A DNA stretch of 64,000 nucleotides from a virus (lineage: Duplodnaviria; Caudoviricetes). The DNA lies in the IMG/VR virus record IMGVR_UViG_2767802067_000003, positions 9,633 through 73,632 of that record. One strand, given 5' to 3'. The translations under genes were made by a program, and so were the position numbers. The notes beneath the pieces are model-generated. The model saw only the letters and a list, made by a program, of their open reading frames with translations. It did not search any database and was not told the DNA's origin. This document shows positions 1-64,000 of this stretch, piece after piece; position 1 is the first letter of the stretch, and the number at the start of each line of letters is the position of its first letter.

Positions 1-1
1 G

Positions 2-169
2 CGCCTGGTCCGCAGACTGCCGCCTCAGCTCCTGCCACCGGACCCCGACCCGGCCAAGCCACCGCACCGTGTACCGCGAGCCGTCTACCAAGCTCTGCGG
101 GACCACCACGGGTTCTTCTCCCGGGACGACCGGGGCCGGATCAGGTTCGACTTCTGGGGGTTCCAGTGA
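2..169 (+). CDS. 3' end of hypothetical protein (partial)
   Basis: Frame 2 is open from the window start with GC-rich third positions (...RAVYQALRDHHGFFSRDDRGRIRFDFWGFQ*); not in the ORF track. Confidence 0.5.
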   Translation, partial: RLVRRLPPQLLPPDPDPAKPPHRVPRAVYQALRDHHGFFSRDDRGRIRFDFWGFQ

Positions 170-267
170 ACGTCCCTGGGGGCTGGAGCAGCGGAATCAG
201 CATCGTGCGCCGCGACCTCAACGTCGTGCCGACGGGCACCCGCAGCTACGTACACCAGATCTGCTGA
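166..267 (+). CDS. Small hypothetical protein (33 aa)
   Basis: GTGA start/stop overlap with the upstream ORF; MNVPGGWSSGISIVRRDLNVVPTGTRSYVHQIC*; GC3-rich. Confidence 0.35.
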   Translation: MNVPGGWSSGISIVRRDLNVVPTGTRSYVHQIC

Positions 268-317
268 GCGCGAGGCAGGGCAAAGGAAAACCCGTGGCCA
301 TCGGCCTGCCAGGTCCA

Positions 318-323
318 TACGCT
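318..323 (+). promoter_or_regulatory. Possible -10 element (TACGCT) for the tRNA array
   Basis: TAnnnT hexamer 7 nt before the first tRNA; no clear -35. Confidence 0.25.
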
Positions 324-330
324 CATTCAC

Positions 331-408
331 AGCACCGTAGAGCAGCTCGGTCAGCTCGGCGGCCTCATAAGCCGCAGGTCGCGGGTTCGAATCCCGCCGG
401 TGCGACCA
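331..408 (+). tRNA. tRNA-Met(CAT), initiator-like
   Basis: Cloverleaf; GCGGC-CT CAT AA-GCCGC; TTCGAAT T-loop; encoded CCA; 1:72 mismatch and A11-U24. Confidence 0.9.
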
Positions 409-409
409 C

Positions 410-487
410 GCGTTGAGTGCTGGGACACGAACGGGCCTGTAAAGCCTGTGCCTTCGGGCTAGCGAGGTTCGATTCCTCGGCAGCGCA
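410..487 (+). tRNA. tRNA-Tyr(GTA), degenerate D-arm
   Basis: CGGGC-CT GTA AA-GCCTG; class II variable arm GCC-TTCG-GGC; T arm CGAGG-TTCGATT-CCTCG; no U8, short D arm. Confidence 0.7.
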
Positions 488-489
488 CT

Positions 490-565
490 GTGATCGTAGC
501 TCAACGGCTAGAGCACCGCGTTGTGGTCGCGGATGTTGCGGGTTCGAGTCCCGCCGATCACCCCA
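490..565 (+). tRNA. tRNA-His(GTG)
   Basis: GTGATCG/CGATCAC acceptor, C73, CCA; CCGCG-TT GTG GT-CGCGG. Confidence 0.92.
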
Positions 566-566
566 A

Positions 567-639
567 GGCGTCGTACCCCAACGGCAGAGGGAACCGGTTC
601 AGGACCGGTCCAGTGTGCGTTCGAATCGCACCGACGCTA
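567..639 (+). tRNA. tRNA-Leu(CAG), short variable arm
   Basis: GGCGTCG/CGACGCT acceptor; ACCGG-TT CAG GA-CCGGT; 5-nt variable loop; A73. Confidence 0.85.
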
Positions 640-644
640 CGCAA

Positions 645-719
645 GGCGCTGTAGCCCAACCAGGCAGAGGCGGCGGTCTGAGGGACCGCAGGTTGCAGGT
701 TCGACTCCTGTCAGCGCCA
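645..719 (+). tRNA. tRNA-Leu(GAG), short variable arm
   Basis: GGCGCTG/CAGCGCC; GCGGT-CT GAG GG-ACCGC; 5-nt variable loop; A73. Confidence 0.85.
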
Positions 720-724
720 CGCAT

Positions 725-809
725 GGAGGATTGGCCGAGCGGTAAGGCAGCGGCTTGCTAAGCCGTCGTCGGGGTCACACCCGCGCAGGTTCGATCCCTG
801 CATCCTCCG
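725..809 (+). tRNA. tRNA-Ser(GCT)
   Basis: GGAGGAT/ATCCTCC; GCGGC-TT GCT AA-GCCGT; long variable arm; G73. Confidence 0.9.
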
Positions 810-860
810 CAGGCTTCCACACTCACCGGCCCGTGAGGGTACGGCCGTGGAAGCTGCCCT

Positions 861-947
861 GGAAGGTCCGGCATGTGGCGTGCCAAGCGCTCTCGAAAAG
901 CGTGGCGGGTGACACCGCGGCGAGTTCGACTCTCGCACCTTCCGCCA
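861..947 (+). tRNA. tRNA-Ser(CGA)
   Basis: GGAAGGT/ACCTTCC, G73, CCA; GCGCT-CT CGA AA-AGCGT; long variable arm. Confidence 0.9.
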
Positions 948-948
948 A

Positions 949-1023
949 GCGGTCGTAGCTCAGGCTGGCCAGAGCATCCGGCTCCAACCCGGAGTGCCGC
1001 AGGTTCGAATCCTGCCGACCGTG
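949..1023 (+). tRNA. tRNA-Trp(CCA)
   Basis: GCGGTCG/CGACCGT; TCCGG-CT CCA AC-CCGGA; G73. Confidence 0.88.
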
Positions 1024-1028
1024 CTCGA

Positions 1029-1100
1029 TCCCCGTTGGTGTAACCGGCAGCACAGCAGGCTCTGGACCTGCGAGTCGAGGTTCGAATCCTCGGTGGGGAG
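1029..1100 (+). tRNA. tRNA-Gln(CTG)
   Basis: TCCCCGT/GTGGGGA; GCAGG-CT CTG GA-CCTGC; G73. Confidence 0.88.
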
Positions 1101-1104
1101 CCCA

Positions 1105-1179
1105 GGCCGGGTGAGCGCAACTGGCTGACCTCGCCCGCTCAAAACGGGCGGCCTGCGGGTTCGAATCCCGCCCCGGCCA
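1105..1179 (+). tRNA. tRNA-Leu(CAA), short variable arm
   Basis: GGCCGGG/CCCGGCC; GCCCG-CT CAA AA-CGGGC; short variable loop; A73; weak D-stem. Confidence 0.8.
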
Positions 1180-1286
1180 CCGTCCGGCCAGCTGTTTCCT
1201 CGGGAAACACCCCGGCGCCCGCATGGCCCCCGGGCGCCGGCTCAGCTCGGCGCTCGGCGGCCGACGCCACTTGAGGTCTCGTTCGG

Positions 1287-1724
1287 TCAGACCAAGACGA
1301 TCAGGAGCGAGGCGAGCCACAGGCAGAGCCAGTGCTGACTCTGGTCAACCAGGTAGCGGCCCTGCGGGTCCTTCGCCCACTGGGGGCTACGGGTGATTCG
1401 CATGAACAGGGCAACGGGCCACCGCCGATCCCAGAATCCATGCGTCACCACCAAGAAGGCGACCCCGGCCGCGCAGCCGGTGACGCCCACCCGCAGGTCG
1501 AGCGCGAATACCACGGCAGCGAGCATCACGATCATCACGGCGTGGTAGCTCACCAGGTGGCCGAGCATGGCCCGCCAGGACTCCGCGTTGGTCGTCCCGC
1601 TGTCGGGCCCGGGCCTGCCCTTGTGCGCCGCCTGGTGGTCCGTCTGCGCGCTGTGGTCACCCCACATATGGGCAACCAGGAGCGTCAACAGGACAGCGGC
1701 GAAGGTTGAAGCGTTGGTGTTCAA
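1287..1724 (-). CDS. DUF3307-like membrane protein
   Basis: AHMWGDHSAQTD and THGFWDRR...DQSQH motifs with hydrophobic helices; TTG start at 1724 after GGAGG. Confidence 0.75.
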   Translation of the reverse strand: MNTNASTFAAVLLTLLVAHMWGDHSAQTDHQAAHKGRPGPDSGTTNAESWRAMLGHLVSYHAVMIVMLAAVVFALDLRVGVTGCAAGVAFLVVTHGFWDRRWPVALFMRITRSPQWAKDPQGRYLVDQSQHWLCLWLASLLIVLV

Positions 1725-1938
1725 AGCCCCTCCGGTACAGAAGGGGCGACCCCAATAGTCGCCCGCCATAAGCGCGACGTGTCAAGTGGTTTGTTACAAA
1801 GCAGGGCGCAGACGGTGCCCGCCGCGCCCATGCTGCTGTTGCCCGGATGGGCTGACGAACCATTCCGCATTCCTGCGGGTCCTTTGCGACCTACCGCCCG
1901 TCATCCTCACCCCACCACCTGCGAGAGCGAGCCCTGGC

Positions 1939-2100
1939 ATGCGGATCACCGCCTCCCGCGGCGACAACAGCGTCACCATCGAGATCGACGGCGCCGACCC
2001 GAAGCTCCTGAAGCAGGCCGAAGAGGCCGCCCGCCGACTGCTCGGCGACAACGCCCCCAAGCCGCCGAAGCTGAAGATCGGCTTCGCCGCACCCGAGTGA
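1939..2100 (+). CDS. Small hypothetical protein
   Basis: MRITASRGDNSVTIEIDG...KIGFAAPE; typical codon usage. Confidence 0.55.
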   Translation: MRITASRGDNSVTIEIDGADPKLLKQAEEAARRLLGDNAPKPPKLKIGFAAPE

Positions 2101-2281
2101 CCGTCAGGGCCCAGCCCAGCGTCACCATCCGGCTGAGCCTCACCAGCTCCGCCCCCAAGCAGACCCCGCGCGGACGCAACCGATCCGGCGGGGCCTTTGA
2201 CGTCGGCCGCCGTGACTGAGGGGTCCACGGCGGCCGACCCCCCCTCCGACACGGGCCCCTCCCGAGCGAAGGACCCCTCAC

Positions 2282-2839
2282 ATGACCACCACGTACACCG
2301 GCAAGGTCGTCCTGGTCGAGCGCGTCAACCCGAGCGAGACGCACTCCTCGTACAACGACGGCCAGTACCTCATCTACGCCGAGACCGGCTCCCAGCTGTT
2401 CGGTCACCGCATGGACGGCTCCTACGGCGGCCTCGGCGTCTACGCCCTGAGCGGCCGCAGCGGTACCAGCGGCATTCCGCTGGCCGGTGAGGCCGCGTAT
2501 CGCGTCGTGGCCGTCGACAACGCGGAGCAGTGGATGCTCGACGCGCTGGACAGCGCCGACGAGGAGATCCGCGCCGTCCGCGCTGGTGAGCGGAAAGCCG
2601 ACTGGATCGGCGGTGTCTACGAGAGCGCGGAGAACCGCTCCCGCCAGCTCCGGAAGACGCTGGAGAAGGCCCTGGCCGAGCCCGAGCCCGAGCCCGGGGA
2701 GTCGGCGGGGTACGAGGACGAGCCGCTGGCAATGGAAGAGCACACCAGCACGGCCCTCTTCTTCGCGTCGGTCCCGCTGCCGCCCACCGTACGGATCACC
2801 GTCCCGGCCGGCGTCCAGGTCCTGGTCACCACCGAGTAG
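2282..2839 (+). CDS. Hypothetical protein
   Basis: 185 aa, GAAGGA RBS, GC3-rich. Confidence 0.7.
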   Translation: MTTTYTGKVVLVERVNPSETHSSYNDGQYLIYAETGSQLFGHRMDGSYGGLGVYALSGRSGTSGIPLAGEAAYRVVAVDNAEQWMLDALDSADEEIRAVRAGERKADWIGGVYESAENRSRQLRKTLEKALAEPEPEPGESAGYEDEPLAMEEHTSTALFFASVPLPPTVRITVPAGVQVLVTTE

Positions 2840-2921
2840 ACCTCGCCTCCAGCCTTCGCAGACCTCCCACCCAACGGGTGCGGAGGTCTTCGCATGCCCG
2901 CCACCAACCTGGGAGCACCCC

Positions 2922-3233
2922 TTGGACACTGACCCGGCCGTCGACACCACCACCGCCACCCTGACCCGCGCCGAGCGCCGCCGCCGACACCGCGAGGAGC
3001 GCGCCGCCAGTGTTCGCCGCGCCCCGCAGCCCAGCCGCAACCGTCGCCAGCGCCGCGACCTGTTCGGCCCGCCCCCGGCCGTCCATGCCACGCACCGGCT
3101 GCCGCGCCGCGCGAGGAACGTCCTGGCCGCCGTCACCCCGACGTCCGGCCAGGCCCGCGTGAACGCCAAGCGCCTGGACCGCGCCGTGTTCTGGGCCAAC
3201 GCCTACTTCGACGGCCGCCTCCTGACCGTCTGA
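2922..3233 (+). CDS. Arg-rich hypothetical protein
   Basis: TTG start after GGAG; ends ...RLDRAVFWANAYFDGRLLTV. Confidence 0.55.
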   Translation: MDTDPAVDTTTATLTRAERRRRHREERAASVRRAPQPSRNRRQRRDLFGPPPAVHATHRLPRRARNVLAAVTPTSGQARVNAKRLDRAVFWANAYFDGRLLTV

Positions 3234-3374
3234 CCCAGCCCCTACCGGCCGACCCACGGCCCTGTAGACGGCCCGCGTCCGGCGGCGCGCGTGGACCCCC
3301 GCACCTGCAAGGGGGGCCACCCCGCCGGACGCGGGCGACCCACCCCCCACTCACCCCATTGCGAGGAAAACACC

Positions 3375-3821
3375 ATGTCTGCTCTCGATTCGCTCCACGA
3401 CGCCATCGACAAGCTGGAGGACGAGGGCCACAGCCTCTCGGGCCACCTGCGTACCATCGCCGAGCACATCAAGGCCGACCTGTTCGGCGCCGGCAAGAAC
3501 GAGGCCACCACGCTGGAGACTCTGGTCCATTCCCTGGCTTCCGCGCTGTCGCCGGTCCTGGACGCCGCCAAGGCCGACACCATCTCCCAGACCAAGTCGC
3601 TGTTCGCCGACGCCCTGGCCGTGGCCGAGCCGGTCCTCAAGACCGGCACCACCGAGGCCCACCAGGCTCTCTCCGACCTGGTGACCGCCCTCAAGAGCGC
3701 CCTGGGCGGCGCCCCGGACCCGGCCACCACCGCGCCGACCAGTCCGGACCCGGCTCCGGCGGCGGACCCGGCGGCCGCGACCTCGACCGCCCCGGAGGCT
3801 GCGGCCACCGTCGCGCCGTAG
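3375..3821 (+). CDS. Hypothetical helical protein
   Basis: GAGGA RBS then ATG at 3375; GC3-rich. Confidence 0.7.
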   Translation: MSALDSLHDAIDKLEDEGHSLSGHLRTIAEHIKADLFGAGKNEATTLETLVHSLASALSPVLDAAKADTISQTKSLFADALAVAEPVLKTGTTEAHQALSDLVTALKSALGGAPDPATTAPTSPDPAPAADPAAATSTAPEAAATVAP

Positions 3822-3938
3822 CCCAACCCCCGACCGCCACGACGGCCGCCGCCGAGCTTCCCGGCTACGGCTCCGGTCCGGACGCGCCCGCGCTGGCGGC
3901 CGTCGTGGCACCCCAACCCCCAGAGAGGAGGGAGCGCC

Positions 3939-4508
3939 ATGGCCGTCGAGTACGTAGAGACCCGCGCTGTCCCCCTGCGAGACCTGAGCCCGTACCCCGG
4001 CAACGCCAAGCGCGGCGATGTCCCTGCGATCCAGCAGTCGCTGCGCAAGACCGGCCAGTACCGCTCCCTCGTCGTCCGCGACACCGGAAACGCCCTGATC
4101 GTCCTGGCGGGCAACCACACGCTCAAGGCCCTGAAGGCCAACGGCGAGAAGACCGCCCGCTGCGAGGTCATCACCTGCACCGACGCCGACGCGCGCCGCA
4201 TCAACCTCGCCGACAACCGGCTCTCCGAGCTCGGCACCTTCGATGACGACGCCCTCGCCGAACTCCTCCAGGCCATGGCCGACGACGGAGGCCTGGACGG
4301 CACCGGCTACACCACCGCCGACCTCGACCAGCTCCTCGCCGACGACGACGCAGCCACCTCCGCCGCCATCGAAGGCGACGCCGACCAGGGCGACGACGAC
4401 CACGGCCTGTGGGGCGTCATCGTGACGTGCGCCAACGAGGACGAGCAGGTCGAACTCCTCGACCGCCTCAGCGCCGAAGGCCGGCACGTCCGAGCTCTCA
4501 TCACCTGA
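3939..4508 (+). CDS. ParB/Srx N-terminal domain protein (phage DNA-modification associated type)
   Basis: PYPGNAKRGD...SLRKTGQYRSLVV...LAGNHTLKA...LADNRLSELG. Confidence 0.85.
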   Translation: MAVEYVETRAVPLRDLSPYPGNAKRGDVPAIQQSLRKTGQYRSLVVRDTGNALIVLAGNHTLKALKANGEKTARCEVITCTDADARRINLADNRLSELGTFDDDALAELLQAMADDGGLDGTGYTTADLDQLLADDDAATSAAIEGDADQGDDDHGLWGVIVTCANEDEQVELLDRLSAEGRHVRALIT

Positions 4509-4519
4509 CGGAGCCCTGC

Positions 4520-5623
4520 ATGCACGCCCACATCGAAGTCTCCACCCCGATCCACTCCAGCGCCCGCGTCCTCCAGGCCAGCGGCCTGTTCGACGTCCCG
4601 ATCGAGGCGAAGACCACGCTCAGCTGGGACGCCGACCTGCCCCTGGAAGACAAGGACTGGAACGTCGGCCTGATCGTCGGCCCGTCCGGCTCCGGCAAGT
4701 CGACTCTCGCCCGGCACCTGTGGCCGGACCAGCTCGCCACCACCTACGACTGGTCGACCGACCGCAGCCTGATGGACGACTTCCCGGCCAAGATGAGCGT
4801 GCGGCAGATCGTCGCGCTCCTCAACGCCGTCGGCCTGTCCTCCCCGCCGGCCTGGCTGCGCCCCCACCACACCCTGTCCAACGGCGAAGCCTTCCGGGCG
4901 ACGATCGCCCGGGCCCTGGCCGAGACCGATGACGCCGACACTGTCGTCATCGATGAGTTCACCTCCGTCGTGGACCGGCAGGTCGCCAAGGTCGCGAGCC
5001 ACACGGTGCAGAAGACGGTCCGCCGCCAGAAGCGCCAGCTGGTCGCTGTCACCTGCCACTATGACGTGGAGGACTGGCTGCAGCCCGACTGGGTGTACGA
5101 CGTCGCCGCCGGCTCGTTCAGCTGGAGGTCGGTTCAACCCCACCCTGAGCTCGAACTGCGGATCCACCGCGTGGACCGAGCCGTCTGGCCCACCTTCAGC
5201 CGTCATCACTATCTGAGCGCCGACCTCGCCAAGTCCGCTCAGTGCTACGGCGGCTGGATCGACGGACAGCTGGTCGCGTTCACCTCGTACATCCACCTGC
5301 CCCACTCCAAGATCCGGGACATGAAGATGGCCCACCGCACGGTCGTCCTCCCGGACTTCCAGGGCCTGGGCATCGCCGGGAAGATGGTGGAGTTCGTCGG
5401 CCAGTCACTGCACGAGAAGGGCTACCGGTTCCGGCGCGTCATCGCGCACCCGGCCGTCATCGCGTACTGCCTGCGCTCACCGCGGTGGCGCGAGAACGAG
5501 AAGCCCGGCGGCCGCAGCAACTTGCGCTCCCGCAGTGTGTCGCCCGCCTTGCGCGCCCGGTTCGCTGACCCCCGCCGCCTACTCACCCGCTCCTTCGAGT
5601 ACCAGCCGCCGGCCAAGCGCTGA
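4520..5623 (+). CDS. ABC-type ATPase fused to GNAT acyltransferase
   Basis: Walker A GPSGSGKST, signature LSNGE, Walker B VVIDEF, H-loop TCHYD; C-terminal HHYL...RTVVLPDFQGLGIAG acetyl-CoA motif; ATG at 4520 after GGAG. Confidence 0.88.
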   Translation: MHAHIEVSTPIHSSARVLQASGLFDVPIEAKTTLSWDADLPLEDKDWNVGLIVGPSGSGKSTLARHLWPDQLATTYDWSTDRSLMDDFPAKMSVRQIVALLNAVGLSSPPAWLRPHHTLSNGEAFRATIARALAETDDADTVVIDEFTSVVDRQVAKVASHTVQKTVRRQKRQLVAVTCHYDVEDWLQPDWVYDVAAGSFSWRSVQPHPELELRIHRVDRAVWPTFSRHHYLSADLAKSAQCYGGWIDGQLVAFTSYIHLPHSKIRDMKMAHRTVVLPDFQGLGIAGKMVEFVGQSLHEKGYRFRRVIAHPAVIAYCLRSPRWRENEKPGGRSNLRSRSVSPALRARFADPRRLLTRSFEYQPPAKR

Positions 5624-6244
5624 CCCTGCAAAGGCGTCCCTCCAGGTGTGGGGCGCCCGGAACATGCCCAGCTTCCCCTGGCACGTGATGAGCTGGTCGG
5701 CGGCTATCGGCTGGGTGAGCTCCCAGTGCCACATACCCGGCACGGCCCACGACGAGGTCGAGTCCTGAGCGCAGCCGGTGACCGTGACCGCTCCGACGAT
5801 GTGCCCGTAGCGACGGGCCTCGTCCGGCACGGCGATGCCGCGGGCCTTCAGCGCGGTCTCGCCCGCGTCCGCCCACCGGCGCCCTGCGTGGATCAGCAGC
5901 GGGCCGCGCAGGCGGGTGAGCCGGCTGCGGTTCTCGATGTCCTTCCCTGCGTGGATGATCGCCCAGGCCCACGGCTGTCGGACCGTCAGCACCATGGGTG
6001 AGACCTCGGCGGGGGCAGCCTGGACGCGTTCGCCCAGGAGCAGCTTGAGCCGGTGAGGCTGGAAGCGGTCGAGCCGGATCCGCGTCGCACGCTGTGGAAG
6101 AGCCACGACGGCCTTCTGCGGCGTCACCGCGACCGGCTGGAGCGTCGCGTGTGTCGCGTCCACCGCGTCGACCCGCAGCTTGCGGCCGCCCGACCGGCTG
6201 CTGATGTCCTGCCAGACCTGGCCGACCTCTACGAGCACGCTCAC
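5579..6244 (-). CDS. ASCH domain protein with N-terminal extension
   Basis: LTVRQPWAWAIIHAGKDIENR...LLIHAG...GKLGMF. Confidence 0.85.
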   Translation of the reverse strand: MSVLVEVGQVWQDISSRSGGRKLRVDAVDATHATLQPVAVTPQKAVVALPQRATRIRLDRFQPHRLKLLLGERVQAAPAEVSPMVLTVRQPWAWAIIHAGKDIENRSRLTRLRGPLLIHAGRRWADAGETALKARGIAVPDEARRYGHIVGAVTVTGCAQDSTSSWAVPGMWHWELTQPIAADQLITCQGKLGMFRAPHTWRDAFAGSALGRRLVLEGAGE

Positions 6245-6732
6245 TGGGAGCCGTCCTTGCGTTTCGGGCCGCCGCCGGCCCCTCGGCCGGGGCGCCGGTG
6301 GTTACGGATTACCTCCGCTGGCCATGTCGGTGTGCGCCCGCGCATCGTCGCCTCCGGCAGGACACCGGGCCGCATGCGGTACGTGCGCACCGACTCCACG
6401 CTGATGCCCCAGTACACGGCGACGTCCTGCATCGTCCACACGTCCTTGCCGTTGAGCTCCTCCAGCTGCTTCGCGCGGGCGGCGTCCAGTTCCTGCTGCT
6501 GGGTCCCCGGGCGCGGATGGTCGCGGATCGTGTCAGGCTTCCACACCGGCGCCCGGTTGATCGTCTCGTCCGGATCCGGCAGGAAGCCGGCACGCGTGAA
6601 GCGGTAGGTGCGTACCGACTTCGGACTCATGTTCCAGTACACGGCGATGTCGTCGTAGGTCCAGTACGGCTTGGCGTTCAGCTCCTCGAGCAGCTCTGTT
6701 CGTTCGTCGTCGGGCTTGTCTGCAGCGCTCAT
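6241..6732 (-). CDS. Tandem winged-HTH (AlpA/excisionase-like) DNA-binding protein
   Basis: Two internal repeats WT(Y/M)xDxAVYW...SVRTYR...W. Confidence 0.75.
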   Translation of the reverse strand: MSAADKPDDERTELLEELNAKPYWTYDDIAVYWNMSPKSVRTYRFTRAGFLPDPDETINRAPVWKPDTIRDHPRPGTQQQELDAARAKQLEELNGKDVWTMQDVAVYWGISVESVRTYRMRPGVLPEATMRGRTPTWPAEVIRNHRRPGRGAGGGPKRKDGSQ

Positions 6733-6831
6733 ACCGACAGTGTAGCGCCGACATAGACAAAGTTACGGTGTGCACTCTCGATAGTCCACGCCACATGGAC
6801 ATTGTTTCTGTCTAGAGATCGGGGGGAACCT

Positions 6832-7161
6832 ATGTCGGCCGCCAGCAACGAAGACCACCAGCGGGCTGTCACCGCTCTCAACCTCAAGCTGGCTGGCGTC
6901 GACTGGGACACCATCGCGGACCGCCTCGGCTTCGCCGACCCTGTTGACGCGATCGACGCGGCCCAGGAAGTCGCCGCCACTCACTATGACGGCCAGAGCA
7001 TCGACCCCGCCCTGATCCTCGAGGTCCTGCGCCTGGACAAGCTGCACACCGTCGCCTGGAAGGAAGCCCTCAAGGGCGACCTCAACGCGGCCCGCCTGGC
7101 CCTCGACATCGGCGACCGCCGCCAGCGCCTGCTCCGCGTGAACCAGAGGAGCCGGGATTGA
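6832..7161 (+). CDS. Terminase small subunit-like HTH protein
   Basis: ALNLKLAGVDWDTIADRLGF...RLDKL...KGDLNAARLAL.I.DRR.RLL; directly upstream of the packaging genes. Confidence 0.65.
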   Translation: MSAASNEDHQRAVTALNLKLAGVDWDTIADRLGFADPVDAIDAAQEVAATHYDGQSIDPALILEVLRLDKLHTVAWKEALKGDLNAARLALDIGDRRQRLLRVNQRSRD

Positions 7162-7793
7162 GCAGCACTCGAAGCCAGTACCGGGAGACCGGCGAGTGGA
7201 CCCAGAACCGCCGCCCACCGGACCAGTGGGACTTCCCCCGCTGCGGGGCACGCCTGCGCGGTGACCCGTCCCGTACCTGCGGCCAGAAGGCCGGTATGGG
7301 CACCGACCACGCCGGGTTCGGACCCTGCAAGTACCACGGCGGCAACACCGCGGCGCACCGGATGCGGGCCGCCACCGAGATGGCCGAGCACCAAGCCAAC
7401 CAGATGCTCGCCGACATGCGCGTGCAGGCTGTCGAAGATCCCTTCGCCGCGCTCGCCAAGCTCGCCGGGCAGGCCCTGGCCTGGCAGGAAGCCCTCGGGA
7501 AGATCGTCAACCGCCTCCAGGACCGTCTCCGTTACGAAGGCGCCGGCGGCGCCGAGCAGCTGCGCGCCGAGGTCGCCCTCTACGAGCGGGCCATGGACCG
7601 GGCCGCAGCGATCCTCGCCCGCATCGCCCAGCTCGGCATCGAAGAGCGCATGGCCAGGATCACCGAGCGGCAGGCCGAACTCGTCCTGTCCGCGCTCGAA
7701 GCCGCGCTGTCCCACGTCGGCGTCACCGGCACCGACGCGGCCGAAGCCCGTGCGGTCGCCGCCCGACATCTACGCGCAGTCCCGGCCGCCTGA
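7158..7793 (+). CDS. HGGxSTG-type Zn-binding protein, candidate terminase small subunit
   Basis: RCGARLR...CGQKAGMGTDHAGFGPCKYHGGNT then helical C-terminus. Confidence 0.7.
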   Translation: MSSTRSQYRETGEWTQNRRPPDQWDFPRCGARLRGDPSRTCGQKAGMGTDHAGFGPCKYHGGNTAAHRMRAATEMAEHQANQMLADMRVQAVEDPFAALAKLAGQALAWQEALGKIVNRLQDRLRYEGAGGAEQLRAEVALYERAMDRAAAILARIAQLGIEERMARITERQAELVLSALEAALSHVGVTGTDAAEARAVAARHLRAVPAA

Positions 7794-7883
7794 ACCTCGG
7801 AGCCAACCAAGCGGCGCAGAGCAGGACCTATCCGATGGCCCCAACTTCGACGGTCACACCGAACGGTTCAGGGGGGTGGCCGG

Positions 7884-8387
7884 ATGCCTGAGCCTACTCA
7901 ACGACGTCTGCGGATTCGCCCGCTGAGCTTCGCAGCGGCGTGCGCGTTCGTCACCGAGCACCACCGCCACCATGCCCCGCCACAGGGCCACAAGTTCTCT
8001 CTCGCCGTCGTCGCCGAACCGGACGACCAGGTCGTCGGCGTTGCCATTGTCGGTCGACCGGTGGCCCGTCCGTTTGACGACGGCTTGACCCTGGAGGTCA
8101 CCCGCGTAGCCACTGACGGCACGGCGAACGCCTGCTCTGCGCTGTACGGCGCGGCTTGGCGGACCGCCCGGGCGGCGGGCTACCAGCGGCTGGTGACCTA
8201 CACCCAGGAAGAGGAGAGCGGAGCGAGCCTGCGCGCGGCCGGCTGGCGGCTGGTCGCACGCCGACGTCCGCGCCCGGGCTGGAACGTACCCAGCCGACCG
8301 CGCCGCCTACAGGGCACCGAGAACACGGGCCGACTGCTGTGGGAGAACACCACCCAACACGCTCCGCCCCTGCCCCAGGCCGACTGA
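7884..8387 (+). CDS. XF1762-family (Mom-like GNAT) protein
   Basis: FVTEHHRHH...GVAIVGRPVAR..DDG.TLEVTR.ATDG..NACSALY.AAWR...GY.RLVTYT...ESGASLRAAGW. Confidence 0.85.
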   Translation: MPEPTQRRLRIRPLSFAAACAFVTEHHRHHAPPQGHKFSLAVVAEPDDQVVGVAIVGRPVARPFDDGLTLEVTRVATDGTANACSALYGAAWRTARAAGYQRLVTYTQEEESGASLRAAGWRLVARRRPRPGWNVPSRPRRLQGTENTGRLLWENTTQHAPPLPQAD

Positions 8388-8424
8388 CGCACCGTCGCCC
8401 GCACGTGGAAGGGGTGATGACGCG

Positions 8425-10002
8425 GTGGTCGACTTCGCCAATGCGCTGGCACTGGCCGCATCTCGCCTGGAAGGCCTGTCACAGGCGACGGATCGCTTCC
8501 CGACCCCCCACGACCTCGCGAAGGCGCTCGACCCGCGGGTAGTCACCACGCCCGCGCTGGCACTGCTCGACCGCCACCTCATGGACGTCGCGGCCGGAAA
8601 GACCCGGCGCCTGATCTGGACGATGCCCCCGCAGGAAGGCAAGTCGCAGCGCGTCAGCCGTACCTTCCCCGCCTGGCTTCTCGCCCGCAACCCCGACCTG
8701 CGGATCGCGATCGCCAGCTACGAGTTTGGCACCGCCCGCCGGTGGGGCCGCGCCATCCGCAACGACATCTCTGCCAACACAGACCTGTTCGGGCTGCGAG
8801 TGCGCCATGACACCGGTGCAGCCCACGAATGGCAGCTCGAGAACCATGACGGCGGCGTCTACTCCGTCGGCATCGCCGGCGCCCTGACCGGCCGCCCAGT
8901 CGACGTGCTGATCATCGACGACCCGATCAAGGGCCGCGCTGAGGCGGAGTCGCTGGTGCAGCGGGAGAAGGTCTGGGACTTCTGGGTCGACACCGCACGC
9001 ACGCGTTTCGGTCCCAATACCGCCGTCATCGTCGTCTTGACCCGCTGGCACGAAGATGACCTCGCCGGCCGGCTCTTGGAGGCAGACAAGGCGGTCGGGG
9101 AGTGGACCTACGTCAACATCCCGGCGCAGGCCGAGACCGCTGACGACCCGCTCGGCCGCGAGCCCGGCGAGTACCTGGTCTCCGCCCGCGGCCGCGGCGT
9201 CGCTGACTGGGAGTCCACTAAGCGGGACGTCGGCGCCCGTACCTGGACCTCGCTCTACCAGGGCCGCCCCGCGCCGGCCGAAGGCGGGCTGTTCCGCCGC
9301 GACCACTGGCGCTGGTACCAGGCCCCGAAGGCCGACCAGCGCGCCGATGGCTCGTACTGGATCCCGAACGCCACCGAGGTCATCCAGTCCTGGGACATGA
9401 CGTTCAAGGACAGCAAGAGCGGTGACTTCGTCGTCGGACAGGTCTGGGCGAAGATCAACGGCCAGGTCTACCTCATGGACCAGGTCTGCGACCGCCTCGA
9501 CTTCCCCGCCACCTGCCGCGCCGTCACCGCTCTTTCCAAGCGCTGGCCGCAGGCCCACGCGAAGTTGGTCGAAGACCGGGCGAACGGGCCTGCTGTCATC
9601 TCACAACTGCGCTCCACCGTGCCCGGGCTGATACCGGTCACCCCGAAGGAGTCCAAGTTCGCGCGCGCCTCCTCCGTCGCGCCGTTCGTGGAGAGCGGCG
9701 TCGTCTGGCTTCCGGCGCCCGAGATCGCCCCTTGGATCGGCTCCTTCCTCGAAGAGACCGCCGGCTTCCCGAACGCCTCGCACGACGACCAGGTCGACGC
9801 GATGACGCAGGCCCTGCACCGGCTCCTCGCCGGATCGAACAGCGCCGACCGCGCCATGGGCTGGCTCGACTCCTACACCTCGATCCCCCGACCCGCACCG
9901 GGAACCCCCCTGGACTACCTCGATGGGAGGGCACCGCATGGCCCGATGGCCCTTCCCCCGCAAGAAGACCCCGACCCCGACGCCCCAGATGACGGGCAGT
10001 GA
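8425..10002 (+). CDS. terL: Terminase large subunit
   Basis: MPPQEGKS Walker A, LIIDDPIK Walker B, QSWDMTFK and HDDQVDA nuclease motifs. Confidence 0.95.
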   Translation: MVDFANALALAASRLEGLSQATDRFPTPHDLAKALDPRVVTTPALALLDRHLMDVAAGKTRRLIWTMPPQEGKSQRVSRTFPAWLLARNPDLRIAIASYEFGTARRWGRAIRNDISANTDLFGLRVRHDTGAAHEWQLENHDGGVYSVGIAGALTGRPVDVLIIDDPIKGRAEAESLVQREKVWDFWVDTARTRFGPNTAVIVVLTRWHEDDLAGRLLEADKAVGEWTYVNIPAQAETADDPLGREPGEYLVSARGRGVADWESTKRDVGARTWTSLYQGRPAPAEGGLFRRDHWRWYQAPKADQRADGSYWIPNATEVIQSWDMTFKDSKSGDFVVGQVWAKINGQVYLMDQVCDRLDFPATCRAVTALSKRWPQAHAKLVEDRANGPAVISQLRSTVPGLIPVTPKESKFARASSVAPFVESGVVWLPAPEIAPWIGSFLEETAGFPNASHDDQVDAMTQALHRLLAGSNSADRAMGWLDSYTSIPRPAPGTPLDYLDGRAPHGPMALPPQEDPDPDAPDDGQ

Positions 10003-12583
10003 CGCCTCCAGCCTGGAGAAGTCCACGCAGGCAGCGGCCGTCCACACCTTCTCCTCGGAGCAGGTCGCAGCGCTGCTCGCCTCCACCCAGCTCGGCGCCG
10101 GCACCACGGGGTCGTTCAGCCCTCTGCCGCGCATCGAGCCCATGGTCGCGTTCGGCCCCGGCATGCCGCTGCTGCCGACCGCGTTCGACCCGGTCAACCC
10201 GGAGACCGGCCGCACTCCGCCGCGCTTCTCCGAGTACCCGGTCAGCGTCAACCTTCCCGGCATCACTGACCGCCTGGTGCCGTGGAAGGTACTGCGCGAC
10301 TCCGCCGAGGTCGGCTTGCCCCGCCGCTGCATCGAGATCCGCAAGTCACACGTGGTCTCCCTGGAGTGGGCGATCGTCATCTCCAAGGACGCGATCGCCC
10401 AAGCCCAGGCTGCGAACCCGTCTGCCCCCCGCGCAGAGATCGAAGCCGATCTGCGGCGCAGTCTCGGATCCGAGATCGCGCGGTGCACCGCGTTCTGGTC
10501 CAGGCCGGACCCTGGCCAGGACGAAGAGTGGCCCGAATGGATCAGCAAGCTGCTGGAGGAGCAGCTGGTCCTCGACGCGATAGCGATCTACCCGCGCCGC
10601 ACCCGCGGCGGGGGCCTGTACGCCCTGGAGATCGTGGACGGCTCCACGATCAAGGTCCTGCGGGACCACCGCGGCGGCAAGCCGCTGCCGCCGAACCCGG
10701 CCTACCAGCAGCTCCTGTGGGGATTCCCCCGGGGCGAGTACACCGCGGACACCGACGACGACCAGAACATCCTGAACCCGTACGACGACGACACGCTGAT
10801 CTACAAGCGGCGCAACGTCCGCTCGTTCACCCCGTACGGGTTCTCCGCTGTCGAGCAGTGCCTCACCGACCTCGACGTGTGGCTGCAGCGCCGCAACTGG
10901 ATCCGTTCGGAGTACACCGACGGCACCGTCCCCACCGGATTCCTCAAGATGTCCTCGGACGCCGTCGGCTGGACGCCGGCCCAGGTCCGCGAGTACGAGA
11001 CCGCGATCAACGACATGTGGTCCGGCCAGCACGCCGACCGGCACCGCATGCGAATGTTGCCACCCGGCATCGACCTCGCCACCAACAGCGACGTCGCCGA
11101 GCGGTACAAGCCCGAGTACGACCTGTTCCTCATCCGGCTACTCAGCTCGCACTTCGGCGTCACGCTGCCCGAGCTGAACTTCAGCGAGCCCGGTGGCCTC
11201 GGCAGCACTGGCTATCACGAGGGCCAGGCCGATGTGCAGGAACGTTCCTCCACGATGCCTGACTACCGCTGGCTGCAGAAGCTGATCACCAGCATCTCCC
11301 ACCGGCACCTGCACATGGCGCCGCAGCTGGAGTTCAAGATTCTCGGCCTGGAGGACGAGGACGACGCTGCGGCTGACGCCGTCGCACAGGAACGCGTGCA
11401 GTGGGGCCGCACCACCCTCAACGAGGACCGGGACCTGCGTGGCCTACCGCGCTACCCCTTTCCTGAGGCGGACATGCCAATGCTCATGACGCAGCGCGGC
11501 GTCGTGTTCCTCGAAGGCGCCGCCCGGCTGGCACCGTCAGGGGAGACCGTGGGCCCTGTCCAGGCCCCGCCCGCCACCGACGAAGACGGCGACGGCATCA
11601 TCGACCGGTTCGAGGATCCGGACGCGCTTGCTGGAGACGAGGACGACGGCGCCCGCGACCAGGCGGTGAAGACCGAACTGGCCGCCTACCGGCGGTGGGC
11701 CCGACGCAACCCGCGCCCCAGCCGACCGTTCACCTTCAACACCGTCACCAAGGCCGACGCCCCCGCGCTACAAGGCGCACCAGTCGTGTTCGCCGCCGGC
11801 GGTGGTCCGGACCCAAAAGCCGGTAGCCCGGCCGTCTGGCCGGGCTGGGGCCGCGACACCGCCACCGCCGCCGCGTGGGCACCGCGTATCACGCAGGCCT
11901 TGGCCGGTGCGCTCGACTGGAATGCCCTTGCAGCAGCCTGGATCACCCACATCCACCTGGCCAAGGCCGACGACTGGGACCTGGCCCAGGCCAGCGCCTG
12001 GCTCACCGGCCAGGGGATCGACCTGAACCCGGTCATCACCGACCTCGTCCTCGGCCTGCGCACCGAGGGCTGGGCGATCGGCAGCACCGCGGCCACCGCC
12101 GCCGTCGCCGGTGAGAGCACAGCCACCTTCAACTGGACGCCTGGTGATGAGGCCGCGGCCACCCACACCCTGACCGCGACCAACCGACACGACCTGGCGG
12201 CCCATCAAGAGCAGGCCGTCAGCCAGGCCCGCGAGATCGCAACGAACCGGCTGCGCCGCCTCGCCCAAGCCCTGGCCGAGGCGAAGAACACGGGCCTCAC
12301 CGCCAGCCAGCTCGCCGACGAGCTGCGCGCAGCGATCGCCGACGCCCCGTGGGCCCGCATGCTCGCTCTCACCGAGCTGCTGCACGGCCAGTCCGCCGCC
12401 ACCACCAGCACCTACCAAGGTGCAGGCGTCAGCAGCGTCCAGTGGACCTGCGAAGACGAACCGTGCACCGCGTGCCTGGACAACGAGGACGCCGGCTCGC
12501 TCCAGCTCGGCCAGGCCTTCCCCTCCGGCGTCACGGCCCCGCCACAGCACCCCAGCTGCCGCTGCAGCCTTCTCCCCGCCTGA
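9938..12583 (+). CDS. Portal protein fused to Mu gpF-like minor head protein
   Basis: Portal N-terminal ~620 aa (IVDGSTIK, AYQQ, YGFSAVE); C-terminal WTCEDEPCTAC...PPQHPSCRC MuF motif; ATG 9938 after GGAGG. Confidence 0.9.
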   Translation: MARWPFPRKKTPTPTPQMTGSDASSLEKSTQAAAVHTFSSEQVAALLASTQLGAGTTGSFSPLPRIEPMVAFGPGMPLLPTAFDPVNPETGRTPPRFSEYPVSVNLPGITDRLVPWKVLRDSAEVGLPRRCIEIRKSHVVSLEWAIVISKDAIAQAQAANPSAPRAEIEADLRRSLGSEIARCTAFWSRPDPGQDEEWPEWISKLLEEQLVLDAIAIYPRRTRGGGLYALEIVDGSTIKVLRDHRGGKPLPPNPAYQQLLWGFPRGEYTADTDDDQNILNPYDDDTLIYKRRNVRSFTPYGFSAVEQCLTDLDVWLQRRNWIRSEYTDGTVPTGFLKMSSDAVGWTPAQVREYETAINDMWSGQHADRHRMRMLPPGIDLATNSDVAERYKPEYDLFLIRLLSSHFGVTLPELNFSEPGGLGSTGYHEGQADVQERSSTMPDYRWLQKLITSISHRHLHMAPQLEFKILGLEDEDDAAADAVAQERVQWGRTTLNEDRDLRGLPRYPFPEADMPMLMTQRGVVFLEGAARLAPSGETVGPVQAPPATDEDGDGIIDRFEDPDALAGDEDDGARDQAVKTELAAYRRWARRNPRPSRPFTFNTVTKADAPALQGAPVVFAAGGGPDPKAGSPAVWPGWGRDTATAAAWAPRITQALAGALDWNALAAAWITHIHLAKADDWDLAQASAWLTGQGIDLNPVITDLVLGLRTEGWAIGSTAATAAVAGESTATFNWTPGDEAAATHTLTATNRHDLAAHQEQAVSQAREIATNRLRRLAQALAEAKNTGLTASQLADELRAAIADAPWARMLALTELLHGQSAATTSTYQGAGVSSVQWTCEDEPCTACLDNEDAGSLQLGQAFPSGVTAPPQHPSCRCSLLPA
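11812..11846 (+). promoter_or_regulatory. Programmed -1 ribosomal frameshift signal
   Basis: In-phase C CCA AAA (11812-11818), 6-nt spacer, perfect stem AGCCCGGCC-gtct-GGCCGGGCT (11825-11846); -1 frame stops at TAG 11824-11826. Confidence 0.75.
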
Positions 12584-12633
12584 CGCGGGGCTACCCACCA
12601 CCGCCTCAGCCCCCAACCAGAAGGAGGGGACCC

Positions 12634-13917
12634 TTGAACGTTTCCTACGCCTGGTCGCCGATCACCAAGTCCGAGAAGCAGCCCGACGGCACACTCCTCG
12701 TCTACGGCCCGGCCGCCACCAGCGCCCTCGACCGCGACAATCAGCGCCTCGACCAGGACTGGCTCGACCGGGCCATGCCCGCGTGGATGTCCGAAGGCGG
12801 CAACGTCCGCGAGCAGCACGACAGCAAGCGCGCGGTCGGCGTCGGCGTCGGCCTGTCCAAGGGCATCGACGGCAAGCACCTGCTCACCGCGCACATCGTG
12901 GACCCCATCGCCGTGACCAAGGTCGAGAGCAAGGTGCTCAAGGGCTTCAGCGTCGGTATCAAGAACCCGCGAGTCGAGTTCGGGCACCCCGACGCCCCGA
13001 ACGGCCTGGTCACCGACGGAGAGATCATCGAGGTCTCCGTCGTGGACCGCCCGGCTAACCCCGAGTGCGGGATCCAGGTCGCCAAGGCCGACGACACCGG
13101 GTCGCTGGCGGCCGTTCCCGACGCCGCGCTGGTCGAGACCCCTACCACCCCGGCACCAGAGCCGACCGGCGCCCCCGAGCCGCAGCCTACGGCCAGCACC
13201 CGCACCGACCCGGCACCTGCCCCGGTCGCGGCCGCGCCCGACCCCGAGACGGTGCTGCGCGCCGCCGAGGTCATCGTCCAGGCCCGCGCCCTCATCAAGG
13301 CCGACACCGCCGCCCCGGCGGCCGCCGAGGGCGAGGACGAGACCAGCGACATCAACGGCGCCCAGCAGGCCATCGCCATCATCGCCGCGCTGATCATCAG
13401 CGAAGCCGAGTCCCTGGCCATGGGCAACCTCAACGAGGCCTGCGACATCGCCACCCTCCTCGACGCGGTGAGCGCCCTGAAGTGGTTCTCCCACCGCGAG
13501 GAGGCCGAGCAGACCGGCACCGCCATGGAGTTCGCCGACACCGCGGATCTCCACAAGAACGACACCGCCACCCCGGCGGCCCCCGAACCGCAGATCACGA
13601 AGGCTGACATCGCCGAGCTGGTGAAGTCCGCCGTGGCAGAGGCCACGACCGCATCCGAAGAGCGCATGAAGACGCTGGAAGCGGATCTGGTGAAGGCCAA
13701 CGGCGAGCTGGAGACCCTCAAGGCCCAGCCTCTGCCCGGCGGGCCCGCGCTGACGCGCACCGCCGCCCAGGAGGACAGCGCCCGCAGCGCCGACGCGCAG
13801 CGGCTCATCGCCGAGGCCAACCAGTACCTGGCCAAGGCCGACGCGGTCAGTGACCGCGACCTCAAGGACGGCTACCGGCAGAAGGCCAACGCGCTGCTGG
13901 ACCGCGCCAACGTCTGA
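12634..13917 (+). CDS. Capsid maturation protease with scaffold-like C-terminus
   Basis: LLVYG.A....DRD.Q...NVREQH...AVG...GFSVG...EVSVVDRPANP; TTG start after AGGAGG. Confidence 0.85.
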   Translation: MNVSYAWSPITKSEKQPDGTLLVYGPAATSALDRDNQRLDQDWLDRAMPAWMSEGGNVREQHDSKRAVGVGVGLSKGIDGKHLLTAHIVDPIAVTKVESKVLKGFSVGIKNPRVEFGHPDAPNGLVTDGEIIEVSVVDRPANPECGIQVAKADDTGSLAAVPDAALVETPTTPAPEPTGAPEPQPTASTRTDPAPAPVAAAPDPETVLRAAEVIVQARALIKADTAAPAAAEGEDETSDINGAQQAIAIIAALIISEAESLAMGNLNEACDIATLLDAVSALKWFSHREEAEQTGTAMEFADTADLHKNDTATPAAPEPQITKADIAELVKSAVAEATTASEERMKTLEADLVKANGELETLKAQPLPGGPALTRTAAQEDSARSADAQRLIAEANQYLAKADAVSDRDLKDGYRQKANALLDRANV

Positions 13918-13966
13918 CCCCACCCCTGACCTTCCCTTCCCTGCTGCCTCCCGATAGGAGTCAACT

Positions 13967-15691
13967 GTGGCTCTGCCCACCGCAGATGTACTGTTCGGCG
14001 AGTCGCCGGACGCCCCCCGCCTGGCCAAGACTGACCTGGCGGACCGCTTCGACAACCTGATGAAGGCCGTCGACGCGATGCCGACCCGGCACCTCGACCT
14101 CGCCGCCATGAACCAGGCCTTCAGCCAGGGCCGCGGCATCGACTTCACGCCGCAGCCGACCACCGTGCACGGCGCCCTGGTGAAGACCCTGGAGTCGCCG
14201 GAGATCGCCAAGTCGCTCTCCCCGGACCAGCTGAGCTCTCTCACCGCCGCACTGGGCCAGCTCAAGGCCCAGGCCCCGGACATGGTGAAGGACATCACCA
14301 ACACCACGCCGATCGCGTCCGGCCTGGTCGCTTTCGACCTGGAAAGCCCGGCCAAGATGCTGGCCCCGCGCCCGACCCCGCTGCGCAACCGCATCCCGCG
14401 CAAGAAGGGCGTCGGCCTGTCCCACCGCTTCAAGGTGATCAGCGGATACACCGGCACCGGCACCGGCGGCGTCTCCACCATCCACCCCGGTATCTCGGAC
14501 GCGACCCAGACGAACTTCGCGCCGCAGGGCTCCGGGAACCCGCTGTACTACGCGCGCGGCCCGAAGATCAGCTACGCGGGTTACGACGTCGTCGTGCCGT
14601 ACGCCCAGTTCTCGGTGTCGGACCAGGTCACCTGGTCCGCGCAGTACCAGGGCCAGGGATACCAGGACATCCGTCAGCTGTCCCGCACCAGCCTGCTCTA
14701 CGCCTCGATGCTCCTCGAGGAGCGCATGTTCCTGATGGGCCGTGGCACGGCGGCGAACAACTTCCTCGGCGCGGTCGCGGCCCCGGGCAACGTCACCGTC
14801 ACCGCCCGCGCGGCCGCCGCCGGTGAGACCCCGATCAGCGGCAGCGCCGGCAACGTGTACGTCAAGGTCACCAGCGACGCCGGTGACTTCGGCCAGTCCG
14901 TACTGTCCGGCATGGTGTCCGTCGCGGTCTCCGCCGGCCAGGTCGTGGACGTCACGTGCAACCTGCCCGCCGGAGCACTCGGCCAGCGCGTCTACGTCGC
15001 GACCGGCGCCTCGGCCGACCCGGGCGACGCCACCCGCTTCTACGCGGGCCGCTCCGGCTACAGCACCTTCACCATCCAGGGCGCTCTGCCGACCAGCGGC
15101 GCTGTCGCCGCCTCGGTCGTCGCGGACACCACCGCGTACACCAACGGGTACGACGGCATCCTGCCCATCTGCACCGGCCCGCAGTCCGGCTACACCCGGC
15201 AGCTCAACACCCCCCTGTCGACCTCGAACCCGGGTGGCGAGTTCCAGACCGCGTTCGCCGCGCTCTACCAGTCGGTGAAGGCCGACCCGGACCGGGTGCT
15301 GTTCAACGGCTCGGACCGCAAGCAGCTGTCCGACTCGCTGAAGTCCGCGTCCAGCAGCAACTACCGGCTGACGCTGACCCAGGACGAGGTGTCCGGCGTG
15401 ACCCTGGGCGACGTCGTGAACACCATCATCAACGAGGTCACCGGCAAGGGCGTCACCGTTGAGGTCCACCCGTGGATGCCGCAGGGCAACACCGCGATCC
15501 TCTCCGACACGCTGCCCATGCCCGACACCGACGTCTCCGACGTGTGGGCCGCCTGGAACGTCCAGGACCTGATGGGTGTGGACTGGCCGGTCACCCAGTT
15601 CGCCTACGAGTCCAGCTCGTACTGGCTCGGCACCATGGTCTGCTACGCGCCCGGCTGGAACGGCGCCATCACCGGCATCAAGGCCGCGTAA
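13967..15691 (+). CDS. Major capsid protein with inserted beta-sandwich domain
   Basis: Follows the protease; FDLESPAKML.PRPTPLRNRIPR motif; ~130 aa beta-rich insert. Confidence 0.85.
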   Translation: MALPTADVLFGESPDAPRLAKTDLADRFDNLMKAVDAMPTRHLDLAAMNQAFSQGRGIDFTPQPTTVHGALVKTLESPEIAKSLSPDQLSSLTAALGQLKAQAPDMVKDITNTTPIASGLVAFDLESPAKMLAPRPTPLRNRIPRKKGVGLSHRFKVISGYTGTGTGGVSTIHPGISDATQTNFAPQGSGNPLYYARGPKISYAGYDVVVPYAQFSVSDQVTWSAQYQGQGYQDIRQLSRTSLLYASMLLEERMFLMGRGTAANNFLGAVAAPGNVTVTARAAAAGETPISGSAGNVYVKVTSDAGDFGQSVLSGMVSVAVSAGQVVDVTCNLPAGALGQRVYVATGASADPGDATRFYAGRSGYSTFTIQGALPTSGAVAASVVADTTAYTNGYDGILPICTGPQSGYTRQLNTPLSTSNPGGEFQTAFAALYQSVKADPDRVLFNGSDRKQLSDSLKSASSSNYRLTLTQDEVSGVTLGDVVNTIINEVTGKGVTVEVHPWMPQGNTAILSDTLPMPDTDVSDVWAAWNVQDLMGVDWPVTQFAYESSSYWLGTMVCYAPGWNGAITGIKAA

Positions 15692-15768
15692 CCGACCCAT
15701 CCCCACCACTGGAAAGCCCGCGGCCCGCCTTGGACCGCGGGCCTTCCGCGTTCCCGGAAGGAGGGAGC

Positions 15769-16047
15769 ATGGCCCGGCTCTGCCTGCCTGACAGTGCCGT
15801 GCGCGGCGTCGACATCAAGGGCGCCCGCCTCGGTTTCACCACCAGCTACACCCCCGGCCGCGACGGCACCGTAACCGTCGACAACCCGGCCCATGAGAAG
15901 GCCCTGCGCCAGCTCGGCGCCTTCGCCGCCAACCTCGGCGGCGCCGTGCGGCACAGCAGCGGCTACCGCTGCGCCAACTGCGGCCATGGTTCGTACTTCG
16001 CCCGCTGCGGCAAGTGCGGCACGACTTGCAAGCGGGAGGACCAGTGA
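15769..16047 (+). CDS. Small Zn-ribbon protein
   Basis: CANCGHGSYFARCGKCG; GGAGG RBS. Confidence 0.7.
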   Translation: MARLCLPDSAVRGVDIKGARLGFTTSYTPGRDGTVTVDNPAHEKALRQLGAFAANLGGAVRHSSGYRCANCGHGSYFARCGKCGTTCKREDQ

Positions 16048-16298
16048 CCGACACCACCGAGCCGCTGGGCGCCGAGACCGCAGCTGCGCCCGATCAGCAG
16101 CCCCCGGCCGACACCAAGCCGGCACCCGCCCGAGCCAGCGCCCGCAAGGCCCCGAAGGGCGCCAGCACGCCGGTCGTGGACCTCGAAGTCGCCTTCAAGG
16201 CCGAGCCCGAGGCGCCCATCTGCGAGATCTGCATGCCCAGGGGCTGGCCCGACGGAGCGATGGCCGTGGGCTGCGAGCACGGCCACTGGACGCGCTGA
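16044..16298 (+). CDS. Small hypothetical protein with CxxC...CxH motif
   Basis: GTGA coupling; CEICMPRGW...GCEHGHW. Confidence 0.6.
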   Translation: MTDTTEPLGAETAAAPDQQPPADTKPAPARASARKAPKGASTPVVDLEVAFKAEPEAPICEICMPRGWPDGAMAVGCEHGHWTR

Positions 16299-16317
16299 CC
16301 CGGAGGGAGGAGGCCAC

Positions 16318-17199
16318 GTGCTCACTCTCCCGTACGTGACCCCGGCCGCGTTCCGCGCCCATCCGACGTTCCTGGACACCTACAACCTGCGCTCCGGGAA
16401 CTCCTCCCTGGCCGCGCAGGACGCCGAGCTGACGAACGTCCTGCTCATGTCGAGCCAGTGGGCTGACAACTACTGCCGTCAGCCGCTCGCAGTGCACCAG
16501 ACCACACAGCAGCACACCGCGCGCTACGACCGCGCCGGGAACCTGCGGATCCGCGCCGACCACACCCCGGTCCTGTCCGTCCAGAGCATCGCCTACGGCC
16601 ACAACCCCACCGCGCTGACCGTCGTCAACCAGCCCGCCTACTGGGACGACAGCGGGAACCTCGTGTTCCCACCCAACATCGGCCCATGGAGCGGCGCGCT
16701 CAGCTTCACCAGCCCCCAGCTGGGCGGAAGCGTCTTCGCACGCGTCACCTACCTCGCCGGGCACGTCGCCACCGTGCTGACCGCGCCGCAGAGCGCCGGC
16801 GACCAGAGCGTCAGCGTGCCGGATATCACCGGCCTGCAGCCCGGCCAGAGCTACCGGCTGTGGGAACCCGGCGCCGAGGAGACCATCACCGCCTCCTCCA
16901 CCTGGAGCCCGCCGGTCCCGACCGGTCAGCCGATGCCCGGCATCGTGCCGCTCGCGTCCCCTCTGCTGTTCGCACACACCGCCGGGATGGGCCTGTCCGG
17001 GCTGCCGGCCGACGTCCACCTGGCCGTCATCAACTACGCCACCGCGTCGCTGATGCGTCCGGACACCGCAGCCGAAGACGCCTTCCCCGACACGAGCCTG
17101 TCCGCCGGGATCCGGCAGCGAGACTCCCGCAGGGACGGATCCGGTCTGGTCGCCGAGGCCCAGCGCCTCCTCGCCCCCTACCGGCGGGTGGTGCCCTGA
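16318..17199 (+). CDS. Head-to-tail adaptor (putative)
   Basis: Synteny; N-terminal YVTPAAFR and C-terminal EAQRLLAPYRR typical of adaptors; internal insert. Confidence 0.65.
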   Translation: MLTLPYVTPAAFRAHPTFLDTYNLRSGNSSLAAQDAELTNVLLMSSQWADNYCRQPLAVHQTTQQHTARYDRAGNLRIRADHTPVLSVQSIAYGHNPTALTVVNQPAYWDDSGNLVFPPNIGPWSGALSFTSPQLGGSVFARVTYLAGHVATVLTAPQSAGDQSVSVPDITGLQPGQSYRLWEPGAEETITASSTWSPPVPTGQPMPGIVPLASPLLFAHTAGMGLSGLPADVHLAVINYATASLMRPDTAAEDAFPDTSLSAGIRQRDSRRDGSGLVAEAQRLLAPYRRVVP

Positions 17200-17729
17200 T
17201 GAGCATTCAGAGCGTCATCAACGGCATCGGCACCTTCCTGGGCGGACCCTACGATCCGGCGACCCGGACCTACCGCAGCTCACCAGTGCACGGCGTCGGC
17301 GTGGTGCGTCGCGCATTCGCGAAGGCCGACGACCACGCCGACTACTACCGCGGCATGCCGCCCGGCACCCGCACTGGCTGCCAGATCGTCATCACCATCC
17401 CCGACCAGTCCGAGTACCGCGAGACAGTCGGCCCAGAAGGCGTCGGCCTGATGCGGGTCCTGTACACGGTCGAGCTGAACGTCTTCATCCGCTCCGAGTG
17501 CGAGTACGCCGAGGACGCCCAGGACGACGTGTACGCCCTGCGCGACGCCCTCCTCGCCCGGCTGCGCTCCGACCACACCCTCGGTGGCTGCGTGTTCCAG
17601 GCCGGCGAAGCCGTCGCCGGAGGCAGCGCAGCGATCAGCGTCCGCTACGGCCAGCCCAGCTCCAAGGCACAGCTGACCAAGCAGTACATGCAGATCAAGT
17701 TCACGGCCGTAGAGCTAACCGCCGTCTGA
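17199..17729 (+). CDS. Tail terminator/completion protein (putative)
   Basis: TGATG coupling; LRDALLARLRSDHTLGG; position before the tail tube gene. Confidence 0.6.
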   Translation: MSIQSVINGIGTFLGGPYDPATRTYRSSPVHGVGVVRRAFAKADDHADYYRGMPPGTRTGCQIVITIPDQSEYRETVGPEGVGLMRVLYTVELNVFIRSECEYAEDAQDDVYALRDALLARLRSDHTLGGCVFQAGEAVAGGSAAISVRYGQPSSKAQLTKQYMQIKFTAVELTAV

Positions 17730-17774
17730 CCTGCGCCCTCACTTCTTCCCTTCTCCGTGCAGGAGCAGCCCCCC

Positions 17775-18140
17775 ATGCCCACAGCCAAGTCGGCTGCGGC
17801 GCAGGACGACAGCGCGCAGACCGCTCCGGCCGCCGCGCCCGCGCCCGCAGCCGAGCCAGCGACCAAAGCGACCGAAGCCCCCACCCACGCCAACGGACCG
17901 GCCGCCTACCAGTACACGGGCGCAGTCGAGCTGGTCTACCTCGCCGTCCCGCTCACCGCCCGCCCCGCGCGCCCGGCCCGGCCCTCCACCGACGACGACC
18001 CCGGCGCTCCCGCGACGCCAGCGACGGTCTTCGCCTGGCCTGACGGCCCGCCGGACGACGGCCGCTGGACGCCCACCGCTGAACCGCCCAACCAGCACCC
18101 CGACAACGAGCCCCAGCCGGGCGCGAGCAGCAAGGAGTAA
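17775..18140 (+). CDS. Hypothetical protein (Ala/Pro-rich)
   Basis: AGGAG RBS; between terminator and tail tube genes. Confidence 0.55.
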   Translation: MPTAKSAAAQDDSAQTAPAAAPAPAAEPATKATEAPTHANGPAAYQYTGAVELVYLAVPLTARPARPARPSTDDDPGAPATPATVFAWPDGPPDDGRWTPTAEPPNQHPDNEPQPGASSKE

Positions 18141-18144
18141 GCCC

Positions 18145-19389
18145 ATGGCCGTCGCCGCGTTCGCGCCAGCACGCCAATTCCTGGGAATCGCCGCGGAGGC
18201 CACCCCCGGCCAGCCCGTCGCGATGACCAACACCCTGACCGTGGCTCAGATCAAGCCGTCCGACAAGGTCACCTACCTCGAGGACAAGGCGCTGCGCGGC
18301 GTCATGTCCACCGAGTTCAACGAGATCCTCGGCGTCGGCAAGGCTGAGCTGGACATCAACAGCCCCGCGTTCGCCGACCAGCTGCCGTGGTGGTGCCGCA
18401 ACATCCTGGGCGACGTCAGCGTTACCGGCACCCCGACCGGTACCGGCGCGACGACCCTCAGCGTCGCCGCGGCCGCCGGAGCGACCTCCTTCACCACGCA
18501 GGCCACCATCCCGGCCGGCACCCTGGTGCAGATCGGCACCGGTGCGAAGGCGGAGATCGTCACCACCGGCACCCCGACCGGCTCCGCCCCGAACTTCGTC
18601 ATCCCCGTCACGGTGCCCGCCACCGGAGGCCTGGCCTACGCCCACAGCGTTGGCGACGCCGTCACCCCCGTCACCGGTCCGTACACCTACGCCTACAGTC
18701 TGCTCAACAGCGGCACCGGCCAGCCACCGTCCCACACCGTCACGCACTACCTCGGCCCGGGCAGCACCGGCGCCCGCCAGTACCCCGGCTTCGCAGCCTC
18801 CGAACTGGCGCTGAAGTTCGCCGTCGAGAGTGCGCTGCTGGAGTACACCGTCAAGGGCACCTCCTGGCCGTCGGTGCCCGCCGCGGTCGCCCCGCAGGCC
18901 GCGCCCGGCACGACCATCCCGCTGCCGTCATGGAGCACCACGATCGGCATCGGCGGGAGCGTTGCCGGATCCCCGGTTGCGACGGTCTCCGAAGGCGAGA
19001 TCACCCTCAAGCGCGAGCTGGGGGTCATCTACACCGCGACTGGCGTCCGCGTGCCGTACGTGATCCAGCGCGGCGGACTCACCGTCGAAGGCAAGTTCAC
19101 GTTCTCTGCGGTCTCCGACGAGAGCCCCCTGCTGTACATGCTGACCAACAGCCAGCCCCAGGTGCAGGTCATCCACAGCAACGGGCTGACCGGCGTGAAC
19201 ATGCTCAAGATCCAGATCGACATGCAGCAGTGCGCGTTCACCGTCGCCGACCCGGACGCCGGTAAGACCGCAGTCGGCTACACGACCACCTTCAAGCCCC
19301 TGCTGAACACGGCGAACGCCGGAGGCAGCGGCGGCTACTCCCAGATCAAGATCTCGATCACCTGCAACGTCCCGCCCGGCAGCTTCTGA
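18145..19389 (+). CDS. Major tail (tube) protein with inserted domain
   Basis: Synteny; 414 aa, Thr/Gly-rich beta protein; EGEITLKRE...TVEGKFT. Confidence 0.8.
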   Translation: MAVAAFAPARQFLGIAAEATPGQPVAMTNTLTVAQIKPSDKVTYLEDKALRGVMSTEFNEILGVGKAELDINSPAFADQLPWWCRNILGDVSVTGTPTGTGATTLSVAAAAGATSFTTQATIPAGTLVQIGTGAKAEIVTTGTPTGSAPNFVIPVTVPATGGLAYAHSVGDAVTPVTGPYTYAYSLLNSGTGQPPSHTVTHYLGPGSTGARQYPGFAASELALKFAVESALLEYTVKGTSWPSVPAAVAPQAAPGTTIPLPSWSTTIGIGGSVAGSPVATVSEGEITLKRELGVIYTATGVRVPYVIQRGGLTVEGKFTFSAVSDESPLLYMLTNSQPQVQVIHSNGLTGVNMLKIQIDMQQCAFTVADPDAGKTAVGYTTTFKPLLNTANAGGSGGYSQIKISITCNVPPGSF

Positions 19390-19430
19390 TCCCGGCGCAC
19401 CCCTCCCACCTCTCCGAAGGAGCCCCACCC

Positions 19431-19814
19431 ATGTCCGAGCAGCACCCCCTCGCCTCGCCCGACTCCTGGGTCGTCCTGCGGGACCCCAAGGAGCTCAAGG
19501 CCGGCGCGAAGAAGCGCATCCTGCGGTCCGTCCAGGACAGTGCCTCCAACATCTCCATGGGCCTGGACGTCGCCGACGGCCTGATGGCCCTCCTGGTCGA
19601 GAACTGGCAGCTCCCGCGTCCCCTCCCGCTGCCGTCCGTGTCCCCGGACTCGCTGGACCTGATGGAGATCGAGGACTACGACAAGCTCGCCGAGCTCATC
19701 CGCCCGGCGCAGCAGCTCCTCTTCCCGGGCAACCCCGACCCGACCGACGCGAAGGACCAGGCCGCGCAGGAAGCCGACCCCGCTTCCCCTACCGCGCCTA
19801 CCGTCGCCTCGTAG
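19431..19814 (+). CDS. Tail assembly chaperone (G)
   Basis: Between tail tube and tape measure genes. Confidence 0.75.
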   Translation: MSEQHPLASPDSWVVLRDPKELKAGAKKRILRSVQDSASNISMGLDVADGLMALLVENWQLPRPLPLPSVSPDSLDLMEIEDYDKLAELIRPAQQLLFPGNPDPTDAKDQAAQEADPASPTAPTVAS

Positions 19815-20044
19815 CGGCCCTCGACCGTAGGCCCATCCCCGGCGAGCACCCCGCCACCCCGCTCGACGAGGCCGCATTCCCCTACGGCTGGTTCGCTCAA
19901 GTCCACCACTGGCCTCCGTCGGTGGTCGACGACCAGCCGTGGTGGCTGATCGAACAGCTCCCGGTCATCGCCCGCGCGTACGCCGAAGTCGAAGAGGCCC
20001 GCCATGAACGGGCCCGGGCCGAGGCGGAAGCCCGGCACCGGTAG
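19784..20044 (+). CDS. Tail assembly chaperone C-terminal extension (T), -1 frame
   Basis: Overlapping -1 frame FPYRAYRRLVAALD...WPPSVVDDQPWWLIEQL...RHR*; no start codon of its own. Confidence 0.65.
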   Translation, partial: FPYRAYRRLVAALDRRPIPGEHPATPLDEAAFPYGWFAQVHHWPPSVVDDQPWWLIEQLPVIARAYAEVEEARHERARAEAEARHR

Positions 20045-20058
20045 CGGGAGGGAGGCCT

Positions 20059-20517
20059 GTGGGAGTCTCCCTGAGCGGCGGCGACGAGCTGCGCCGCGCC
20101 CTGACCGGCATCGGCGTCCGCGCCCAGGCCGCGACCCCGCTCGCCGTCGCTGAAGCCGCCGCCCTGTTCGCACACTCCGTCGAACGGCAGTTGACCCGCA
20201 TGAGCCACGAGCGCGGGACACCGACGCCGTCCCGGCCTGGCGAACCACCCGCGATGGTTGTGCCCAGCACCAGCCGGTCGTTGCACAACTCCCTCACCGT
20301 CCTCGGCCCCACCAGGACCAGTCCCGGCGAGTGGCTTGCCGTGACCGGCCCGACAGCCGCGTACGCCCGCATCCAGGAACTCGGTGGCGTCACCGGCCGC
20401 GGGCACGCGACGACCCTGCCACCTCGCCCCTACATGCGCGCTGCATACGACGAGGTCGCCCACGACCCCGCGCTGCGCGCCGCCTTCATCCGAGCCTGGG
20501 GCGCGGCACTCACCTGA
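20059..20517 (+). CDS. HK97 gp10-like tail completion protein
   Basis: GEPPA....SL..S...YARIQELGG...TLPPRPYMR. Confidence 0.75.
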   Translation: MGVSLSGGDELRRALTGIGVRAQAATPLAVAEAAALFAHSVERQLTRMSHERGTPTPSRPGEPPAMVVPSTSRSLHNSLTVLGPTRTSPGEWLAVTGPTAAYARIQELGGVTGRGHATTLPPRPYMRAAYDEVAHDPALRAAFIRAWGAALT

Positions 20518-20542
20518 CCCTCCGAACACGAGGAGGTGCCAG

Positions 20543-23500
20543 GTGTCTGACTCTCTCCTCCCTCCGGTCACCGCCGAGTTCCTCGGCAACGTCGCCCCAC
20601 TGCTGTCCGCCATCGAGGCGGGCGTCGCCGCATTCGAGGACTTCGGCGCGTCGATACGAGCGATCGCCGCCCAGGTCGACCTCGTCTTCACGTCGGTGGG
20701 CGAGTCGGCCCGGGCCATGTCCGGCAGCCTGGCCGAGACCGGCGGCGTCACCGACGCGTCGTTGCAGGGCATCGCTGTCAGTGCCGAGGAGATGGCCGCC
20801 GCCGTCCAGACCAGCTCGGTGAAGGCCTCGACGTCGCTGTCAGCCGTCAGCGATTCCGCGCGGGCGATGGCCACCAGCGTCACCGAGAGCAGCACCGCTA
20901 CCGACACGTCGCTGCAGTCCATCGGCGCGAGCGCCGAGCGGATGGCCGTGTCTGTGCAGGCCGCGTCGGCAACGACCACCGAGTCCCTTACCGCCGTCGG
21001 TGCCGCCGCCCGCAACAGCGCGACGGCCACCGATGCCGCCTCCACCGCGTCCGCTGCTTCGGCCGGCGGCGCGATGGCCACCATCAACAACGTCGGCAAG
21101 GCCGTCACGGTCGCCGGCCTCGCCGGTGGCGCCGCGAGCGTCAAGATGGCCGCGGACTTCCAGAGCGCCACGATGGTCCTCGTCACCGCCGCTGGCGAGC
21201 AGGAAGCCAACCTCAACGCCGTCCGAGACGGCATCAAGAACATCGCCGCCGACACCGGTACCAGCTGGCACCAGGTGACCGAAGGCATGTACGAGGCCGA
21301 GAAGGCCGGCTACAAGTTCGCCAACGGCGGCCTGGACGTTGTCCGGGCCGCCGCGCAGGGCGCCCGTGAGGAAGGTGCCCCGCTGAACCAAGTCGTGGAC
21401 GCCATGACCACGACGATGAACGACTACAACATCCCGGCGTCGAAGTCCGTCCAGGTCATGAACGCCCTGAAGACGGGCGCTGGAGAGGCCAAGACCAACT
21501 TCGGGCTGTTCGCTTCCTCGCTGTCCACCGTGCTGCCGTCCGCGTATGCCGCGCACGTGTCCTTCGAGGATGTCGTCGGTGACCTCGCGTCGATGACGAC
21601 GAAGGGTGAGACCGCGCAGCACGCCGCGCAGCTCATGGCAGGCGCGATCCGTTCGCTCCAGTCACCGAACTCCACGACGTCCGCGACCCTCCAGCAGCTG
21701 GGCCTGTCAGCCACTCAGGTCGCGCAGGACATGGGCAGCAAGGGCCTGTCCGGCGTCATGAACGAGATCGTGGAGGCGATCGGGCGGCGCCTCGGTCCGT
21801 CCGGGCTCTACGCGGTCGGCGTGTTCAAGCAGTCTGCGTCGGCCGCGCAGGACGCCGCGAAGATGGTCTCGGCCATGCCGCCGGCCCTGCAGAAGCTCGC
21901 GCAGGCCTACGAGCAGGGCCAGATCTCCCAGAAGGAGTTCAAGCAGCAGGCCAAGGACCTGCCAGGCGCTCTCGCGGCGCAGGCCGAGCAGTTCCAGTCC
22001 TTGTGGGATAAGAGCCAGGGCTTCTCCGACCAGGTCAAGGCCGGTAACCCCGAGCTGACCACCTTCTCCGACCTGCTGCGCAAGGCAACCGGTGGCCAGT
22101 CCGGTCTTCAGACCGCGCTGATGCTGACCAGCGAGGACGGCAAGAAGACCAAGGAAAGCATCGAGGCCGTCAGCAAGTCGTTCAACGACGGCGGCCACGA
22201 GGTCGAGGGCTGGACCGCGACCAACGAGCAGATGACCGTCCAGATGGCCAAGCTCAAGCAGGGCCTCGAAGTCACGGCCATCAGCATCGGCGAGAAGCTG
22301 ATTCCGCCGATCTCCGCGATCCTCGGGTTCTTCCAGCAGAACTCGACAGCAGCCGGCGTCCTCGCCGACGTCGTGGCGGGCGGCCTGTCCGCCGCGTTCA
22401 CCGTCTTCGCCGTGAACAAGATCGCCGGGGTGGCCAAGGGCGTCCAAGGCCTGATCGGCGACATGGCGTCCGGTGCTCGAGCCGCCGCCCAGTTCGCGTC
22501 TGCGGTGGCGGGCGCTCAGGTCGGCGAGAACGCCGGAGGAGCGGCCCGGGCCGGCGCCGCGGTGCGCTCTGGGGCAACCGCGGTTGCCTCCACCGTCTCC
22601 AGCGGCACGCAGAAACTCGCGTCAGGCGTCGCCAGCGGCGGCCAGGCCGCCGCAGCATGGATCGGCACCGCCTCCCGCAACGCCGCGGACCTCGCTGTCA
22701 ACATCGGGCGGGCCACCGCGGCGGGCGCCGCATCCGCGTGGAGCGGCATGGTCCAGGGCGCAGCCGCCGTCGGCGGGGCGCTGAAGACAGCGGCCGTTGC
22801 CGCAGCTGAGTACGCGCTCAGAGCGGGCGAGGTCGCGCTTGCCTCAGCCCGTTCCGCGATCGCGTTCGTCGCGGAGAAGGTCGCCATGGTGGCCTCCACC
22901 GTCGCCGAGGGCGCGATGACGGCAGCCCAGTGGCTGCTGAACCTCGCGATGGACGCCAACCCGATCGGGCTGGTCGTCCTCGCCCTGGCCGCGATCGTGG
23001 GCGGTTTGATCTACGCCTACAACCACGTCACGTGGTTCCGCGTCGGAGTGCAGGCCGCCCTGAAGCTCGTCGTTGAGGCCTTCGACTGGCTCGTGTCGGG
23101 CGGTGAGCGTGCCATCGGCTATCTGGCCAGGCTGCCCGGGATGGTCGTCAGCTTCTTCTCTGGTGCTGGGTCCTGGCTGATCGACGCCGGAAAGAACCTG
23201 CTGATCGGCCTGTACAACGGCGTGATCTCGATGAGCGCCTGGCTCGCCTCGAAGCTCACGGGTCTCATCAAGGACATCGTCCCCGGACCGGTCCTGAGGG
23301 TCCTCGGGATCCACTCGCCGTCGCGGGTGTTCCACGAGATCGGAATGCACGTCGCCACGGGTCTTGCCAACGGCATCGTCGCCGGTAGCGACCCCGTCTC
23401 CGAGGCCGCCACGGGCCTGGCGCAGAACGTCATCACCAGCGCCCAGGGCATCACCACGGACGCCGTGCGCGTCACCGCCTCGGTCGCGGCTGCCGCCGGG

Positions 23501-23704
23501 CGGCCCGCTGGTCCGGTCGCCGTCGGCACCCTGCCATCGGGCACCTCAGCCGCCGGCGGAGGGCCGGTCCACGTCACCCATAACTGGAACATCACCGTGC
23601 AGGGCTCGGCCGTGACGACCAAGCAGCTCGCGGACGACATCGAGACGGAGTGGCTGCGCCGCGGTATGCGCAACTCCACCACCTACCCCGCCTACCGGCG
23701 CTGA
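20543..23704 (+). CDS. Tape measure protein
   Basis: 1053 aa, Ala-rich helical, MDANPIGLVVLALAAI and LGIHSPSRVF motifs; GTG after GGAGG. Confidence 0.92.
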   Translation: MSDSLLPPVTAEFLGNVAPLLSAIEAGVAAFEDFGASIRAIAAQVDLVFTSVGESARAMSGSLAETGGVTDASLQGIAVSAEEMAAAVQTSSVKASTSLSAVSDSARAMATSVTESSTATDTSLQSIGASAERMAVSVQAASATTTESLTAVGAAARNSATATDAASTASAASAGGAMATINNVGKAVTVAGLAGGAASVKMAADFQSATMVLVTAAGEQEANLNAVRDGIKNIAADTGTSWHQVTEGMYEAEKAGYKFANGGLDVVRAAAQGAREEGAPLNQVVDAMTTTMNDYNIPASKSVQVMNALKTGAGEAKTNFGLFASSLSTVLPSAYAAHVSFEDVVGDLASMTTKGETAQHAAQLMAGAIRSLQSPNSTTSATLQQLGLSATQVAQDMGSKGLSGVMNEIVEAIGRRLGPSGLYAVGVFKQSASAAQDAAKMVSAMPPALQKLAQAYEQGQISQKEFKQQAKDLPGALAAQAEQFQSLWDKSQGFSDQVKAGNPELTTFSDLLRKATGGQSGLQTALMLTSEDGKKTKESIEAVSKSFNDGGHEVEGWTATNEQMTVQMAKLKQGLEVTAISIGEKLIPPISAILGFFQQNSTAAGVLADVVAGGLSAAFTVFAVNKIAGVAKGVQGLIGDMASGARAAAQFASAVAGAQVGENAGGAARAGAAVRSGATAVASTVSSGTQKLASGVASGGQAAAAWIGTASRNAADLAVNIGRATAAGAASAWSGMVQGAAAVGGALKTAAVAAAEYALRAGEVALASARSAIAFVAEKVAMVASTVAEGAMTAAQWLLNLAMDANPIGLVVLALAAIVGGLIYAYNHVTWFRVGVQAALKLVVEAFDWLVSGGERAIGYLARLPGMVVSFFSGAGSWLIDAGKNLLIGLYNGVISMSAWLASKLTGLIKDIVPGPVLRVLGIHSPSRVFHEIGMHVATGLANGIVAGSDPVSEAATGLAQNVITSAQGITTDAVRVTASVAAAAGRPAGPVAVGTLPSGTSAAGGGPVHVTHNWNITVQGSAVTTKQLADDIETEWLRRGMRNSTTYPAYRR

Positions 23705-23726
23705 CCCCACGACAGGAGGCGCCGGT

Positions 23727-26700
23727 ATGGCGAAGCTCTCCGCACTTCAGGACCCGTTCACCTCGCCCGGTCTCAACACCGCCCTGTGGAATGCAAGCAG
23801 CGTCGCGGCCTGCACCGTCGATCCGGTCAACCAGTTGGTGCAGGTCGCGGTCCCCACCGGCGCGAACACCTACAACACCGTCGGGTCGGCGCCGTGGGAC
23901 GCGACCGGTTCCAGCATCCATGCGGAGATCACCCCGGCGCCCAACGGCAACGGCGGCACGCTCACGATCTTCAGGCTCGCCGCAGACGGCAGCAACTGGA
24001 TCAACGCGCAGCTCGCTGCAAGCGGCGTGTTCAGCCTGCGGCTGCAGGTCGCCGGAGTGTTCACCACCACGCCGCTGCCGACCTACAACCCTGACACGCA
24101 CCGCTGGTGGAAGCTCTCCGAAGCGAACGGCTCGTTCACCTTCTCCACCAGCCCGGACGGCCGTGCCTGGACGGCTCAGGCCACCATCGCCCATGCCTTC
24201 CCGGTGACCGGGGTGCAGTTCTTCTTCCAGACCGGCGCGACGGACAGCGAGCCGGCCGGGATGGTCGCCACCATCCGCAACGTCAACACCATCAGCGCGC
24301 AGCCCAACAACCCGAACTGGCCGACGATCGAACACGGCTGGGGAGCATCGCTGGGCGTCCAGGGTGGCAACGTCCCCTTGAACAACTACGTCGACGTCTC
24401 CAATCTCACACGCAACCAGGTCGCCTCCAGCCGAGGCAAGCAATACGAGCTCGACCAGATCCGCAGCGGCGAGCTGCGCCTGCAGCTCGACAACAACGAC
24501 GGCCGGTTCGACCCCCTCAACGCCGCCGGGCCGTACTACGGCCACGTCCATCCCTACCAGCCGTACCGGTTGCGCGCGCAGTGGCCGCCGACCCGCAACT
24601 TGCTGCGACAGTCTCAGGCCACCGGTGGAGACGTCGGCGGCTACTCGCTCGGAACGCTCGACACCAGCGACAACGGCCCGGGAATCTACTCGCGCACCGA
24701 CAGCGGCGGGGGCGCCTTCGTCGCCTCCAGCTCAGCCTGGGCTGGCGGCACCGTAGCCCAGTTCGCGGTACCCGCCTCAACCGCCGGCTCGACCGCCGTC
24801 GCCTACATCCAGCAGCCCAGCTTCGAGCCCGGCGCGACGTACAGCGCGCAGATGCAGGTCCGGAACGTCACGGCTGGCACCACGGTTCCGCTCTACCTGG
24901 CGCTGCGCTTCTTCAGCGCGGACGGCAGCACCCTGCTGCAGATGGTCCAGGGCACGACCATCACTCTCACAGGAGCCACCGCAGCGTCCTGGACACGCTT
25001 CACCGTCACCGGCACCGCCCCCGCCGGAACCGCCTTCTGCGCCGTCTCGCTTCGCACGAACGCCTCCCCGTCGGCGTCGTGCAACGTCCAGGTCGACGGC
25101 TGGCAACTCGAGCGGGCCGCCGCCCCGTCAGCCTGGTGCGCTCCAGGTACCTGGTACCCGATCTACAGCGGCTTCACCGAGCGCTGGGGCTCCAGCTGGG
25201 GGCTGTCGGGCACGTACGGGCAGACCCAGGTCACGGGCGTGGACACGCTCAGTCTCCTCTCGCAGGTCACCCTCTCCGACCCGTGCTCCGAGGAGATCAA
25301 GTCCTACACACCTCGGTTCCTGTACCGGCTGGACGACCCACAGGGTGCCGCCACCTTCGCCGACAGCATGGGCAACTACCGGCCCGCGACGCTCTACATC
25401 TCCAAGAACGGGCCCGGAACTCTCACCACGGGCAACAGCGTGACCGCGAAGGACCCCGTGAACGGCGTCTTCGCCGGCTCGGGCGGGACCGTCATGACGA
25501 TCAACAACCCGAGCCCAGGGCAGGCCGGTGCCTTCGCTGGCTCGGCGCTCTGCCTGTCCGATGCAGGCATCACTGGCCCGGCGAACCCGGCACTGTTCAG
25601 CCGCCTCATCGCGTTCCGTTACACCGGCCCCGTTCCCCCGACCGTCACGTACGTCTGGGTGGGGACGGACGGCCAGATGACCAACGATCAGTTCATCGGT
25701 TCCAAGCTGGCCCTCGGGATCGACTCCAGCGGCCACCCGATCATGGTGGTCACCGGCCCCACGAACCACGGTTCGAGCTGCCTGCTGGCCGACCAGAACG
25801 GAAACATTCCCAACGTCGCTGACGGCAACTGGCACCTGGCGATCTTCGGCTACAACCAGCAGAACCAGCAGCTCCTCGCCTCCATCGACGGCGGCAACGC
25901 CTACCTCGGCAACATCCCGAACGACGCTGCCCCGACCGGCATCGTCTTCGAGAGCGTCGGCGGATTCGCCAACTGGGTCATCGGCGGCCCCTTCCAGGGA
26001 AACTTCCAAGGTGACCTCGCCTTCATCGGTGAGTTCACGCAGTGGTTCGGCGCCGACGACTGCCTGAACTTCTACAACGCGTGGAAGAACGCCTTCGCGG
26101 GCGAATCCAGCGACGCCCGCTACCAGCGGATCCTTGACTACGCCGGGTACCAGGGTGCACGCAGCATCGACACGGGCCAGACCCGAAGCCTGTCCGGGGC
26201 CAAGTTCTCCGGCCAGGACGCCCTGGCTGCCCTCGAAGACGTGGTGGCGACCGAGAACGGGCAACACTACGTCAACCGGACAGGTGCCATCACCTTCAAG
26301 TCCCGCGCTGCCCGGTACAACGCCACGACCCCCGTGTACACGTTCGGGGAGAACCAGGCTGGCGGGGAATGGCCGTATGAGGAAGCCGGCCTCGAGCTGG
26401 ATGCGACCCACATCAGCAACGAAGTCCGGGTCACCCAGCAGTCCAGCCAGCAGGTCTTCAGCGCCCAGGACACGGCGAGCGTCGCCGCGTACTTCCCCCG
26501 CACGATGACGCGCACCAGCTACGCCAGCAGCACCTTGGAAATCCAGGACAGCGCCAACTATCTGCTGTCGCGGTACAAGCAGCCAGCGCCTCGAGTCACG
26601 ACACTGACCCTCCACCCCTCGGCGATGCCCGCGATGTGGCCGGTCTGCCTCTCTCTGGAGCTCGGTATGCGCGTACGCGTGATGCGCAGGCCGCAAGGCG

Positions 26701-27164
26701 CTCCGCCGATCCAGGCGGACTGCTACATCGAGAAGATCGACTGGTCGTTCAACGACCAGACCGACGCCACGGTGACGCTCCAGTGCAGCCCTGCCGACCT
26801 GACCCCGTACGCCGTCTTCGCGGCGTTCCACACCACGCTCGCGTCGCCCGTCACGGCCGGAGCGACCACGGTCACCATCAAGGCCGGTCAGGACAACGTG
26901 AACCCCGCCCGGGCGCAGCTGGCCGCCGGTCAGCAGCTGGTGCTCGGCCAAGGCACACCCATGGCGGAGACCGTCACCATCGCACCTGGCGGTGTTCCCG
27001 CCACCACCTCCGGTTGGACGACATGCGTCCTGACGCTCACCTCGGCAGTGACGAATGCCCACAGTACGGGCGACCCCGTGTGTGAACCCCTCCCCAGCGG
27101 AGTGTCCGACCCGACCACCTGGGACAAGGTCTCGCAGTTCGACTCGACCGCGTTCGCCTACTAG
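23727..27164 (+). CDS. Large minor tail/tail-tip protein with LamG and CBM-like domains
   Basis: LDNNDGRFDP, RGKQYELDQ, VDGWQLE (CBM-like), ADGNWHL (LamG-like), YLLSRYKQP. Confidence 0.8.
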   Translation: MAKLSALQDPFTSPGLNTALWNASSVAACTVDPVNQLVQVAVPTGANTYNTVGSAPWDATGSSIHAEITPAPNGNGGTLTIFRLAADGSNWINAQLAASGVFSLRLQVAGVFTTTPLPTYNPDTHRWWKLSEANGSFTFSTSPDGRAWTAQATIAHAFPVTGVQFFFQTGATDSEPAGMVATIRNVNTISAQPNNPNWPTIEHGWGASLGVQGGNVPLNNYVDVSNLTRNQVASSRGKQYELDQIRSGELRLQLDNNDGRFDPLNAAGPYYGHVHPYQPYRLRAQWPPTRNLLRQSQATGGDVGGYSLGTLDTSDNGPGIYSRTDSGGGAFVASSSAWAGGTVAQFAVPASTAGSTAVAYIQQPSFEPGATYSAQMQVRNVTAGTTVPLYLALRFFSADGSTLLQMVQGTTITLTGATAASWTRFTVTGTAPAGTAFCAVSLRTNASPSASCNVQVDGWQLERAAAPSAWCAPGTWYPIYSGFTERWGSSWGLSGTYGQTQVTGVDTLSLLSQVTLSDPCSEEIKSYTPRFLYRLDDPQGAATFADSMGNYRPATLYISKNGPGTLTTGNSVTAKDPVNGVFAGSGGTVMTINNPSPGQAGAFAGSALCLSDAGITGPANPALFSRLIAFRYTGPVPPTVTYVWVGTDGQMTNDQFIGSKLALGIDSSGHPIMVVTGPTNHGSSCLLADQNGNIPNVADGNWHLAIFGYNQQNQQLLASIDGGNAYLGNIPNDAAPTGIVFESVGGFANWVIGGPFQGNFQGDLAFIGEFTQWFGADDCLNFYNAWKNAFAGESSDARYQRILDYAGYQGARSIDTGQTRSLSGAKFSGQDALAALEDVVATENGQHYVNRTGAITFKSRAARYNATTPVYTFGENQAGGEWPYEEAGLELDATHISNEVRVTQQSSQQVFSAQDTASVAAYFPRTMTRTSYASSTLEIQDSANYLLSRYKQPAPRVTTLTLHPSAMPAMWPVCLSLELGMRVRVMRRPQGAPPIQADCYIEKIDWSFNDQTDATVTLQCSPADLTPYAVFAAFHTTLASPVTAGATTVTIKAGQDNVNPARAQLAAGQQLVLGQGTPMAETVTIAPGGVPATTSGWTTCVLTLTSAVTNAHSTGDPVCEPLPSGVSDPTTWDKVSQFDSTAFAY

Positions 27165-27260
27165 CCGCATGCGCGAAGCCGCGCCACCACCGCCCCGGCC
27201 GCCAGCCCGGCCGGGGCTTCTGCCTGAGGCCTTGCGTGTCGCATCGAGAGGAGGACCAGC

Positions 27261-27782
27261 GTGGCGCTTTCCCTTCCGGCCCTGGCATCGCAGGTCCCAG
27301 GGAACTTCATCACCAGCGCGACGTGGAACGCCAACGTCTACACCCCGTTGTCGTTCCTGCTCAACCGACCCGTGTTCCGCGGTGTCCAGGCAGCGGCCCA
27401 GTCCATTCCGAACACGACCGTGACACCGGTGGCGATCGATACGACCGTCATCGACACCTACGGGGGCCACTCCAACACCGTCAACAACAGTCGCTACACC
27501 GCGCAGATCGCCGGCTGGTATCTGCTCATCGGCTCGGTCGGGATGGGCACCAGCAGCAGCGGCGCCCGTCTGGCACGCCTCCACAAGAACGGCTCGCTCA
27601 TCGCGGCAAGCCAGTTCGGCATCCCGAACCCCTCCTGGGACATCACCACCGCCATCCAGACCCTGGCCATCGTCCAGCTCGCAGTCGGCGACTACGTCGA
27701 AGTAGCGGCCTACCAGGCCAGCGGTGGGGCGCTGACCACCAACGGAGACTGCGCGCTCACTGTCCTCTGGATCCACGCCTAG
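27261..27782 (+). CDS. C1q/TNF-like tail fibre protein, copy 1
   Basis: Q..AQSIPN...IDTYGGH...SRYTAQIAGWY...VQLAVGDYVEV..YQ.SG.AL. Confidence 0.75.
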   Translation: MALSLPALASQVPGNFITSATWNANVYTPLSFLLNRPVFRGVQAAAQSIPNTTVTPVAIDTTVIDTYGGHSNTVNNSRYTAQIAGWYLLIGSVGMGTSSSGARLARLHKNGSLIAASQFGIPNPSWDITTAIQTLAIVQLAVGDYVEVAAYQASGGALTTNGDCALTVLWIHA

Positions 27783-27791
27783 GAGGCCCAG

Positions 27792-28121
27792 TTGCTCCTC
27801 CTCGACTCCACGAACATCAGCCGACCGCCGCAGAGCCACTGCTGGGTCCCCAATTGCACCGCGGCAACCGCCGTTCAGTGGCGCCGCCGCCACTCCGCCG
27901 GCGCCGACGACGTGCAGGCGGTGTTCGCCTGTACGGCCCACGCGATCAGCCTCGACGGAGCTACCCACATTCACCAGCCGCAGTGCGTCGCTGATCCGGC
28001 CCGCCTACCGGCCTGCGGCTGCATGCCGGAGCCGCTGCCCGCTGCGGCTCCGGTTGCTCCACGAGCTCGGCCAGCCGCCGACCTGCCGCCCGCCTGGGCC
28101 GCCCCCGCGCCGCGTACCTGA
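27792..28121 (+). CDS. Cys/His-rich partner protein, copy 1
   Basis: CWVPNC...VQWRRR...ACTAHAI...IHQPQC...LPACGCMPEPLP. Confidence 0.65.
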   Translation: MLLLDSTNISRPPQSHCWVPNCTAATAVQWRRRHSAGADDVQAVFACTAHAISLDGATHIHQPQCVADPARLPACGCMPEPLPAAAPVAPRARPAADLPPAWAAPAPRT

Positions 28122-28172
28122 CCGACCGCCACCCCCACAACCGGCCTGGCCAATTCAGAGAGGAGGAGCAAC

Positions 28173-28709
28173 GTGGGCCTTGCCGTTCCAACTCTGGCAT
28201 CAGAGATCCCCGGCAACTTCATCACCAGTGCATTGTGGAATGCCAGCGTCTACTCCCCGCTGACGTTCCTTCTGAACCCGCCGACCTTCGTCGGGTACCA
28301 ATCCACCAGTCAGTCTCTGAGCAATCAGAACTGGACGCCGCTGAACATAGACACGGTCTCCAGCGATCCCTACGGCGGCCATTCCTCCACCAGCAACACC
28401 TCGCGCTACACCTGCCAAGCGGGTGCGGGCGGCTGGTACACGGCATGCGGAGTCTACGCGCCGATCGGCAACAGCAACGGCTTTCGCGCAGTCAAATTGC
28501 AGGTCAACGGAACAGCTGTTCTCGGAGCCGCTGCATACCTTCCCGCGATGGGACCGGAAATTGGTCTCGTGACACCGGTCAAGGATATTTTCCTGAAACC
28601 GGGAGACTACATTGAGGTGTGCGGCTGGCAGAGCTCCGGCGGAGCACTTGGAACCGTTCTCGATTCCGACCTGCGGACCGGATTGTGGGTGAGGTTCTCC
28701 CATGTCTGA
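28173..28709 (+). CDS. C1q/TNF-like tail fibre protein, copy 2 (lower GC)
   Basis: Shares N-terminus LASEIPGNFITSALWNASVY; LKPGDYIEV. Confidence 0.75.
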   Translation: MGLAVPTLASEIPGNFITSALWNASVYSPLTFLLNPPTFVGYQSTSQSLSNQNWTPLNIDTVSSDPYGGHSSTSNTSRYTCQAGAGGWYTACGVYAPIGNSNGFRAVKLQVNGTAVLGAAAYLPAMGPEIGLVTPVKDIFLKPGDYIEVCGWQSSGGALGTVLDSDLRTGLWVRFSHV

Positions 28710-29061
28710 CCTGCTGAAGCTCGGAACGACTGCCTTGACCTGCAAGCTCTGTGGTGCTCCAGCGCTCGTGCAGTGGCGTCGCCGCCCTACGCCGACGGAA
28801 CTGACCGCGATGGCGACCCGGATCCCGGCATCCACGGCGGCCGACACAACGGTCACCGTCTACGCCTGCGGCCCGCACGCCATCAGCATGACCGCCGCGG
28901 CGCAGATCCACCAGGCGACGTGCACGGCACCGGACCAAGCCCACCTGCCGAACTGCTCATGTACTCCAGAACCACTGCCTGCTGCAAGGCCCGCCTTCGC
29001 CGCCGGCAGAACCGTCACCTTGGCGACCGGCTGGACGGTTCCTGCCCCCGCGAGCAGCTGA
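28702..29061 (+). CDS. Cys/His-rich partner protein, copy 2
   Basis: CKLC...VQWRRR...ACGPHAI...IHQATC...LPNCSCTPEPLP. Confidence 0.7.
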   Translation: MSDLLKLGTTALTCKLCGAPALVQWRRRPTPTELTAMATRIPASTAADTTVTVYACGPHAISMTAAAQIHQATCTAPDQAHLPNCSCTPEPLPAARPAFAAGRTVTLATGWTVPAPASS

Positions 29062-29133
29062 CCTCCTCGTCCCGACTCTCCCGGCCCGCCGCCAACGGGC
29101 GGCTGCTGCCGGCAGCATCCCTGGAGGGCCGTC

Positions 29134-29667
29134 ATACCCAACCTTCCCCCCGCACCGACCTGGGCCACCCAAGCCCCCGGCGGGTTCGTCACGAGTGCCC
29201 TGTGGAATGCCAACGTTTACGGCAACGGCTCCTTCCTGACGAACCCGCCTCTCTTCACAGCTCGTCAGGTCACCGCTCAGTCCACAGCCAACACCACTAA
29301 TGCGGCCATGATCTGGGACACCGTCGACACCGACACGTACGGCGGCTTCAATCCCTCGGTGGACGCCACCAAGTACCGCGCCCAGCAGCCCGGCACCCTC
29401 GACGTCGCCTACAACATCTGCTGGGCCAACAACAGCAACGGCTTCCGCGCGGTGTTCCTGCAGAAGAACGGCAGTGGCCTACCCGGTTCCTGGTGCTCCG
29501 CCCCGGCGTCGACCTACTACCCCACCTGCGGCGGCTTCTTCCGGGTCCCGGTCGCCGCCGGCGACACCCTCCAGGTCATCGTCCAGCAGGGCTCAGGAGG
29601 TGCCCTGTCCACCGCCGCTCCCGGTCAGGGCGCTCCCTGGTGGTCCATCCGCTGGTCGCACGGCTGA
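29134..29667 (+). CDS. C1q/TNF-like tail fibre protein, copy 3 (ATA start)
   Basis: GGAGG at 29123-29127, in-frame ATA at 29134; reads IPNLPPAPTWATQAPGGFVTSALWNANVY..., homologous to copies 1 and 2. Confidence 0.7.
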   Translation: MPNLPPAPTWATQAPGGFVTSALWNANVYGNGSFLTNPPLFTARQVTAQSTANTTNAAMIWDTVDTDTYGGFNPSVDATKYRAQQPGTLDVAYNICWANNSNGFRAVFLQKNGSGLPGSWCSAPASTYYPTCGGFFRVPVAAGDTLQVIVQQGSGGALSTAAPGQGAPWWSIRWSHG

Positions 29668-29682
29668 GAGGAACCCCACCAC

Positions 29683-30096
29683 ATGACCAACGTCCACCCT
29701 GCGGTGATCAGCGTCGGGGAGGCGACCTGCGGCATGTGCGGAGCCGGCGCTGTTGTGCAGTGGTGCCGCCGCCTCACCGCAGCGGAGTTCGCCGCTCACC
29801 TTGCCACCGTGAAGGAGGCTCGCAGCCGCGACCGTGCCGACCGAGCCACCAGTGTTGACCTGGAGCTCTGGCCAACGTCCGTCGACGTCACCATGGCGGT
29901 CCGTGCGTGCGCTGATCACGCGATCAGTCTGGAGGCCGCCGCGCAGATCCACAGCGCGGACTGCCCAGCTCCGCATCAGGACCACCTTCCTGCCTGTGGA
30001 TGCCGGCCCGAACCGGTCCCCGTCCTGGAGACGCCGAGCGCAGCCGAGGCTGTCCTGCCGCCCAGCTGGAGCGCGAACAGCCTGCCAACCGCCTGA
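29683..30096 (+). CDS. Cys/His-rich partner protein, copy 3
   Basis: CGMC...VQWCRR...ACADHAI...IHSADC...LPACGCRPEPVP. Confidence 0.7.
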   Translation: MTNVHPAVISVGEATCGMCGAGAVVQWCRRLTAAEFAAHLATVKEARSRDRADRATSVDLELWPTSVDVTMAVRACADHAISLEAAAQIHSADCPAPHQDHLPACGCRPEPVPVLETPSAAEAVLPPSWSANSLPTA

Positions 30097-30109
30097 CGAC
30101 CACGCCGCA

Positions 30110-30141
30110 CCCCCGACCCGTCGACCGGTCGGGGGCTTTTT
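30110..30141 (+). terminator. Intrinsic terminator after the tail fibre cassettes
   Basis: CCCCCGACC/GGTCGGGGG stem followed by CTTTTT. Confidence 0.7.
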
Positions 30142-30157
30142 CATCCCAGGAGGCAGC

Positions 30158-30604
30158 TTGACCACCCACCCGCACCGCGAGGTCGCCGCACACGACCAGC
30201 CGGCCACCCACCGGTACACCATGCACTTCCCGGCCCACGAACCCCGCGAAGACGACCCGCACTACGCGGCGTTCAACGCCTACCGCAAGCACCACCGCCA
30301 GGGCGCGGCCTGCTACGTCGGCGAGCGCGCCGGGCACGACCAGTGCGCCGGAAACCTCGAGCTACATCACGCGGTCCTCGAGTTCGCGGTCGCCAACGCC
30401 GCCGACGCCGAGGCCCTGCACAAGGACTTCCCCGAGATCAGCGAGCACGCCACTGCCGAGGAGATAACCGACTGGGCCGAGTCTTCGCCGGGCCAGTTCC
30501 GCTGGTTGTGCGCCTTCCACCACAGGGGTGCCGGCGGCGCGCACACCGCCAGCCACGCCGACTGGACCGCGCAGCTCTACGTCCCGGGGCTGATCAGCCG
30601 ATGA
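30158..30604 (+). CDS. HNH-like Zn/His protein
   Basis: CYV...QCAGNLELHH...WLCAFHHRG..GAH; TTG after AGGAGG. Confidence 0.65.
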   Translation: MTTHPHREVAAHDQPATHRYTMHFPAHEPREDDPHYAAFNAYRKHHRQGAACYVGERAGHDQCAGNLELHHAVLEFAVANAADAEALHKDFPEISEHATAEEITDWAESSPGQFRWLCAFHHRGAGGAHTASHADWTAQLYVPGLISR

Positions 30605-30945
30605 GCAACCTGACCAGCTTCAATGAGCGCCTGGCCGTCCTCGTCACCCGCGGGTTCGGCACGATGTGGGCCTTCTACGCCTTCACCATGTACGGCCTGC
30701 TGCCACTGCTGCTCCCCGCCGCGCAGGACCGCCTCCTGTACTGGTCCAACGTCATCCAGCTGGTGGCCCTGCCGCTGCTGATGGTCGGCCAGACCGTGCT
30801 CGGCCGCGCCGCAGAGCGCCAGGCCGGAGAGACCCACGACGCGGTCATGGAGGAGCTGTCTCTTCTGCGGCAGGCCCACGACGAGCTCAAGCAGATCGTC
30901 ACCGCCGCGCCCAAGGATCCGGCACCGGCAGGGGAGGCACTCTGA
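30601..30945 (+). CDS. DUF1003-like membrane protein, holin candidate
   Basis: RLAVLVT..FGTMWAFYAF...VIQLVALPLLMVGQ; directly before the endolysin. Confidence 0.65.
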   Translation: MSNLTSFNERLAVLVTRGFGTMWAFYAFTMYGLLPLLLPAAQDRLLYWSNVIQLVALPLLMVGQTVLGRAAERQAGETHDAVMEELSLLRQAHDELKQIVTAAPKDPAPAGEAL

Positions 30946-32672
30946 TGCCCAACGCTCGAGGCTACGACGTCTCTGACTACCAGGATTCGATCCCCGCCGA
31001 CGCCGAGTTCGCCATCATCAAGGCAACCGAAGGCGCGCACACCGACCAGCAGGGCTACCGGGCCAAGCTCGCCGACGCGCGCGGCCGCAGCCTCGTCATC
31101 GGCCACTACCACTTCTTCCACGCCGAAAACGACGTCCAGGGCGAGGTCGACCACTTCTGCGCGGTCGTCGGGGACATCCCGTCCGGTGAGTTCCTGGCTC
31201 TCGACTTCGAACCGTACGGCCAGGATGTCGACGACACCACGGCCACCGACCGTAAGAACCAGTGGCTCGCACAGGTGAAGGCCCGTTACCCAGGGCACCA
31301 GGTCGGCCTGTACGCCAACCTCGACTGGTGGCACCGCACCGACGACGAGTGCGGCGACTTCCTGTGGATCGCCGACTACGACTCCCCGCCCGGCGCCCCA
31401 GCCGTCCAACATCCGTGGGCGTTCCACCAGACCACTGACGCCCCGATCGACACGAACCTCTACAACGGCACGGTCGACCAACTGCATGCCTGGGCCGGCG
31501 TGCCCACGCCGACACCGCCAGCCCCCGCCCCGGACCCCGCGTCCCAGCCGGACACGACCCCCACTGAGGCCCCGCCCTCGAGCCCCACTCCGCAGTGGAA
31601 GCAGCTCCTGGACCACGTCGCATCCATCCCCGAGCAGATCTACGAGGGCTGGAACCCCAACGGAGGCTACGACAACCACACGCCGTTCGGGACGGAGTAC
31701 GGGGAGGACGGCGTCTCGTGGTGCGTCGAGTACTGCTGGGACATGTACCACGACACCGGCCTCGACTCGGCCGTGCCGAAGACCGACAACGTCACCGCCT
31801 TCTCCGACTGGGCCAAGCAGCACGGCCAGTGGTCGCTCTACCCGTCCATCGGAGCATGGGTCAACCTCGGCGACGGCCAGCACTGCGAGATCGTCACCGG
31901 TTGGGACGGCGACACCGTCTACACCAAGGGCGGCAACAGCATCGAGGCTGGCTCCCAGGACAGCGGGCAGGGCAACGGGGTGTGGTCGCACGCAACGCCA
32001 CGCCGAGCGGCCCGCGTCACCGGGTACTTCGCCCCAACGTTCCCGGACCACATTGCCCCGCCCACCGCAGACCCGCAGGACTACCGCGGCGGACCCGCCG
32101 TCGACTCCTTCAACGTCCCCAGCGCACAGCTCACACCTGCTCCCGCCCCGACGCCGACCCCCGCCCGCTACCAGGTCACCATCGCTGGCCTCCGGTACGG
32201 CTACGGCGCCGTCGGTGATCAGGTCACTGTTGTCGGACGAGCCCTGGTCGCTGCCGGGCACGGCACCCACTACCAGGTTGGTCCCGGCCCGGCGTGGGGC
32301 GACGCGGACACCCTGAACTACCAGGATTACCAGCTCAGCATCGGACTGCAGGGGACCGCCCCGCACCAGGACGCCGACGGCGTCCCGGGCCCGGAATCGC
32401 TGCGCCGACTTCTCGGCTACCTCCCCGGAGAGGTGCCGCCGTTCCCTGGCCGGCAGGCCTTCGCGGACGGCCAGTCCAACCAGTACGTGCTGATGCTCGG
32501 TGAGCAGCTGGTCCGCAAGGGCTACGGCAGCCACTACCGCATCGGCCCGTCCCCGGCCTGGAGCGAGGCCGACCGGCTCAACGTCGCCGACTTCCAGCAC
32601 GCCCAGGGCTGGAACGGCTCGAGCGCCGACGGCTACCCCGGCCCCGAGACCTGGCGCCTCTTGTTCACCTGA
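30945..32672 (+). CDS. Endolysin: GH25 muramidase + CHAP + two peptidoglycan-binding domains
   Basis: GYDVSDYQ...IIKATEG...GHYHF, LALDFE, LWIADY; SWCVEY...HCEIV..KGGN; two ..GP..W...ADG.PGPE repeats. Confidence 0.9.
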   Translation: MPNARGYDVSDYQDSIPADAEFAIIKATEGAHTDQQGYRAKLADARGRSLVIGHYHFFHAENDVQGEVDHFCAVVGDIPSGEFLALDFEPYGQDVDDTTATDRKNQWLAQVKARYPGHQVGLYANLDWWHRTDDECGDFLWIADYDSPPGAPAVQHPWAFHQTTDAPIDTNLYNGTVDQLHAWAGVPTPTPPAPAPDPASQPDTTPTEAPPSSPTPQWKQLLDHVASIPEQIYEGWNPNGGYDNHTPFGTEYGEDGVSWCVEYCWDMYHDTGLDSAVPKTDNVTAFSDWAKQHGQWSLYPSIGAWVNLGDGQHCEIVTGWDGDTVYTKGGNSIEAGSQDSGQGNGVWSHATPRRAARVTGYFAPTFPDHIAPPTADPQDYRGGPAVDSFNVPSAQLTPAPAPTPTPARYQVTIAGLRYGYGAVGDQVTVVGRALVAAGHGTHYQVGPGPAWGDADTLNYQDYQLSIGLQGTAPHQDADGVPGPESLRRLLGYLPGEVPPFPGRQAFADGQSNQYVLMLGEQLVRKGYGSHYRIGPSPAWSEADRLNVADFQHAQGWNGSSADGYPGPETWRLLFT

Positions 32673-32744
32673 CCCACCCTCACCCCGTTCAGCCCCCGTG
32701 GCCGCTGGCCCGGGGGCTCACTCATGCCCTCCAAGGAGGCACCC

Positions 32745-32924
32745 ATGGGCGCACCCCGCCCCACCGACCCCAACCCGAGCCAGGCGCAGCAGGCCGTACT
32801 GCTCACCGAGAGCGGCAACGGCCCCACCACTCCCGACGAGGCCGCGCTTCTGGCTGCGAAGTTCGGCCAGCCCAACAGCGCCGGCGTCTACGGCGCTCCC
32901 ACCACCGGAGGGAACCCCGCATGA
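32745..32924 (+). CDS. Small hypothetical protein
   Basis: AAGGAGG RBS; coupled to the next gene. Confidence 0.55.
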   Translation: MGAPRPTDPNPSQAQQAVLLTESGNGPTTPDEAALLAAKFGQPNSAGVYGAPTTGGNPA

Positions 32925-33667
32925 GCGTGGAAACCATGATCTCCCAGGCCGAGAAGAGCCTGGGGCTGAGTGGCCGACCCAACTACATCACTGAGGACTA
33001 CGCCTCCAGGGACGGCCAGGAGTTCGCCGATGCGCCGTGGTGCGACGAAGGGATCACCTACTGGGCCCGGCAGAGCGGCGAGTTCTCCGCGGTGTGCTTC
33101 GACACCGACTACGCGTACACCGTCGCCCACGCTGTCCGTTTCCAGGAGGCCGACCAGTGGCACGACGGCACCGACGGCATACAGCGCGGTGACGTCGTCT
33201 TCTTCGACTGGGACGGCGACCTGAGCGTCGGCGCAATCGACCACGTTGGTCTGGTCACCGACACCGACGGCAGCGGCAACGTCTACACCATCGAGGCCAA
33301 CACCGGGAACGCCGTCGCCCGCCGAGTGCGGACCGCTGCCGTGATCGTCGGCTACGGCCGCCCCCAGTACAGCGACCAGGCCTCTCCGGCCCCCGCCCCG
33401 GTCCCGGCGCCCGCCGGACCGGCGTGGCCGGGCGAGTACCTGCGCCAGCAGAGCCCCATGCTCCACGACGAGATCGTTCGAACCTGGCAGCAGCAGATGG
33501 CCAACCGCGGTTGGCGCATCACCGTCGACGGCTGGTACGGCCCCGCCAGCGCGAGCATCTGCCGGCAGTTCCAGCAGGACTCCACGAACCACGGCTGGCC
33601 GCTGACCGTCGACGGCATCGTGGGGCCCGCGACCTGGACCGCGTCCTGGAACCGACCTGTCAGCTGA
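32921..33667 (+). CDS. Second endolysin: CHAP + PG_binding_1
   Basis: APWCDEG...GDVVFFDW..DHVGLV...TIEANT; VDGWYGP and VDGIVGPATW. Confidence 0.9.
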   Translation: MSVETMISQAEKSLGLSGRPNYITEDYASRDGQEFADAPWCDEGITYWARQSGEFSAVCFDTDYAYTVAHAVRFQEADQWHDGTDGIQRGDVVFFDWDGDLSVGAIDHVGLVTDTDGSGNVYTIEANTGNAVARRVRTAAVIVGYGRPQYSDQASPAPAPVPAPAGPAWPGEYLRQQSPMLHDEIVRTWQQQMANRGWRITVDGWYGPASASICRQFQQDSTNHGWPLTVDGIVGPATWTASWNRPVS

Positions 33668-33686
33668 CCCACCCAGGAGGTAGCAA

Positions 33687-33998
33687 GTGGACCTTGCGAC
33701 GGCTGCCGGCCAGGCCGATGCCCTCGCGGTCTGGTGCGGCGCGGTCGCTGCGGTGTGTGCCGTCGCAGGCATCCTGTGGCGGGCGACGCGTGCCCTGCAT
33801 CACGCCGCGCGCAATGTCGAGGACTTCGTGCGGGACTGGGCTGGTAACGACGAACACCCGGGCGTCATCCACCGGCTCGACACCATCGAGGACACGATCA
33901 ACCGCATCGATCACGAGCTTCACCCCAACTCCGGCGGCAGCCTTCGAGATGCCGTCGACCGGGTCGACAAGCGCACTCAGCACCTTGACGGCACGTAG
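33687..33998 (+). CDS. Single-TM lysis-cassette membrane protein (DUF2746-like)
   Basis: N-terminal TM; PGV..RL..IE...HELHPNSGGSLRDAVDR. Confidence 0.7.
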   Translation: MDLATAAGQADALAVWCGAVAAVCAVAGILWRATRALHHAARNVEDFVRDWAGNDEHPGVIHRLDTIEDTINRIDHELHPNSGGSLRDAVDRVDKRTQHLDGT

Positions 33999-34003
33999 GC
34001 GGC

Positions 34004-34041
34004 CTGGTGCGGCACCCACCGATCAGTGGGTGCCGCACCAG
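34004..34041 (+). terminator. Hairpin terminator ending the lysis operon
   Basis: 16-bp perfect stem CTGGTGCGGCACCCAC/GTGGGTGCCGCACCAG. Confidence 0.7.
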
Positions 34042-34047
34042 CCGGTG

Positions 34048-34086
34048 TGTCCGATACGGTCTTGCACTAATAGGAGCGCCCAGGCT
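34048..34086 (-). repeat. 39-bp inverted repeat, left copy
   Basis: 35/39 identical to the reverse complement of 46801-46839. Confidence 0.85.
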
Positions 34087-34108
34087 CCCTGAAAGCTTCT
34101 GAGAACTG

Positions 34109-34150
34109 GGCTCTGCTACTGGGGGAGGGGGCCGTCCCAGTAGCAGAGCC
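34109..34150 (-). terminator. Hairpin terminator for the minus-strand cargo gene
   Basis: 15-bp perfect stem GGCTCTGCTACTGGG/CCCAGTAGCAGAGCC. Confidence 0.65.
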
Positions 34151-34155
34151 GGATG

Positions 34156-34758
34156 TCAGTGGTCCGGGATGAGGGTGGGATCGGGGGCGATTGTGGTAGC
34201 GCGGGCAAGCGGGTCGGCGATCACCTGGCGCAGGGCCTGGTCGTCCCAGCCGCGCATCATCGCCACCACGTCGAGGGCCATGCACGCCGTCTGCCAGTCC
34301 TCGGGCAGGTCCGGCCACATCCGCAGCAGGAAGGCCTTCGCCGCGCGGTAGGCGTCTGTGCGCACGCGCTCGTCCTCGTCGGCGCACCAAACCCTGCGAG
34401 CCCGCACGGCGACCATGGCCTCGACCGGGTACCAACCGGGCGGTGCCTCGTCCGGGCGGGCCGGGCGGCGCGGACGAAGTACGACGACGTCCGCCCACGC
34501 GGGGTAGGTCTCGTTGGTCTCCTGCCGGGTGAGGGCCTGGGCGGAGTTGGCGACCAGGGCGGCGAGGACTTCCTCGGCGGGGGCGGTGAAGTCGGGCCGG
34601 GGTCCGACCGGAAGGCTGGTGGACAGGAGGTAGCCGATGGTGGAGACCTTCAGGTCGCGGCCCTCGGCGAGGCGGCGGCGGGCTTGCATGAAGGTCTCGC
34701 CGGTGAGGCGCTGGCGGGCGCGGATTTCCTGCTTGCCGGGGTAGTTGTGCTCGGTCAT
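34156..34758 (-). CDS. Hypothetical protein with short N-terminal helical motif (KQEIRARQRLTGETFMQARR)
   Basis: ATG at 34758; GC3-rich. Confidence 0.65.
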   Translation of the reverse strand: MTEHNYPGKQEIRARQRLTGETFMQARRRLAEGRDLKVSTIGYLLSTSLPVGPRPDFTAPAEEVLAALVANSAQALTRQETNETYPAWADVVVLRPRRPARPDEAPPGWYPVEAMVAVRARRVWCADEDERVRTDAYRAAKAFLLRMWPDLPEDWQTACMALDVVAMMRGWDDQALRQVIADPLARATTIAPDPTLIPDH

Positions 34759-35000
34759 CGTCGCGTCGTCTCTGGCCGCGCGTCCCACGCCCGCGCCGGC
34801 CGGGTCAACGGGACGGCGAAGAGCAACCGCGGTTGGAGAGCCTTGATCGCTGGCCGGAGGCGTGGGCACGGGTACCGGCGTGGATGACGGGACGCCGCGG
34901 AGCGCCCCCGCTGGAGACGTTACCCCGTCGGGGGGAACCGGCGCGGGTGAACGCGCCGATTCCCCTGGTGTTGATGCCCGGTGCCGCCCGGCGCGGGCCT

Positions 35001-35495
35001 TCAGCGACCGCGTCGGCCGGAACGCTTCTTGCCAGCGCGGGCGCGACTGCTGGCGCCCGACGAGCGGGGTGCTGACTCCAGCGCGGGCGGTGGGCAGGTG
35101 GGACACCAGACTGCGGTGACGGACATCGGCCCGGCCGGCGCCGCGTACTCGACTCCGCCTTCCAGCGTGCCCCGGGCCCCGCACCCCTGGCAGGTGCGGG
35201 CCTCCTTCAGCCTGCGCGCCAGATCGCACGGCGGGCAGCACACCGTCTCCGGCGCCTCGATCCACAGCACCGTAGGCGTTGAGACGAGCCGGTCTTCCCG
35301 GATATGCGCGCATCGTCGTGCCGTTCCGGCCCAGACTGCGGCCACGAGGGCTTCCATGGCCGGGCGTTGCCAGGTCGGTGAGCCCACGGAAACTGGAGCG
35401 GAGGCCCCTCGGGCGGTCAGGAAGGCATCACTCTCGGCGGCCGCGGCGTCGATTTGGTCGCGCAACGCGGAATCGGCGGGGTTGTTCTTCGTCAT
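35001..35495 (-). CDS. Cys-rich (Zn-binding) hypothetical protein
   Basis: CAH, CCPPC, CQGC, WCPTC. Confidence 0.55.
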   Translation of the reverse strand: MTKNNPADSALRDQIDAAAAESDAFLTARGASAPVSVGSPTWQRPAMEALVAAVWAGTARRCAHIREDRLVSTPTVLWIEAPETVCCPPCDLARRLKEARTCQGCGARGTLEGGVEYAAPAGPMSVTAVWCPTCPPPALESAPRSSGASSRARAGKKRSGRRGR

Positions 35496-35860
35496 GGCGA
35501 AGACAGTAAACCCACAACTACCCATCGTAGAGCCAGAATTGGGCCCGTGCAATTTCGTATCTCGGGAGCGGGCGATTGTGTCCGGAACCGCTTTCCCCGC
35601 TGGCTGGAACCCGACCCGACGGCCACCCGCGATGGCCCCAGACACCGATCCGCGTCGCGTCGTCCGCATCCGCTCAGGACTGCCATGGGCCGGTACAGTA
35701 GGCCGTGGCTGGACACGCACGCCGATCGTCGCTGCCGCCCCGTCCCACGCCGGGAGAGCACCGTTCGACCAAGGGGTCCCACCCGACGCCCGTGGTGAAT
35801 TCACCGTGCCCTTCTCCGGGCGGGGTGCGTGGGCGACCCGCCGGATGTGAGAGCACCGTT

Positions 35861-36808
35861 GTGACCAAGCAGAACCAGTCCCGTGCCGGCCGCCGTGCCC
35901 GTAAGGCGCAGCAAGACGGCTCCACTGCCCAGTACACCGAACTGCTGCGTGCTGGAGGCAAGGAGCCGGACGCTCGGCCAGCCGTCCCGATCGCGTCAGC
36001 TACGCCGGGCGGTGAAGGCAAGACGACCCACGCCGTTGACCTTCGAGCGGGCCTGGCTGAGTACGGCCAGCGTGTAGTCCTGGTCGACCTCGACTCGCAG
36101 AACGACGCCCGGCTCAGCGCGGCCTCTCAGGAGGAGCCAGCTGGCGGCTGGCCCTACCGGCTGGTCGATGCCCAGTGGCAGGGCTGGCTCACTGCGGGGA
36201 ACGGACTGTACCGGGCGTCCTCCAGCCTGAACAGGCCGGGCTTGGAGGAGCCGTGGCCCTACGCCCGGATCGTCGCCGAGCGCGGCCCCGTGCGCCCCGT
36301 CAACCACCCGGTCGAGGGCGACGACTCCACGGAGAGGCTGGCCGCGCTGTGGGACAAGGCGGGTCGGAAGGCGGTCGCGTCCACCCTGGTGGCGCTGTAC
36401 CGGGCGGTGCTGCGCTTTCCGGCGTCCCTCTACGGCCCGCATCCGCTGACCTCCGGGCGGGAGGGCAGCTGGGAGTCCGCCCGGCTCTTGAACCTGGCCT
36501 ACACCGTCGGCGGCGACCTGGATGATCGGCCGAAGCGGTTCGACCCGGAGGTCGCCGATGGCGTCGCGGACGTTCTGGAAGGCTGGGTGCGGCGTCCCGA
36601 GACGTACACCGAGGTCGCGGAGAACCTTGCTGGCATCTTCGGCCGATACGCCGACCGTGCCGGCGGCTGGACGAAGGTTGCCGATCAGTGGCTGCAGCCC
36701 GGCGCCCGCGCCGGCCACGATCCTGACACCGTCTTCGCGGTCGGCTCCTGGCTGCTCTTGGGCTCCTCCGAGCATCTGCAGGCGTTCCTGGACTCCGCGC
36801 ACCGGTAG
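35861..36808 (+). CDS. Hypothetical protein containing a ParA-like Walker A fragment
   Basis: PGGEGKTTHAVDLRAGLAEYGQRVVLVDLDSQ followed by unrelated sequence. Confidence 0.65.
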   Translation: MTKQNQSRAGRRARKAQQDGSTAQYTELLRAGGKEPDARPAVPIASATPGGEGKTTHAVDLRAGLAEYGQRVVLVDLDSQNDARLSAASQEEPAGGWPYRLVDAQWQGWLTAGNGLYRASSSLNRPGLEEPWPYARIVAERGPVRPVNHPVEGDDSTERLAALWDKAGRKAVASTLVALYRAVLRFPASLYGPHPLTSGREGSWESARLLNLAYTVGGDLDDRPKRFDPEVADGVADVLEGWVRRPETYTEVAENLAGIFGRYADRAGGWTKVADQWLQPGARAGHDPDTVFAVGSWLLLGSSEHLQAFLDSAHR

Positions 36809-36929
36809 TCGGTAGCGCGGCGGGCAGCGGTGCCAGACCACCGCTGCCGGCCGCGGCCGCCGGGCTGTCGGCGGCTCCGGCTAACCTGTCCGAGACCCTG
36901 CAACACCCGCACCTGCGCGAGGATCTTCG

Positions 36930-37250
36930 ATGGCTCTGGAAATCAAGTCGACCGACGACCCTCGCAGCATGGAGCTCCACGACGAGACGGGCCGGGTCGG
37001 ATTGCTCTTCTATGTCGGCCCTGATGAGGGGGATCCGGACGACAGCGCCGTGGGGTGGGTGGCTCGGGTGCACGGCTTCGCCTACAGCGGCAGCCAGGAG
37101 ACCAAGTTCTGCAACTCTGCACCTGAGGCGTTCGCCGAGGCGCTTCCGCTGTACGACCAGGTTTTGGAGCAGCGCCGGACGGCCGAGCGCTTCCACAAGA
37201 ACCAGCCGGTCCACATGATCAGTACCCCGATGGGCGGCCAGCCCCGCTGA
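36930..37250 (+). CDS. Hypothetical protein
   Basis: 106 aa, GAGGA RBS. Confidence 0.6.
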   Translation: MALEIKSTDDPRSMELHDETGRVGLLFYVGPDEGDPDDSAVGWVARVHGFAYSGSQETKFCNSAPEAFAEALPLYDQVLEQRRTAERFHKNQPVHMISTPMGGQPR

Positions 37251-37273
37251 GGGCCGTGCCGCGCTACCGCTGG

Positions 37274-37765
37274 TCAGCTGTTCCCACTGAGCAGGCCCGG
37301 GCCGACGCCGAGCCAGCGGCCGACGTCGATCGTCGGCTCGGAGCGGGGCCGGCCGCTCATGGCGAAGGCGGTGTCGATGAGGCGGCGCAGTGCGTCCCGC
37401 TCGGTCTCGGGGGCGCGTACGCCGCCTCGGACGTCGGCCTGGATGGGCCGTAGCGGGTAGGCGTCGATGGTGATCCGGCCCCGGGTGTGCTTGGTCAGGT
37501 GGCGGTTGCCGATCCAGAACCAGTCTGAGCAGTCGAGCCGTGCGGTGAGAGCGGCCTGGTCGATGCGGTCGCCGAGCGGGGCGCCGCCAGTGGTCCAGGA
37601 GTACCAGATCCTGGCGCCGCCGTCGGGACGGCGGAAGGCGATCCACAGGAACGTCTCGGGTTCGAAGTCGGCGGCGATGCCCTCGGTGACGGCCTTCTCC
37701 ACGGGGGTTGGGTCATTGCTGGCGCTCAGAGCGACCGGGAGGCGGGTCAGGGTGTCGGTGGTCAT
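37274..37765 (-). CDS. Hypothetical protein
   Basis: 163 aa, GGAG RBS, downstream of the nuclease-like gene. Confidence 0.65.
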   Translation of the reverse strand: MTTDTLTRLPVALSASNDPTPVEKAVTEGIAADFEPETFLWIAFRRPDGGARIWYSWTTGGAPLGDRIDQAALTARLDCSDWFWIGNRHLTKHTRGRITIDAYPLRPIQADVRGGVRAPETERDALRRLIDTAFAMSGRPRSEPTIDVGRWLGVGPGLLSGNS

Positions 37766-37780
37766 GGCGGTCTCCGGGGT

Positions 37781-38755
37781 CTACAGCTCGACCAGGACGA
37801 TGCCGGCGGCGTTTTGGGTGATGTCCGTGGGCGGGTCGCCGTCCAGGCAGGCCTGGACGTATTCGGGCAGTTGCGGGCGCAAGCCGCGCTGTATGTGCCG
37901 TACGAATTCGCTGCTGAAGTAGTTCCGGATCCGAGGCCCCAGGGTTTGCATTCGGTGTGGGCCGTCATAAATGAAGTCGGGCTCATGGCCGCGATAACTG
38001 CCGAGCATGTTGAACATCGTCCTGGCGATGCGCGGGGCGCCGATTTGGTCGACTTCCAGGAATGGCCGAAGTTCCTTACGAATTCCGGACAGTGCCAGTT
38101 CGGTGAAGGGGGTTTCCGGCGCGTTTGGGTTGGAGAGGTCGACGATCGGGGTGGCCTGGTGGAAGACGCTCACCGCGTCGGGGCCGCCCGGCAGGTGCCG
38201 AAGCCGGGTGGCGGCGATCGCTTCGTCCTTGGTCTCGTCGCGGACGGGCAGCGCGGGCAGGAGGGTCACGCCTGCGCCTTCCCGCAGGTGACAGGCGGTG
38301 TCACGGTGCCTGCTCGGGCAATTCATGGCCGACCGGTAGTCCACATCCCCGGCGTACAGCATGAGGCCGGCGGGCAAGCCCAGACGGTCGGCACTGCGTA
38401 GCAGGAGGGTCAGCTGCTGCTCCAGCTTCAGAGGGGCGTCAGAGCCGACTTTCCATTTCCGCCCGATCCGCTTGAGGCTTTTCGCCTGAATCAGGCAGCC
38501 GAAGGACTGGCCGGAACGGTCAACCCACCACCACATGTAGTCGGCTCCGGTGCGCTTTTCCTGCGGACGGTTGAATTTTGCATAGCGGACCTCTGGAAAC
38601 ATTTTCTCGCACAGCTCGTGCGTGATATGCTCCTCTTCCCAAATGGCATATCCATGGTTGATCTGAGTGGCCATTTTCTGCTCTGCATGCCGAGTCCCGC
38701 GCGTGAATGCGACGTGGGCGGGCGGGATGTAGTCGGCACGCTCGGCAAGGCTCAT
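37781..38755 (-). CDS. PD-(D/E)xK nuclease-like protein (DUF6615-like), lower GC
   Basis: EEEHIT...QEKRTGADYMWWW...LIQAKSL. Confidence 0.7.
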   Translation of the reverse strand: MSLAERADYIPPAHVAFTRGTRHAEQKMATQINHGYAIWEEEHITHELCEKMFPEVRYAKFNRPQEKRTGADYMWWWVDRSGQSFGCLIQAKSLKRIGRKWKVGSDAPLKLEQQLTLLLRSADRLGLPAGLMLYAGDVDYRSAMNCPSRHRDTACHLREGAGVTLLPALPVRDETKDEAIAATRLRHLPGGPDAVSVFHQATPIVDLSNPNAPETPFTELALSGIRKELRPFLEVDQIGAPRIARTMFNMLGSYRGHEPDFIYDGPHRMQTLGPRIRNYFSSEFVRHIQRGLRPQLPEYVQACLDGDPPTDITQNAAGIVLVEL

Positions 38756-39265
38756 GGGCGCATCTCCCGGGAGGCGAGGGGCATCGTGCAGTCCATCATC
38801 TCGCACGGCACTGACGCCGCGTCAGCGCCAGTCGGCCGCCGCTCGCTGGTGGACGCGCCGCCGACAGACGATCAGTGGCCGCTGGTCCTGCGGGTCGCCT
38901 GGGGCCGCCTGGACCACCGGGGCCGGACGAAGGAGCGGGGCGTCGGCGTCATCTTGGCCTGTGGCTCCTCGGCACTGTGGGGCGATCTCGACAACTCGCT
39001 GTCGGGAAAGCCGTGTTCGCGCTGCGCCCAGCGAATCGAGCGGGACAACAGCGCTGCGATCACTGCGCCCGCCGCGCTGCTCGCCGCACTTGATCGGAAG
39101 GCGCCGGCCGGTCAACTGTCACTCCTGCCCGCGGCCGCGCTGCTTGATCTTGTGCGCGCCAGTCGGATAGCGCCTCGGCGGCCGACCGCGCTCGCGCGCC
39201 GGTCGGCTGTCCGCTGACGCCCGCTCAACCGCCCTTCGAGGCCCCGCACAGCGCGTTAACGATGG

Positions 39266-39299
39266 TTAGCCTCGTATATCTGGCAATATACGAGGCAAC
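39266..39299. other. loxP-like recombination site (13-8-13)
   Basis: TTAGCCTCGTATA-TCTGGCAA-TATACGAGGCAAC; arms are inverted repeats (11/13); 10/13 and 9/13 identical to the loxP arms. Confidence 0.8.
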
Positions 39300-39350
39300 C
39301 GCTGTGAGAGGGCTTCCCTCGCAAGCACCGTTTTCCGGCAGGAGGCCATC

Positions 39351-39707
39351 GTGGCGACGTCGACCGAACCCGGGACGCCGCTCGGGCGCCTGCTGGACGA
39401 GCTGGCCGGCTTCGTCCGGGCCCGGGTCGCCGAGCGTACCGCGGACCCCGAGCGGCCGGCCCCCGAACGCGAGCACTTCACCCACCTGCTCCCGCGGCTC
39501 GACCAGGTCCTCGCCCACGCCCACGACAGGGGCGCGCTCCAGCAGCTCCACGCCCTGCGCCTGTTCCGGGAGATGTCGCTGCTCTGGTACGGCCACGACG
39601 AGCACCCCGACAACCCGTGGCTCGAACAGCTCGCCACCACCGACCCCGAGGCCGCGCTGCGCCAGCTGCGGGACGTCCAGGACCGGGTCGACCGCATGAC
39701 AGACTGA
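39351..39707 (+). CDS. Hypothetical protein (DUF6221-like)
   Basis: LDELAGFVRARVAE...LWYGHDEHPD. Confidence 0.6.
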   Translation: MATSTEPGTPLGRLLDELAGFVRARVAERTADPERPAPEREHFTHLLPRLDQVLAHAHDRGALQQLHALRLFREMSLLWYGHDEHPDNPWLEQLATTDPEAALRQLRDVQDRVDRMTD

Positions 39708-39763
39708 TCACCAACATCGCTCTCGCGCACCGCAGTTGAGCCGACCGAACAGGAATCCAGCCC

Positions 39764-40534
39764 GTGCCGTCCGAACCGTCCGGCCGCCCCGCCGCCGCCG
39801 CCGCCGACCAGCTTCACGCCTTCGTCGGCTTCGTGCGCTCCCGGCTGCACGAGGAGCTGGCCGCCCCCGGTCTGCACCACTCCACCCGGCGCGCCCTGCA
39901 GCGCCGGCTGGCCCTGGTTGGCGAGATCGCGGACCAGGCCGACGGCACGGCCCCGGCCTCCCTGATGGGCCGGGCGGCGAACGGCGTCGAACTGGTCGAC
40001 CTCGCCCAGCGCTGGCGCGACCACCCCGACTACCCCGGCACCCGCACCACCCCGGAGGCGGCCGCGCCCGGCCGGGAGCTGCCCGCCGCGGTGACCCACA
40101 TCTACGAACGCGGCATCACCGCGGATCTGCTGTCCGAGGTCGGCGGCTACCCGGGCCTGCACGAGGAGGCCCGGACCGAGCTCGCCGACAACCACCCCTG
40201 CCGCCGTGCCGAACCCACCGCGCCCGTGCCGGTCACCGTCACCTCCGACGGCACCGGTTTCCTCACCGTCCGCGCCGAGATCCGCTGCACCGACCGGGCC
40301 TGCCGGATCGAGGCCGCCGCCGTCGCCCGCTACGAACCGCTGCTGGCCGCCTACGAGGTGGCGCGGGAGTCGCTGCGCGGCGCCGACCTGCTGCTGCAGC
40401 AGCCCAACCTGGTCACCACCCCGGACCCGGAGCAGCTCCGGCGGCAGTGGGCCCGGCGGGAGAAGGCCATCCGCGAGACGCTGCGCACCGTGATCGACAC
40501 GCTCGCCCCGCACGCCGCCCCCGCCGCCGAGTGA
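39764..40534 (+). CDS. Hypothetical protein (DUF6221-like)
   Basis: FVGFVRSRLHEE...LAQRWRDHPDY. Confidence 0.6.
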   Translation: MPSEPSGRPAAAAADQLHAFVGFVRSRLHEELAAPGLHHSTRRALQRRLALVGEIADQADGTAPASLMGRAANGVELVDLAQRWRDHPDYPGTRTTPEAAAPGRELPAAVTHIYERGITADLLSEVGGYPGLHEEARTELADNHPCRRAEPTAPVPVTVTSDGTGFLTVRAEIRCTDRACRIEAAAVARYEPLLAAYEVARESLRGADLLLQQPNLVTTPDPEQLRRQWARREKAIRETLRTVIDTLAPHAAPAAE

Positions 40535-40626
40535 ACCCGACCCCGGCCAACGGGCCCGCCGGACGCACCCCGCCAGCCGCCTTCGTGCTGTTCCCGTTCC
40601 GCTCACACCCCGTCAAGGAGACCCGG

Positions 40627-40953
40627 ATGACGTACGACGACCCCGAGGACCGCGCCGAAGCCGAGGCCCAGACCAGGCAGCGGCAGGCCGCCGACCTGGA
40701 GCACATCGCGGCCTACTACAGGCTGGAGCGCCGCCTGGGCATCACGGTCGCGCTCGGCGGCCGGGTCCGCCACGACGGCCGCGAAGGCGTCATCGTGGAC
40801 ACCGCCGGCCAGCGGCTCAAGGTCATGTTCTACGGCGACCAGCAGGCCAGCATCTGCCACGCCACCTCGCAGATGGAGTACGAGACGGCTACCGGCTGGA
40901 TCACCGCCACCCCCGTCCCGGACCCGTGGGCCGCCGGCCCGGCCGCCGCATGA
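40627..40953 (+). CDS. Hypothetical protein with SH3/KOW-like core
   Basis: AAGGAG RBS; GGRVRHDGREGVIVDTAGQRLKV. Confidence 0.65.
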   Translation: MTYDDPEDRAEAEAQTRQRQAADLEHIAAYYRLERRLGITVALGGRVRHDGREGVIVDTAGQRLKVMFYGDQQASICHATSQMEYETATGWITATPVPDPWAAGPAAA

Positions 40954-41510
40954 GCGTGACGGACAACGAGTCCGCCGCCGCCCGCGCGTTCTGGGCCGAG
41001 GGCGAGCAGGTGGTCCCGGCACTGAGAATCCGTCCACCCGAGAACGCCACCGAGCAGGCCCTGCTCGGCTGGATGAACATGCACATCACCATGGAACGCG
41101 AGGCGAACCGGCCAATCAGCGGCTGGGCGTACCGGTCCGTGTTCGAGCTCGTCCTCGAACACGGACGCTGGTTCAACCCGGTCAGCCTCCCTGCAGCCAT
41201 CCCGCGTGGCCCGGAGAGGGAGTGTTTTCACAACGCGGCCGCCATCGAGCGGGCGCACCCGCACCTGCGCTACGTCGAGGGCTTCGCGATCGTTACCGGC
41301 AGCCCGGTGGCTACCGCCCACGCCTGGTGCACCGACGGCGACGGCAACGCGATCGATCCCACGTGGACTGAACTCGGCGAGGACACAGCGTACTTCGGCA
41401 TCCCGTTGGCCCCGACGCTGCGCCCGAACCCCCGGTTCAGCAGCGGCGTCCTCGAACGCCCCGAGACCCTGTACCCGCTGCTGCAAGACGGGCTGACGGC
41501 CAGCACCTGA
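40950..41510 (+). CDS. Papain/transglutaminase-like Cys-His-Asp protein, paralog 1
   Basis: ECFHNA...YVEGFA...HAWCTD..G.AIDPTW. Confidence 0.7.
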   Translation: MSVTDNESAAARAFWAEGEQVVPALRIRPPENATEQALLGWMNMHITMEREANRPISGWAYRSVFELVLEHGRWFNPVSLPAAIPRGPERECFHNAAAIERAHPHLRYVEGFAIVTGSPVATAHAWCTDGDGNAIDPTWTELGEDTAYFGIPLAPTLRPNPRFSSGVLERPETLYPLLQDGLTAST

Positions 41511-41536
41511 ACAGCACCGACCAGAGAGGCACTTCC

Positions 41537-42640
41537 ATGGAGCAGTACCCGCACGATCACGCCGAAGAACTGGAGCGCGCCGGGTACCGTGACCGGATCC
41601 ACCGGCTTCACCAGGTCATCGCCGCGCGCGTGAGCGACCACCGCGTGGCCGGCGAGGCCGTCGACGCGGTGGTCGCCCGCCTGGCGGCCCGTTCCGTGGA
41701 GAACCTGCTGAGCGAGGCCACGCTTCTCGGCGAGGGCGCTGCGGCGGACGGCTTCACCGAGACGGTGGCGCTCCACCAGCTGGAGACTCTCCTCGACCGG
41801 GCTGCCCGGCGCGCGTGGCCCACCGAGGCAGCGCCGTTGGACGACATCGCCCGCCTGCGCAAGGACACCAACGTGCAGGTGGCCGCGCTGCTCGCCGGTC
41901 GGCAGCCCGGGCCGTCGGCCGTGCGAGTCCGCGACCAGGTCAACGAGCTGGCCGGCTTCATCAACCGCCGCGCCCAGGAACCGGTCCACAACACCGCCGA
42001 AGGCCTGCACTCGGGCCTCGGCCAGATCCTGCGCACCACCTCCTACGCCCACGGAGCCGTGGACACGGCACTTGCCGCTGGCCGCCTGGACTTGGCCGCC
42101 AAGCAGTTGCGCCACCTGGTCCAGCAAGCACAGAAGTGGGCCGATCAGGCGGAGTACCCGTCCGCTCTGGTGGCTGACCTTCTGCGGACCGCGGAAGCGG
42201 CCGATCCACACAACGAACCCGCGCCCGGCCCGGTCGTTCCGGAAGCAAGGACCGCCCAGCGGGCCGTAGCGGGCAGTCCCGCGAAGAAGATCACGCTCGC
42301 TCAGGCTGAGCGCCTCTTCCGCGCGATGGGTCTGGCCATCGGCAGCGACGGCCAGGAGGGCTTCACCTTCCGGGCCCGCGGCGGCCGCGACGGCTCGCGG
42401 GCAGTCAAGTCCTCCCACCAGATCGAGGTGCGGTACCGCCTCGCCGGGGGCTACACCCTCATGGGCAACGACCTCGACGGCCTCCCCGAGGTGATCGAGC
42501 ACTACCGGTGGGCCGTCGAGAAGGCCCCTCAGCACGGCTACACCGTGACCTGGAGGCCAGCCAACGTCTGGATGGAAGTCACCCGCACTCCGGTTGCCCC
42601 CGAGACGCCCGCCGACCGACCGCAGGAGGCCGCATCGTGA
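41537..42640 (+). CDS. Hypothetical protein (367 aa)
   Basis: GAGG RBS, GC3-rich. Confidence 0.7.
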   Translation: MEQYPHDHAEELERAGYRDRIHRLHQVIAARVSDHRVAGEAVDAVVARLAARSVENLLSEATLLGEGAAADGFTETVALHQLETLLDRAARRAWPTEAAPLDDIARLRKDTNVQVAALLAGRQPGPSAVRVRDQVNELAGFINRRAQEPVHNTAEGLHSGLGQILRTTSYAHGAVDTALAAGRLDLAAKQLRHLVQQAQKWADQAEYPSALVADLLRTAEAADPHNEPAPGPVVPEARTAQRAVAGSPAKKITLAQAERLFRAMGLAIGSDGQEGFTFRARGGRDGSRAVKSSHQIEVRYRLAGGYTLMGNDLDGLPEVIEHYRWAVEKAPQHGYTVTWRPANVWMEVTRTPVAPETPADRPQEAAS

Positions 42641-43203
42641 CCGGCGCCGCCGACGAAGCCGAGCAGAAGCTGCGGCACTGGGTGGACACGTACGCCCAAC
42701 TCCACTCCGGTGACGAGAGCTGGCGCTTCCGTAGTTTTGCCGCGCTCGTTGCCGCCTTCGGAGTCCTCTACCACCCTGCCCCCTGGCCGGCGGATCAGCC
42801 CCGGGGGCGGCTGGGCCGCTGCTTCGAGGAGGCCAGCAAGTACGCCGACGCCACCGGCGCCACGTACGTCGAGGGGTTCGTCCTGGTCCCGGACGCCCCG
42901 CTGATGTTCCCGGTCTTCGAACACGCCTGGTGTCTGACACCTCAGGGCACCGTGGCCGACACGACCATCCCCGATGGCGGCGCCGTCCTCTACCTCGGCC
43001 TGCCGCTGCACGCCGCGTTCCGCCGCACCGCCCAGGCCCGGCGACGGACCTGGGCGGTGCTCACCTACGACACGGACAATCTCCTAGCCGGCGTCAACGA
43101 CGTAGTCCTGAAAGCTGGCCTGCCACCGGGCGCACTGGCCCTTCCGAACACACCTTCACCGCCCCCTGGTGGGCCTGGCCCCGTCGTACAGGAGGTTCCG
43201 TGA
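42637..43203 (+). CDS. Papain/transglutaminase-like Cys-His-Asp protein, paralog 2
   Basis: RCFEEA...YVEGFV...EHAWCL...VADTT..YLGLPL. Confidence 0.7.
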   Translation: MTGAADEAEQKLRHWVDTYAQLHSGDESWRFRSFAALVAAFGVLYHPAPWPADQPRGRLGRCFEEASKYADATGATYVEGFVLVPDAPLMFPVFEHAWCLTPQGTVADTTIPDGGAVLYLGLPLHAAFRRTAQARRRTWAVLTYDTDNLLAGVNDVVLKAGLPPGALALPNTPSPPPGGPGPVVQEVP

Positions 43204-44543
43204 CCACCCTCGATCAGTCAACTCCCGCCGAGGTCGTCGACGCCGAACTGCTGGACGACGACGAGCAAGCCCTTCCCGCAGTACGCGAGCCCCTGGGCTT
43301 GGACCTCAGCGACTTCACCCGGGACACCGTGCTGGTCGCCGGGCGGCCGATCCCGGCCGCCTTCGTCGCGCCGCAGTACTCCGCCGCGGACTACGTCATC
43401 TCCGAGGACGTCGCCGAGCTGATCGAGGCGGCCCGGCCGGAGAACACCGAACGCAACCGGCGCAGCCAGATCGGCCTGTTCCAGCGCTGGTGCGACGACC
43501 GCGGCCGGGTCGCCCTGCCGTGCACCACCGCGACGCTGATCGAGTACATCGGCGGTCTCATCCAGCGCGGCCTCGACCCGGACACCATCGCGGCCCACAA
43601 GAGCACGGTCGTCACCTGGCAGGAGGAGGAGACCCCGGGCAACACCCGGCCCGGAACCCGGCAGGTCTCTGCGATGATCGCGGCGTACCGGGCCAGGTGG
43701 AGCCGCACCAAGACCGACAAGCAGTCACCGGCGATCCGCGAGGTCGACCTGGAGCTGATGGTCGCGGTCTGCGACGAATCCGGTCGGCCTGCCGACCTGC
43801 GCGACGCGGCCATCGCCTGCCTGGGCTTCCACCTGCTCACCCGTCGGATCGAGTTGGCCAGCCTGCTCGTCACCCACGTCACGCTGGAGCGCGATGGCAT
43901 GCACGTGCGGCTGGTGGACCGCAAGACCCACAAGGACGGCACGGTCTTCGAGGCTTGGATCCCGGCCCGGGACGACGCCCCCCATATCTGCCCCGTCCGC
44001 CGGGTGCGGGCCTGGCTGGAGTACGGCCGCCTGATCCACCAGCCGCAGGACCAGGCGCTCTTCCGGGCGTTGGACAAGGCCGGCCGCCTGGCCGTGCGCC
44101 TCACCCCGCAGACCCGACCCAAGCACCCCGACGGCACCGACAAGCAGGACCGCGAGCTCACCGCAGAGGACTGGACGCGGCTGTCGATGCTCTCCGGCGA
44201 GGCCATCAACAAGTTCGTCAAGGCCCTCGCCAGGAAGGCGTACGCCAAGATCGCACACCTCACCGAGGAGCAGCGCGTCGGGCTCGGCCACAACGCGCTG
44301 CTCAACGAACAGACCGCCTCCTCCGTCACCTCGCACGGCCTGCGGGCCGGCGGGGCAACCGAGCTGTACGAGTCGGACGTGCCGGAGGACGTTATCGCGA
44401 TGCTCGGTGACTGGGCCAAGGGGTCCGCGGCGATGAAGCGCTACTTCCGGAAGATCCGGACCAGCGGTGAGAACGCCTGGGCGGTCGCCCGGCAGGCCCG
44501 GGAGAGGATGCGGCTCGCGGCGAGCCAGACGGTCGTCGCGTAG
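43200..44543 (+). CDS. Cre-like tyrosine recombinase
   Basis: Cre-type N-domain (FQRWC...ALP.....IEYI..L.QRGL.PDTI); catalytic R (LLTRRIEL), K (RKTHK), HGLR, W (LGDW), Y (MKRYFR). Confidence 0.92.
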   Translation: MTTLDQSTPAEVVDAELLDDDEQALPAVREPLGLDLSDFTRDTVLVAGRPIPAAFVAPQYSAADYVISEDVAELIEAARPENTERNRRSQIGLFQRWCDDRGRVALPCTTATLIEYIGGLIQRGLDPDTIAAHKSTVVTWQEEETPGNTRPGTRQVSAMIAAYRARWSRTKTDKQSPAIREVDLELMVAVCDESGRPADLRDAAIACLGFHLLTRRIELASLLVTHVTLERDGMHVRLVDRKTHKDGTVFEAWIPARDDAPHICPVRRVRAWLEYGRLIHQPQDQALFRALDKAGRLAVRLTPQTRPKHPDGTDKQDRELTAEDWTRLSMLSGEAINKFVKALARKAYAKIAHLTEEQRVGLGHNALLNEQTASSVTSHGLRAGGATELYESDVPEDVIAMLGDWAKGSAAMKRYFRKIRTSGENAWAVARQARERMRLAASQTVVA

Positions 44544-44661
44544 GCGGTTACCGCTCGGGCAGATCAGCCCATGGCACCCGCCGGGCCGCCCGGGGCCACG
44601 CGGTTGCCGCTCCCGGCCCGCCCGAAAAATGGCCAGCGGATGCGGATGGTCGTGGGAGAAG

Positions 44662-44952
44662 ATGCTCGACATGTCGAACGCGTGGACCGCCCCCGACACC
44701 GGCTGGTACCGACTCGCCCCTGGAAAGGTGCCGGAGTATCTGGGCAAGCAGCTTCCTGATCCCGCAGCACAAGGCCAGTGGACGGTCGTTCCGCTGAACG
44801 CCTCGCCTCTGGCCGGGCCCCGCCCGGTCACCATGATCGGCGAAACGACGGCGAGCGTCATGCACTTCCAGCGCGGCGATATGACCATGAACAGCGGCGG
44901 AACGCTGCGGGGGACGCCAGCGCCCGCGCTCACGGTCCCATGGCGGCCATGA
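44662..44952 (+). CDS. Hypothetical protein
   Basis: GGAG RBS; MSNAWTAPDTGWYRL... Confidence 0.45.
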   Translation: MLDMSNAWTAPDTGWYRLAPGKVPEYLGKQLPDPAAQGQWTVVPLNASPLAGPRPVTMIGETTASVMHFQRGDMTMNSGGTLRGTPAPALTVPWRP

Positions 44953-45063
44953 TGCGACCCCAGAGCTGACCGCCGCGAGACCTCACCCGTCTCCGACGCA
45001 CGATCCGGCGGAGTTCTGCCCGGGCGCTCACAGCGAACGCTCCGCTGCCCGTACGCTCTTCCC

Positions 45064-46002
45064 ATGAGCGGCGGTGAGGCCTTCGACCACTTGAACGACG
45101 TCCTGCGGGTCGCTCTCGCGGACCGTGACATCCACACCAGCGAGAAGCGAGGCGAGCGCCTCAGGGTGACCGTGGCCACCGTCGAGCGTGGCCTGACGTT
45201 CCTGGCCCGTCCCCTGCTACGGGTTCCCGGTGCCCTGCTGGACGAGCAGGTCGTCGGGTACCACGAGTGGCCGCTGACCCTGCTCGGGCACATCGCCGCC
45301 GGGCAGTGCCGGGCGAAACCGCCCTACAACCGCCTGAAGCCCTCCAGCGTCCGGTACATCATGGACGGCCTGGCGGACCTGAACAGGGCAGCCGGGAACC
45401 GCCCGTACTGGTGGGAGGCCAAGGGCATGCGGCCGTGGGCCGGCCACACCAAGAACCCGGTCGCTCCGCTGGAGCACGTCGTCCTGCGCCGCGAGTTGAG
45501 CGAGCCCGGCCCCCAGCGCTGGGAGCCGTACCGGCTGCGCCTGCTCGCCGCCGTCGAGTTGCTGTGGGACACCGGGACGACGCCCAGCGGCCTGGTCGCC
45601 GCCAACGTGGACGACTTGTCCGCTGACTTCTCGCGCATTCGACTCGCGTGGACCGCGCCAGGGCGGCACACCGAGCGGGTGGAGCAGGAGTGCCTGCTGC
45701 ACCCGAACACGACGGCCGCGTTGAAGATGTGGCTTCCGGTGCGAGACCAGGTCGTACAGGACACGCTTCGCCAGGGCCTGGAGGGCTCCCGGGCGCTGTT
45801 CATCACCCTGCGGCACACTACGGGCGCGCAGAAGGACGGATCGCCTCGGCAGGTCCCGCCCGGCGTCAGGATCCTGCGCACCGGCCTGGACACCGCTTGG
45901 CTGTCGTGGATCCGGAGAGCGAACAGCCACCACGCCGGGGAAGCCGGATGGCCGATCGCCACCGACTTCTACCGGGTCGCCCGGGGAGACGGCCCTACAT
46001 AG
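45064..46002 (+). CDS. Degenerate tyrosine recombinase-fold protein lacking catalytic residues
   Basis: [27 protein letters not shown]...ALKMWL..R...ALFIT; no catalytic Arg, HxxR or Tyr; TACGCT just upstream suggests a leaderless mRNA. Confidence 0.65.
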
Positions 46003-46010
46003 CAAAATCT

Positions 46011-46040
46011 TTGACAAAGGCGGCGCGAGGCACTAAAAAT
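46011..46040 (+). promoter_or_regulatory. Near-consensus sigma70/HrdB promoter
   Basis: TTGACA-17 nt-TAAAAA(T) in an AT-rich patch. Confidence 0.65.
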
Positions 46041-46076
46041 GGGTGCCGGCCACCCGTCACTCCACGAGGACTCGAC

Positions 46077-46736
46077 ATGACGCTGCCTCTGCTCGAAACG
46101 CTGCCGACCCGAGACCCTCGCATGGTGCGCGACAACAGCCCCTACCGCCGGCTGGCCCAGGAAGTCCTCAAGGCCCACGCCGAGAAGAACACCGACCAGC
46201 TCGAAGCCCTTCTCAAGGCCTACACCCTGATGGTGCATCCCCTGCCGAGCAGCCGCACCAAGGCCGTGACCATCGTCCGCCAGGAACTCGCCGACAGTGA
46301 CACGTTCTGGAACACCCCGCCCCTGGAGCGCTACGACCTCATCCCCGCCGACGCCCGCGGAGACGGAGGCCGGTACATGACCCTGCGAGGAGTCTGCCTC
46401 CTCGACGCGCAGCGCTCCGAGTACGGACCGGACGGCAAGCGCTGGAACAACCGGACCTTCAGTGAGCGGTTCGGTGTATCGCGCGGCCGCATCGACCAGC
46501 TGCTCCAGGCCGCCAAGAAGGCCGCCGACTACGATCTGACCCTGGTCGAAAACTGCTGCTCCCCGGCGCCGGGGGACCCGATCGTCGGCTTCACCACCCG
46601 CGGCAACGACGTCTCGGTGCACCGCGCCGACTGCGTCAACGTCGAGGCACTGAGCCAGCAGCCCGAGCGGCGGATGATCGACGTCGAGTGGGCGGCCACC
46701 GAGCCCTCGGTAGTCGTGGTGGACGCCAAGAGCTGA
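46077..46736 (+). CDS. HTH protein fused to a RelA/SpoT CC (zinc-finger/RIS) domain
   Basis: [19 protein letters not shown]; [30 protein letters not shown]...[10 protein letters not shown] matches the RelA CCxPxPGDxIxGxxTRGxGxxVHRxDC motif. Confidence 0.8.
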
Positions 46737-46800
46737 CACCAGCCCCCGACTAACCTCTACCGCTTCCCAGTAGCTGATCCGGCTTGGGAAGGCGACAGGC

Positions 46801-46839
46801 AGCCTCGGCGCTCCTATTAGTGCAACACGGCATCGGACA
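46801..46839 (+). repeat. 39-bp inverted repeat, right copy
   Basis: AGCCTCGGCGCTCCTATTAGTGCAACACGGCATCGGACA; includes one arm of TAGTGCAAC...GTTGCACTA (46818-46852). Confidence 0.85.
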
Positions 46840-46867
46840 ATGCGTTGCACTAGGGGTGGCGAGTGCT

Positions 46868-47668
46868 TCAGGCGCCGGCCAGGTGAACAGCCCAGGCTGC
46901 GGCGGCTTCACCCGACCAGGCGGCCGCGCTGGTGCTGTGCCCGCAGGAGCAGGTGATGGTGTGGTTCCCGCGGCCGCCGCGCTGGGTGGGGTAGTGGTCG
47001 CTCAGGTGGCGGCCGTAGGGCTGGTGGTTGTCGCAGACACGGCCGACGTTGGCGTACGACATCCAGTAGCCCGTGATGGTCCCGGAGGGGTCGTAGTCAC
47101 GGCTGCAGTCCGGGTGGAGGCACGTCTCGCGGGACAGGTACTTGGTCGGCAGGCGGCGGGAGATGTGCTCGTGGGCGAGCTTGGCCCATTGGGCGTCCGC
47201 CACCGGGTGGTGATGGTCTGCTGGCCGCGGCGGCATGTCGGGCATCCCCGCGAGCGTCCGCAGGGTGCGCAGGTCGTTGACGTGCATCGGGATCTGACGG
47301 TGGTTGTTGTTCCAGTCACTGTCGAAGAGCATCTGCAGGTTCACTTCGTCGCGGGCGCCGTAGTAGGCGTACAGCTCGGCGGGCTCGTCGCCGGGGGTCG
47401 CGGTGAACCAGGCGGTCAGGTCGTCGCGAATCTGCTCGGGGGTCTTCACGTCCGGGTGCGCGAGGTCGAGTTCGCCTGCGCGGGTGGGCAGGTGAGGCCA
47501 GACGTTGTCGCGTAGCCAGGGGTGGGCGCGGGCGGCGTCCTGGTCCATGGCCGCGTTCACGGCGAAGTACGTGTTGCCGGAGCCGTCGGTGATGGCGAGT
47601 TCGAGCAGTCCCCCGATGGTCCGGCGGTCGGGGTGGTACTCGGTGTCGAGGTAGGTGTGTCGGGTCAC
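46868..47668 (-). CDS. DEDDh 3'-5' exoribonuclease (Rv2179c/RNase AS-like) with C-terminal Zn-binding extension
   Basis: YLDTEY...LAI...YFAVN...WLRDNVWPHLP...LYAYYGARD...DLR...HHPVADAQW. Confidence 0.85.
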   Translation of the reverse strand: MTRHTYLDTEYHPDRRTIGGLLELAITDGSGNTYFAVNAAMDQDAARAHPWLRDNVWPHLPTRAGELDLAHPDVKTPEQIRDDLTAWFTATPGDEPAELYAYYGARDEVNLQMLFDSDWNNNHRQIPMHVNDLRTLRTLAGMPDMPPRPADHHHPVADAQWAKLAHEHISRRLPTKYLSRETCLHPDCSRDYDPSGTITGYWMSYANVGRVCDNHQPYGRHLSDHYPTQRGGRGNHTITCSCGHSTSAAAWSGEAAAAWAVHLAGA

Positions 47669-47800
47669 TGGTGGGGCTCCTGAAACTGGGGGTGTGGTTT
47701 GCCGGGAGATTTCAGTACGATGTCTGCGTCTGGGTTGTCCTTCCGCACAGTTGGTGCGGGCGGGGCAGCCCTTTTTGCTTGGCTGACGACAGTCTAGCCG

Positions 47801-47826
47801 TATTCAATTGCGCGCGCATTCGAATA
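47801..47826. promoter_or_regulatory. 26-bp pseudo-palindromic operator 1, overlapping -35 TTGCGC (47808) of a promoter with -10 TAGCGT (47831)
   Basis: TATTCAATTGCGCGCGCATTCGAATA; 17-nt spacing between hexamers. Confidence 0.7.
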
Positions 47827-47864
47827 GCTGTAGCGTCGGGATCATCAGCAACCGAGCGCGTCAG

Positions 47865-47890
47865 TACTTAGATGCGCGCGCAATTGAATA
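47865..47890. promoter_or_regulatory. Operator 2 (inverted copy)
   Basis: 47872-47890 is the exact 19-bp reverse complement of 47801-47819. Confidence 0.7.
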
Positions 47891-47903
47891 GGAGGACACT
47901 GGC

Positions 47904-48449
47904 GTGAGAACGCGCACCGCGCGTCCGCCCACCGTCCCGAGCGGTGGGCGTCCGCCCAGCAAAGGACACCCCACGATGGCCACCCGATCCACGACCAAGG
48001 CCAGCGGTCTCGGCCACCGCCTGCTCGCCGCCGCGACGTTCCTCAAGGAACTGGGAACCCCGGAGGCGGCCGAGCATGCCGCTGCCGTCGCTGAGGCGGC
48101 CGCACGGGAAAGCCGTGTCCGTTCACGGCCTGACAACCCGACCCTGACCCTGTACGTCCACACGGACACGTGGAAGCAGGCGCAGGAGGACGCCACCCCC
48201 GACCATCCGGTCACGGCTGAGGTCGATGAGGGTCTGCAGCTCTTCCTCGCAGGCGAGTTCATTCCGGAGCGGCCGGTGCGTGCGAAGCGCGGCACCTCCG
48301 CCAAGGAGACCGTCACCGTTCGCAGCACCACGGAACGCCGCGACCAGGTCGCCAACTACGCGCAGGCCGAGGCCAGCGAACGCGGCTGGGAACCGACCGT
48401 GAACCAGGTCGCCGCCGCGTGGCTGGAGCACCGCTACCCGCCGCGCTGA
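47904..48449 (+). CDS. Putative repressor with tandem ribbon-helix-helix-like domains
   Basis: TLTLYVHTDTWKQAQ..VTAEVDEGLQLF and TVTVRSTTERRDQV..TVNQVAAAWL; alternative start 47976. Confidence 0.55.
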   Translation: MRTRTARPPTVPSGGRPPSKGHPTMATRSTTKASGLGHRLLAAATFLKELGTPEAAEHAAAVAEAAARESRVRSRPDNPTLTLYVHTDTWKQAQEDATPDHPVTAEVDEGLQLFLAGEFIPERPVRAKRGTSAKETVTVRSTTERRDQVANYAQAEASERGWEPTVNQVAAAWLEHRYPPR

Positions 48450-48535
48450 TGTCCAGGCGGGCGGCAGGTTCCCGGAAGCCGACACTGGGCTGCCCCCGCC
48501 TCCATGAGCCCCCTTTCGTCTTGGAGTACCCCCAA

Positions 48536-49627
48536 GTGCCACCGAAGATCAAATCCCGCAAGCCAACCGGCATCGTGCCCTTCCCTCTGATCCTCATCGA
48601 GGGTGATGAGGGAGCCGGGAAGACGTACAGCGCGATCGAGTTCAGCGCCTCCGACAAGGTCGGCCAGATGTATGTGCTCGATCTCGCCGAAGGCTCGGCC
48701 GACGAGTACGGGGCGATTCCCGGTGCCCGGTTCGAGGTGATCGAGCATGACGGTTCCTACCTGGACATCGCCGAACAGGTCGAGGCGGTCAAGGCCGAGG
48801 CCCGCCGCGTTGCTGAGGCCGGCGAGAAGCCGGTCGTCCTCGCCATCGACTCCGGGACGGCCCTGTGGCGGATGCTCTCGGACTGGGCCTACGAGCGTGC
48901 CCGCCGAACCGACAACAACCGGGCGAAGCTGGAGCGCAACCCGGACGCGAACGTCGACGTGACGCGGAACCTGTGGAACGACTCCACCAACCGGTGGTAC
49001 CGCGTCATCCACGCACTTCAGACCTTTCCCGGTATCGCGATCATCCTGGCCAGGGGCAAGGACATCTCCGCGACGGACGAGAACGGCCAGCCGCTGCTCG
49101 ACGAGCGGCGCCGCGTCGTGCGGGAGTGGAAGGTCGCGGCCCAGAAGGACCTCGGGTTCGACTCCACCGTCTGGATTCGGATGCGCCGCGACCAGGACCC
49201 GCAGCTGATCAAGGCCCGCACACTTCGCTTCCGCGTCGAAAGCGGCAAGCCCATGCCGTTGCCTGGGTTCTCCATCGAACGCCTGGTGTTCGATCTCCTG
49301 GGGTGCTCGGCCGAGAGTCAGCCCCGGAACATGCCGGCGCTCACCGGGGACCGCACCGGGCCGTGGATGGCGCGTATCGCGGCGGCCCTGGACCGCGACG
49401 CGTGCGTGAAGCTCTGGAAGGAGCTCGACGCCGGGCCCGCTACCGGGCTGAGCGAGACCGAGTGGAAGACCGTGCGCCTGGCCGTCCAGGAACGGGTCCG
49501 ACAGCTTGCCGCACCCGCCGCCGACATCGATGGCACTCCTGACGACGATGCCAGTCGTCTGCGGGCGGCAGCGGAAGCACAGCAGGCGGAGGCCGACGCC
49601 GAATTCACCGGCCAGGAAGCGGCGTAG
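48536..49627 (+). CDS. AAA_24/Sak4-like ATPase (single-strand annealing)
   Basis: LILIEGDEGAGKTYSA; VVLAIDSGT; adjacent to an exonuclease. Confidence 0.8.
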   Translation: MPPKIKSRKPTGIVPFPLILIEGDEGAGKTYSAIEFSASDKVGQMYVLDLAEGSADEYGAIPGARFEVIEHDGSYLDIAEQVEAVKAEARRVAEAGEKPVVLAIDSGTALWRMLSDWAYERARRTDNNRAKLERNPDANVDVTRNLWNDSTNRWYRVIHALQTFPGIAIILARGKDISATDENGQPLLDERRRVVREWKVAAQKDLGFDSTVWIRMRRDQDPQLIKARTLRFRVESGKPMPLPGFSIERLVFDLLGCSAESQPRNMPALTGDRTGPWMARIAAALDRDACVKLWKELDAGPATGLSETEWKTVRLAVQERVRQLAAPAADIDGTPDDDASRLRAAAEAQQAEADAEFTGQEAA

Positions 49628-49742
49628 GCGCCCCCTGACCGCCGTGGTGGGCAGCCCGGGCGGGCTGCCCACCAGCTTCCGTCCCCACGAATCAGCGCAC
49701 CCGCGAACGCGGGACCGCGTGCCTACCGGGAAGTGCTCACCC

Positions 49743-50873
49743 ATGTCCGCCCCTCCTGCGCCGTCCCCCTCGATCTGGATAGCGGCCGATGCCGTCGACC
49801 GTGCTCGACCACGATCCAAGCAGCGGCAGCTCGGTGCCTCGGACACGGTGTGCGAACGCCGTGCCGCATACGTCTATCACGGGTGGCCCCGCACCGATCA
49901 CGTCATCAGCCGGGCCGCCATCCTCGGCACGTACATCCACGAAGGCCTGACTACCGCCGCGAAGCGGGAGTTCGGGTGGCTGGTGGAGAAGCGCGTCGCC
50001 GACGAAGAGATCCGGGGCACCATCGACATCGTCCAGTTAGACCAGGCGACAGCCCGGCGACTGCCCCGCCGGCTCCGACCGAAAGTCCCCGCCGACGTCA
50101 ACACCGTCGAGGACATCAAGACGAAGACCGTCCGACGCTGGGACCGGGTGCTCCGGTATGGCGCGACCGATGCCGAGCTTCGTCAAGTCCATACCTACGC
50201 CCGTGTCCTACGCACCCATGGCTTCCTGGCGGTGGACGGGCAGCGGGCCCTGGCCCGGCTCGGGCCGATCCCCGTCGAGAGGATCCGGATTCGGTTCATC
50301 GACCGGGACTCCGGCGAGGAGCACGTCCAGGAGATCCCGTACGACCCGCAGCGTGCGGAGGAGGCCCGCTGGTGGCTCCAGCGCATCACCGAGACGAAGT
50401 CACCCGAAGACGCCCGTAGGGACTTCTACGGCCCCGGGATCGACACGGTGTGCGACTTCTGCCCCTTCGCAACCGCTTGCTGGGGCGCTCCGGCAGCCGG
50501 TCGTCCCGTGCAGGCGAACATCGTGCGCACGGACGCCGACGTGGCGCAGAAGCTCGCGGACTACACCGCCGCGCACGAGCAGTGGTCCGCCGCCAACCGC
50601 ATCAAGAAGTTCGTCCGCAAGGCAGTCGACGCCACCCCCGAGGGCCAGTACGGCGCGCACCTGCTGGAATGGCGCAGCCCCGAAAGCGCCCAGGAGGAGC
50701 CCGACTTCCGGCAGATCATCGAGCTGTACGACGACCTGCAGGTGCCGATCCCGACCGTCCCGGACAAGGAGCGGATGGTCAAGGCGCTGATCACTGCCGG
50801 CATTGCCGTTCCCATGCGGAAGATCAAGAAAGCGGCGTCCCGCGCAATCAGCGTCTCCACCGCTGCCAAGTAG
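49743..50873 (+). CDS. PD-(D/E)xK (RecB/Cas4-like) exonuclease
   Basis: LGASDTVCERR, GTYIH, RGTIDI, EDIKTK, QVHTYA, CDFCPFATAC; contains a TTA codon. Confidence 0.85.
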   Translation: MSAPPAPSPSIWIAADAVDRARPRSKQRQLGASDTVCERRAAYVYHGWPRTDHVISRAAILGTYIHEGLTTAAKREFGWLVEKRVADEEIRGTIDIVQLDQATARRLPRRLRPKVPADVNTVEDIKTKTVRRWDRVLRYGATDAELRQVHTYARVLRTHGFLAVDGQRALARLGPIPVERIRIRFIDRDSGEEHVQEIPYDPQRAEEARWWLQRITETKSPEDARRDFYGPGIDTVCDFCPFATACWGAPAAGRPVQANIVRTDADVAQKLADYTAAHEQWSAANRIKKFVRKAVDATPEGQYGAHLLEWRSPESAQEEPDFRQIIELYDDLQVPIPTVPDKERMVKALITAGIAVPMRKIKKAASRAISVSTAAK

Positions 50874-50971
50874 GGGTCGAGCGGCCCGTGCCATGTCCGG
50901 CCGGGCCGCTCGACCTGCCGCAAGGAACTCGAGCACGACGAAAGAGCCAGTTGCCAAGACAGGGGGAGCCA

Positions 50972-51349
50972 GTGGCAGGGCAGCGAGGGCAGCCAGCCCG
51001 TATCCAGCCGAAGCAGTACACGCGTCTGATCGTCGTGCTGCGTGACAGCCCGACGATCGCGGCCGCGGCGGCCGCGATGAAGGTCGATCCCAGCACCATC
51101 TACCGGCTTTTGAAGCGCGAGCCCGTTCTCGCGCAGATGGCTGCTGCGGCACGGGCGATCGCCGCTGGCGACAAGCCCACTCCGCAGCGGGAGATCTGCG
51201 GTACCGAGTCCCGGTACGTGCTGGAGGGCTGCCGCTGCACCGACTGCACCGAGGCCGCCACGTTGGCGCGCGCGAAGCGCCGCCAGAACCTGGCTGCCGT
51301 CTACGACTCCGTCGTCCCGATGCCGATTCGGCGGGAGGACGCTGCCTGA
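50972..51349 (+). CDS. HTH + Zn-finger protein
   Basis: TIAAAAAAMKVDPSTIYRLL; CGTESRYVLEGCRCTDC; GTG after GGGAG. Confidence 0.65.
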   Translation: MAGQRGQPARIQPKQYTRLIVVLRDSPTIAAAAAAMKVDPSTIYRLLKREPVLAQMAAAARAIAAGDKPTPQREICGTESRYVLEGCRCTDCTEAATLARAKRRQNLAAVYDSVVPMPIRREDAA

Positions 51350-51363
51350 AGGGGGGAGCAATC

Positions 51364-52107
51364 TTGACGTCCATCTATCACGACGCCGCTGTTGTCCGAG
51401 CTGGCCGTGCGGCAGGCCCGGCTGACACCCCGGTCTGCCAGTGCTGCCCGCGCCGGCTGAAGCGCGAGGAGCTGAGCGCTGGTCGCGGAGTCTGCTGGCT
51501 CTGCGAGGACCGGATCGCGAGCGGGCTGCAGGAGATCCGCACGCTGTGGCCGCGGCTCAGCGAGGTGGTGCACCAGGGCGCAGCGCCCCGGGAGGAGGGC
51601 ATGCCCAAGCCGCCCAGCGGGCCGGACGGGTCTACCGCGCCCGGCAACCTGGAGGCTTATGACCTGCTGGCCGGAGGAGTCACCGGTCCGCTTCTGGCCC
51701 GTGAGGACGAGTGGCGGGCAGAGCTGCGCCGCCACGATCCTCGGTGGCCGTTGACGCCTCATCGCGGCGGTCAGGATCAGACGGTGGCTGGGGTGCTGGA
51801 GTTCCTCGGCGCCAACCTGCGCTGGGCCTGTGGCGGCGGGTACAGCGACGTGGACGATCTCGACACCGACGTGCGCCTGCTGGTGCGGCGGATGACCGCC
51901 GTGGTCAACAACGACCGCCGGCGGCCATGCACCCTGAAGGCGCCGTGTCCGCTGCCGTCCCGCACCGACCCGTCCGGCACGTGCGGCGGGGAGCTGGTGT
52001 ACGAGCCGGTTCCGGAGGCTGTGATCCGCTGCGGGCTGTGCAAGCAGCGGATCGGCTACCAGTACTGGACCGACCTGGTCGACGCCGCCGGTCTTCTGGC
52101 CGCCTGA
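51364..52107 (+). CDS. Multi-Zn-ribbon protein, possible late-gene regulator
   Basis: CQCC, CWLC, CP....CGG.L, CGLC. Confidence 0.65.
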   Translation: MTSIYHDAAVVRAGRAAGPADTPVCQCCPRRLKREELSAGRGVCWLCEDRIASGLQEIRTLWPRLSEVVHQGAAPREEGMPKPPSGPDGSTAPGNLEAYDLLAGGVTGPLLAREDEWRAELRRHDPRWPLTPHRGGQDQTVAGVLEFLGANLRWACGGGYSDVDDLDTDVRLLVRRMTAVVNNDRRRPCTLKAPCPLPSRTDPSGTCGGELVYEPVPEAVIRCGLCKQRIGYQYWTDLVDAAGLLAA

Positions 52108-52117
52108 CGAAGGGAAC

Positions 52118-52351
52118 GTGTTGGTGATGTTCAAGGGTGGGCGAGAGCCGACAGCCGAAGAGACCGCCCGTCAGATCGGCGTCAACCTGATGGACCTGGC
52201 GGTGGTCCTGGCTCCGTTCTTCGACGTGGCTGACGGCATCAAGCGGGAGATGCTCGGCCGCGGCTGGTCGTCAGCCGCAGCCGAGGCTGCTGCCCTGGAA
52301 TGGCTGCTGGGCATGCTGCGCCGCATGACGGCCGAGGCCGGACGTCAATGA
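52118..52351 (+). CDS. Hypothetical protein
   Basis: 77 aa, GC3-rich. Confidence 0.55.
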   Translation: MLVMFKGGREPTAEETARQIGVNLMDLAVVLAPFFDVADGIKREMLGRGWSSAAAEAAALEWLLGMLRRMTAEAGRQ

Positions 52352-53084
52352 CGCTCCGGACGACGCTGTCCAGGCATCCGCCCTGGTGACGGCCCTTTCG
52401 CTGGCCAAGCGGAAGCGGTGGTCGCCATTCCTATTAGTGCGACGCGAGTGCCGGTCCCGGTCTAGAGTGAGCCGGGCGGGTCGTTGGCTACGTCCGGTAA
52501 CAAGGGGGTACGCTACAGCCTTGGCGTCTTTGCCCTGACGGGCAGTGACATGACCTCGCCTCAAAAATCGAACTGGGGCCTTCCCGGTCTCGCGCGGCGT
52601 CGGAACCGCGTGTGCGAGTGGGAGACCCCAGGTGCAGTAGCGCCCGTTCGTGGAAGTCCGGGCCTTCTGCCGACGACACACAACCCGTCTTAGAGGAAGC
52701 GCAGTGCCGCAGGCCGATGATAGCGGGCGCCTGCCCGCATCCACTACCCCGACCCGCCTTGCCGCCGTCGAGCATCCCGCTCCGGCGCCGCATGGCGGGT
52801 CGTCGTGTTCCCGGACCGGATCTGGTCAGGGTGGTTCTCCCGAGAAGGCAGAGAGTATGAGGTAAGCCGCACGTAGGCAGCCCTCCGGGCCGCCAGGCCG
52901 GCCGAGATGTTCCACCATCTCAAGGCCAGCCGCAATGTCACCCCGCCGGGTCGAGTACCAGCTCTTCCCTGCGGACTTCACCCCCGAAGGCCTCCGGTTT
53001 CCAGGCCACCGGCCGACGGGGTTCACACCCAGAGCACCGAGACGGGGCTCTGTCGCGCCCTCTTCAGGAAGGAGGCGCACCATC
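52352..53084. other. Candidate replication origin / rep control region
   Basis: About 730-bp lower-GC intergenic region directly upstream of the HTH Rep gene; contains TCCTATTAGTGCGAC (52429-52443). Confidence 0.4.
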
Positions 53085-54377
53085 ATGGTGCCTTACCACG
53101 CCCCTGTTCGCCAATCCACCGAGAATGCAAGCGCGTCGAAGTCCACCCGGAAGTGGTCGCCTGCCCGGACTGAGACCATCACCGGCACCACGTCCCGGCG
53201 GACTACCCCGGCCCGGTGGTGGCGCGACGTTCAGATCGCCTACCAGGCCGGACTCATCCCCGGGGCGACAGCCACCACGCTGACTGTCGCTCAGGACCTC
53301 GTTCCCCGCATGGACTGGACCACTGGTCGGGTCCGCTACTGCTGGGCCGGTGTGATGAACCGCACAGGCCTATCCCGGACCGCCGTCGCCACCCACATCC
53401 GCCACCTACGCGCCGCCGGCTGGCTTGCCTGGGCCGAGCACGGCAGCCACTTCAACTCCAAGCGGGCCCGCGGCCAGGAGGGATACGCAGCGACGGCGAC
53501 GGTGTACGCCGCCGTGGTCCCTCCACTGTTCGACCAGCACGTCGGAAACCGGATCGAGGGCACGGGGTACACCGCCCGGGTCATCGGGGTGACCGAGCGG
53601 GGCCGCCAGGAGCGCATCGACCGGGTTCAGCAGGACGCGGCGGCAAAGGCGTCGCGTACCCCTTCCTTGAGGGTGGTTAAGGAAGAGGGTCAGGTTCAGG
53701 TAAGTGATGGGTTTTCAACTACCACGCACGCGCGGCCGACGAAAAGCAAGCCCCGGAGGACGATTCTCGGAGCAACGGTCACCCGGGCCATGGCCGACCG
53801 CGCCGAGCGGGCTGCCCGGTACATCCGGCCACTGGTGACCTGGTGCCAGACTGCGAGCCTTCGGCAGCTGTCATGGACACTGCTCGACCTGGTCGCCCGA
53901 GGCTGGGACGAGATCCGCATCCTGGTGTGGGTCCGCGAGCAGGCGAAGACCGCTCGCGGAGGGGTGATCTGGCGGCCCGACCGGCCGCACCGCTACCTGG
54001 CCGCGTGTCTTCACCTGGAGCGCATCCTGGAGGCGGAAGCAGCCCAGCGCGCTGCCGAAGCCGAGAACCGCGCCGCTCCGGACACCAACCCGGAGTGGAT
54101 GGCCTGGCTCGACACCCGGTCTGCGGCGGCCAAGGTGCCCCCACCGGACATTCAGCCGGAACCGGACCTGACAGTTGACGGGCTCACCCTGGAGGAGATC
54201 AACGACCTGCGCACCCAGGCCCGGGGAGAACTCGCAGCAGGCCGAGGGGAACTGGTGCGGGTCATGGTCGAGGCCCACGGTCTGGACGTCGCCCGCCGAC
54301 TGCTCGGTCAGGTCGTAGACCCGGCACTACGCCTCTCCTGGGTGTCCCGGCGGACCCGACTGGCGGTGGTGGCATGA
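53085..54377 (+). CDS. HTH replication initiator (plasmid-type Rep, putative)
   Basis: RMDWTTGRVRY....MNRTGLSRTAVATHIRHLRAAGWLAW.EHGS...ATATVYAAVVP; AAGGAGG RBS; coupled to DciA. Confidence 0.7.
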   Translation: MVPYHAPVRQSTENASASKSTRKWSPARTETITGTTSRRTTPARWWRDVQIAYQAGLIPGATATTLTVAQDLVPRMDWTTGRVRYCWAGVMNRTGLSRTAVATHIRHLRAAGWLAWAEHGSHFNSKRARGQEGYAATATVYAAVVPPLFDQHVGNRIEGTGYTARVIGVTERGRQERIDRVQQDAAAKASRTPSLRVVKEEGQVQVSDGFSTTTHARPTKSKPRRTILGATVTRAMADRAERAARYIRPLVTWCQTASLRQLSWTLLDLVARGWDEIRILVWVREQAKTARGGVIWRPDRPHRYLAACLHLERILEAEAAQRAAEAENRAAPDTNPEWMAWLDTRSAAAKVPPPDIQPEPDLTVDGLTLEEINDLRTQARGELAAGRGELVRVMVEAHGLDVARRLLGQVVDPALRLSWVSRRTRLAVVA

Positions 54378-55153
54378 GGGACCACGCGCCGGTCGGACCC
54401 GACCTTGCCCGGATAGCACTCGCCCAGGCCCGGGAAGCCGCTCGGCAGCGAACATTCGCACCCAAGCGAGCCGAGCCCAAGACGCCGAAAAGGGCGGCTG
54501 CCCACTCCGGAGGCCGTGAGCCAGCGGCCTTCGCCGCAGTGCTCGAGCGCCTGGTGGAGGAGGCAGGCTGGAAGCGCGGCGCCTCCGCCGGCAGCATCCT
54601 CGACCAGTGGCCCGGGCTCGTCGGTCCGGACCGCGCGAAGAACTGGCGCGCTGTCGGGTACGACCCGAGCGCCAAAGTCCTGACCATCAGCGCAACGAGC
54701 GCAGCCTGGTCCACGGCGCTGCGCTTGGAGCAGGCCCGTCTCCTCGCGCTCCTGGAGCAACGGTTCCCCGGGACCGTCGGCAGCATCCGGGTGCGCACCG
54801 GCACTACCCACCCGGCAGAGCCCGAGCCGGTCGACCAGCACCGGCCTGTGTCCGCGGGGCGCCCAACGCTCAAGGGCTGGAGCGGGCAGCCGCCCGGGGT
54901 TGAGTACTGCGCTGTGCGACAGCAGCTGCGTACCGCGAAGAACAGCCCCGAGGACAGCGAGGCGGTCAATCCGTTCCTGCCCGTGGGGTACGGCCGGCTG
55001 GGACGCGAACCGGAGGACCGGTTCCTGCCCGGCCGCGATCTGGCCCGTGCTGTGGCCGAAGCCCAGCAGTTCTCCTCTGCTCGGCGCTCGCTCGAATCCC
55101 ACTACCGCGCACTTGCCACCGCACGTCAGCAACGAAGGGAGCAACCAACGTGA
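54374..55153 (+). CDS. dciA: DciA (DUF721) helicase-loader family protein
   Basis: DLARIAL..AREAAR...REP...LV...GW...ILDQWP.LVG...VLTISATSAAWSTALRL. Confidence 0.8.
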   Translation: MRDHAPVGPDLARIALAQAREAARQRTFAPKRAEPKTPKRAAAHSGGREPAAFAAVLERLVEEAGWKRGASAGSILDQWPGLVGPDRAKNWRAVGYDPSAKVLTISATSAAWSTALRLEQARLLALLEQRFPGTVGSIRVRTGTTHPAEPEPVDQHRPVSAGRPTLKGWSGQPPGVEYCAVRQQLRTAKNSPEDSEAVNPFLPVGYGRLGREPEDRFLPGRDLARAVAEAQQFSSARRSLESHYRALATARQQRREQPT

Positions 55154-55359
55154 ACGACACCGGGTCAGCCGCCAGCGCCCCGCGGGCTTGCCTGCTCCAC
55201 CACGACGTCCATCCGATGACCAGCGTGTGCTGGGAGGCGGTGTCCGCCTGGGTCGGCAGCGAGAAGACCCGCTACCCGCACCGCACCGTCTGGGAACTCC
55301 AGGACGCTTACGAACTCACGTTCGAGCGCTCCCTACTCGATCAGCTCGTTAACACCTGA
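55150..55359 (+). CDS. Small hypothetical protein
   Basis: GTGA coupling after GGAG. Confidence 0.5.
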   Translation: MNDTGSAASAPRACLLHHDVHPMTSVCWEAVSAWVGSEKTRYPHRTVWELQDAYELTFERSLLDQLVNT

Positions 55360-55377
55360 ACCCCCGAGGAGACTTCC

Positions 55378-55584
55378 GTGGCAACGATCGCTTCCGGCCT
55401 GTCTGCACGCCAGCTTCAGGCTCTGCAGCAGACCACCCTTCTTGCCCGGCGCGCGCGGGCCGCCTCACCCGGCCACATGGATCGAGCTGGCGTTGACCAG
55501 CTGTTTCTCGAGCCCCACTACATCGACGGGCTGCCGTACCACGAAACCCGGGGCTTGACGGGCCCTTTTGACGACTGGGACTGA
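55378..55584 (+). CDS. Small hypothetical protein
   Basis: GAGGAG RBS. Confidence 0.5.
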   Translation: MATIASGLSARQLQALQQTTLLARRARAASPGHMDRAGVDQLFLEPHYIDGLPYHETRGLTGPFDDWD

Positions 55585-55938
55585 CCTCTGAATTCCGCAA
55601 CAACACATCGGACAGGATCAAGAGTTCAAGGGCCGAGCAACTTCGGTCATCAGTGGCGGAGAACCGCCGCCGTCGTGACAGAGGCTGACGAAGTGTCTAG
55701 AATCCCCGGCTGGGAGTACGCCTCCCAACTACCTCGCTACCCCCGCCAGATGGCGGGGGTAGAGGGGGCTCATACCCCCCTTGCTGCACTGTCAATCCTT
55801 GTCGGCAACACGGTGTCAGTGCAGGAGGGGGGAAATGACAATGGCCATAAGAGACTCTTAAATCCTGGCCGTGCACTAGCGCCTTCGAGGGGTTTTTGAA
55901 ACCCTTTGCCTGCCGGACCCACGATCGGAGCCCTCTGC

Positions 55939-56319
55939 ATGTCCCCGAGTGCCGCGTTGACCGACGACGTACCCGAGCATCGGTCACCCCGTCTCGCTCC
56001 CGTGGTGAACCTCGCGTCCTGGCAGGCCCGGTCGGCGTCCGCCGCTGCCGCCGATGAGGCAGTCTCCCAAGCACGCGAACACTGGACCAGGGTTCTCACC
56101 ACAGCCGGTCTGAGCTGGTCAGCTCCCAGCTCGGTGAGCCAGGTCGTCACCGTCGTCGCCGAAGAACTGGAACGCCTCGTCGGCGGCCTGCACGCGATAC
56201 GCGAAGGCGGCGGGCCTCTCGGCTTGCCCCCCAACCCCGACGCCGGTCTCGACCTCACCGGCGCCCTGGCGGTCCTGGAACTGCTGAAGGACCTCGAGGA
56301 CGTGGCCAAGGCCCGCTAG
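55939..56319 (+). CDS. Hypothetical protein
   Basis: GGAG RBS; 126 aa. Confidence 0.55.
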   Translation: MSPSAALTDDVPEHRSPRLAPVVNLASWQARSASAAAADEAVSQAREHWTRVLTTAGLSWSAPSSVSQVVTVVAEELERLVGGLHAIREGGGPLGLPPNPDAGLDLTGALAVLELLKDLEDVAKAR

Positions 56320-57344
56320 TCCAGGTGCTGCTCCCGGCTGGTAGCCCACCAGTAGATGACCTGATCGCGGGTCGGGACCGTCTGGAACTCACCGAGCTCG
56401 GCGAGTCTCCGTCGGAGCGCGCCCAGTGCCTGCTTGACTCGGCTCACCGAGACGGACAACTCCCGCGCGATGACCTCGTAGGTGCGGCCGGCGACCAGTG
56501 AGCGCAGGATCGACCGTTCCTGCTGCGTGGTCACCGGCCCGGTCCCCTGGTCGTCGCTGCGGTCGGCCTGCCATGGCTCGGCGCGGTCCCAGGCGAGATT
56601 GAAGACCTCGACGATGAACGCCACCATCGCCGGGGCGGTCACGATCCAGGCCGGCGCCGAGCCCTTCTCCGGCGGCGTGTGGAAGCTGGGGATGAACGCG
56701 GTGGACTCATCGATGACGATGAGGCGGGTAAATGGCGCGGCCAGCAGGCGGACCTGGGCGCCGAGGCCGGTCATGTAGTCCACCCACTCCCGGGTAGCGG
56801 TCCCGTCCGATCCCGGGGCGATCGCGCTGGAGTGGTAGAGCGTGCGCATGGCGACGCCGCGGCGGATCGCCTTGCTGTCCCGTTCCCAGGAGTACGCCAG
56901 CTTCTTCGGGGAGCGGGCCCCGCCGGGCTGTGCGGTCAGAAGGCTATGGCTGGCGCCCTCGATCTTCTCATCAATGGCGTAGTTCACGTTGCAGCCGTAG
57001 ACGTACTCGATGCCGTTGGTCGAGGTGCAGCCTTCCCTGGACAGGCTCCCCATGAGGATGTGGAGACCGCGAACCTTGTCCAAGGTCTCCTGCAGGGTGT
57101 CCAGGGCCGTGGCCGTCGCGCGACGTTCGAACACCTCCAGCGGTACTGCGGTGTACCGACCTGGCTCGACGCTCGCCGGCACCAGCAGGCCCAGTGTGAG
57201 CAGAAGGTCCAGGTATGGGCTGTCGTCCGGGATGCGCTCGTGGCGAAGGGCGCGCTGCCAGAGGACAAGCGCAGGTCGCGGCAAGGCGCCTGACGTCAGG
57301 GCAGCCGCTGCGGCCGCCGCTTTGTCCGATTCTTCAGTATTCAA
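56316..57344 (-). CDS. TrmB/PLD-like sensor domain + C-terminal LuxR-type HTH regulator
   Basis: GVAMRTLYHSS...VRLL..PFTRLIVIDESTAFIP...F..AWDRA..W; TTQQERSILRSLVAGRTYEVIARELSVS; TTG start after GAAGG. Confidence 0.85.
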   Translation of the reverse strand: MNTEESDKAAAAAAALTSGALPRPALVLWQRALRHERIPDDSPYLDLLLTLGLLVPASVEPGRYTAVPLEVFERRATATALDTLQETLDKVRGLHILMGSLSREGCTSTNGIEYVYGCNVNYAIDEKIEGASHSLLTAQPGGARSPKKLAYSWERDSKAIRRGVAMRTLYHSSAIAPGSDGTATREWVDYMTGLGAQVRLLAAPFTRLIVIDESTAFIPSFHTPPEKGSAPAWIVTAPAMVAFIVEVFNLAWDRAEPWQADRSDDQGTGPVTTQQERSILRSLVAGRTYEVIARELSVSVSRVKQALGALRRRLAELGEFQTVPTRDQVIYWWATSREQHLD

Positions 57345-57501
57345 CGATGTACCTTCGGACACCGGACGGACGTGCACCAACGCTCCCCTTGATCGGCATA
57401 TGCGGTCAGGGCGAACCTTAGTGCGGATGATCATCCAATTGCACTCAAACCAACGGCCTAGTACCGGCCACCGAATCCCATCCACCGATCCGAGAGACCC
57501 G

Positions 57502-57759
57502 ATGTACCTCACAACCAACCTCCGCCGCGCCGCCGTAGCCGTCCTGCTGCCCGTCCTGGCAGCCCTCGCCCTGTACAGCACCTACGCCACCACCCGAGCC
57601 AGCGCAGCCGACTCCACCTGGGGCCACGGTGACCAGGACACCGCGGTCGTCGCGGACTCCACCTGGGGCGTGATCGCGCCACCTCCGGTTGGCGATCAGA
57701 CCGGTCGGACCGGCCAGGACCAGAACCCGGACACCCCGGACGACTCCACCTGGGGCTGA
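57502..57759 (+). CDS. Secreted peptide precursor with three DSTWG repeats
   Basis: Sec signal (RR + hydrophobic core + ASA); DSTWG at 57610, 57655 and 57742 (the last ends at the stop codon). Confidence 0.8.
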   Translation: MYLTTNLRRAAVAVLLPVLAALALYSTYATTRASAADSTWGHGDQDTAVVADSTWGVIAPPPVGDQTGRTGQDQNPDTPDDSTWG

Positions 57760-57840
57760 ACTGATTCGTGGGCTGAGCTCGTCTGAGGGCTCGAGCCCAG
57801 AGTGCGGGGGCGGGTGCCAATAAACGGGGGGAACAGAGAA

Positions 57841-58368
57841 ATGCGCCACCAGCAGGCCCGGACGAACGCTGCTCACCGGGTCGCAGAAGACAACCACTGG
57901 ATCACAGCCGGCTCTACGAGGGCGGGCGCGGTGGTGACAGGGGACCGGCCCGCGGCCGGCCCAGAGGTTCCGCTGAACCTGCGCGTGTATGAGGTCGCCG
58001 AGCTTCTTGACCGTGAGCTGGCGGAGTTCGCGCAGCGCCACGCCTCCGGACCTGCCCCGATCGGGCGCAAGAACTTGGCGGCGTACGCCTACTCCATCGC
58101 CCAGCAGGCCGACGCCAGCGCCCGAAGCGAGTACGAAGTGCTGCAGATGGCCTCGAACCTTCGCGCCGCGATGGAGACCGGGGATGCCGACCAGGCGGTG
58201 GGGAAGCTCACCTGCCCCGGTTGCCTCTGCTGGTCACTGATCAGCGCGCGCATCCGCGGCCAGTGGCACTGCGTCTGCCTCAACCTGCGGTGTGCACCGA
58301 CTCCTGACGCGCCGCGCAGCTGGGCGCTCGCGGACGTCGCCCGGCACAACCTCGGCGCAGCCTCGTGA
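57841..58368 (+). CDS. Zn-binding hypothetical protein
   Basis: CPGCLCWSL...CLNLRC...LADVARH. Confidence 0.7.
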   Translation: MRHQQARTNAAHRVAEDNHWITAGSTRAGAVVTGDRPAAGPEVPLNLRVYEVAELLDRELAEFAQRHASGPAPIGRKNLAAYAYSIAQQADASARSEYEVLQMASNLRAAMETGDADQAVGKLTCPGCLCWSLISARIRGQWHCVCLNLRCAPTPDAPRSWALADVARHNLGAAS

Positions 58369-58646
58369 CCGCCCGGACGAGGCCGGCCTGCCCGACCCGT
58401 CGTTACCTGTCTGGTCGGCCCCGAGATCTGGTCACGTGGGCGCAGGCCGCTGAGGCCATCGCGCAGTCGCCTCATCCGATGTCGGAGCGCAACCTGCGTC
58501 GGCTGTACCGGATGTACGGAGGGTGCGTGTACCGGCTGGTCGGCGTCCGCGGTGAGCTGGTGAGCAGGACCGCGGTGTTCGAGTGGCACCGCAACTACTG
58601 GAGAGGCTGGTCGCAGGCCCCGGCGCGACCCCCCGCGCGCCGTTAG
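58365..58646 (+). CDS. Small HTH (excisionase-like) protein
   Basis: DLVTWAQAAEAIA...MSERNLRRL. Confidence 0.55.
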   Translation: MTARTRPACPTRRYLSGRPRDLVTWAQAAEAIAQSPHPMSERNLRRLYRMYGGCVYRLVGVRGELVSRTAVFEWHRNYWRGWSQAPARPPARR

Positions 58647-58656
58647 TAGATCCGCG

Positions 58657-58700
58657 CACGAATGCCCTGGACAGGCCACCTGACCAGGGCATTCGTGTTT
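58657..58700 (+). terminator. Hairpin terminator
   Basis: 14-bp stem CACGAATGCCCTGG/CCAGGGCATTCGTG then TTT. Confidence 0.7.
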
Positions 58701-58712
58701 CCGCCACCCCTC

Positions 58713-58748
58713 TACTCAATTGCGCGCGCATTTGAGCAGAGCTAGGAT
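58713..58748 (+). promoter_or_regulatory. Operator 3 overlapping promoter TTGCGC-17-TAGGAT
   Basis: TACTCAATTGCGCGCGCAT is 18/19 identical to operator 1; -35 at 58720, -10 at 58743. Confidence 0.75.
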
Positions 58749-58837
58749 TGGTAGTGCCGAAAAGGACTCGTTGCGGGGCCCTTCGACATGCGCCGTCGAG
58801 GGCCCCGCAACGGCACACCAATCCCCGCGGAGCCCCC

Positions 58838-59230
58838 GTGAGCACTGTCCGTGATCCACCCATGCCCCAAACCGGCCGCAGCCCAGGATGCCGCCGCGTG
58901 CCGTGGGACACCCTCGACGCCGAGCAACAGCACCTCGTCACAACGGTCCTGGACCTTCTAGGAACCGCCAACGGCCTCACCGAGGACGAAGCCCCCGTCA
59001 CCGCGCCGCCGGCCAGGGCCACGCTCAGCACGCTGGCGGCCGCCGTCGCCGGTCTCACCGTCACCTCCGGAGCAGAGCTCGCCCAGTGCTACGACTGCAC
59101 CGACCTGGTCGACGGATACGACACCAACGTGACCAACGGCGGAGTCATCATCTGCGACGACTGCCACCACCTCCGGAACGCCGCCGACCCGGACTTCTGG
59201 AGGCCCGATACCACCCGCTACGACGACTGA
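58838..59230 (+). CDS. Hypothetical protein with CxxC...CxxC
   Basis: CYDC...ICDDC; GGAG RBS. Confidence 0.55.
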   Translation: MSTVRDPPMPQTGRSPGCRRVPWDTLDAEQQHLVTTVLDLLGTANGLTEDEAPVTAPPARATLSTLAAAVAGLTVTSGAELAQCYDCTDLVDGYDTNVTNGGVIICDDCHHLRNAADPDFWRPDTTRYDD

Positions 59231-59372
59231 TGCCCAACAGCCAGCCGCCAGCCGCGCGCCCCGCTCGGGTCTGCACCCGCCACGAGCCGCACCACAAACC
59301 CGCGAAGCCGGTCCCCTGCCGACTTCCCCGATCCCGTCCTGCAACCGGACGGTCCCCACCTAGGAGACGCCC

Positions 59373-59912
59373 TTGCTTGAACAATCCGCGGCCGACCCCG
59401 CGAGCCGTCCTCTCTTCGAGTGCACGGTCTTCGGCACGCCCGCCCCCCAGGGCAGCAAGTCACCGAAGGGCCTTCGACGTACCAAGAAGGGCAACCTGGT
59501 CTCGAACCTGGTCGAGTCAAGCAAGCTGGTCGGTCCCTGGCGCGACGCCGTCAAGGCCGCCGCGATCCGGACCAGACTTGCCCTACCGACCTGGCGAACC
59601 CTGGACGGTCCCCTCGTCGCGGAGATGCACTTCACCCTCCCCCGCCCCAAGAGCGCCCCCGCCTCGCGCACCCGCCCCGACCGCTACCCCGACCTCAGTA
59701 AGCTCGTTCGCTCAACCGAAGACGCCCTGACATCCGCTCAGATCTGGCGCGACGACGCCCGCGTGGTCGAGTACGAGGCTCTGGCCAAGCACTACGTCGG
59801 CAGCAAGGACCCCCGCGCCCTGGCACGACCCGGCGTGATCATCCGTATCTGGAGTCCACGTGACCCGCACCACCAACCTGCTTGCCGCGACGCATCTGCG
59901 GCATCTCACTGA
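59373..59912 (+). CDS. rusA: RusA Holliday junction resolvase
   Basis: GTPAPQGSK...WR..V...PDLSKLVRSTEDAL...DDARVV. Confidence 0.9.
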   Translation: MLEQSAADPASRPLFECTVFGTPAPQGSKSPKGLRRTKKGNLVSNLVESSKLVGPWRDAVKAAAIRTRLALPTWRTLDGPLVAEMHFTLPRPKSAPASRTRPDRYPDLSKLVRSTEDALTSAQIWRDDARVVEYEALAKHYVGSKDPRALARPGVIIRIWSPRDPHHQPACRDASAASH

Positions 59913-60735
59913 CACGGGGAGCAGCCCGGCTGGCATCCGTGACCTCGCCGGTCTGAACCAGCCCACCTACCGGGCGGCCTGGCGCAACCGCCCCGTTCCC
60001 CCGCTCGTCCACACGCGCGTCCTCGCCCTGCCGCTGCCCGCATCGCTCGAGATCGCCGCTGAGAAGCCCAGCTTGGGTACGCGCCGCCGACTGCGGGCGC
60101 TGGTGCATCAAGGCTTCCCGCCGACGTTCCTCGCCGGGGAGCTCGACTGGCCGGCCGACCACCTGCAGACCCACCTGCGTGCCCACAGCGCCCGGCACAC
60201 TGTCCATCGTCACGCCCAGGTCCGGGCTCTGTACGACCAGCTCTGGGACCAAGAGCCAACCCACCACGGCGTGTCCGTCGACCAGGCCGAGGCGGCCCAG
60301 CAACTGGCTCAGGAGCAGCGGTGGCCCGGCCCGCTGCACTGGGACGACGCGATGATCGAGCAGCCCGTCGGGCATTCGAGGCTCACCTCCACAGGACAGC
60401 TGCACCCGCCACCTGACATGGCGGCCGTCATCCGTGCCTTCGATGGTGAACCGATCGCCCTGCGCGCAGCTGACCGCAGCGCAGCGATCGTCCGAGCACA
60501 CCTCCAGCAGCGTCTGGACGCCGTCACCATCGGCAAAGCCCTCGGTCTGAAGCCCGACAGCGTCAAACGAACCTGGGACCGCGCCAAGAAGCGTGCGGTC
60601 AAGCACAACGAGCCCTGGGCGCCGTTGATCCCCTACCTCGCCGAGGCCGCCATCGACGTCGCGAACAGCAACCGCCAGGTCGACCTCGTCCGCACCATCC
60701 ACTACACCCGCCCCGTCATCCGTACCGCTGCCTAA
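59860..60735 (+). CDS. Multi-HTH phage protein
   Basis: RRRLRALVHQGF...VRALYDQLW...PLHWDD; C-terminal IGKALGLKPDSVKR. Confidence 0.7.
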   Translation: MTRTTNLLAATHLRHLTDTGSSPAGIRDLAGLNQPTYRAAWRNRPVPPLVHTRVLALPLPASLEIAAEKPSLGTRRRLRALVHQGFPPTFLAGELDWPADHLQTHLRAHSARHTVHRHAQVRALYDQLWDQEPTHHGVSVDQAEAAQQLAQEQRWPGPLHWDDAMIEQPVGHSRLTSTGQLHPPPDMAAVIRAFDGEPIALRAADRSAAIVRAHLQQRLDAVTIGKALGLKPDSVKRTWDRAKKRAVKHNEPWAPLIPYLAEAAIDVANSNRQVDLVRTIHYTRPVIRTAA

Positions 60736-60747
60736 GGAGCCGCCCCC

Positions 60748-61269
60748 GTGGCTGGAGAAACGCTCATAACCCTGACCGGCAACCTTGTCGACGACCCCGA
60801 GCTGCGCTTCACCCCCTCGGGGGCTGCGGTCGCGAAGTTCCGGATCGCCTCCACCCCCCGCACCTTCGACCGCCAGACCAACGAATGGCAGGACGGCGAG
60901 AGCCTCTTCCTCACCTGCAACGTCTGGCGCCAGTCGGCCGAGAACGTGGCCGAGTCCCTGCAGCGCGGTATGCGCGTCATCGTTCAGGGCTTCCTCAAGC
61001 AGCGCTCCTACGAGACCAAGGAAGGCGAGAAGCGCAGCGTCTTCGAAGTCGAGGTCCAGGACGTCGGGCCCTCTTTGCGAGGTGCGACGGCCAAGGTGAC
61101 GCGCTCGCAGCGATCCGAGCGCAGCAGCACGAACGGGTGGCAGCAGAGCCGCGGCGGTGGGGAAAGCCGGGGCCCGTCGCAGCCCAACCCGTGGACCACA
61201 CAGGGGCCAGTGGGCGATCCGTGGGGCAGCGACACGCAGGGCGGCCTCAACGAGGAGCCACCGTTCTGA
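60748..61269 (+). CDS. ssb: Single-stranded DNA-binding protein
   Basis: [38 protein letters not shown]...EEPPF. Confidence 0.97.
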
Positions 61270-61286
61270 TAAGCGTGCGGGGCGTA

Positions 61287-61320
61287 CGGTCAGGGCCCGG
61301 GCGCCCCGGGGCCCTGACCG
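61287..61320. terminator. Hairpin between convergent ssb and parA
   Basis: 12-bp stem CGGTCAGGGCCC/GGGCCCTGACCG. Confidence 0.55.
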
Positions 61321-61526
61321 GCGAAGGCCCCACTGTACGACCGGTCCCAGCGCGTCCATGCTGCCAGCCGTTCTCGCGGGCTAAGCCAGGTCCCTGATGG
61401 GCGATCAGCCCTGACGTTGTCCTTGCTTCTCGGTAGGGTGGCTGAGCAGGCACAAGGCCCGTACAGAGCGCGGGAGTCACTACCTTCCGCGGTCCGTACG
61501 GGCCGTTGTGCTTGCTGCTGCGGAAC

Positions 61527-62465
61527 CTACTCGCCGGGCTCCAGGTCCGGGAACCCGAGAGCGTCCACGACGGCTTCGTAGTCGAGGGCCGGGGCCGAAG
61601 AGTCGGCGCTGATCGACACCGGGCACTGCTTGGAGTACTGAGCCGCCGCTACGCCGCTGTACCGGACGTACGGGAGGATCTTGCCGGGGTTGTCCAGCTC
61701 CACCTTCTCCACGGTCTCGTGGTACTCCTTGGCGCTGTGCGAGGGCGTGGGAGTCGCGCACAGCAGGATGTTGTGCACGGTCGGATTGGCGGGCGCACCG
61801 CGACCGACGTTGTCGTCGCGCATCTTCTCCAACGCCTTGTAGAGCTTCTTGAGCGCGCCAGCCTCCTTGCCGGTCACCAGAAGCGGCGGGATCACCTCGT
61901 CCTCCTCCTCCATGGCGATCATCGACGTGACGGTGACGCCCTGGTAGTTGGCTGGCAGGTCGAGGAGCCAGATCTCGTTGTCGTCAGCGGTGAGCTTGCC
62001 GTCCTCGTAGGCCGCCGTGAGGTCCGCGAACCAGTAGAACTTCTGGCGCTGCGTGGCGAAGATGGTGTCGGCGTCGATCAGCTCCGGGTCGCCCGGGACG
62101 ACGTACAGGTTCGGGATCTCCCGGAAGCAGTCCTCCGACGTGCCCAGCGCGACGCGGAAGCGCCCCGGGAGCAGGGTCTCCTCGAGAGTCGCCCTCTTGT
62201 TGATCAGGTCCCAGACGGTCTTGCTGCCGGGCTTACGCTGCTCCTCGCCCTGGCACAGGGTCTCGGAGGCGTTGCTCTGCGCGTCGAGGTCGAAGACGAC
62301 GACCTTGTAGCCGCGCAAGGCCAGGATGCAGGCGATGGCGACGGTGCTCGTCGTCTTCGCCGTGCCGCCGGCCGCGAGAAGGAACGCGATGATCAGCGGG
62401 TGCAGGCGGTCGTTGGGCCGCAGGCGCTTGCGGATCTCCTGCATGGGGAGGAGCTTCGTGCTCAC
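61527..62465 (-). CDS. parA: ParA-family ATPase
   Basis: AGGTAKTT...GYKVVVFDLDAQSNAS...LYVVPG...WLLDLP. Confidence 0.9.
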   Translation of the reverse strand: MSTKLLPMQEIRKRLRPNDRLHPLIIAFLLAAGGTAKTTSTVAIACILALRGYKVVVFDLDAQSNASETLCQGEEQRKPGSKTVWDLINKRATLEETLLPGRFRVALGTSEDCFREIPNLYVVPGDPELIDADTIFATQRQKFYWFADLTAAYEDGKLTADDNEIWLLDLPANYQGVTVTSMIAMEEEDEVIPPLLVTGKEAGALKKLYKALEKMRDDNVGRGAPANPTVHNILLCATPTPSHSAKEYHETVEKVELDNPGKILPYVRYSGVAAAQYSKQCPVSISADSSAPALDYEAVVDALGFPDLEPGE

Positions 62466-64000
62466 AAGGACTCCTGGTCGGTCAGTTCCGCCTCGTCACG
62501 GGCCGCTTCGCTCAGGGCAACTCCCAGACGCGTCAGCGATTCCCGCTCCCAAGCGGTCTCGGGTACATAGCCAGCTGCGGTGATCAGGAACTGCACGTGA
62601 GCTGCGTCGTGCGCGTCCCAGTTCGGCCGACGACGGTCGGCTGCGCGGCCCTCGCCGGTAGCAAGAGCAGTGGCGAGAGAGGCATGGTGAATGAGGTCAG
62701 CGGATTTGGAGGACAGTACCGCCTCGAAGTAGCTTTCGGGATCCTTCACGCTGATCCCGGCCTGCCCGGCCTTCTGCAGCCAGTCGTGGGCGCGAACCCG
62801 GGCGGCCTGGTTGGTGCCACCGAGCAGAGCCCTCGAGATCACCCCGTCGACGCCCTCCAAGGTGTAGGCGTGGGGATCGCTGAGCAGCGAGATGCAAGCC
62901 TGCTCACGGTCTGCCGAGGCGACCCGTCGCTCCAGCGCCCGCTTCCCTTCCGCCTTCTCAGCCCGGCTCTGAACGGGAGCGGCCGGGGCCGGCCGGGGCT
63001 GGGCGGGAGCAGCCGAGGCCTCCGCAGCGGCGGGCGCGGCAGCGGCGCTCTCCCGAGGCTCCGCAGGCGTTGACACAACAGCGGGCTCCGCCGCCGGAGG
63101 CGCTGCCGCAACGGCCTCGGAAGCAGTCTCAGCTTCCGCCTCGTCCACTTCCGTCGGCCGTTCGACCTCGACCTCGGGCTTGGCGGCCTCGAGTGACTCT
63201 TCCTCTTCCGCACCGCGCTGGTGTCCGAGCAAGACGTGCCGCATCGCATCGTCCAGCGTCATGTCCTTTCCCCGGACCAGCTCCCAGGCCTGGACGGCCT
63301 GTTCCTTGTCCTCGAACCCCAGCAGCTTGCGTGCGTCGGAGTAGCCCAGCTCCTTCTTGGCCATGGCCTGCTGGAGCTCCTGCGGGAGCTTGAGAAGGTC
63401 CAGGCGCTTCTGCACCGTGCTGTGGCTCTTGATGTTGAGCCGGCGGGCGATCTCTCGGACGGACATGCCCTCGAACAGGCCGAACTGCAGCGCCTCCTCG
63501 TACTCGGTGGGTTGCTTGCGGTGCCAGTTCTCCTTGATCAGCTCTTCGCGGATGGTCGGGGCCAGGTCATCGCGCAGTACCGCGCGGATGCGCCGCAGGC
63601 CGGCCAGGAAGTGAGAACGCCAACGCCGCTCACCGAAGCCCAGCACGTACTTCTGCGTGATGCTCTCCGCAGCTTCCGGATAGAACCTTGCGAACTCCTC
63701 TCGATGCATCACCGACACGGGCTCCAGCAGACCGGCCGGCTGCTTGAGGCTCTCCGCGATTTCCTCGAGGTCGCCCATATCGCGGAGGTTGTACGGGTTC
63801 GGTGCGATCTGGTCCAGCGGGATGTTGAGGATGTCCCAGTCGCGGTCCGGTACGTCGGTCACCTTGGGACCGCTATCGGCAGCCGGCTGCTCAGCGACGG
63901 TGGGTGGCGCCGAGCCTGCGCCGCCGCCTTCTGCATCCTTCGATGCCGAAGCAGTTGACGGCTTGAGGTTCCGTCCGGGCTTGTCCACCTTGATCGCCAC
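62462..64000 (-). CDS. parB: ParB/RepB/Spo0J partition protein (start at or beyond the window edge)
   Basis: IPLDQIAPNPYNLR...LEEIAESL...GERRWR...EN..R; HTH MSVREIARRL. Confidence 0.9.
   Translation of the reverse strand: MAIKVDKPGRNLKPSTASASKDAEGGGAGSAPPTVAEQPAADSGPKVTDVPDRDWDILNIPLDQIAPNPYNLRDMGDLEEIAESLKQPAGLLEPVSVMHREEFARFYPEAAESITQKYVLGFGERRWRSHFLAGLRRIRAVLRDDLAPTIREELIKENWHRKQPTEYEEALQFGLFEGMSVREIARRLNIKSHSTVQKRLDLLKLPQELQQAMAKKELGYSDARKLLGFEDKEQAVQAWELVRGKDMTLDDAMRHVLLGHQRGAEEEESLEAAKPEVEVERPTEVDEAEAETASEAVAAAPPAAEPAVVSTPAEPRESAAAAPAAAEASAAPAQPRPAPAAPVQSRAEKAEGKRALERRVASADREQACISLLSDPHAYTLEGVDGVISRALLGGTNQAARVRAHDWLQKAGQAGISVKDPESYFEAVLSSKSADLIHHASLATALATGEGRAADRRRPNWDAHDAAHVQFLITAAGYVPETAWERESLTRLGVALSEAARDEAELTDQESL

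Follow-up and report, generated by a model that had tools for sequence, protein, structure and literature searches.

The window, a 64,000-nucleotide stretch of DNA, carries two adjoining genes. On balance we take them for the phage copy of a signaling cassette composed of a propeptide and a cytoplasmic receptor, one of a large two-gene, non-RRNPP family that is found in Streptomycetaceae and has been captured by mobile elements. The window is a tailed-phage genome, present as a prophage in a Kitasatospora-like actinomycete, and includes genes for terminase, portal, tape measure, endolysin, integrase, a Sak4-like protein, exonuclease, DciA, RusA, SSB and ParA/ParB. The sequence features of the pair, its recurrent pairing across genomes, selection on the peptide motif, co-diversification of this motif with the regulator, and the occurrence of such cassettes on phages and plasmids are all directly supported by the data described below.

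Table 1. Features of the cassette and of the genes that follow it, in window coordinates.
Feature	Position	Strand	Details
Regulator gene, candidate cytoplasmic peptide receptor and transcription factor	56316..57377	-	public gene call P0004
C-terminal LuxR/GerE-type helix-turn-helix	56343..56528	-	residues ~284-345; Pfam GerE, profile matches
PLD-like alpha/beta domain, candidate ligand-binding	56562..57020	-	residues ~120-272; Foldseek, weak Pfam match
TrmB-like winged helix and long helix	57033..57338	-	residues ~14-115; AF2 secondary structure, TrmBL2 profile match, domain identities
Divergent intergenic region	57378..57501	.	candidate promoter/operator elements; 58% GC
TTGATC	57389-57394		within divergent intergenic region
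Imperfect palindrome TGATCGGCATATGCGGTCA	57390-57408		candidate promoter/operator element
Perfect palindrome GGATGATCATCC	57425-57436		candidate promoter/operator element
Propeptide gene	57502..57759	+	85 aa plus stop
Predicted Sec signal peptide	57502..57609	+	residues 1-36, ...TRASA-A; heuristic n-/h-/c-region reading
DSTWG copy 1	57610..57624	+	D37-G41; predicted mature N-terminus
DSTWG copy 2	57655..57669	+	D52-G56
DSTWG copy 3	57742..57756	+	D81-G85, then stop; C-terminus
ORF with Cys-rich C-terminus	57802..58368	+	188 aa (175 aa from 57841); co-directional, 3' of peptide gene
Winged-helix ORF	58365..58646	+	93 aa; AF2 pLDDT 75.7
Hairpin GAATGCCCTGG...CCAGGGCATTC	58660-58694		3' of 93-aa ORF

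The amino terminus of the propeptide reads as an n-region with R8 and R9, a hydrophobic core from A10 to Y25, and a c-region containing TRASAA. The first DSTWG begins right after the site where signal peptidase is predicted to cut, and the last forms the end of the protein. At the DNA level, GACTCCACCTGGGGC is identical in all three copies while the flanks are unrelated. The open reading frame therefore agrees with the preliminary description of this DNA, which had reported an 85-residue product with a Sec signal and three exact DSTWG copies, encoded by the same DNA between unrelated spacers. This identity is itself weak evidence for selection, because the codons used are those preferred in a high-GC genome. 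DSTWG occurs only seven times in the six-frame translation of the 8.78-Mb genome, and three of these occurrences lie inside the propeptide frame.

A word-index search with the propeptide returned a single homolog, the 92-aa P0003, which is 74% identical. When the propeptide is compared with its homolog from NPDC085464, all three DSTWG motifs are kept and the spacers differ by three in-frame indels; copy 1 carries one synonymous change (GAC to GAT) in NPDC085464. By this comparison, selection appears to act on the motif only, and the pentapeptide is the sole conserved part of the mature region. The residue that precedes the motif varies (A, D or N), including a change from D to N before motif 3 in the NPDC085464 homolog. 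The xDSTWG hexapeptides proposed earlier are therefore not indicated, and only D-S-T-W-G is conserved. Structure prediction suggests that the propeptide is disordered (Atlas pLDDT 0.49). Searches of the ESM Atlas matched only unnamed actinobacterial 'secreted protein' clusters, and Pfam, NCBIfam, PHROGs and PADLOC hold no family for the peptide.

The regulator begins either at GTG 57377, the start in the public call (353 aa), or at an alternative TTG 57344 (343 aa). The two genes are divergent as first described; the gap of 157 bp given for them applies to the TTG start and becomes 124 bp with the GTG. Profile searches match TrmBL2 (5bpd; E 1.1e-12, positions 16-249) and, over positions 252-322, the helix-turn-helix domains of NarL (1je8; E 1.4e-8) and GerE (1fse). 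The AF2 model (pLDDT 82.6) gives TrmBL2 5bpd (E 5e-13) and TrmB 3qph (E 7.5e-9) as the best Foldseek matches, followed by PLD-fold proteins including Nuc 1byr. Neither the profile nor the fold searches detect a TPR. Thus, the earlier assignment of a PLD-like domain joined to a LuxR-type helix-turn-helix, in a protein that is not an RRNPP regulator, holds.

No Pfam family matches the regulator at its curated cut-off, with Regulator_TrmB (E 0.016) and GerE (E 8e-4) both falling below, and none exceeds the cut-off in NCBIfam, PHROGs or PADLOC. The autoinducer-binding domain PF03472 is not matched; the likeness to LuxR-type proteins is confined to the helix-turn-helix. A reading of the sequence finds the catalytic H-x-K(-x4-D) motif to be absent from the PLD-like domain. 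As modeled, the regulator is a soluble TrmB-like protein whose ligand domain keeps the fold and lacks the catalytic motif. To our knowledge, members of the TrmB family act as sugar sensors or as chromatin proteins, and none is known as a peptide receptor. A role in anti-phage defence was also considered and rejected, the sole PADLOC match being a weak helix-turn-helix hit (E 0.0026).

The intergenic region is less GC-rich than the genome, which averages 73%. In the NPDC085464 element this region is about 90% identical and retains GGATGATCATCC, and the regulator there is 95% identical. The TTGATC element occurs upstream of 9 of 22 divergent cassettes, compared with an expectation of 0.056 per 250 nt. 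A consensus scan of positions 56000-59000 for sigma-70 promoters and terminators gave no match. The ORF that follows the peptide gene probably belongs to the same transcription unit, and has relatives in only 2 of the 166 other genomes of the genus. The modeled fold of the 93-aa ORF weakly resembles those of excisionases and MerR-like proteins, with Foldseek matches to RdfS 8dgl (E 0.07), Pukovnik Xis 4j2n and BldC 6amk that are all weak.

Flank scans of regulator paralogs reveal the family to which the pair belongs. Paralogs are present in 167 of 167 genomes of the genus, at 4-12 per genome, and the regulator family occurs in all 177 Streptomycetaceae genomes searched. The family as a whole comprises roughly 2,000 regulator clusters at 50% identity. 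A partner was defined as a signal-peptide ORF that ends in D-x-x-W-x(0-2) and lies no more than 700 bp from a TrmB-like/LuxR regulator. Among 70 near-full-length paralogs sampled, 55 have such a partner (41 convergent and 14 divergent), and none was detected for the other 15. The window cassette belongs to this family, which is defined here and not in the literature. When the same filter is applied as a control to the whole 8.78-Mb genome, 8 of its 111,603 six-frame segments pass, and four of these eight lie within 1.5 kb of one of its 12 regulator paralogs (about 0.04 expected). At 18 regulator-homolog loci outside the Streptomycetaceae (L109-L126, with L116 from the unpublished genome G392), no adjacent ORF ending in x-x-x-W-x was found with the filter used; this is the sole result that draws on G392.

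Within a regulator clade the pentapeptide is invariant and the spacers vary, and between clades the motif changes (DSAWT, DSNWT, DTIWN, DHSWT, DIGWA, DLHW[GSN] and DVIWT). The C-terminal copy is the one motif position retained in every family member, and an A-x-A immediately before the first motif is a recurring layout. The regulator domain that varies most across the family is the N-terminal TrmB-like domain. Among regulator pairs whose LuxR-type domains are 0.9-1.0 identical, those with the same motif have identities of 0.94 in the sensor and 0.86 in the N-domain, whereas those with different motifs have 0.73 and 0.57, respectively. The motif thus changes with the regulator clade; the tracking of motif by sensor and N-domain divergence is suggestive only, as kinship is only partly controlled. 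Co-diversification of linked genes is also expected from shared ancestry alone.

We infer the secretion, processing, import and binding of the peptide, as well as the sign of the regulation and the phenotype controlled, from these features. Specifically, the small gene would yield a Sec-exported propeptide, and signal peptidase would cut it to expose the first DSTWG. Extracellular proteases would then release DSTWG pentapeptides, three from each precursor, the C-terminal copy being the invariant one. The resulting peptide of ~564 Da would build up with the density of element-carrying cells and could be taken up via a host oligopeptide permease. The cassette has no protease, exporter or importer gene of its own; the host has at least seven genes for family-5 oligopeptide-binding proteins (9 matches, two in one open frame). 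Inside the cell, the peptide would bind the N-terminal and PLD-like part of the adjoining regulator and alter the action of its LuxR-type helix-turn-helix at the divergent promoter region. The output that changes would comprise the peptide gene and the two co-directional genes behind it, one of which encodes a fold weakly like those of Xis and MerR. To the phage, such an arrangement would provide a private density channel, an analogue of arbitrium built from unrelated parts.

Perhaps the regulator controls only the transcription of its neighbor gene and never binds the D-x-x-W-x product, which once secreted would have an extracellular role: it could be an antimicrobial or a morphogen, contribute to adhesion, bind metal, or serve as the ligand of a membrane sensor encoded elsewhere. 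Adjacency of a regulator and its target is common, peptide import is an assumption of the signaling scheme, and predictions make the peptides both exported and disordered, all of which is consistent with such a role. However, a conserved unit of just five residues, repeated and found at the start as well as the end of the mature chain, is more what one expects of a processed small ligand than of a folded effector, and neither the window nor any sampled locus has a membrane sensor linked to the cassette. In addition, regulators with different motifs have diverged in their N-terminal and sensor domains while the helix-turn-helix remains more than 90% identical, a pattern not easily accounted for if regulator and peptide never come into contact. 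We therefore regard an exclusively extracellular function as rather unlikely, if still worth serious consideration.

Related cassettes are found on other mobile elements. In Streptomyces phage Chymera, gp30 (DPGWG x2) is divergent from gp29. Nine Streptomyces plasmid loci were examined, and six of them, on pSAM1 and five other plasmids, have a divergent cassette with a DTAWG, DTTWG or DSAWG motif. The regulators from Chymera and these plasmids cluster with the window copy (SH-aLRT 94, on long branches), and the family also occurs on an isolated temperate phage and on replicons of phage-plasmid size. Nucleotide searches with the cassette gave no match among plasmids or phages, its relatives there being recognizable at the protein level only. 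In two related elements the flanking early genes are retained but the cassette is missing; it is therefore an accessory insert and not the core switch, and that phage backbone can do without it. The control of lysis-lysogeny put forward in the preliminary description is not supported. Most of the sampled family members are chromosomal, which argues for a system general to the Streptomycetaceae and acquired by mobile elements rather than for a phage invention.

The same distribution would suit a cassette that does signal by peptide but serves the phage as a moron-type accessory, manipulating or eavesdropping on the D-x-x-W-x circuits of the host instead of setting the lysis-lysogeny decision of the phage. 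Three further cassettes lie on the host chromosome, and the peptide of one of them terminates in NDTSWGG, a version of DSTWG in which S and T have traded places. The phage regulator, however, is only ~30% identical to the host paralogs. Moreover, the Chymera cassette abuts an integrase and an immunity repressor, and the window cassette heads a unit containing the weakly Xis-like gene. We consider this use of the cassette to be improbable on present evidence.

A very small likelihood attaches to a form of the RiPP-like alternative raised in the preliminary description, in which the small ORF would encode a three-core precursor whose modifying enzymes are encoded elsewhere. Multi-core RiPP precursors and Trp-crosslinked RiPPs exist, and the Trp-containing cores recall the latter. 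Nevertheless, the N-terminus is a Sec-type signal and not a cytoplasmic leader, and the regulator is the only constant partner across ~60 loci. The genes neighboring the cassette are phage replication and recombination genes, with no radical SAM, P450, YcaO, lanthipeptide or other tailoring enzyme in the scanned flanking ORFs. Finally, the idea that the ORF is spurious, or that its repeats reflect chance or a recent duplication, could draw on the preferred codons of the identical repeat DNA but is effectively refuted by the paralog flank scan, the genome-wide control and the homolog alignment. GC3 is 0.87, a typical coding value in this genome, and the homolog keeps the frame across its indels. 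Paralogous cassettes number in the dozens, and RefSeq plasmids and phage Chymera have many of them annotated as coding sequences.

The peptide-receptor system that we favor resembles arbitrium (AimR-AimP-AimX) of Bacillus SPbeta-like phages. Both are phage-borne and place the gene for a short propeptide, here with a predicted Sec signal, beside that for a cytoplasmic DNA-binding protein; both have a conserved, element-specific C-terminal oligopeptide, and in both the peptide 'pherotypes' differ among related elements (here DSTWG, DTAWG, DTTWG, DSAWG and DPGWG). In contrast to the TPR-containing RRNPP receptor of arbitrium, the receptor here combines a TrmB-like winged helix, a PLD-like domain and a LuxR-type helix-turn-helix. 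The genes are divergent rather than co-directional as in aimR-aimP-aimX, there are two to three peptide copies, the host is an actinomycete, and most of the family is chromosomal. Nothing resembling the aimX output was identified, and the genes 3' of the peptide gene are protein-coding ORFs. RRNPP systems in general (Rap-Phr, NprR-NprX, PlcR-PapR, PrgX and Rgg-SHP) likewise show peptides and receptors that diversify together and spread on plasmids and phages, whereas the receptor here is non-homologous and has no TPR-type domain. One account describes RRNPP systems as confined to Firmicutes (PMC10075063).

The regulator shares with archaeal TrmB and TrmBL2, which are sugar-responsive regulators and chromatin proteins, a winged helix, a long coiled-coil helix and a PLD-like effector domain. 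It differs from them in being bacterial, in having an added LuxR/GerE helix-turn-helix and no C-terminal sugar-binding barrel of the TrmB kind, and in its pairing with a predicted secreted-peptide gene among phage genes; no sugar genes lie near the cassette. As in LuxR-type receptors and LuxR solos, a one-component ligand sensor would give its output through a C-terminal helix-turn-helix, but the candidate ligand is a ribosomal peptide and not an acyl-homoserine lactone. Gamma-butyrolactone systems of the ArpA/ScbR type also serve cell-cell signaling in Streptomyces and also have a receptor gene next to the signal-producing gene; their small-molecule signal, made by an AfsA-type enzyme, and their TetR-family receptor have no counterpart here.

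Our literature search, which covered papers available outside subscription, found no paper on the cassette and no report of peptide cell-to-cell signaling in Actinomycetota; Pfam and NCBIfam likewise hold no family for the cassette. The D-x-x-W-x pentapeptide signature is new. A cognate pair of predicted secreted repeat peptide and regulator on a phage, as originally interpreted, is upheld by the pairing in dozens of independent loci, with pentapeptides taking the place of the hexapeptides. Communication in Streptomyces and its relatives is attributed to butyrolactones and other small molecules, and we know of no intracellular-receptor signaling by ribosomal peptides outside Firmicutes and their phages. 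A bolder and doubtful extension is that D-x-x-W-x cassettes represent the first peptide quorum sensing in Actinomycetota, with a TrmB-like/PLD-like/LuxR class of receptors. In that case, chromosomal copies might specify species-specific pherotypes of Streptomycetaceae development, and the D-x-x-W-G peptides of phages and plasmids might be private channels that time lysogeny or transfer, or that listen in on the host. The chromosomal signals could even include the 655-Da oligopeptide imported by BldK, whose identity is still not established (PMC9640686); the computed masses of D-x-x-W-x penta- and hexapeptides are roughly 560-760 Da.

If the cassette is a peptide-receptor system, then it offers a directly testable candidate, since five-residue peptides are cheap to synthesize, and it could furnish orthogonal peptide-inducible switches for actinomycete engineering. 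It would also add a new class of ligand for TrmB-like PLD domains and would mean that phage-to-phage peptide communication arose independently of arbitrium, through an unrelated receptor fold.

The regulator and peptide genes in this early region are divergent, and the preliminary description of both is correct, because translation, profile and fold results agree with it. Specifically, the peptide ORF (GC3 = 0.87) encodes a protein whose N-terminus carries a pair of arginines, a hydrophobic core of 16 residues and a c-region reading ...TRASAA. DSTWG occurs at residues 37-41, 52-56 and 81-85, with the stop codon directly after the last copy. As had been claimed, the DNA GACTCCACCTGGGGC is the same in all three copies while the flanks are unrelated. 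Six-frame translation of the whole genome gives seven DSTWG occurrences, three of them within this ORF. The regulator matches no Pfam family at or above cut-off. A profile built from 35 homologs matches TrmBL2 at positions 16-249 (E 1e-12) and NarL/GerE HTHs at positions 252-322. Similarly, TrmBL2 and TrmB are the top fold matches of the AF2 model (pLDDT 82.6), followed by PLD-fold proteins; the regulator sequence lacks an H-x-K-x4-D motif. The previously given gap of 157 bp between the genes presupposes a TTG start at 57344.

In a collection of 5.8 billion proteins, the peptide has one homolog, a 92-residue protein from Kitasatospora sp. NPDC085464, encoded on an element syntenic with the window (DciA ... 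regulator / peptide ... RusA, SSB, ParA, ParB). Identity between the two elements is 95% for the regulator and 74% for the peptide. The homolog retains each of the three DSTWG copies, with GAC replaced by the synonymous GAT in one of them, whereas the spacers differ by three in-frame indels and the residue preceding the last motif changes from D to N. Thus, selection acts only on the signal peptide and these five residues.

The regulator belongs to a large family. Matches of about 35% identity number 4-12 per genome in all 167 genomes of the genus, the profile matches all ten genomes of a second genus in the same family (taken to be Streptomyces), and a representative library at 50% identity holds 2,034 regulator clusters at E 1e-30 or better. 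Matches in other Actinomycetota are sporadic, and no partner peptide was seen beside 18 regulator loci examined outside Streptomycetaceae, one from an unpublished genome (G392). When the flanks of 29 regulator loci were scanned for repeated pentamers, small ORFs emerged with DSGWN, DSAWN, DWHWG, DWEWQ, DSTWD, DSAWT, DWGWG, DSVWQ, DTIWN and DSTWG; the other loci mostly have one C-terminal copy. In multi-copy peptides the first copy directly follows an A-x-A-type site and the last is always C-terminal. After 60 more loci were added, a fixed filter was applied that required a start codon, a basic n-region, a hydrophobic window and a D-x-x-W-x tail plus 0-2 residues, with the count limited to 70 near-full-length regulators. 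A passing ORF lies within 700 bp of 55 of these (41 convergent, 14 divergent). Run genome-wide as a control, the same filter passes 8 of 111,603 segments, and four of the eight fall within 1.5 kb of the 12 paralogs of the regulator, neighbourhoods that together cover 0.55% of the genome; therefore, the host owns three chromosomal cassettes. The one on C4 has an upstream neighbour that reads by eye as a predicted dnaJ (J-domain HPD motif); another regulator paralog lies about 1 kb off, with a weakly nucleoside-deoxyribosyltransferase-like ORF between (Pfam E 1.9e-5, below cut-off). A well-supported subclade of 344-residue regulators (L018, L044, L093, L096 and relatives) has no adjacent D-x-x-W-x ORF, and may have a different partner or none.

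Mobile elements carry the cassette as well. Protein-level matches to the regulator include Streptomyces phage Chymera and 81 plasmid records. In Chymera, gp30 (59 residues, two copies of DPGWG) is divergent from gp29 and adjoins the integrase and immunity repressor. Six plasmids have small CDSs annotated 'hypothetical' in the matching divergent position: pSAM1 of S. ambofaciens (DTAWG, three copies) and plasmids of S. europaeiscabiei (DTAWG, two), S. chartreusis (DTTWG, two), S. janthinus (DTTWG, three), and Streptomyces sp. MBT27 and NBC_01278 (DSAWG, two each). All mobile-element motifs share the form D-x-x-W-G. The motif differs between cassette plasmids of similar size (~90 kb), a likeness to arbitrium pherotypes. 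Three more plasmid loci examined contain no intact peptide gene, although two have an ORF ending DSAWGC that lacks a signal peptide. The divergent ORF ending ...RRDSAWGC upstream of the regulator homolog in the S. melanogenes and NBC_00060 plasmids (loci L034 and L136), which has no signal peptide, may represent a propeptide gene that has decayed or been mis-framed. Downstream of the regulator is a DUF4344 metallopeptidase gene.

A quick maximum-likelihood tree of 70 regulators pairs the window copy with that of NPDC085464 and both with the mobile-element copies (SH-aLRT 94), a placement that is tentative because the branches are long. The next groups consist of divergent chromosomal cassettes, and convergent ones make up a single clade (SH-aLRT 98) in which each subclade has its own peptide motif. 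Within the mature region, peptide alignments show no invariant block other than the motif. Among regulator pairs with LuxR HTHs 90-100% identical, those sharing a motif have identities of 0.94 (sensor) and 0.86 (N-domain), versus 0.73 and 0.57 for those with different motifs. Identity is thus higher with the same motif, as expected of a ligand-tracking receptor, but kinship is only partly controlled and the pattern is no more than suggestive. A rival explanation is that the regulator merely controls the gene for an extracellular effector peptide; another would make the small ORF a RiPP precursor.

By gene content, the window (G000:C13:89832-153831; 69% GC) is a tailed-phage genome, within a host assembly of 8.78 Mb in 253 contigs. 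It includes RNase H-like, Sak4-like and exonuclease genes, and ten tRNA genes spaced 1-50 nt apart; such tight arrays are typical of large phage genomes. Contig C13 (154 kb) may be a phage-plasmid instead of an integrated prophage, because GC is 0.68-0.725 in each 10-kb bin versus 0.7305 genome-wide. ParA and ParB genes lie at the end of C13, and the contig of NPDC085464 likewise breaks off shortly past parB.

Features of the window, its host genome and related loci
Feature	Position	Strand	Remarks
tRNA array	331-1181		Met, Tyr, His, Leu x3, Ser x2, Trp, Gln
Large terminase	8425-10002
Portal	9923-12583
Tape measure	20384-23704
Endolysin	30666-32672
Tyrosine integrase	42930-44543
TAYTCAATTGCGCGCGCATTYGA	47801-47823, 47865-47887, 58713-58735		23 bp, operator-like
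DciA	54374-55153
Regulator gene	56316-57377	-	353 aa from GTG; public call P0004
TTGATC	57389-57394		candidate site
GGATGATCATCC	57425-57436		candidate site
Peptide ORF	57502-57759	+	85 aa
orf175/188	57802-58368	+	188 aa, or 175 aa from inner start
orf93	58365-58646	+	93 aa
GC-rich hairpin	58660-58694		after orf93 stop codon
RusA	59373-59912
SSB	60736-61269
Host cassette peptide	G000 C2:429507-429704	-	tail NDTSWGG
Host cassette peptide	G000 C4:113522-113680	-	tail DDISWQ
Host cassette peptide	G000 C46:90688-90915	+	tail GDWRWE
L129, related element	G156:C2:63090-66512
L130, related element	G082:C36:18775-22158
...RRDSAWGC ORF	L034 2277-2576	-	also in L136

The regulator is among the few minus-strand genes of the plus-strand early region. 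The 58% GC region separating it from the peptide gene holds two candidate sites, of which GGATGATCATCC is conserved in the NPDC085464 relative. In nine of 22 divergent cassettes, the 250 nt preceding the peptide start contain TTGATC on the peptide strand (expected 0.056 per region), mostly at -78 to -117. Following the peptide gene on the same strand are orf175/188, orf93, a hairpin and one operator-like copy, this third copy of TAYTCAATTGCGCGCGCATTYGA lying just past the hairpin that closes the peptide-orf175-orf93 unit. The orf93 product has a small winged-helix fold whose best matches, all weak, are excisionases (RdfS, Pukovnik Xis) and BldC.

Within the genus, just two other genomes contain relatives of orf175. 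These related elements, L129 and L130, retain orf175, orf93 and orf160 homologs, and L129 also a homolog of an orf137-like gene, but both lack the regulator-peptide cassette; another small gene occupies its site in L129. Therefore, the cassette is an accessory insert rather than the core switch of this lineage. The phage copy could also serve host manipulation instead of lysis-lysogeny control.

The most economical reading is that the cassette is a propeptide/cytoplasmic-receptor signalling unit. The peptide would leave the cell by Sec export, DSTWG would be set free from the propeptide, and a host oligopeptide permease would take it up; the host has at least seven family-5 binding-protein genes of such permeases. 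DSTWG would then bind the TrmB-like part of the regulator and alter its action at the divergent promoter region. BldK reportedly imports an unidentified 655-Da peptide (PMC9640686), and D-x-x-W-x peptides fall within this size range, a candidate link. Our literature search found no paper on D-x-x-W-x peptides or on this TrmB-like/LuxR regulator subfamily. One report (PMC10075063) describes RRNPP systems as confined to Firmicutes.

The original interpretation is partly supported: the cassette is a strong candidate for a new family of non-RRNPP peptide signalling, but its accessory status speaks against a role as the core phage switch. The phage copy of the cassette may provide a private communication channel.
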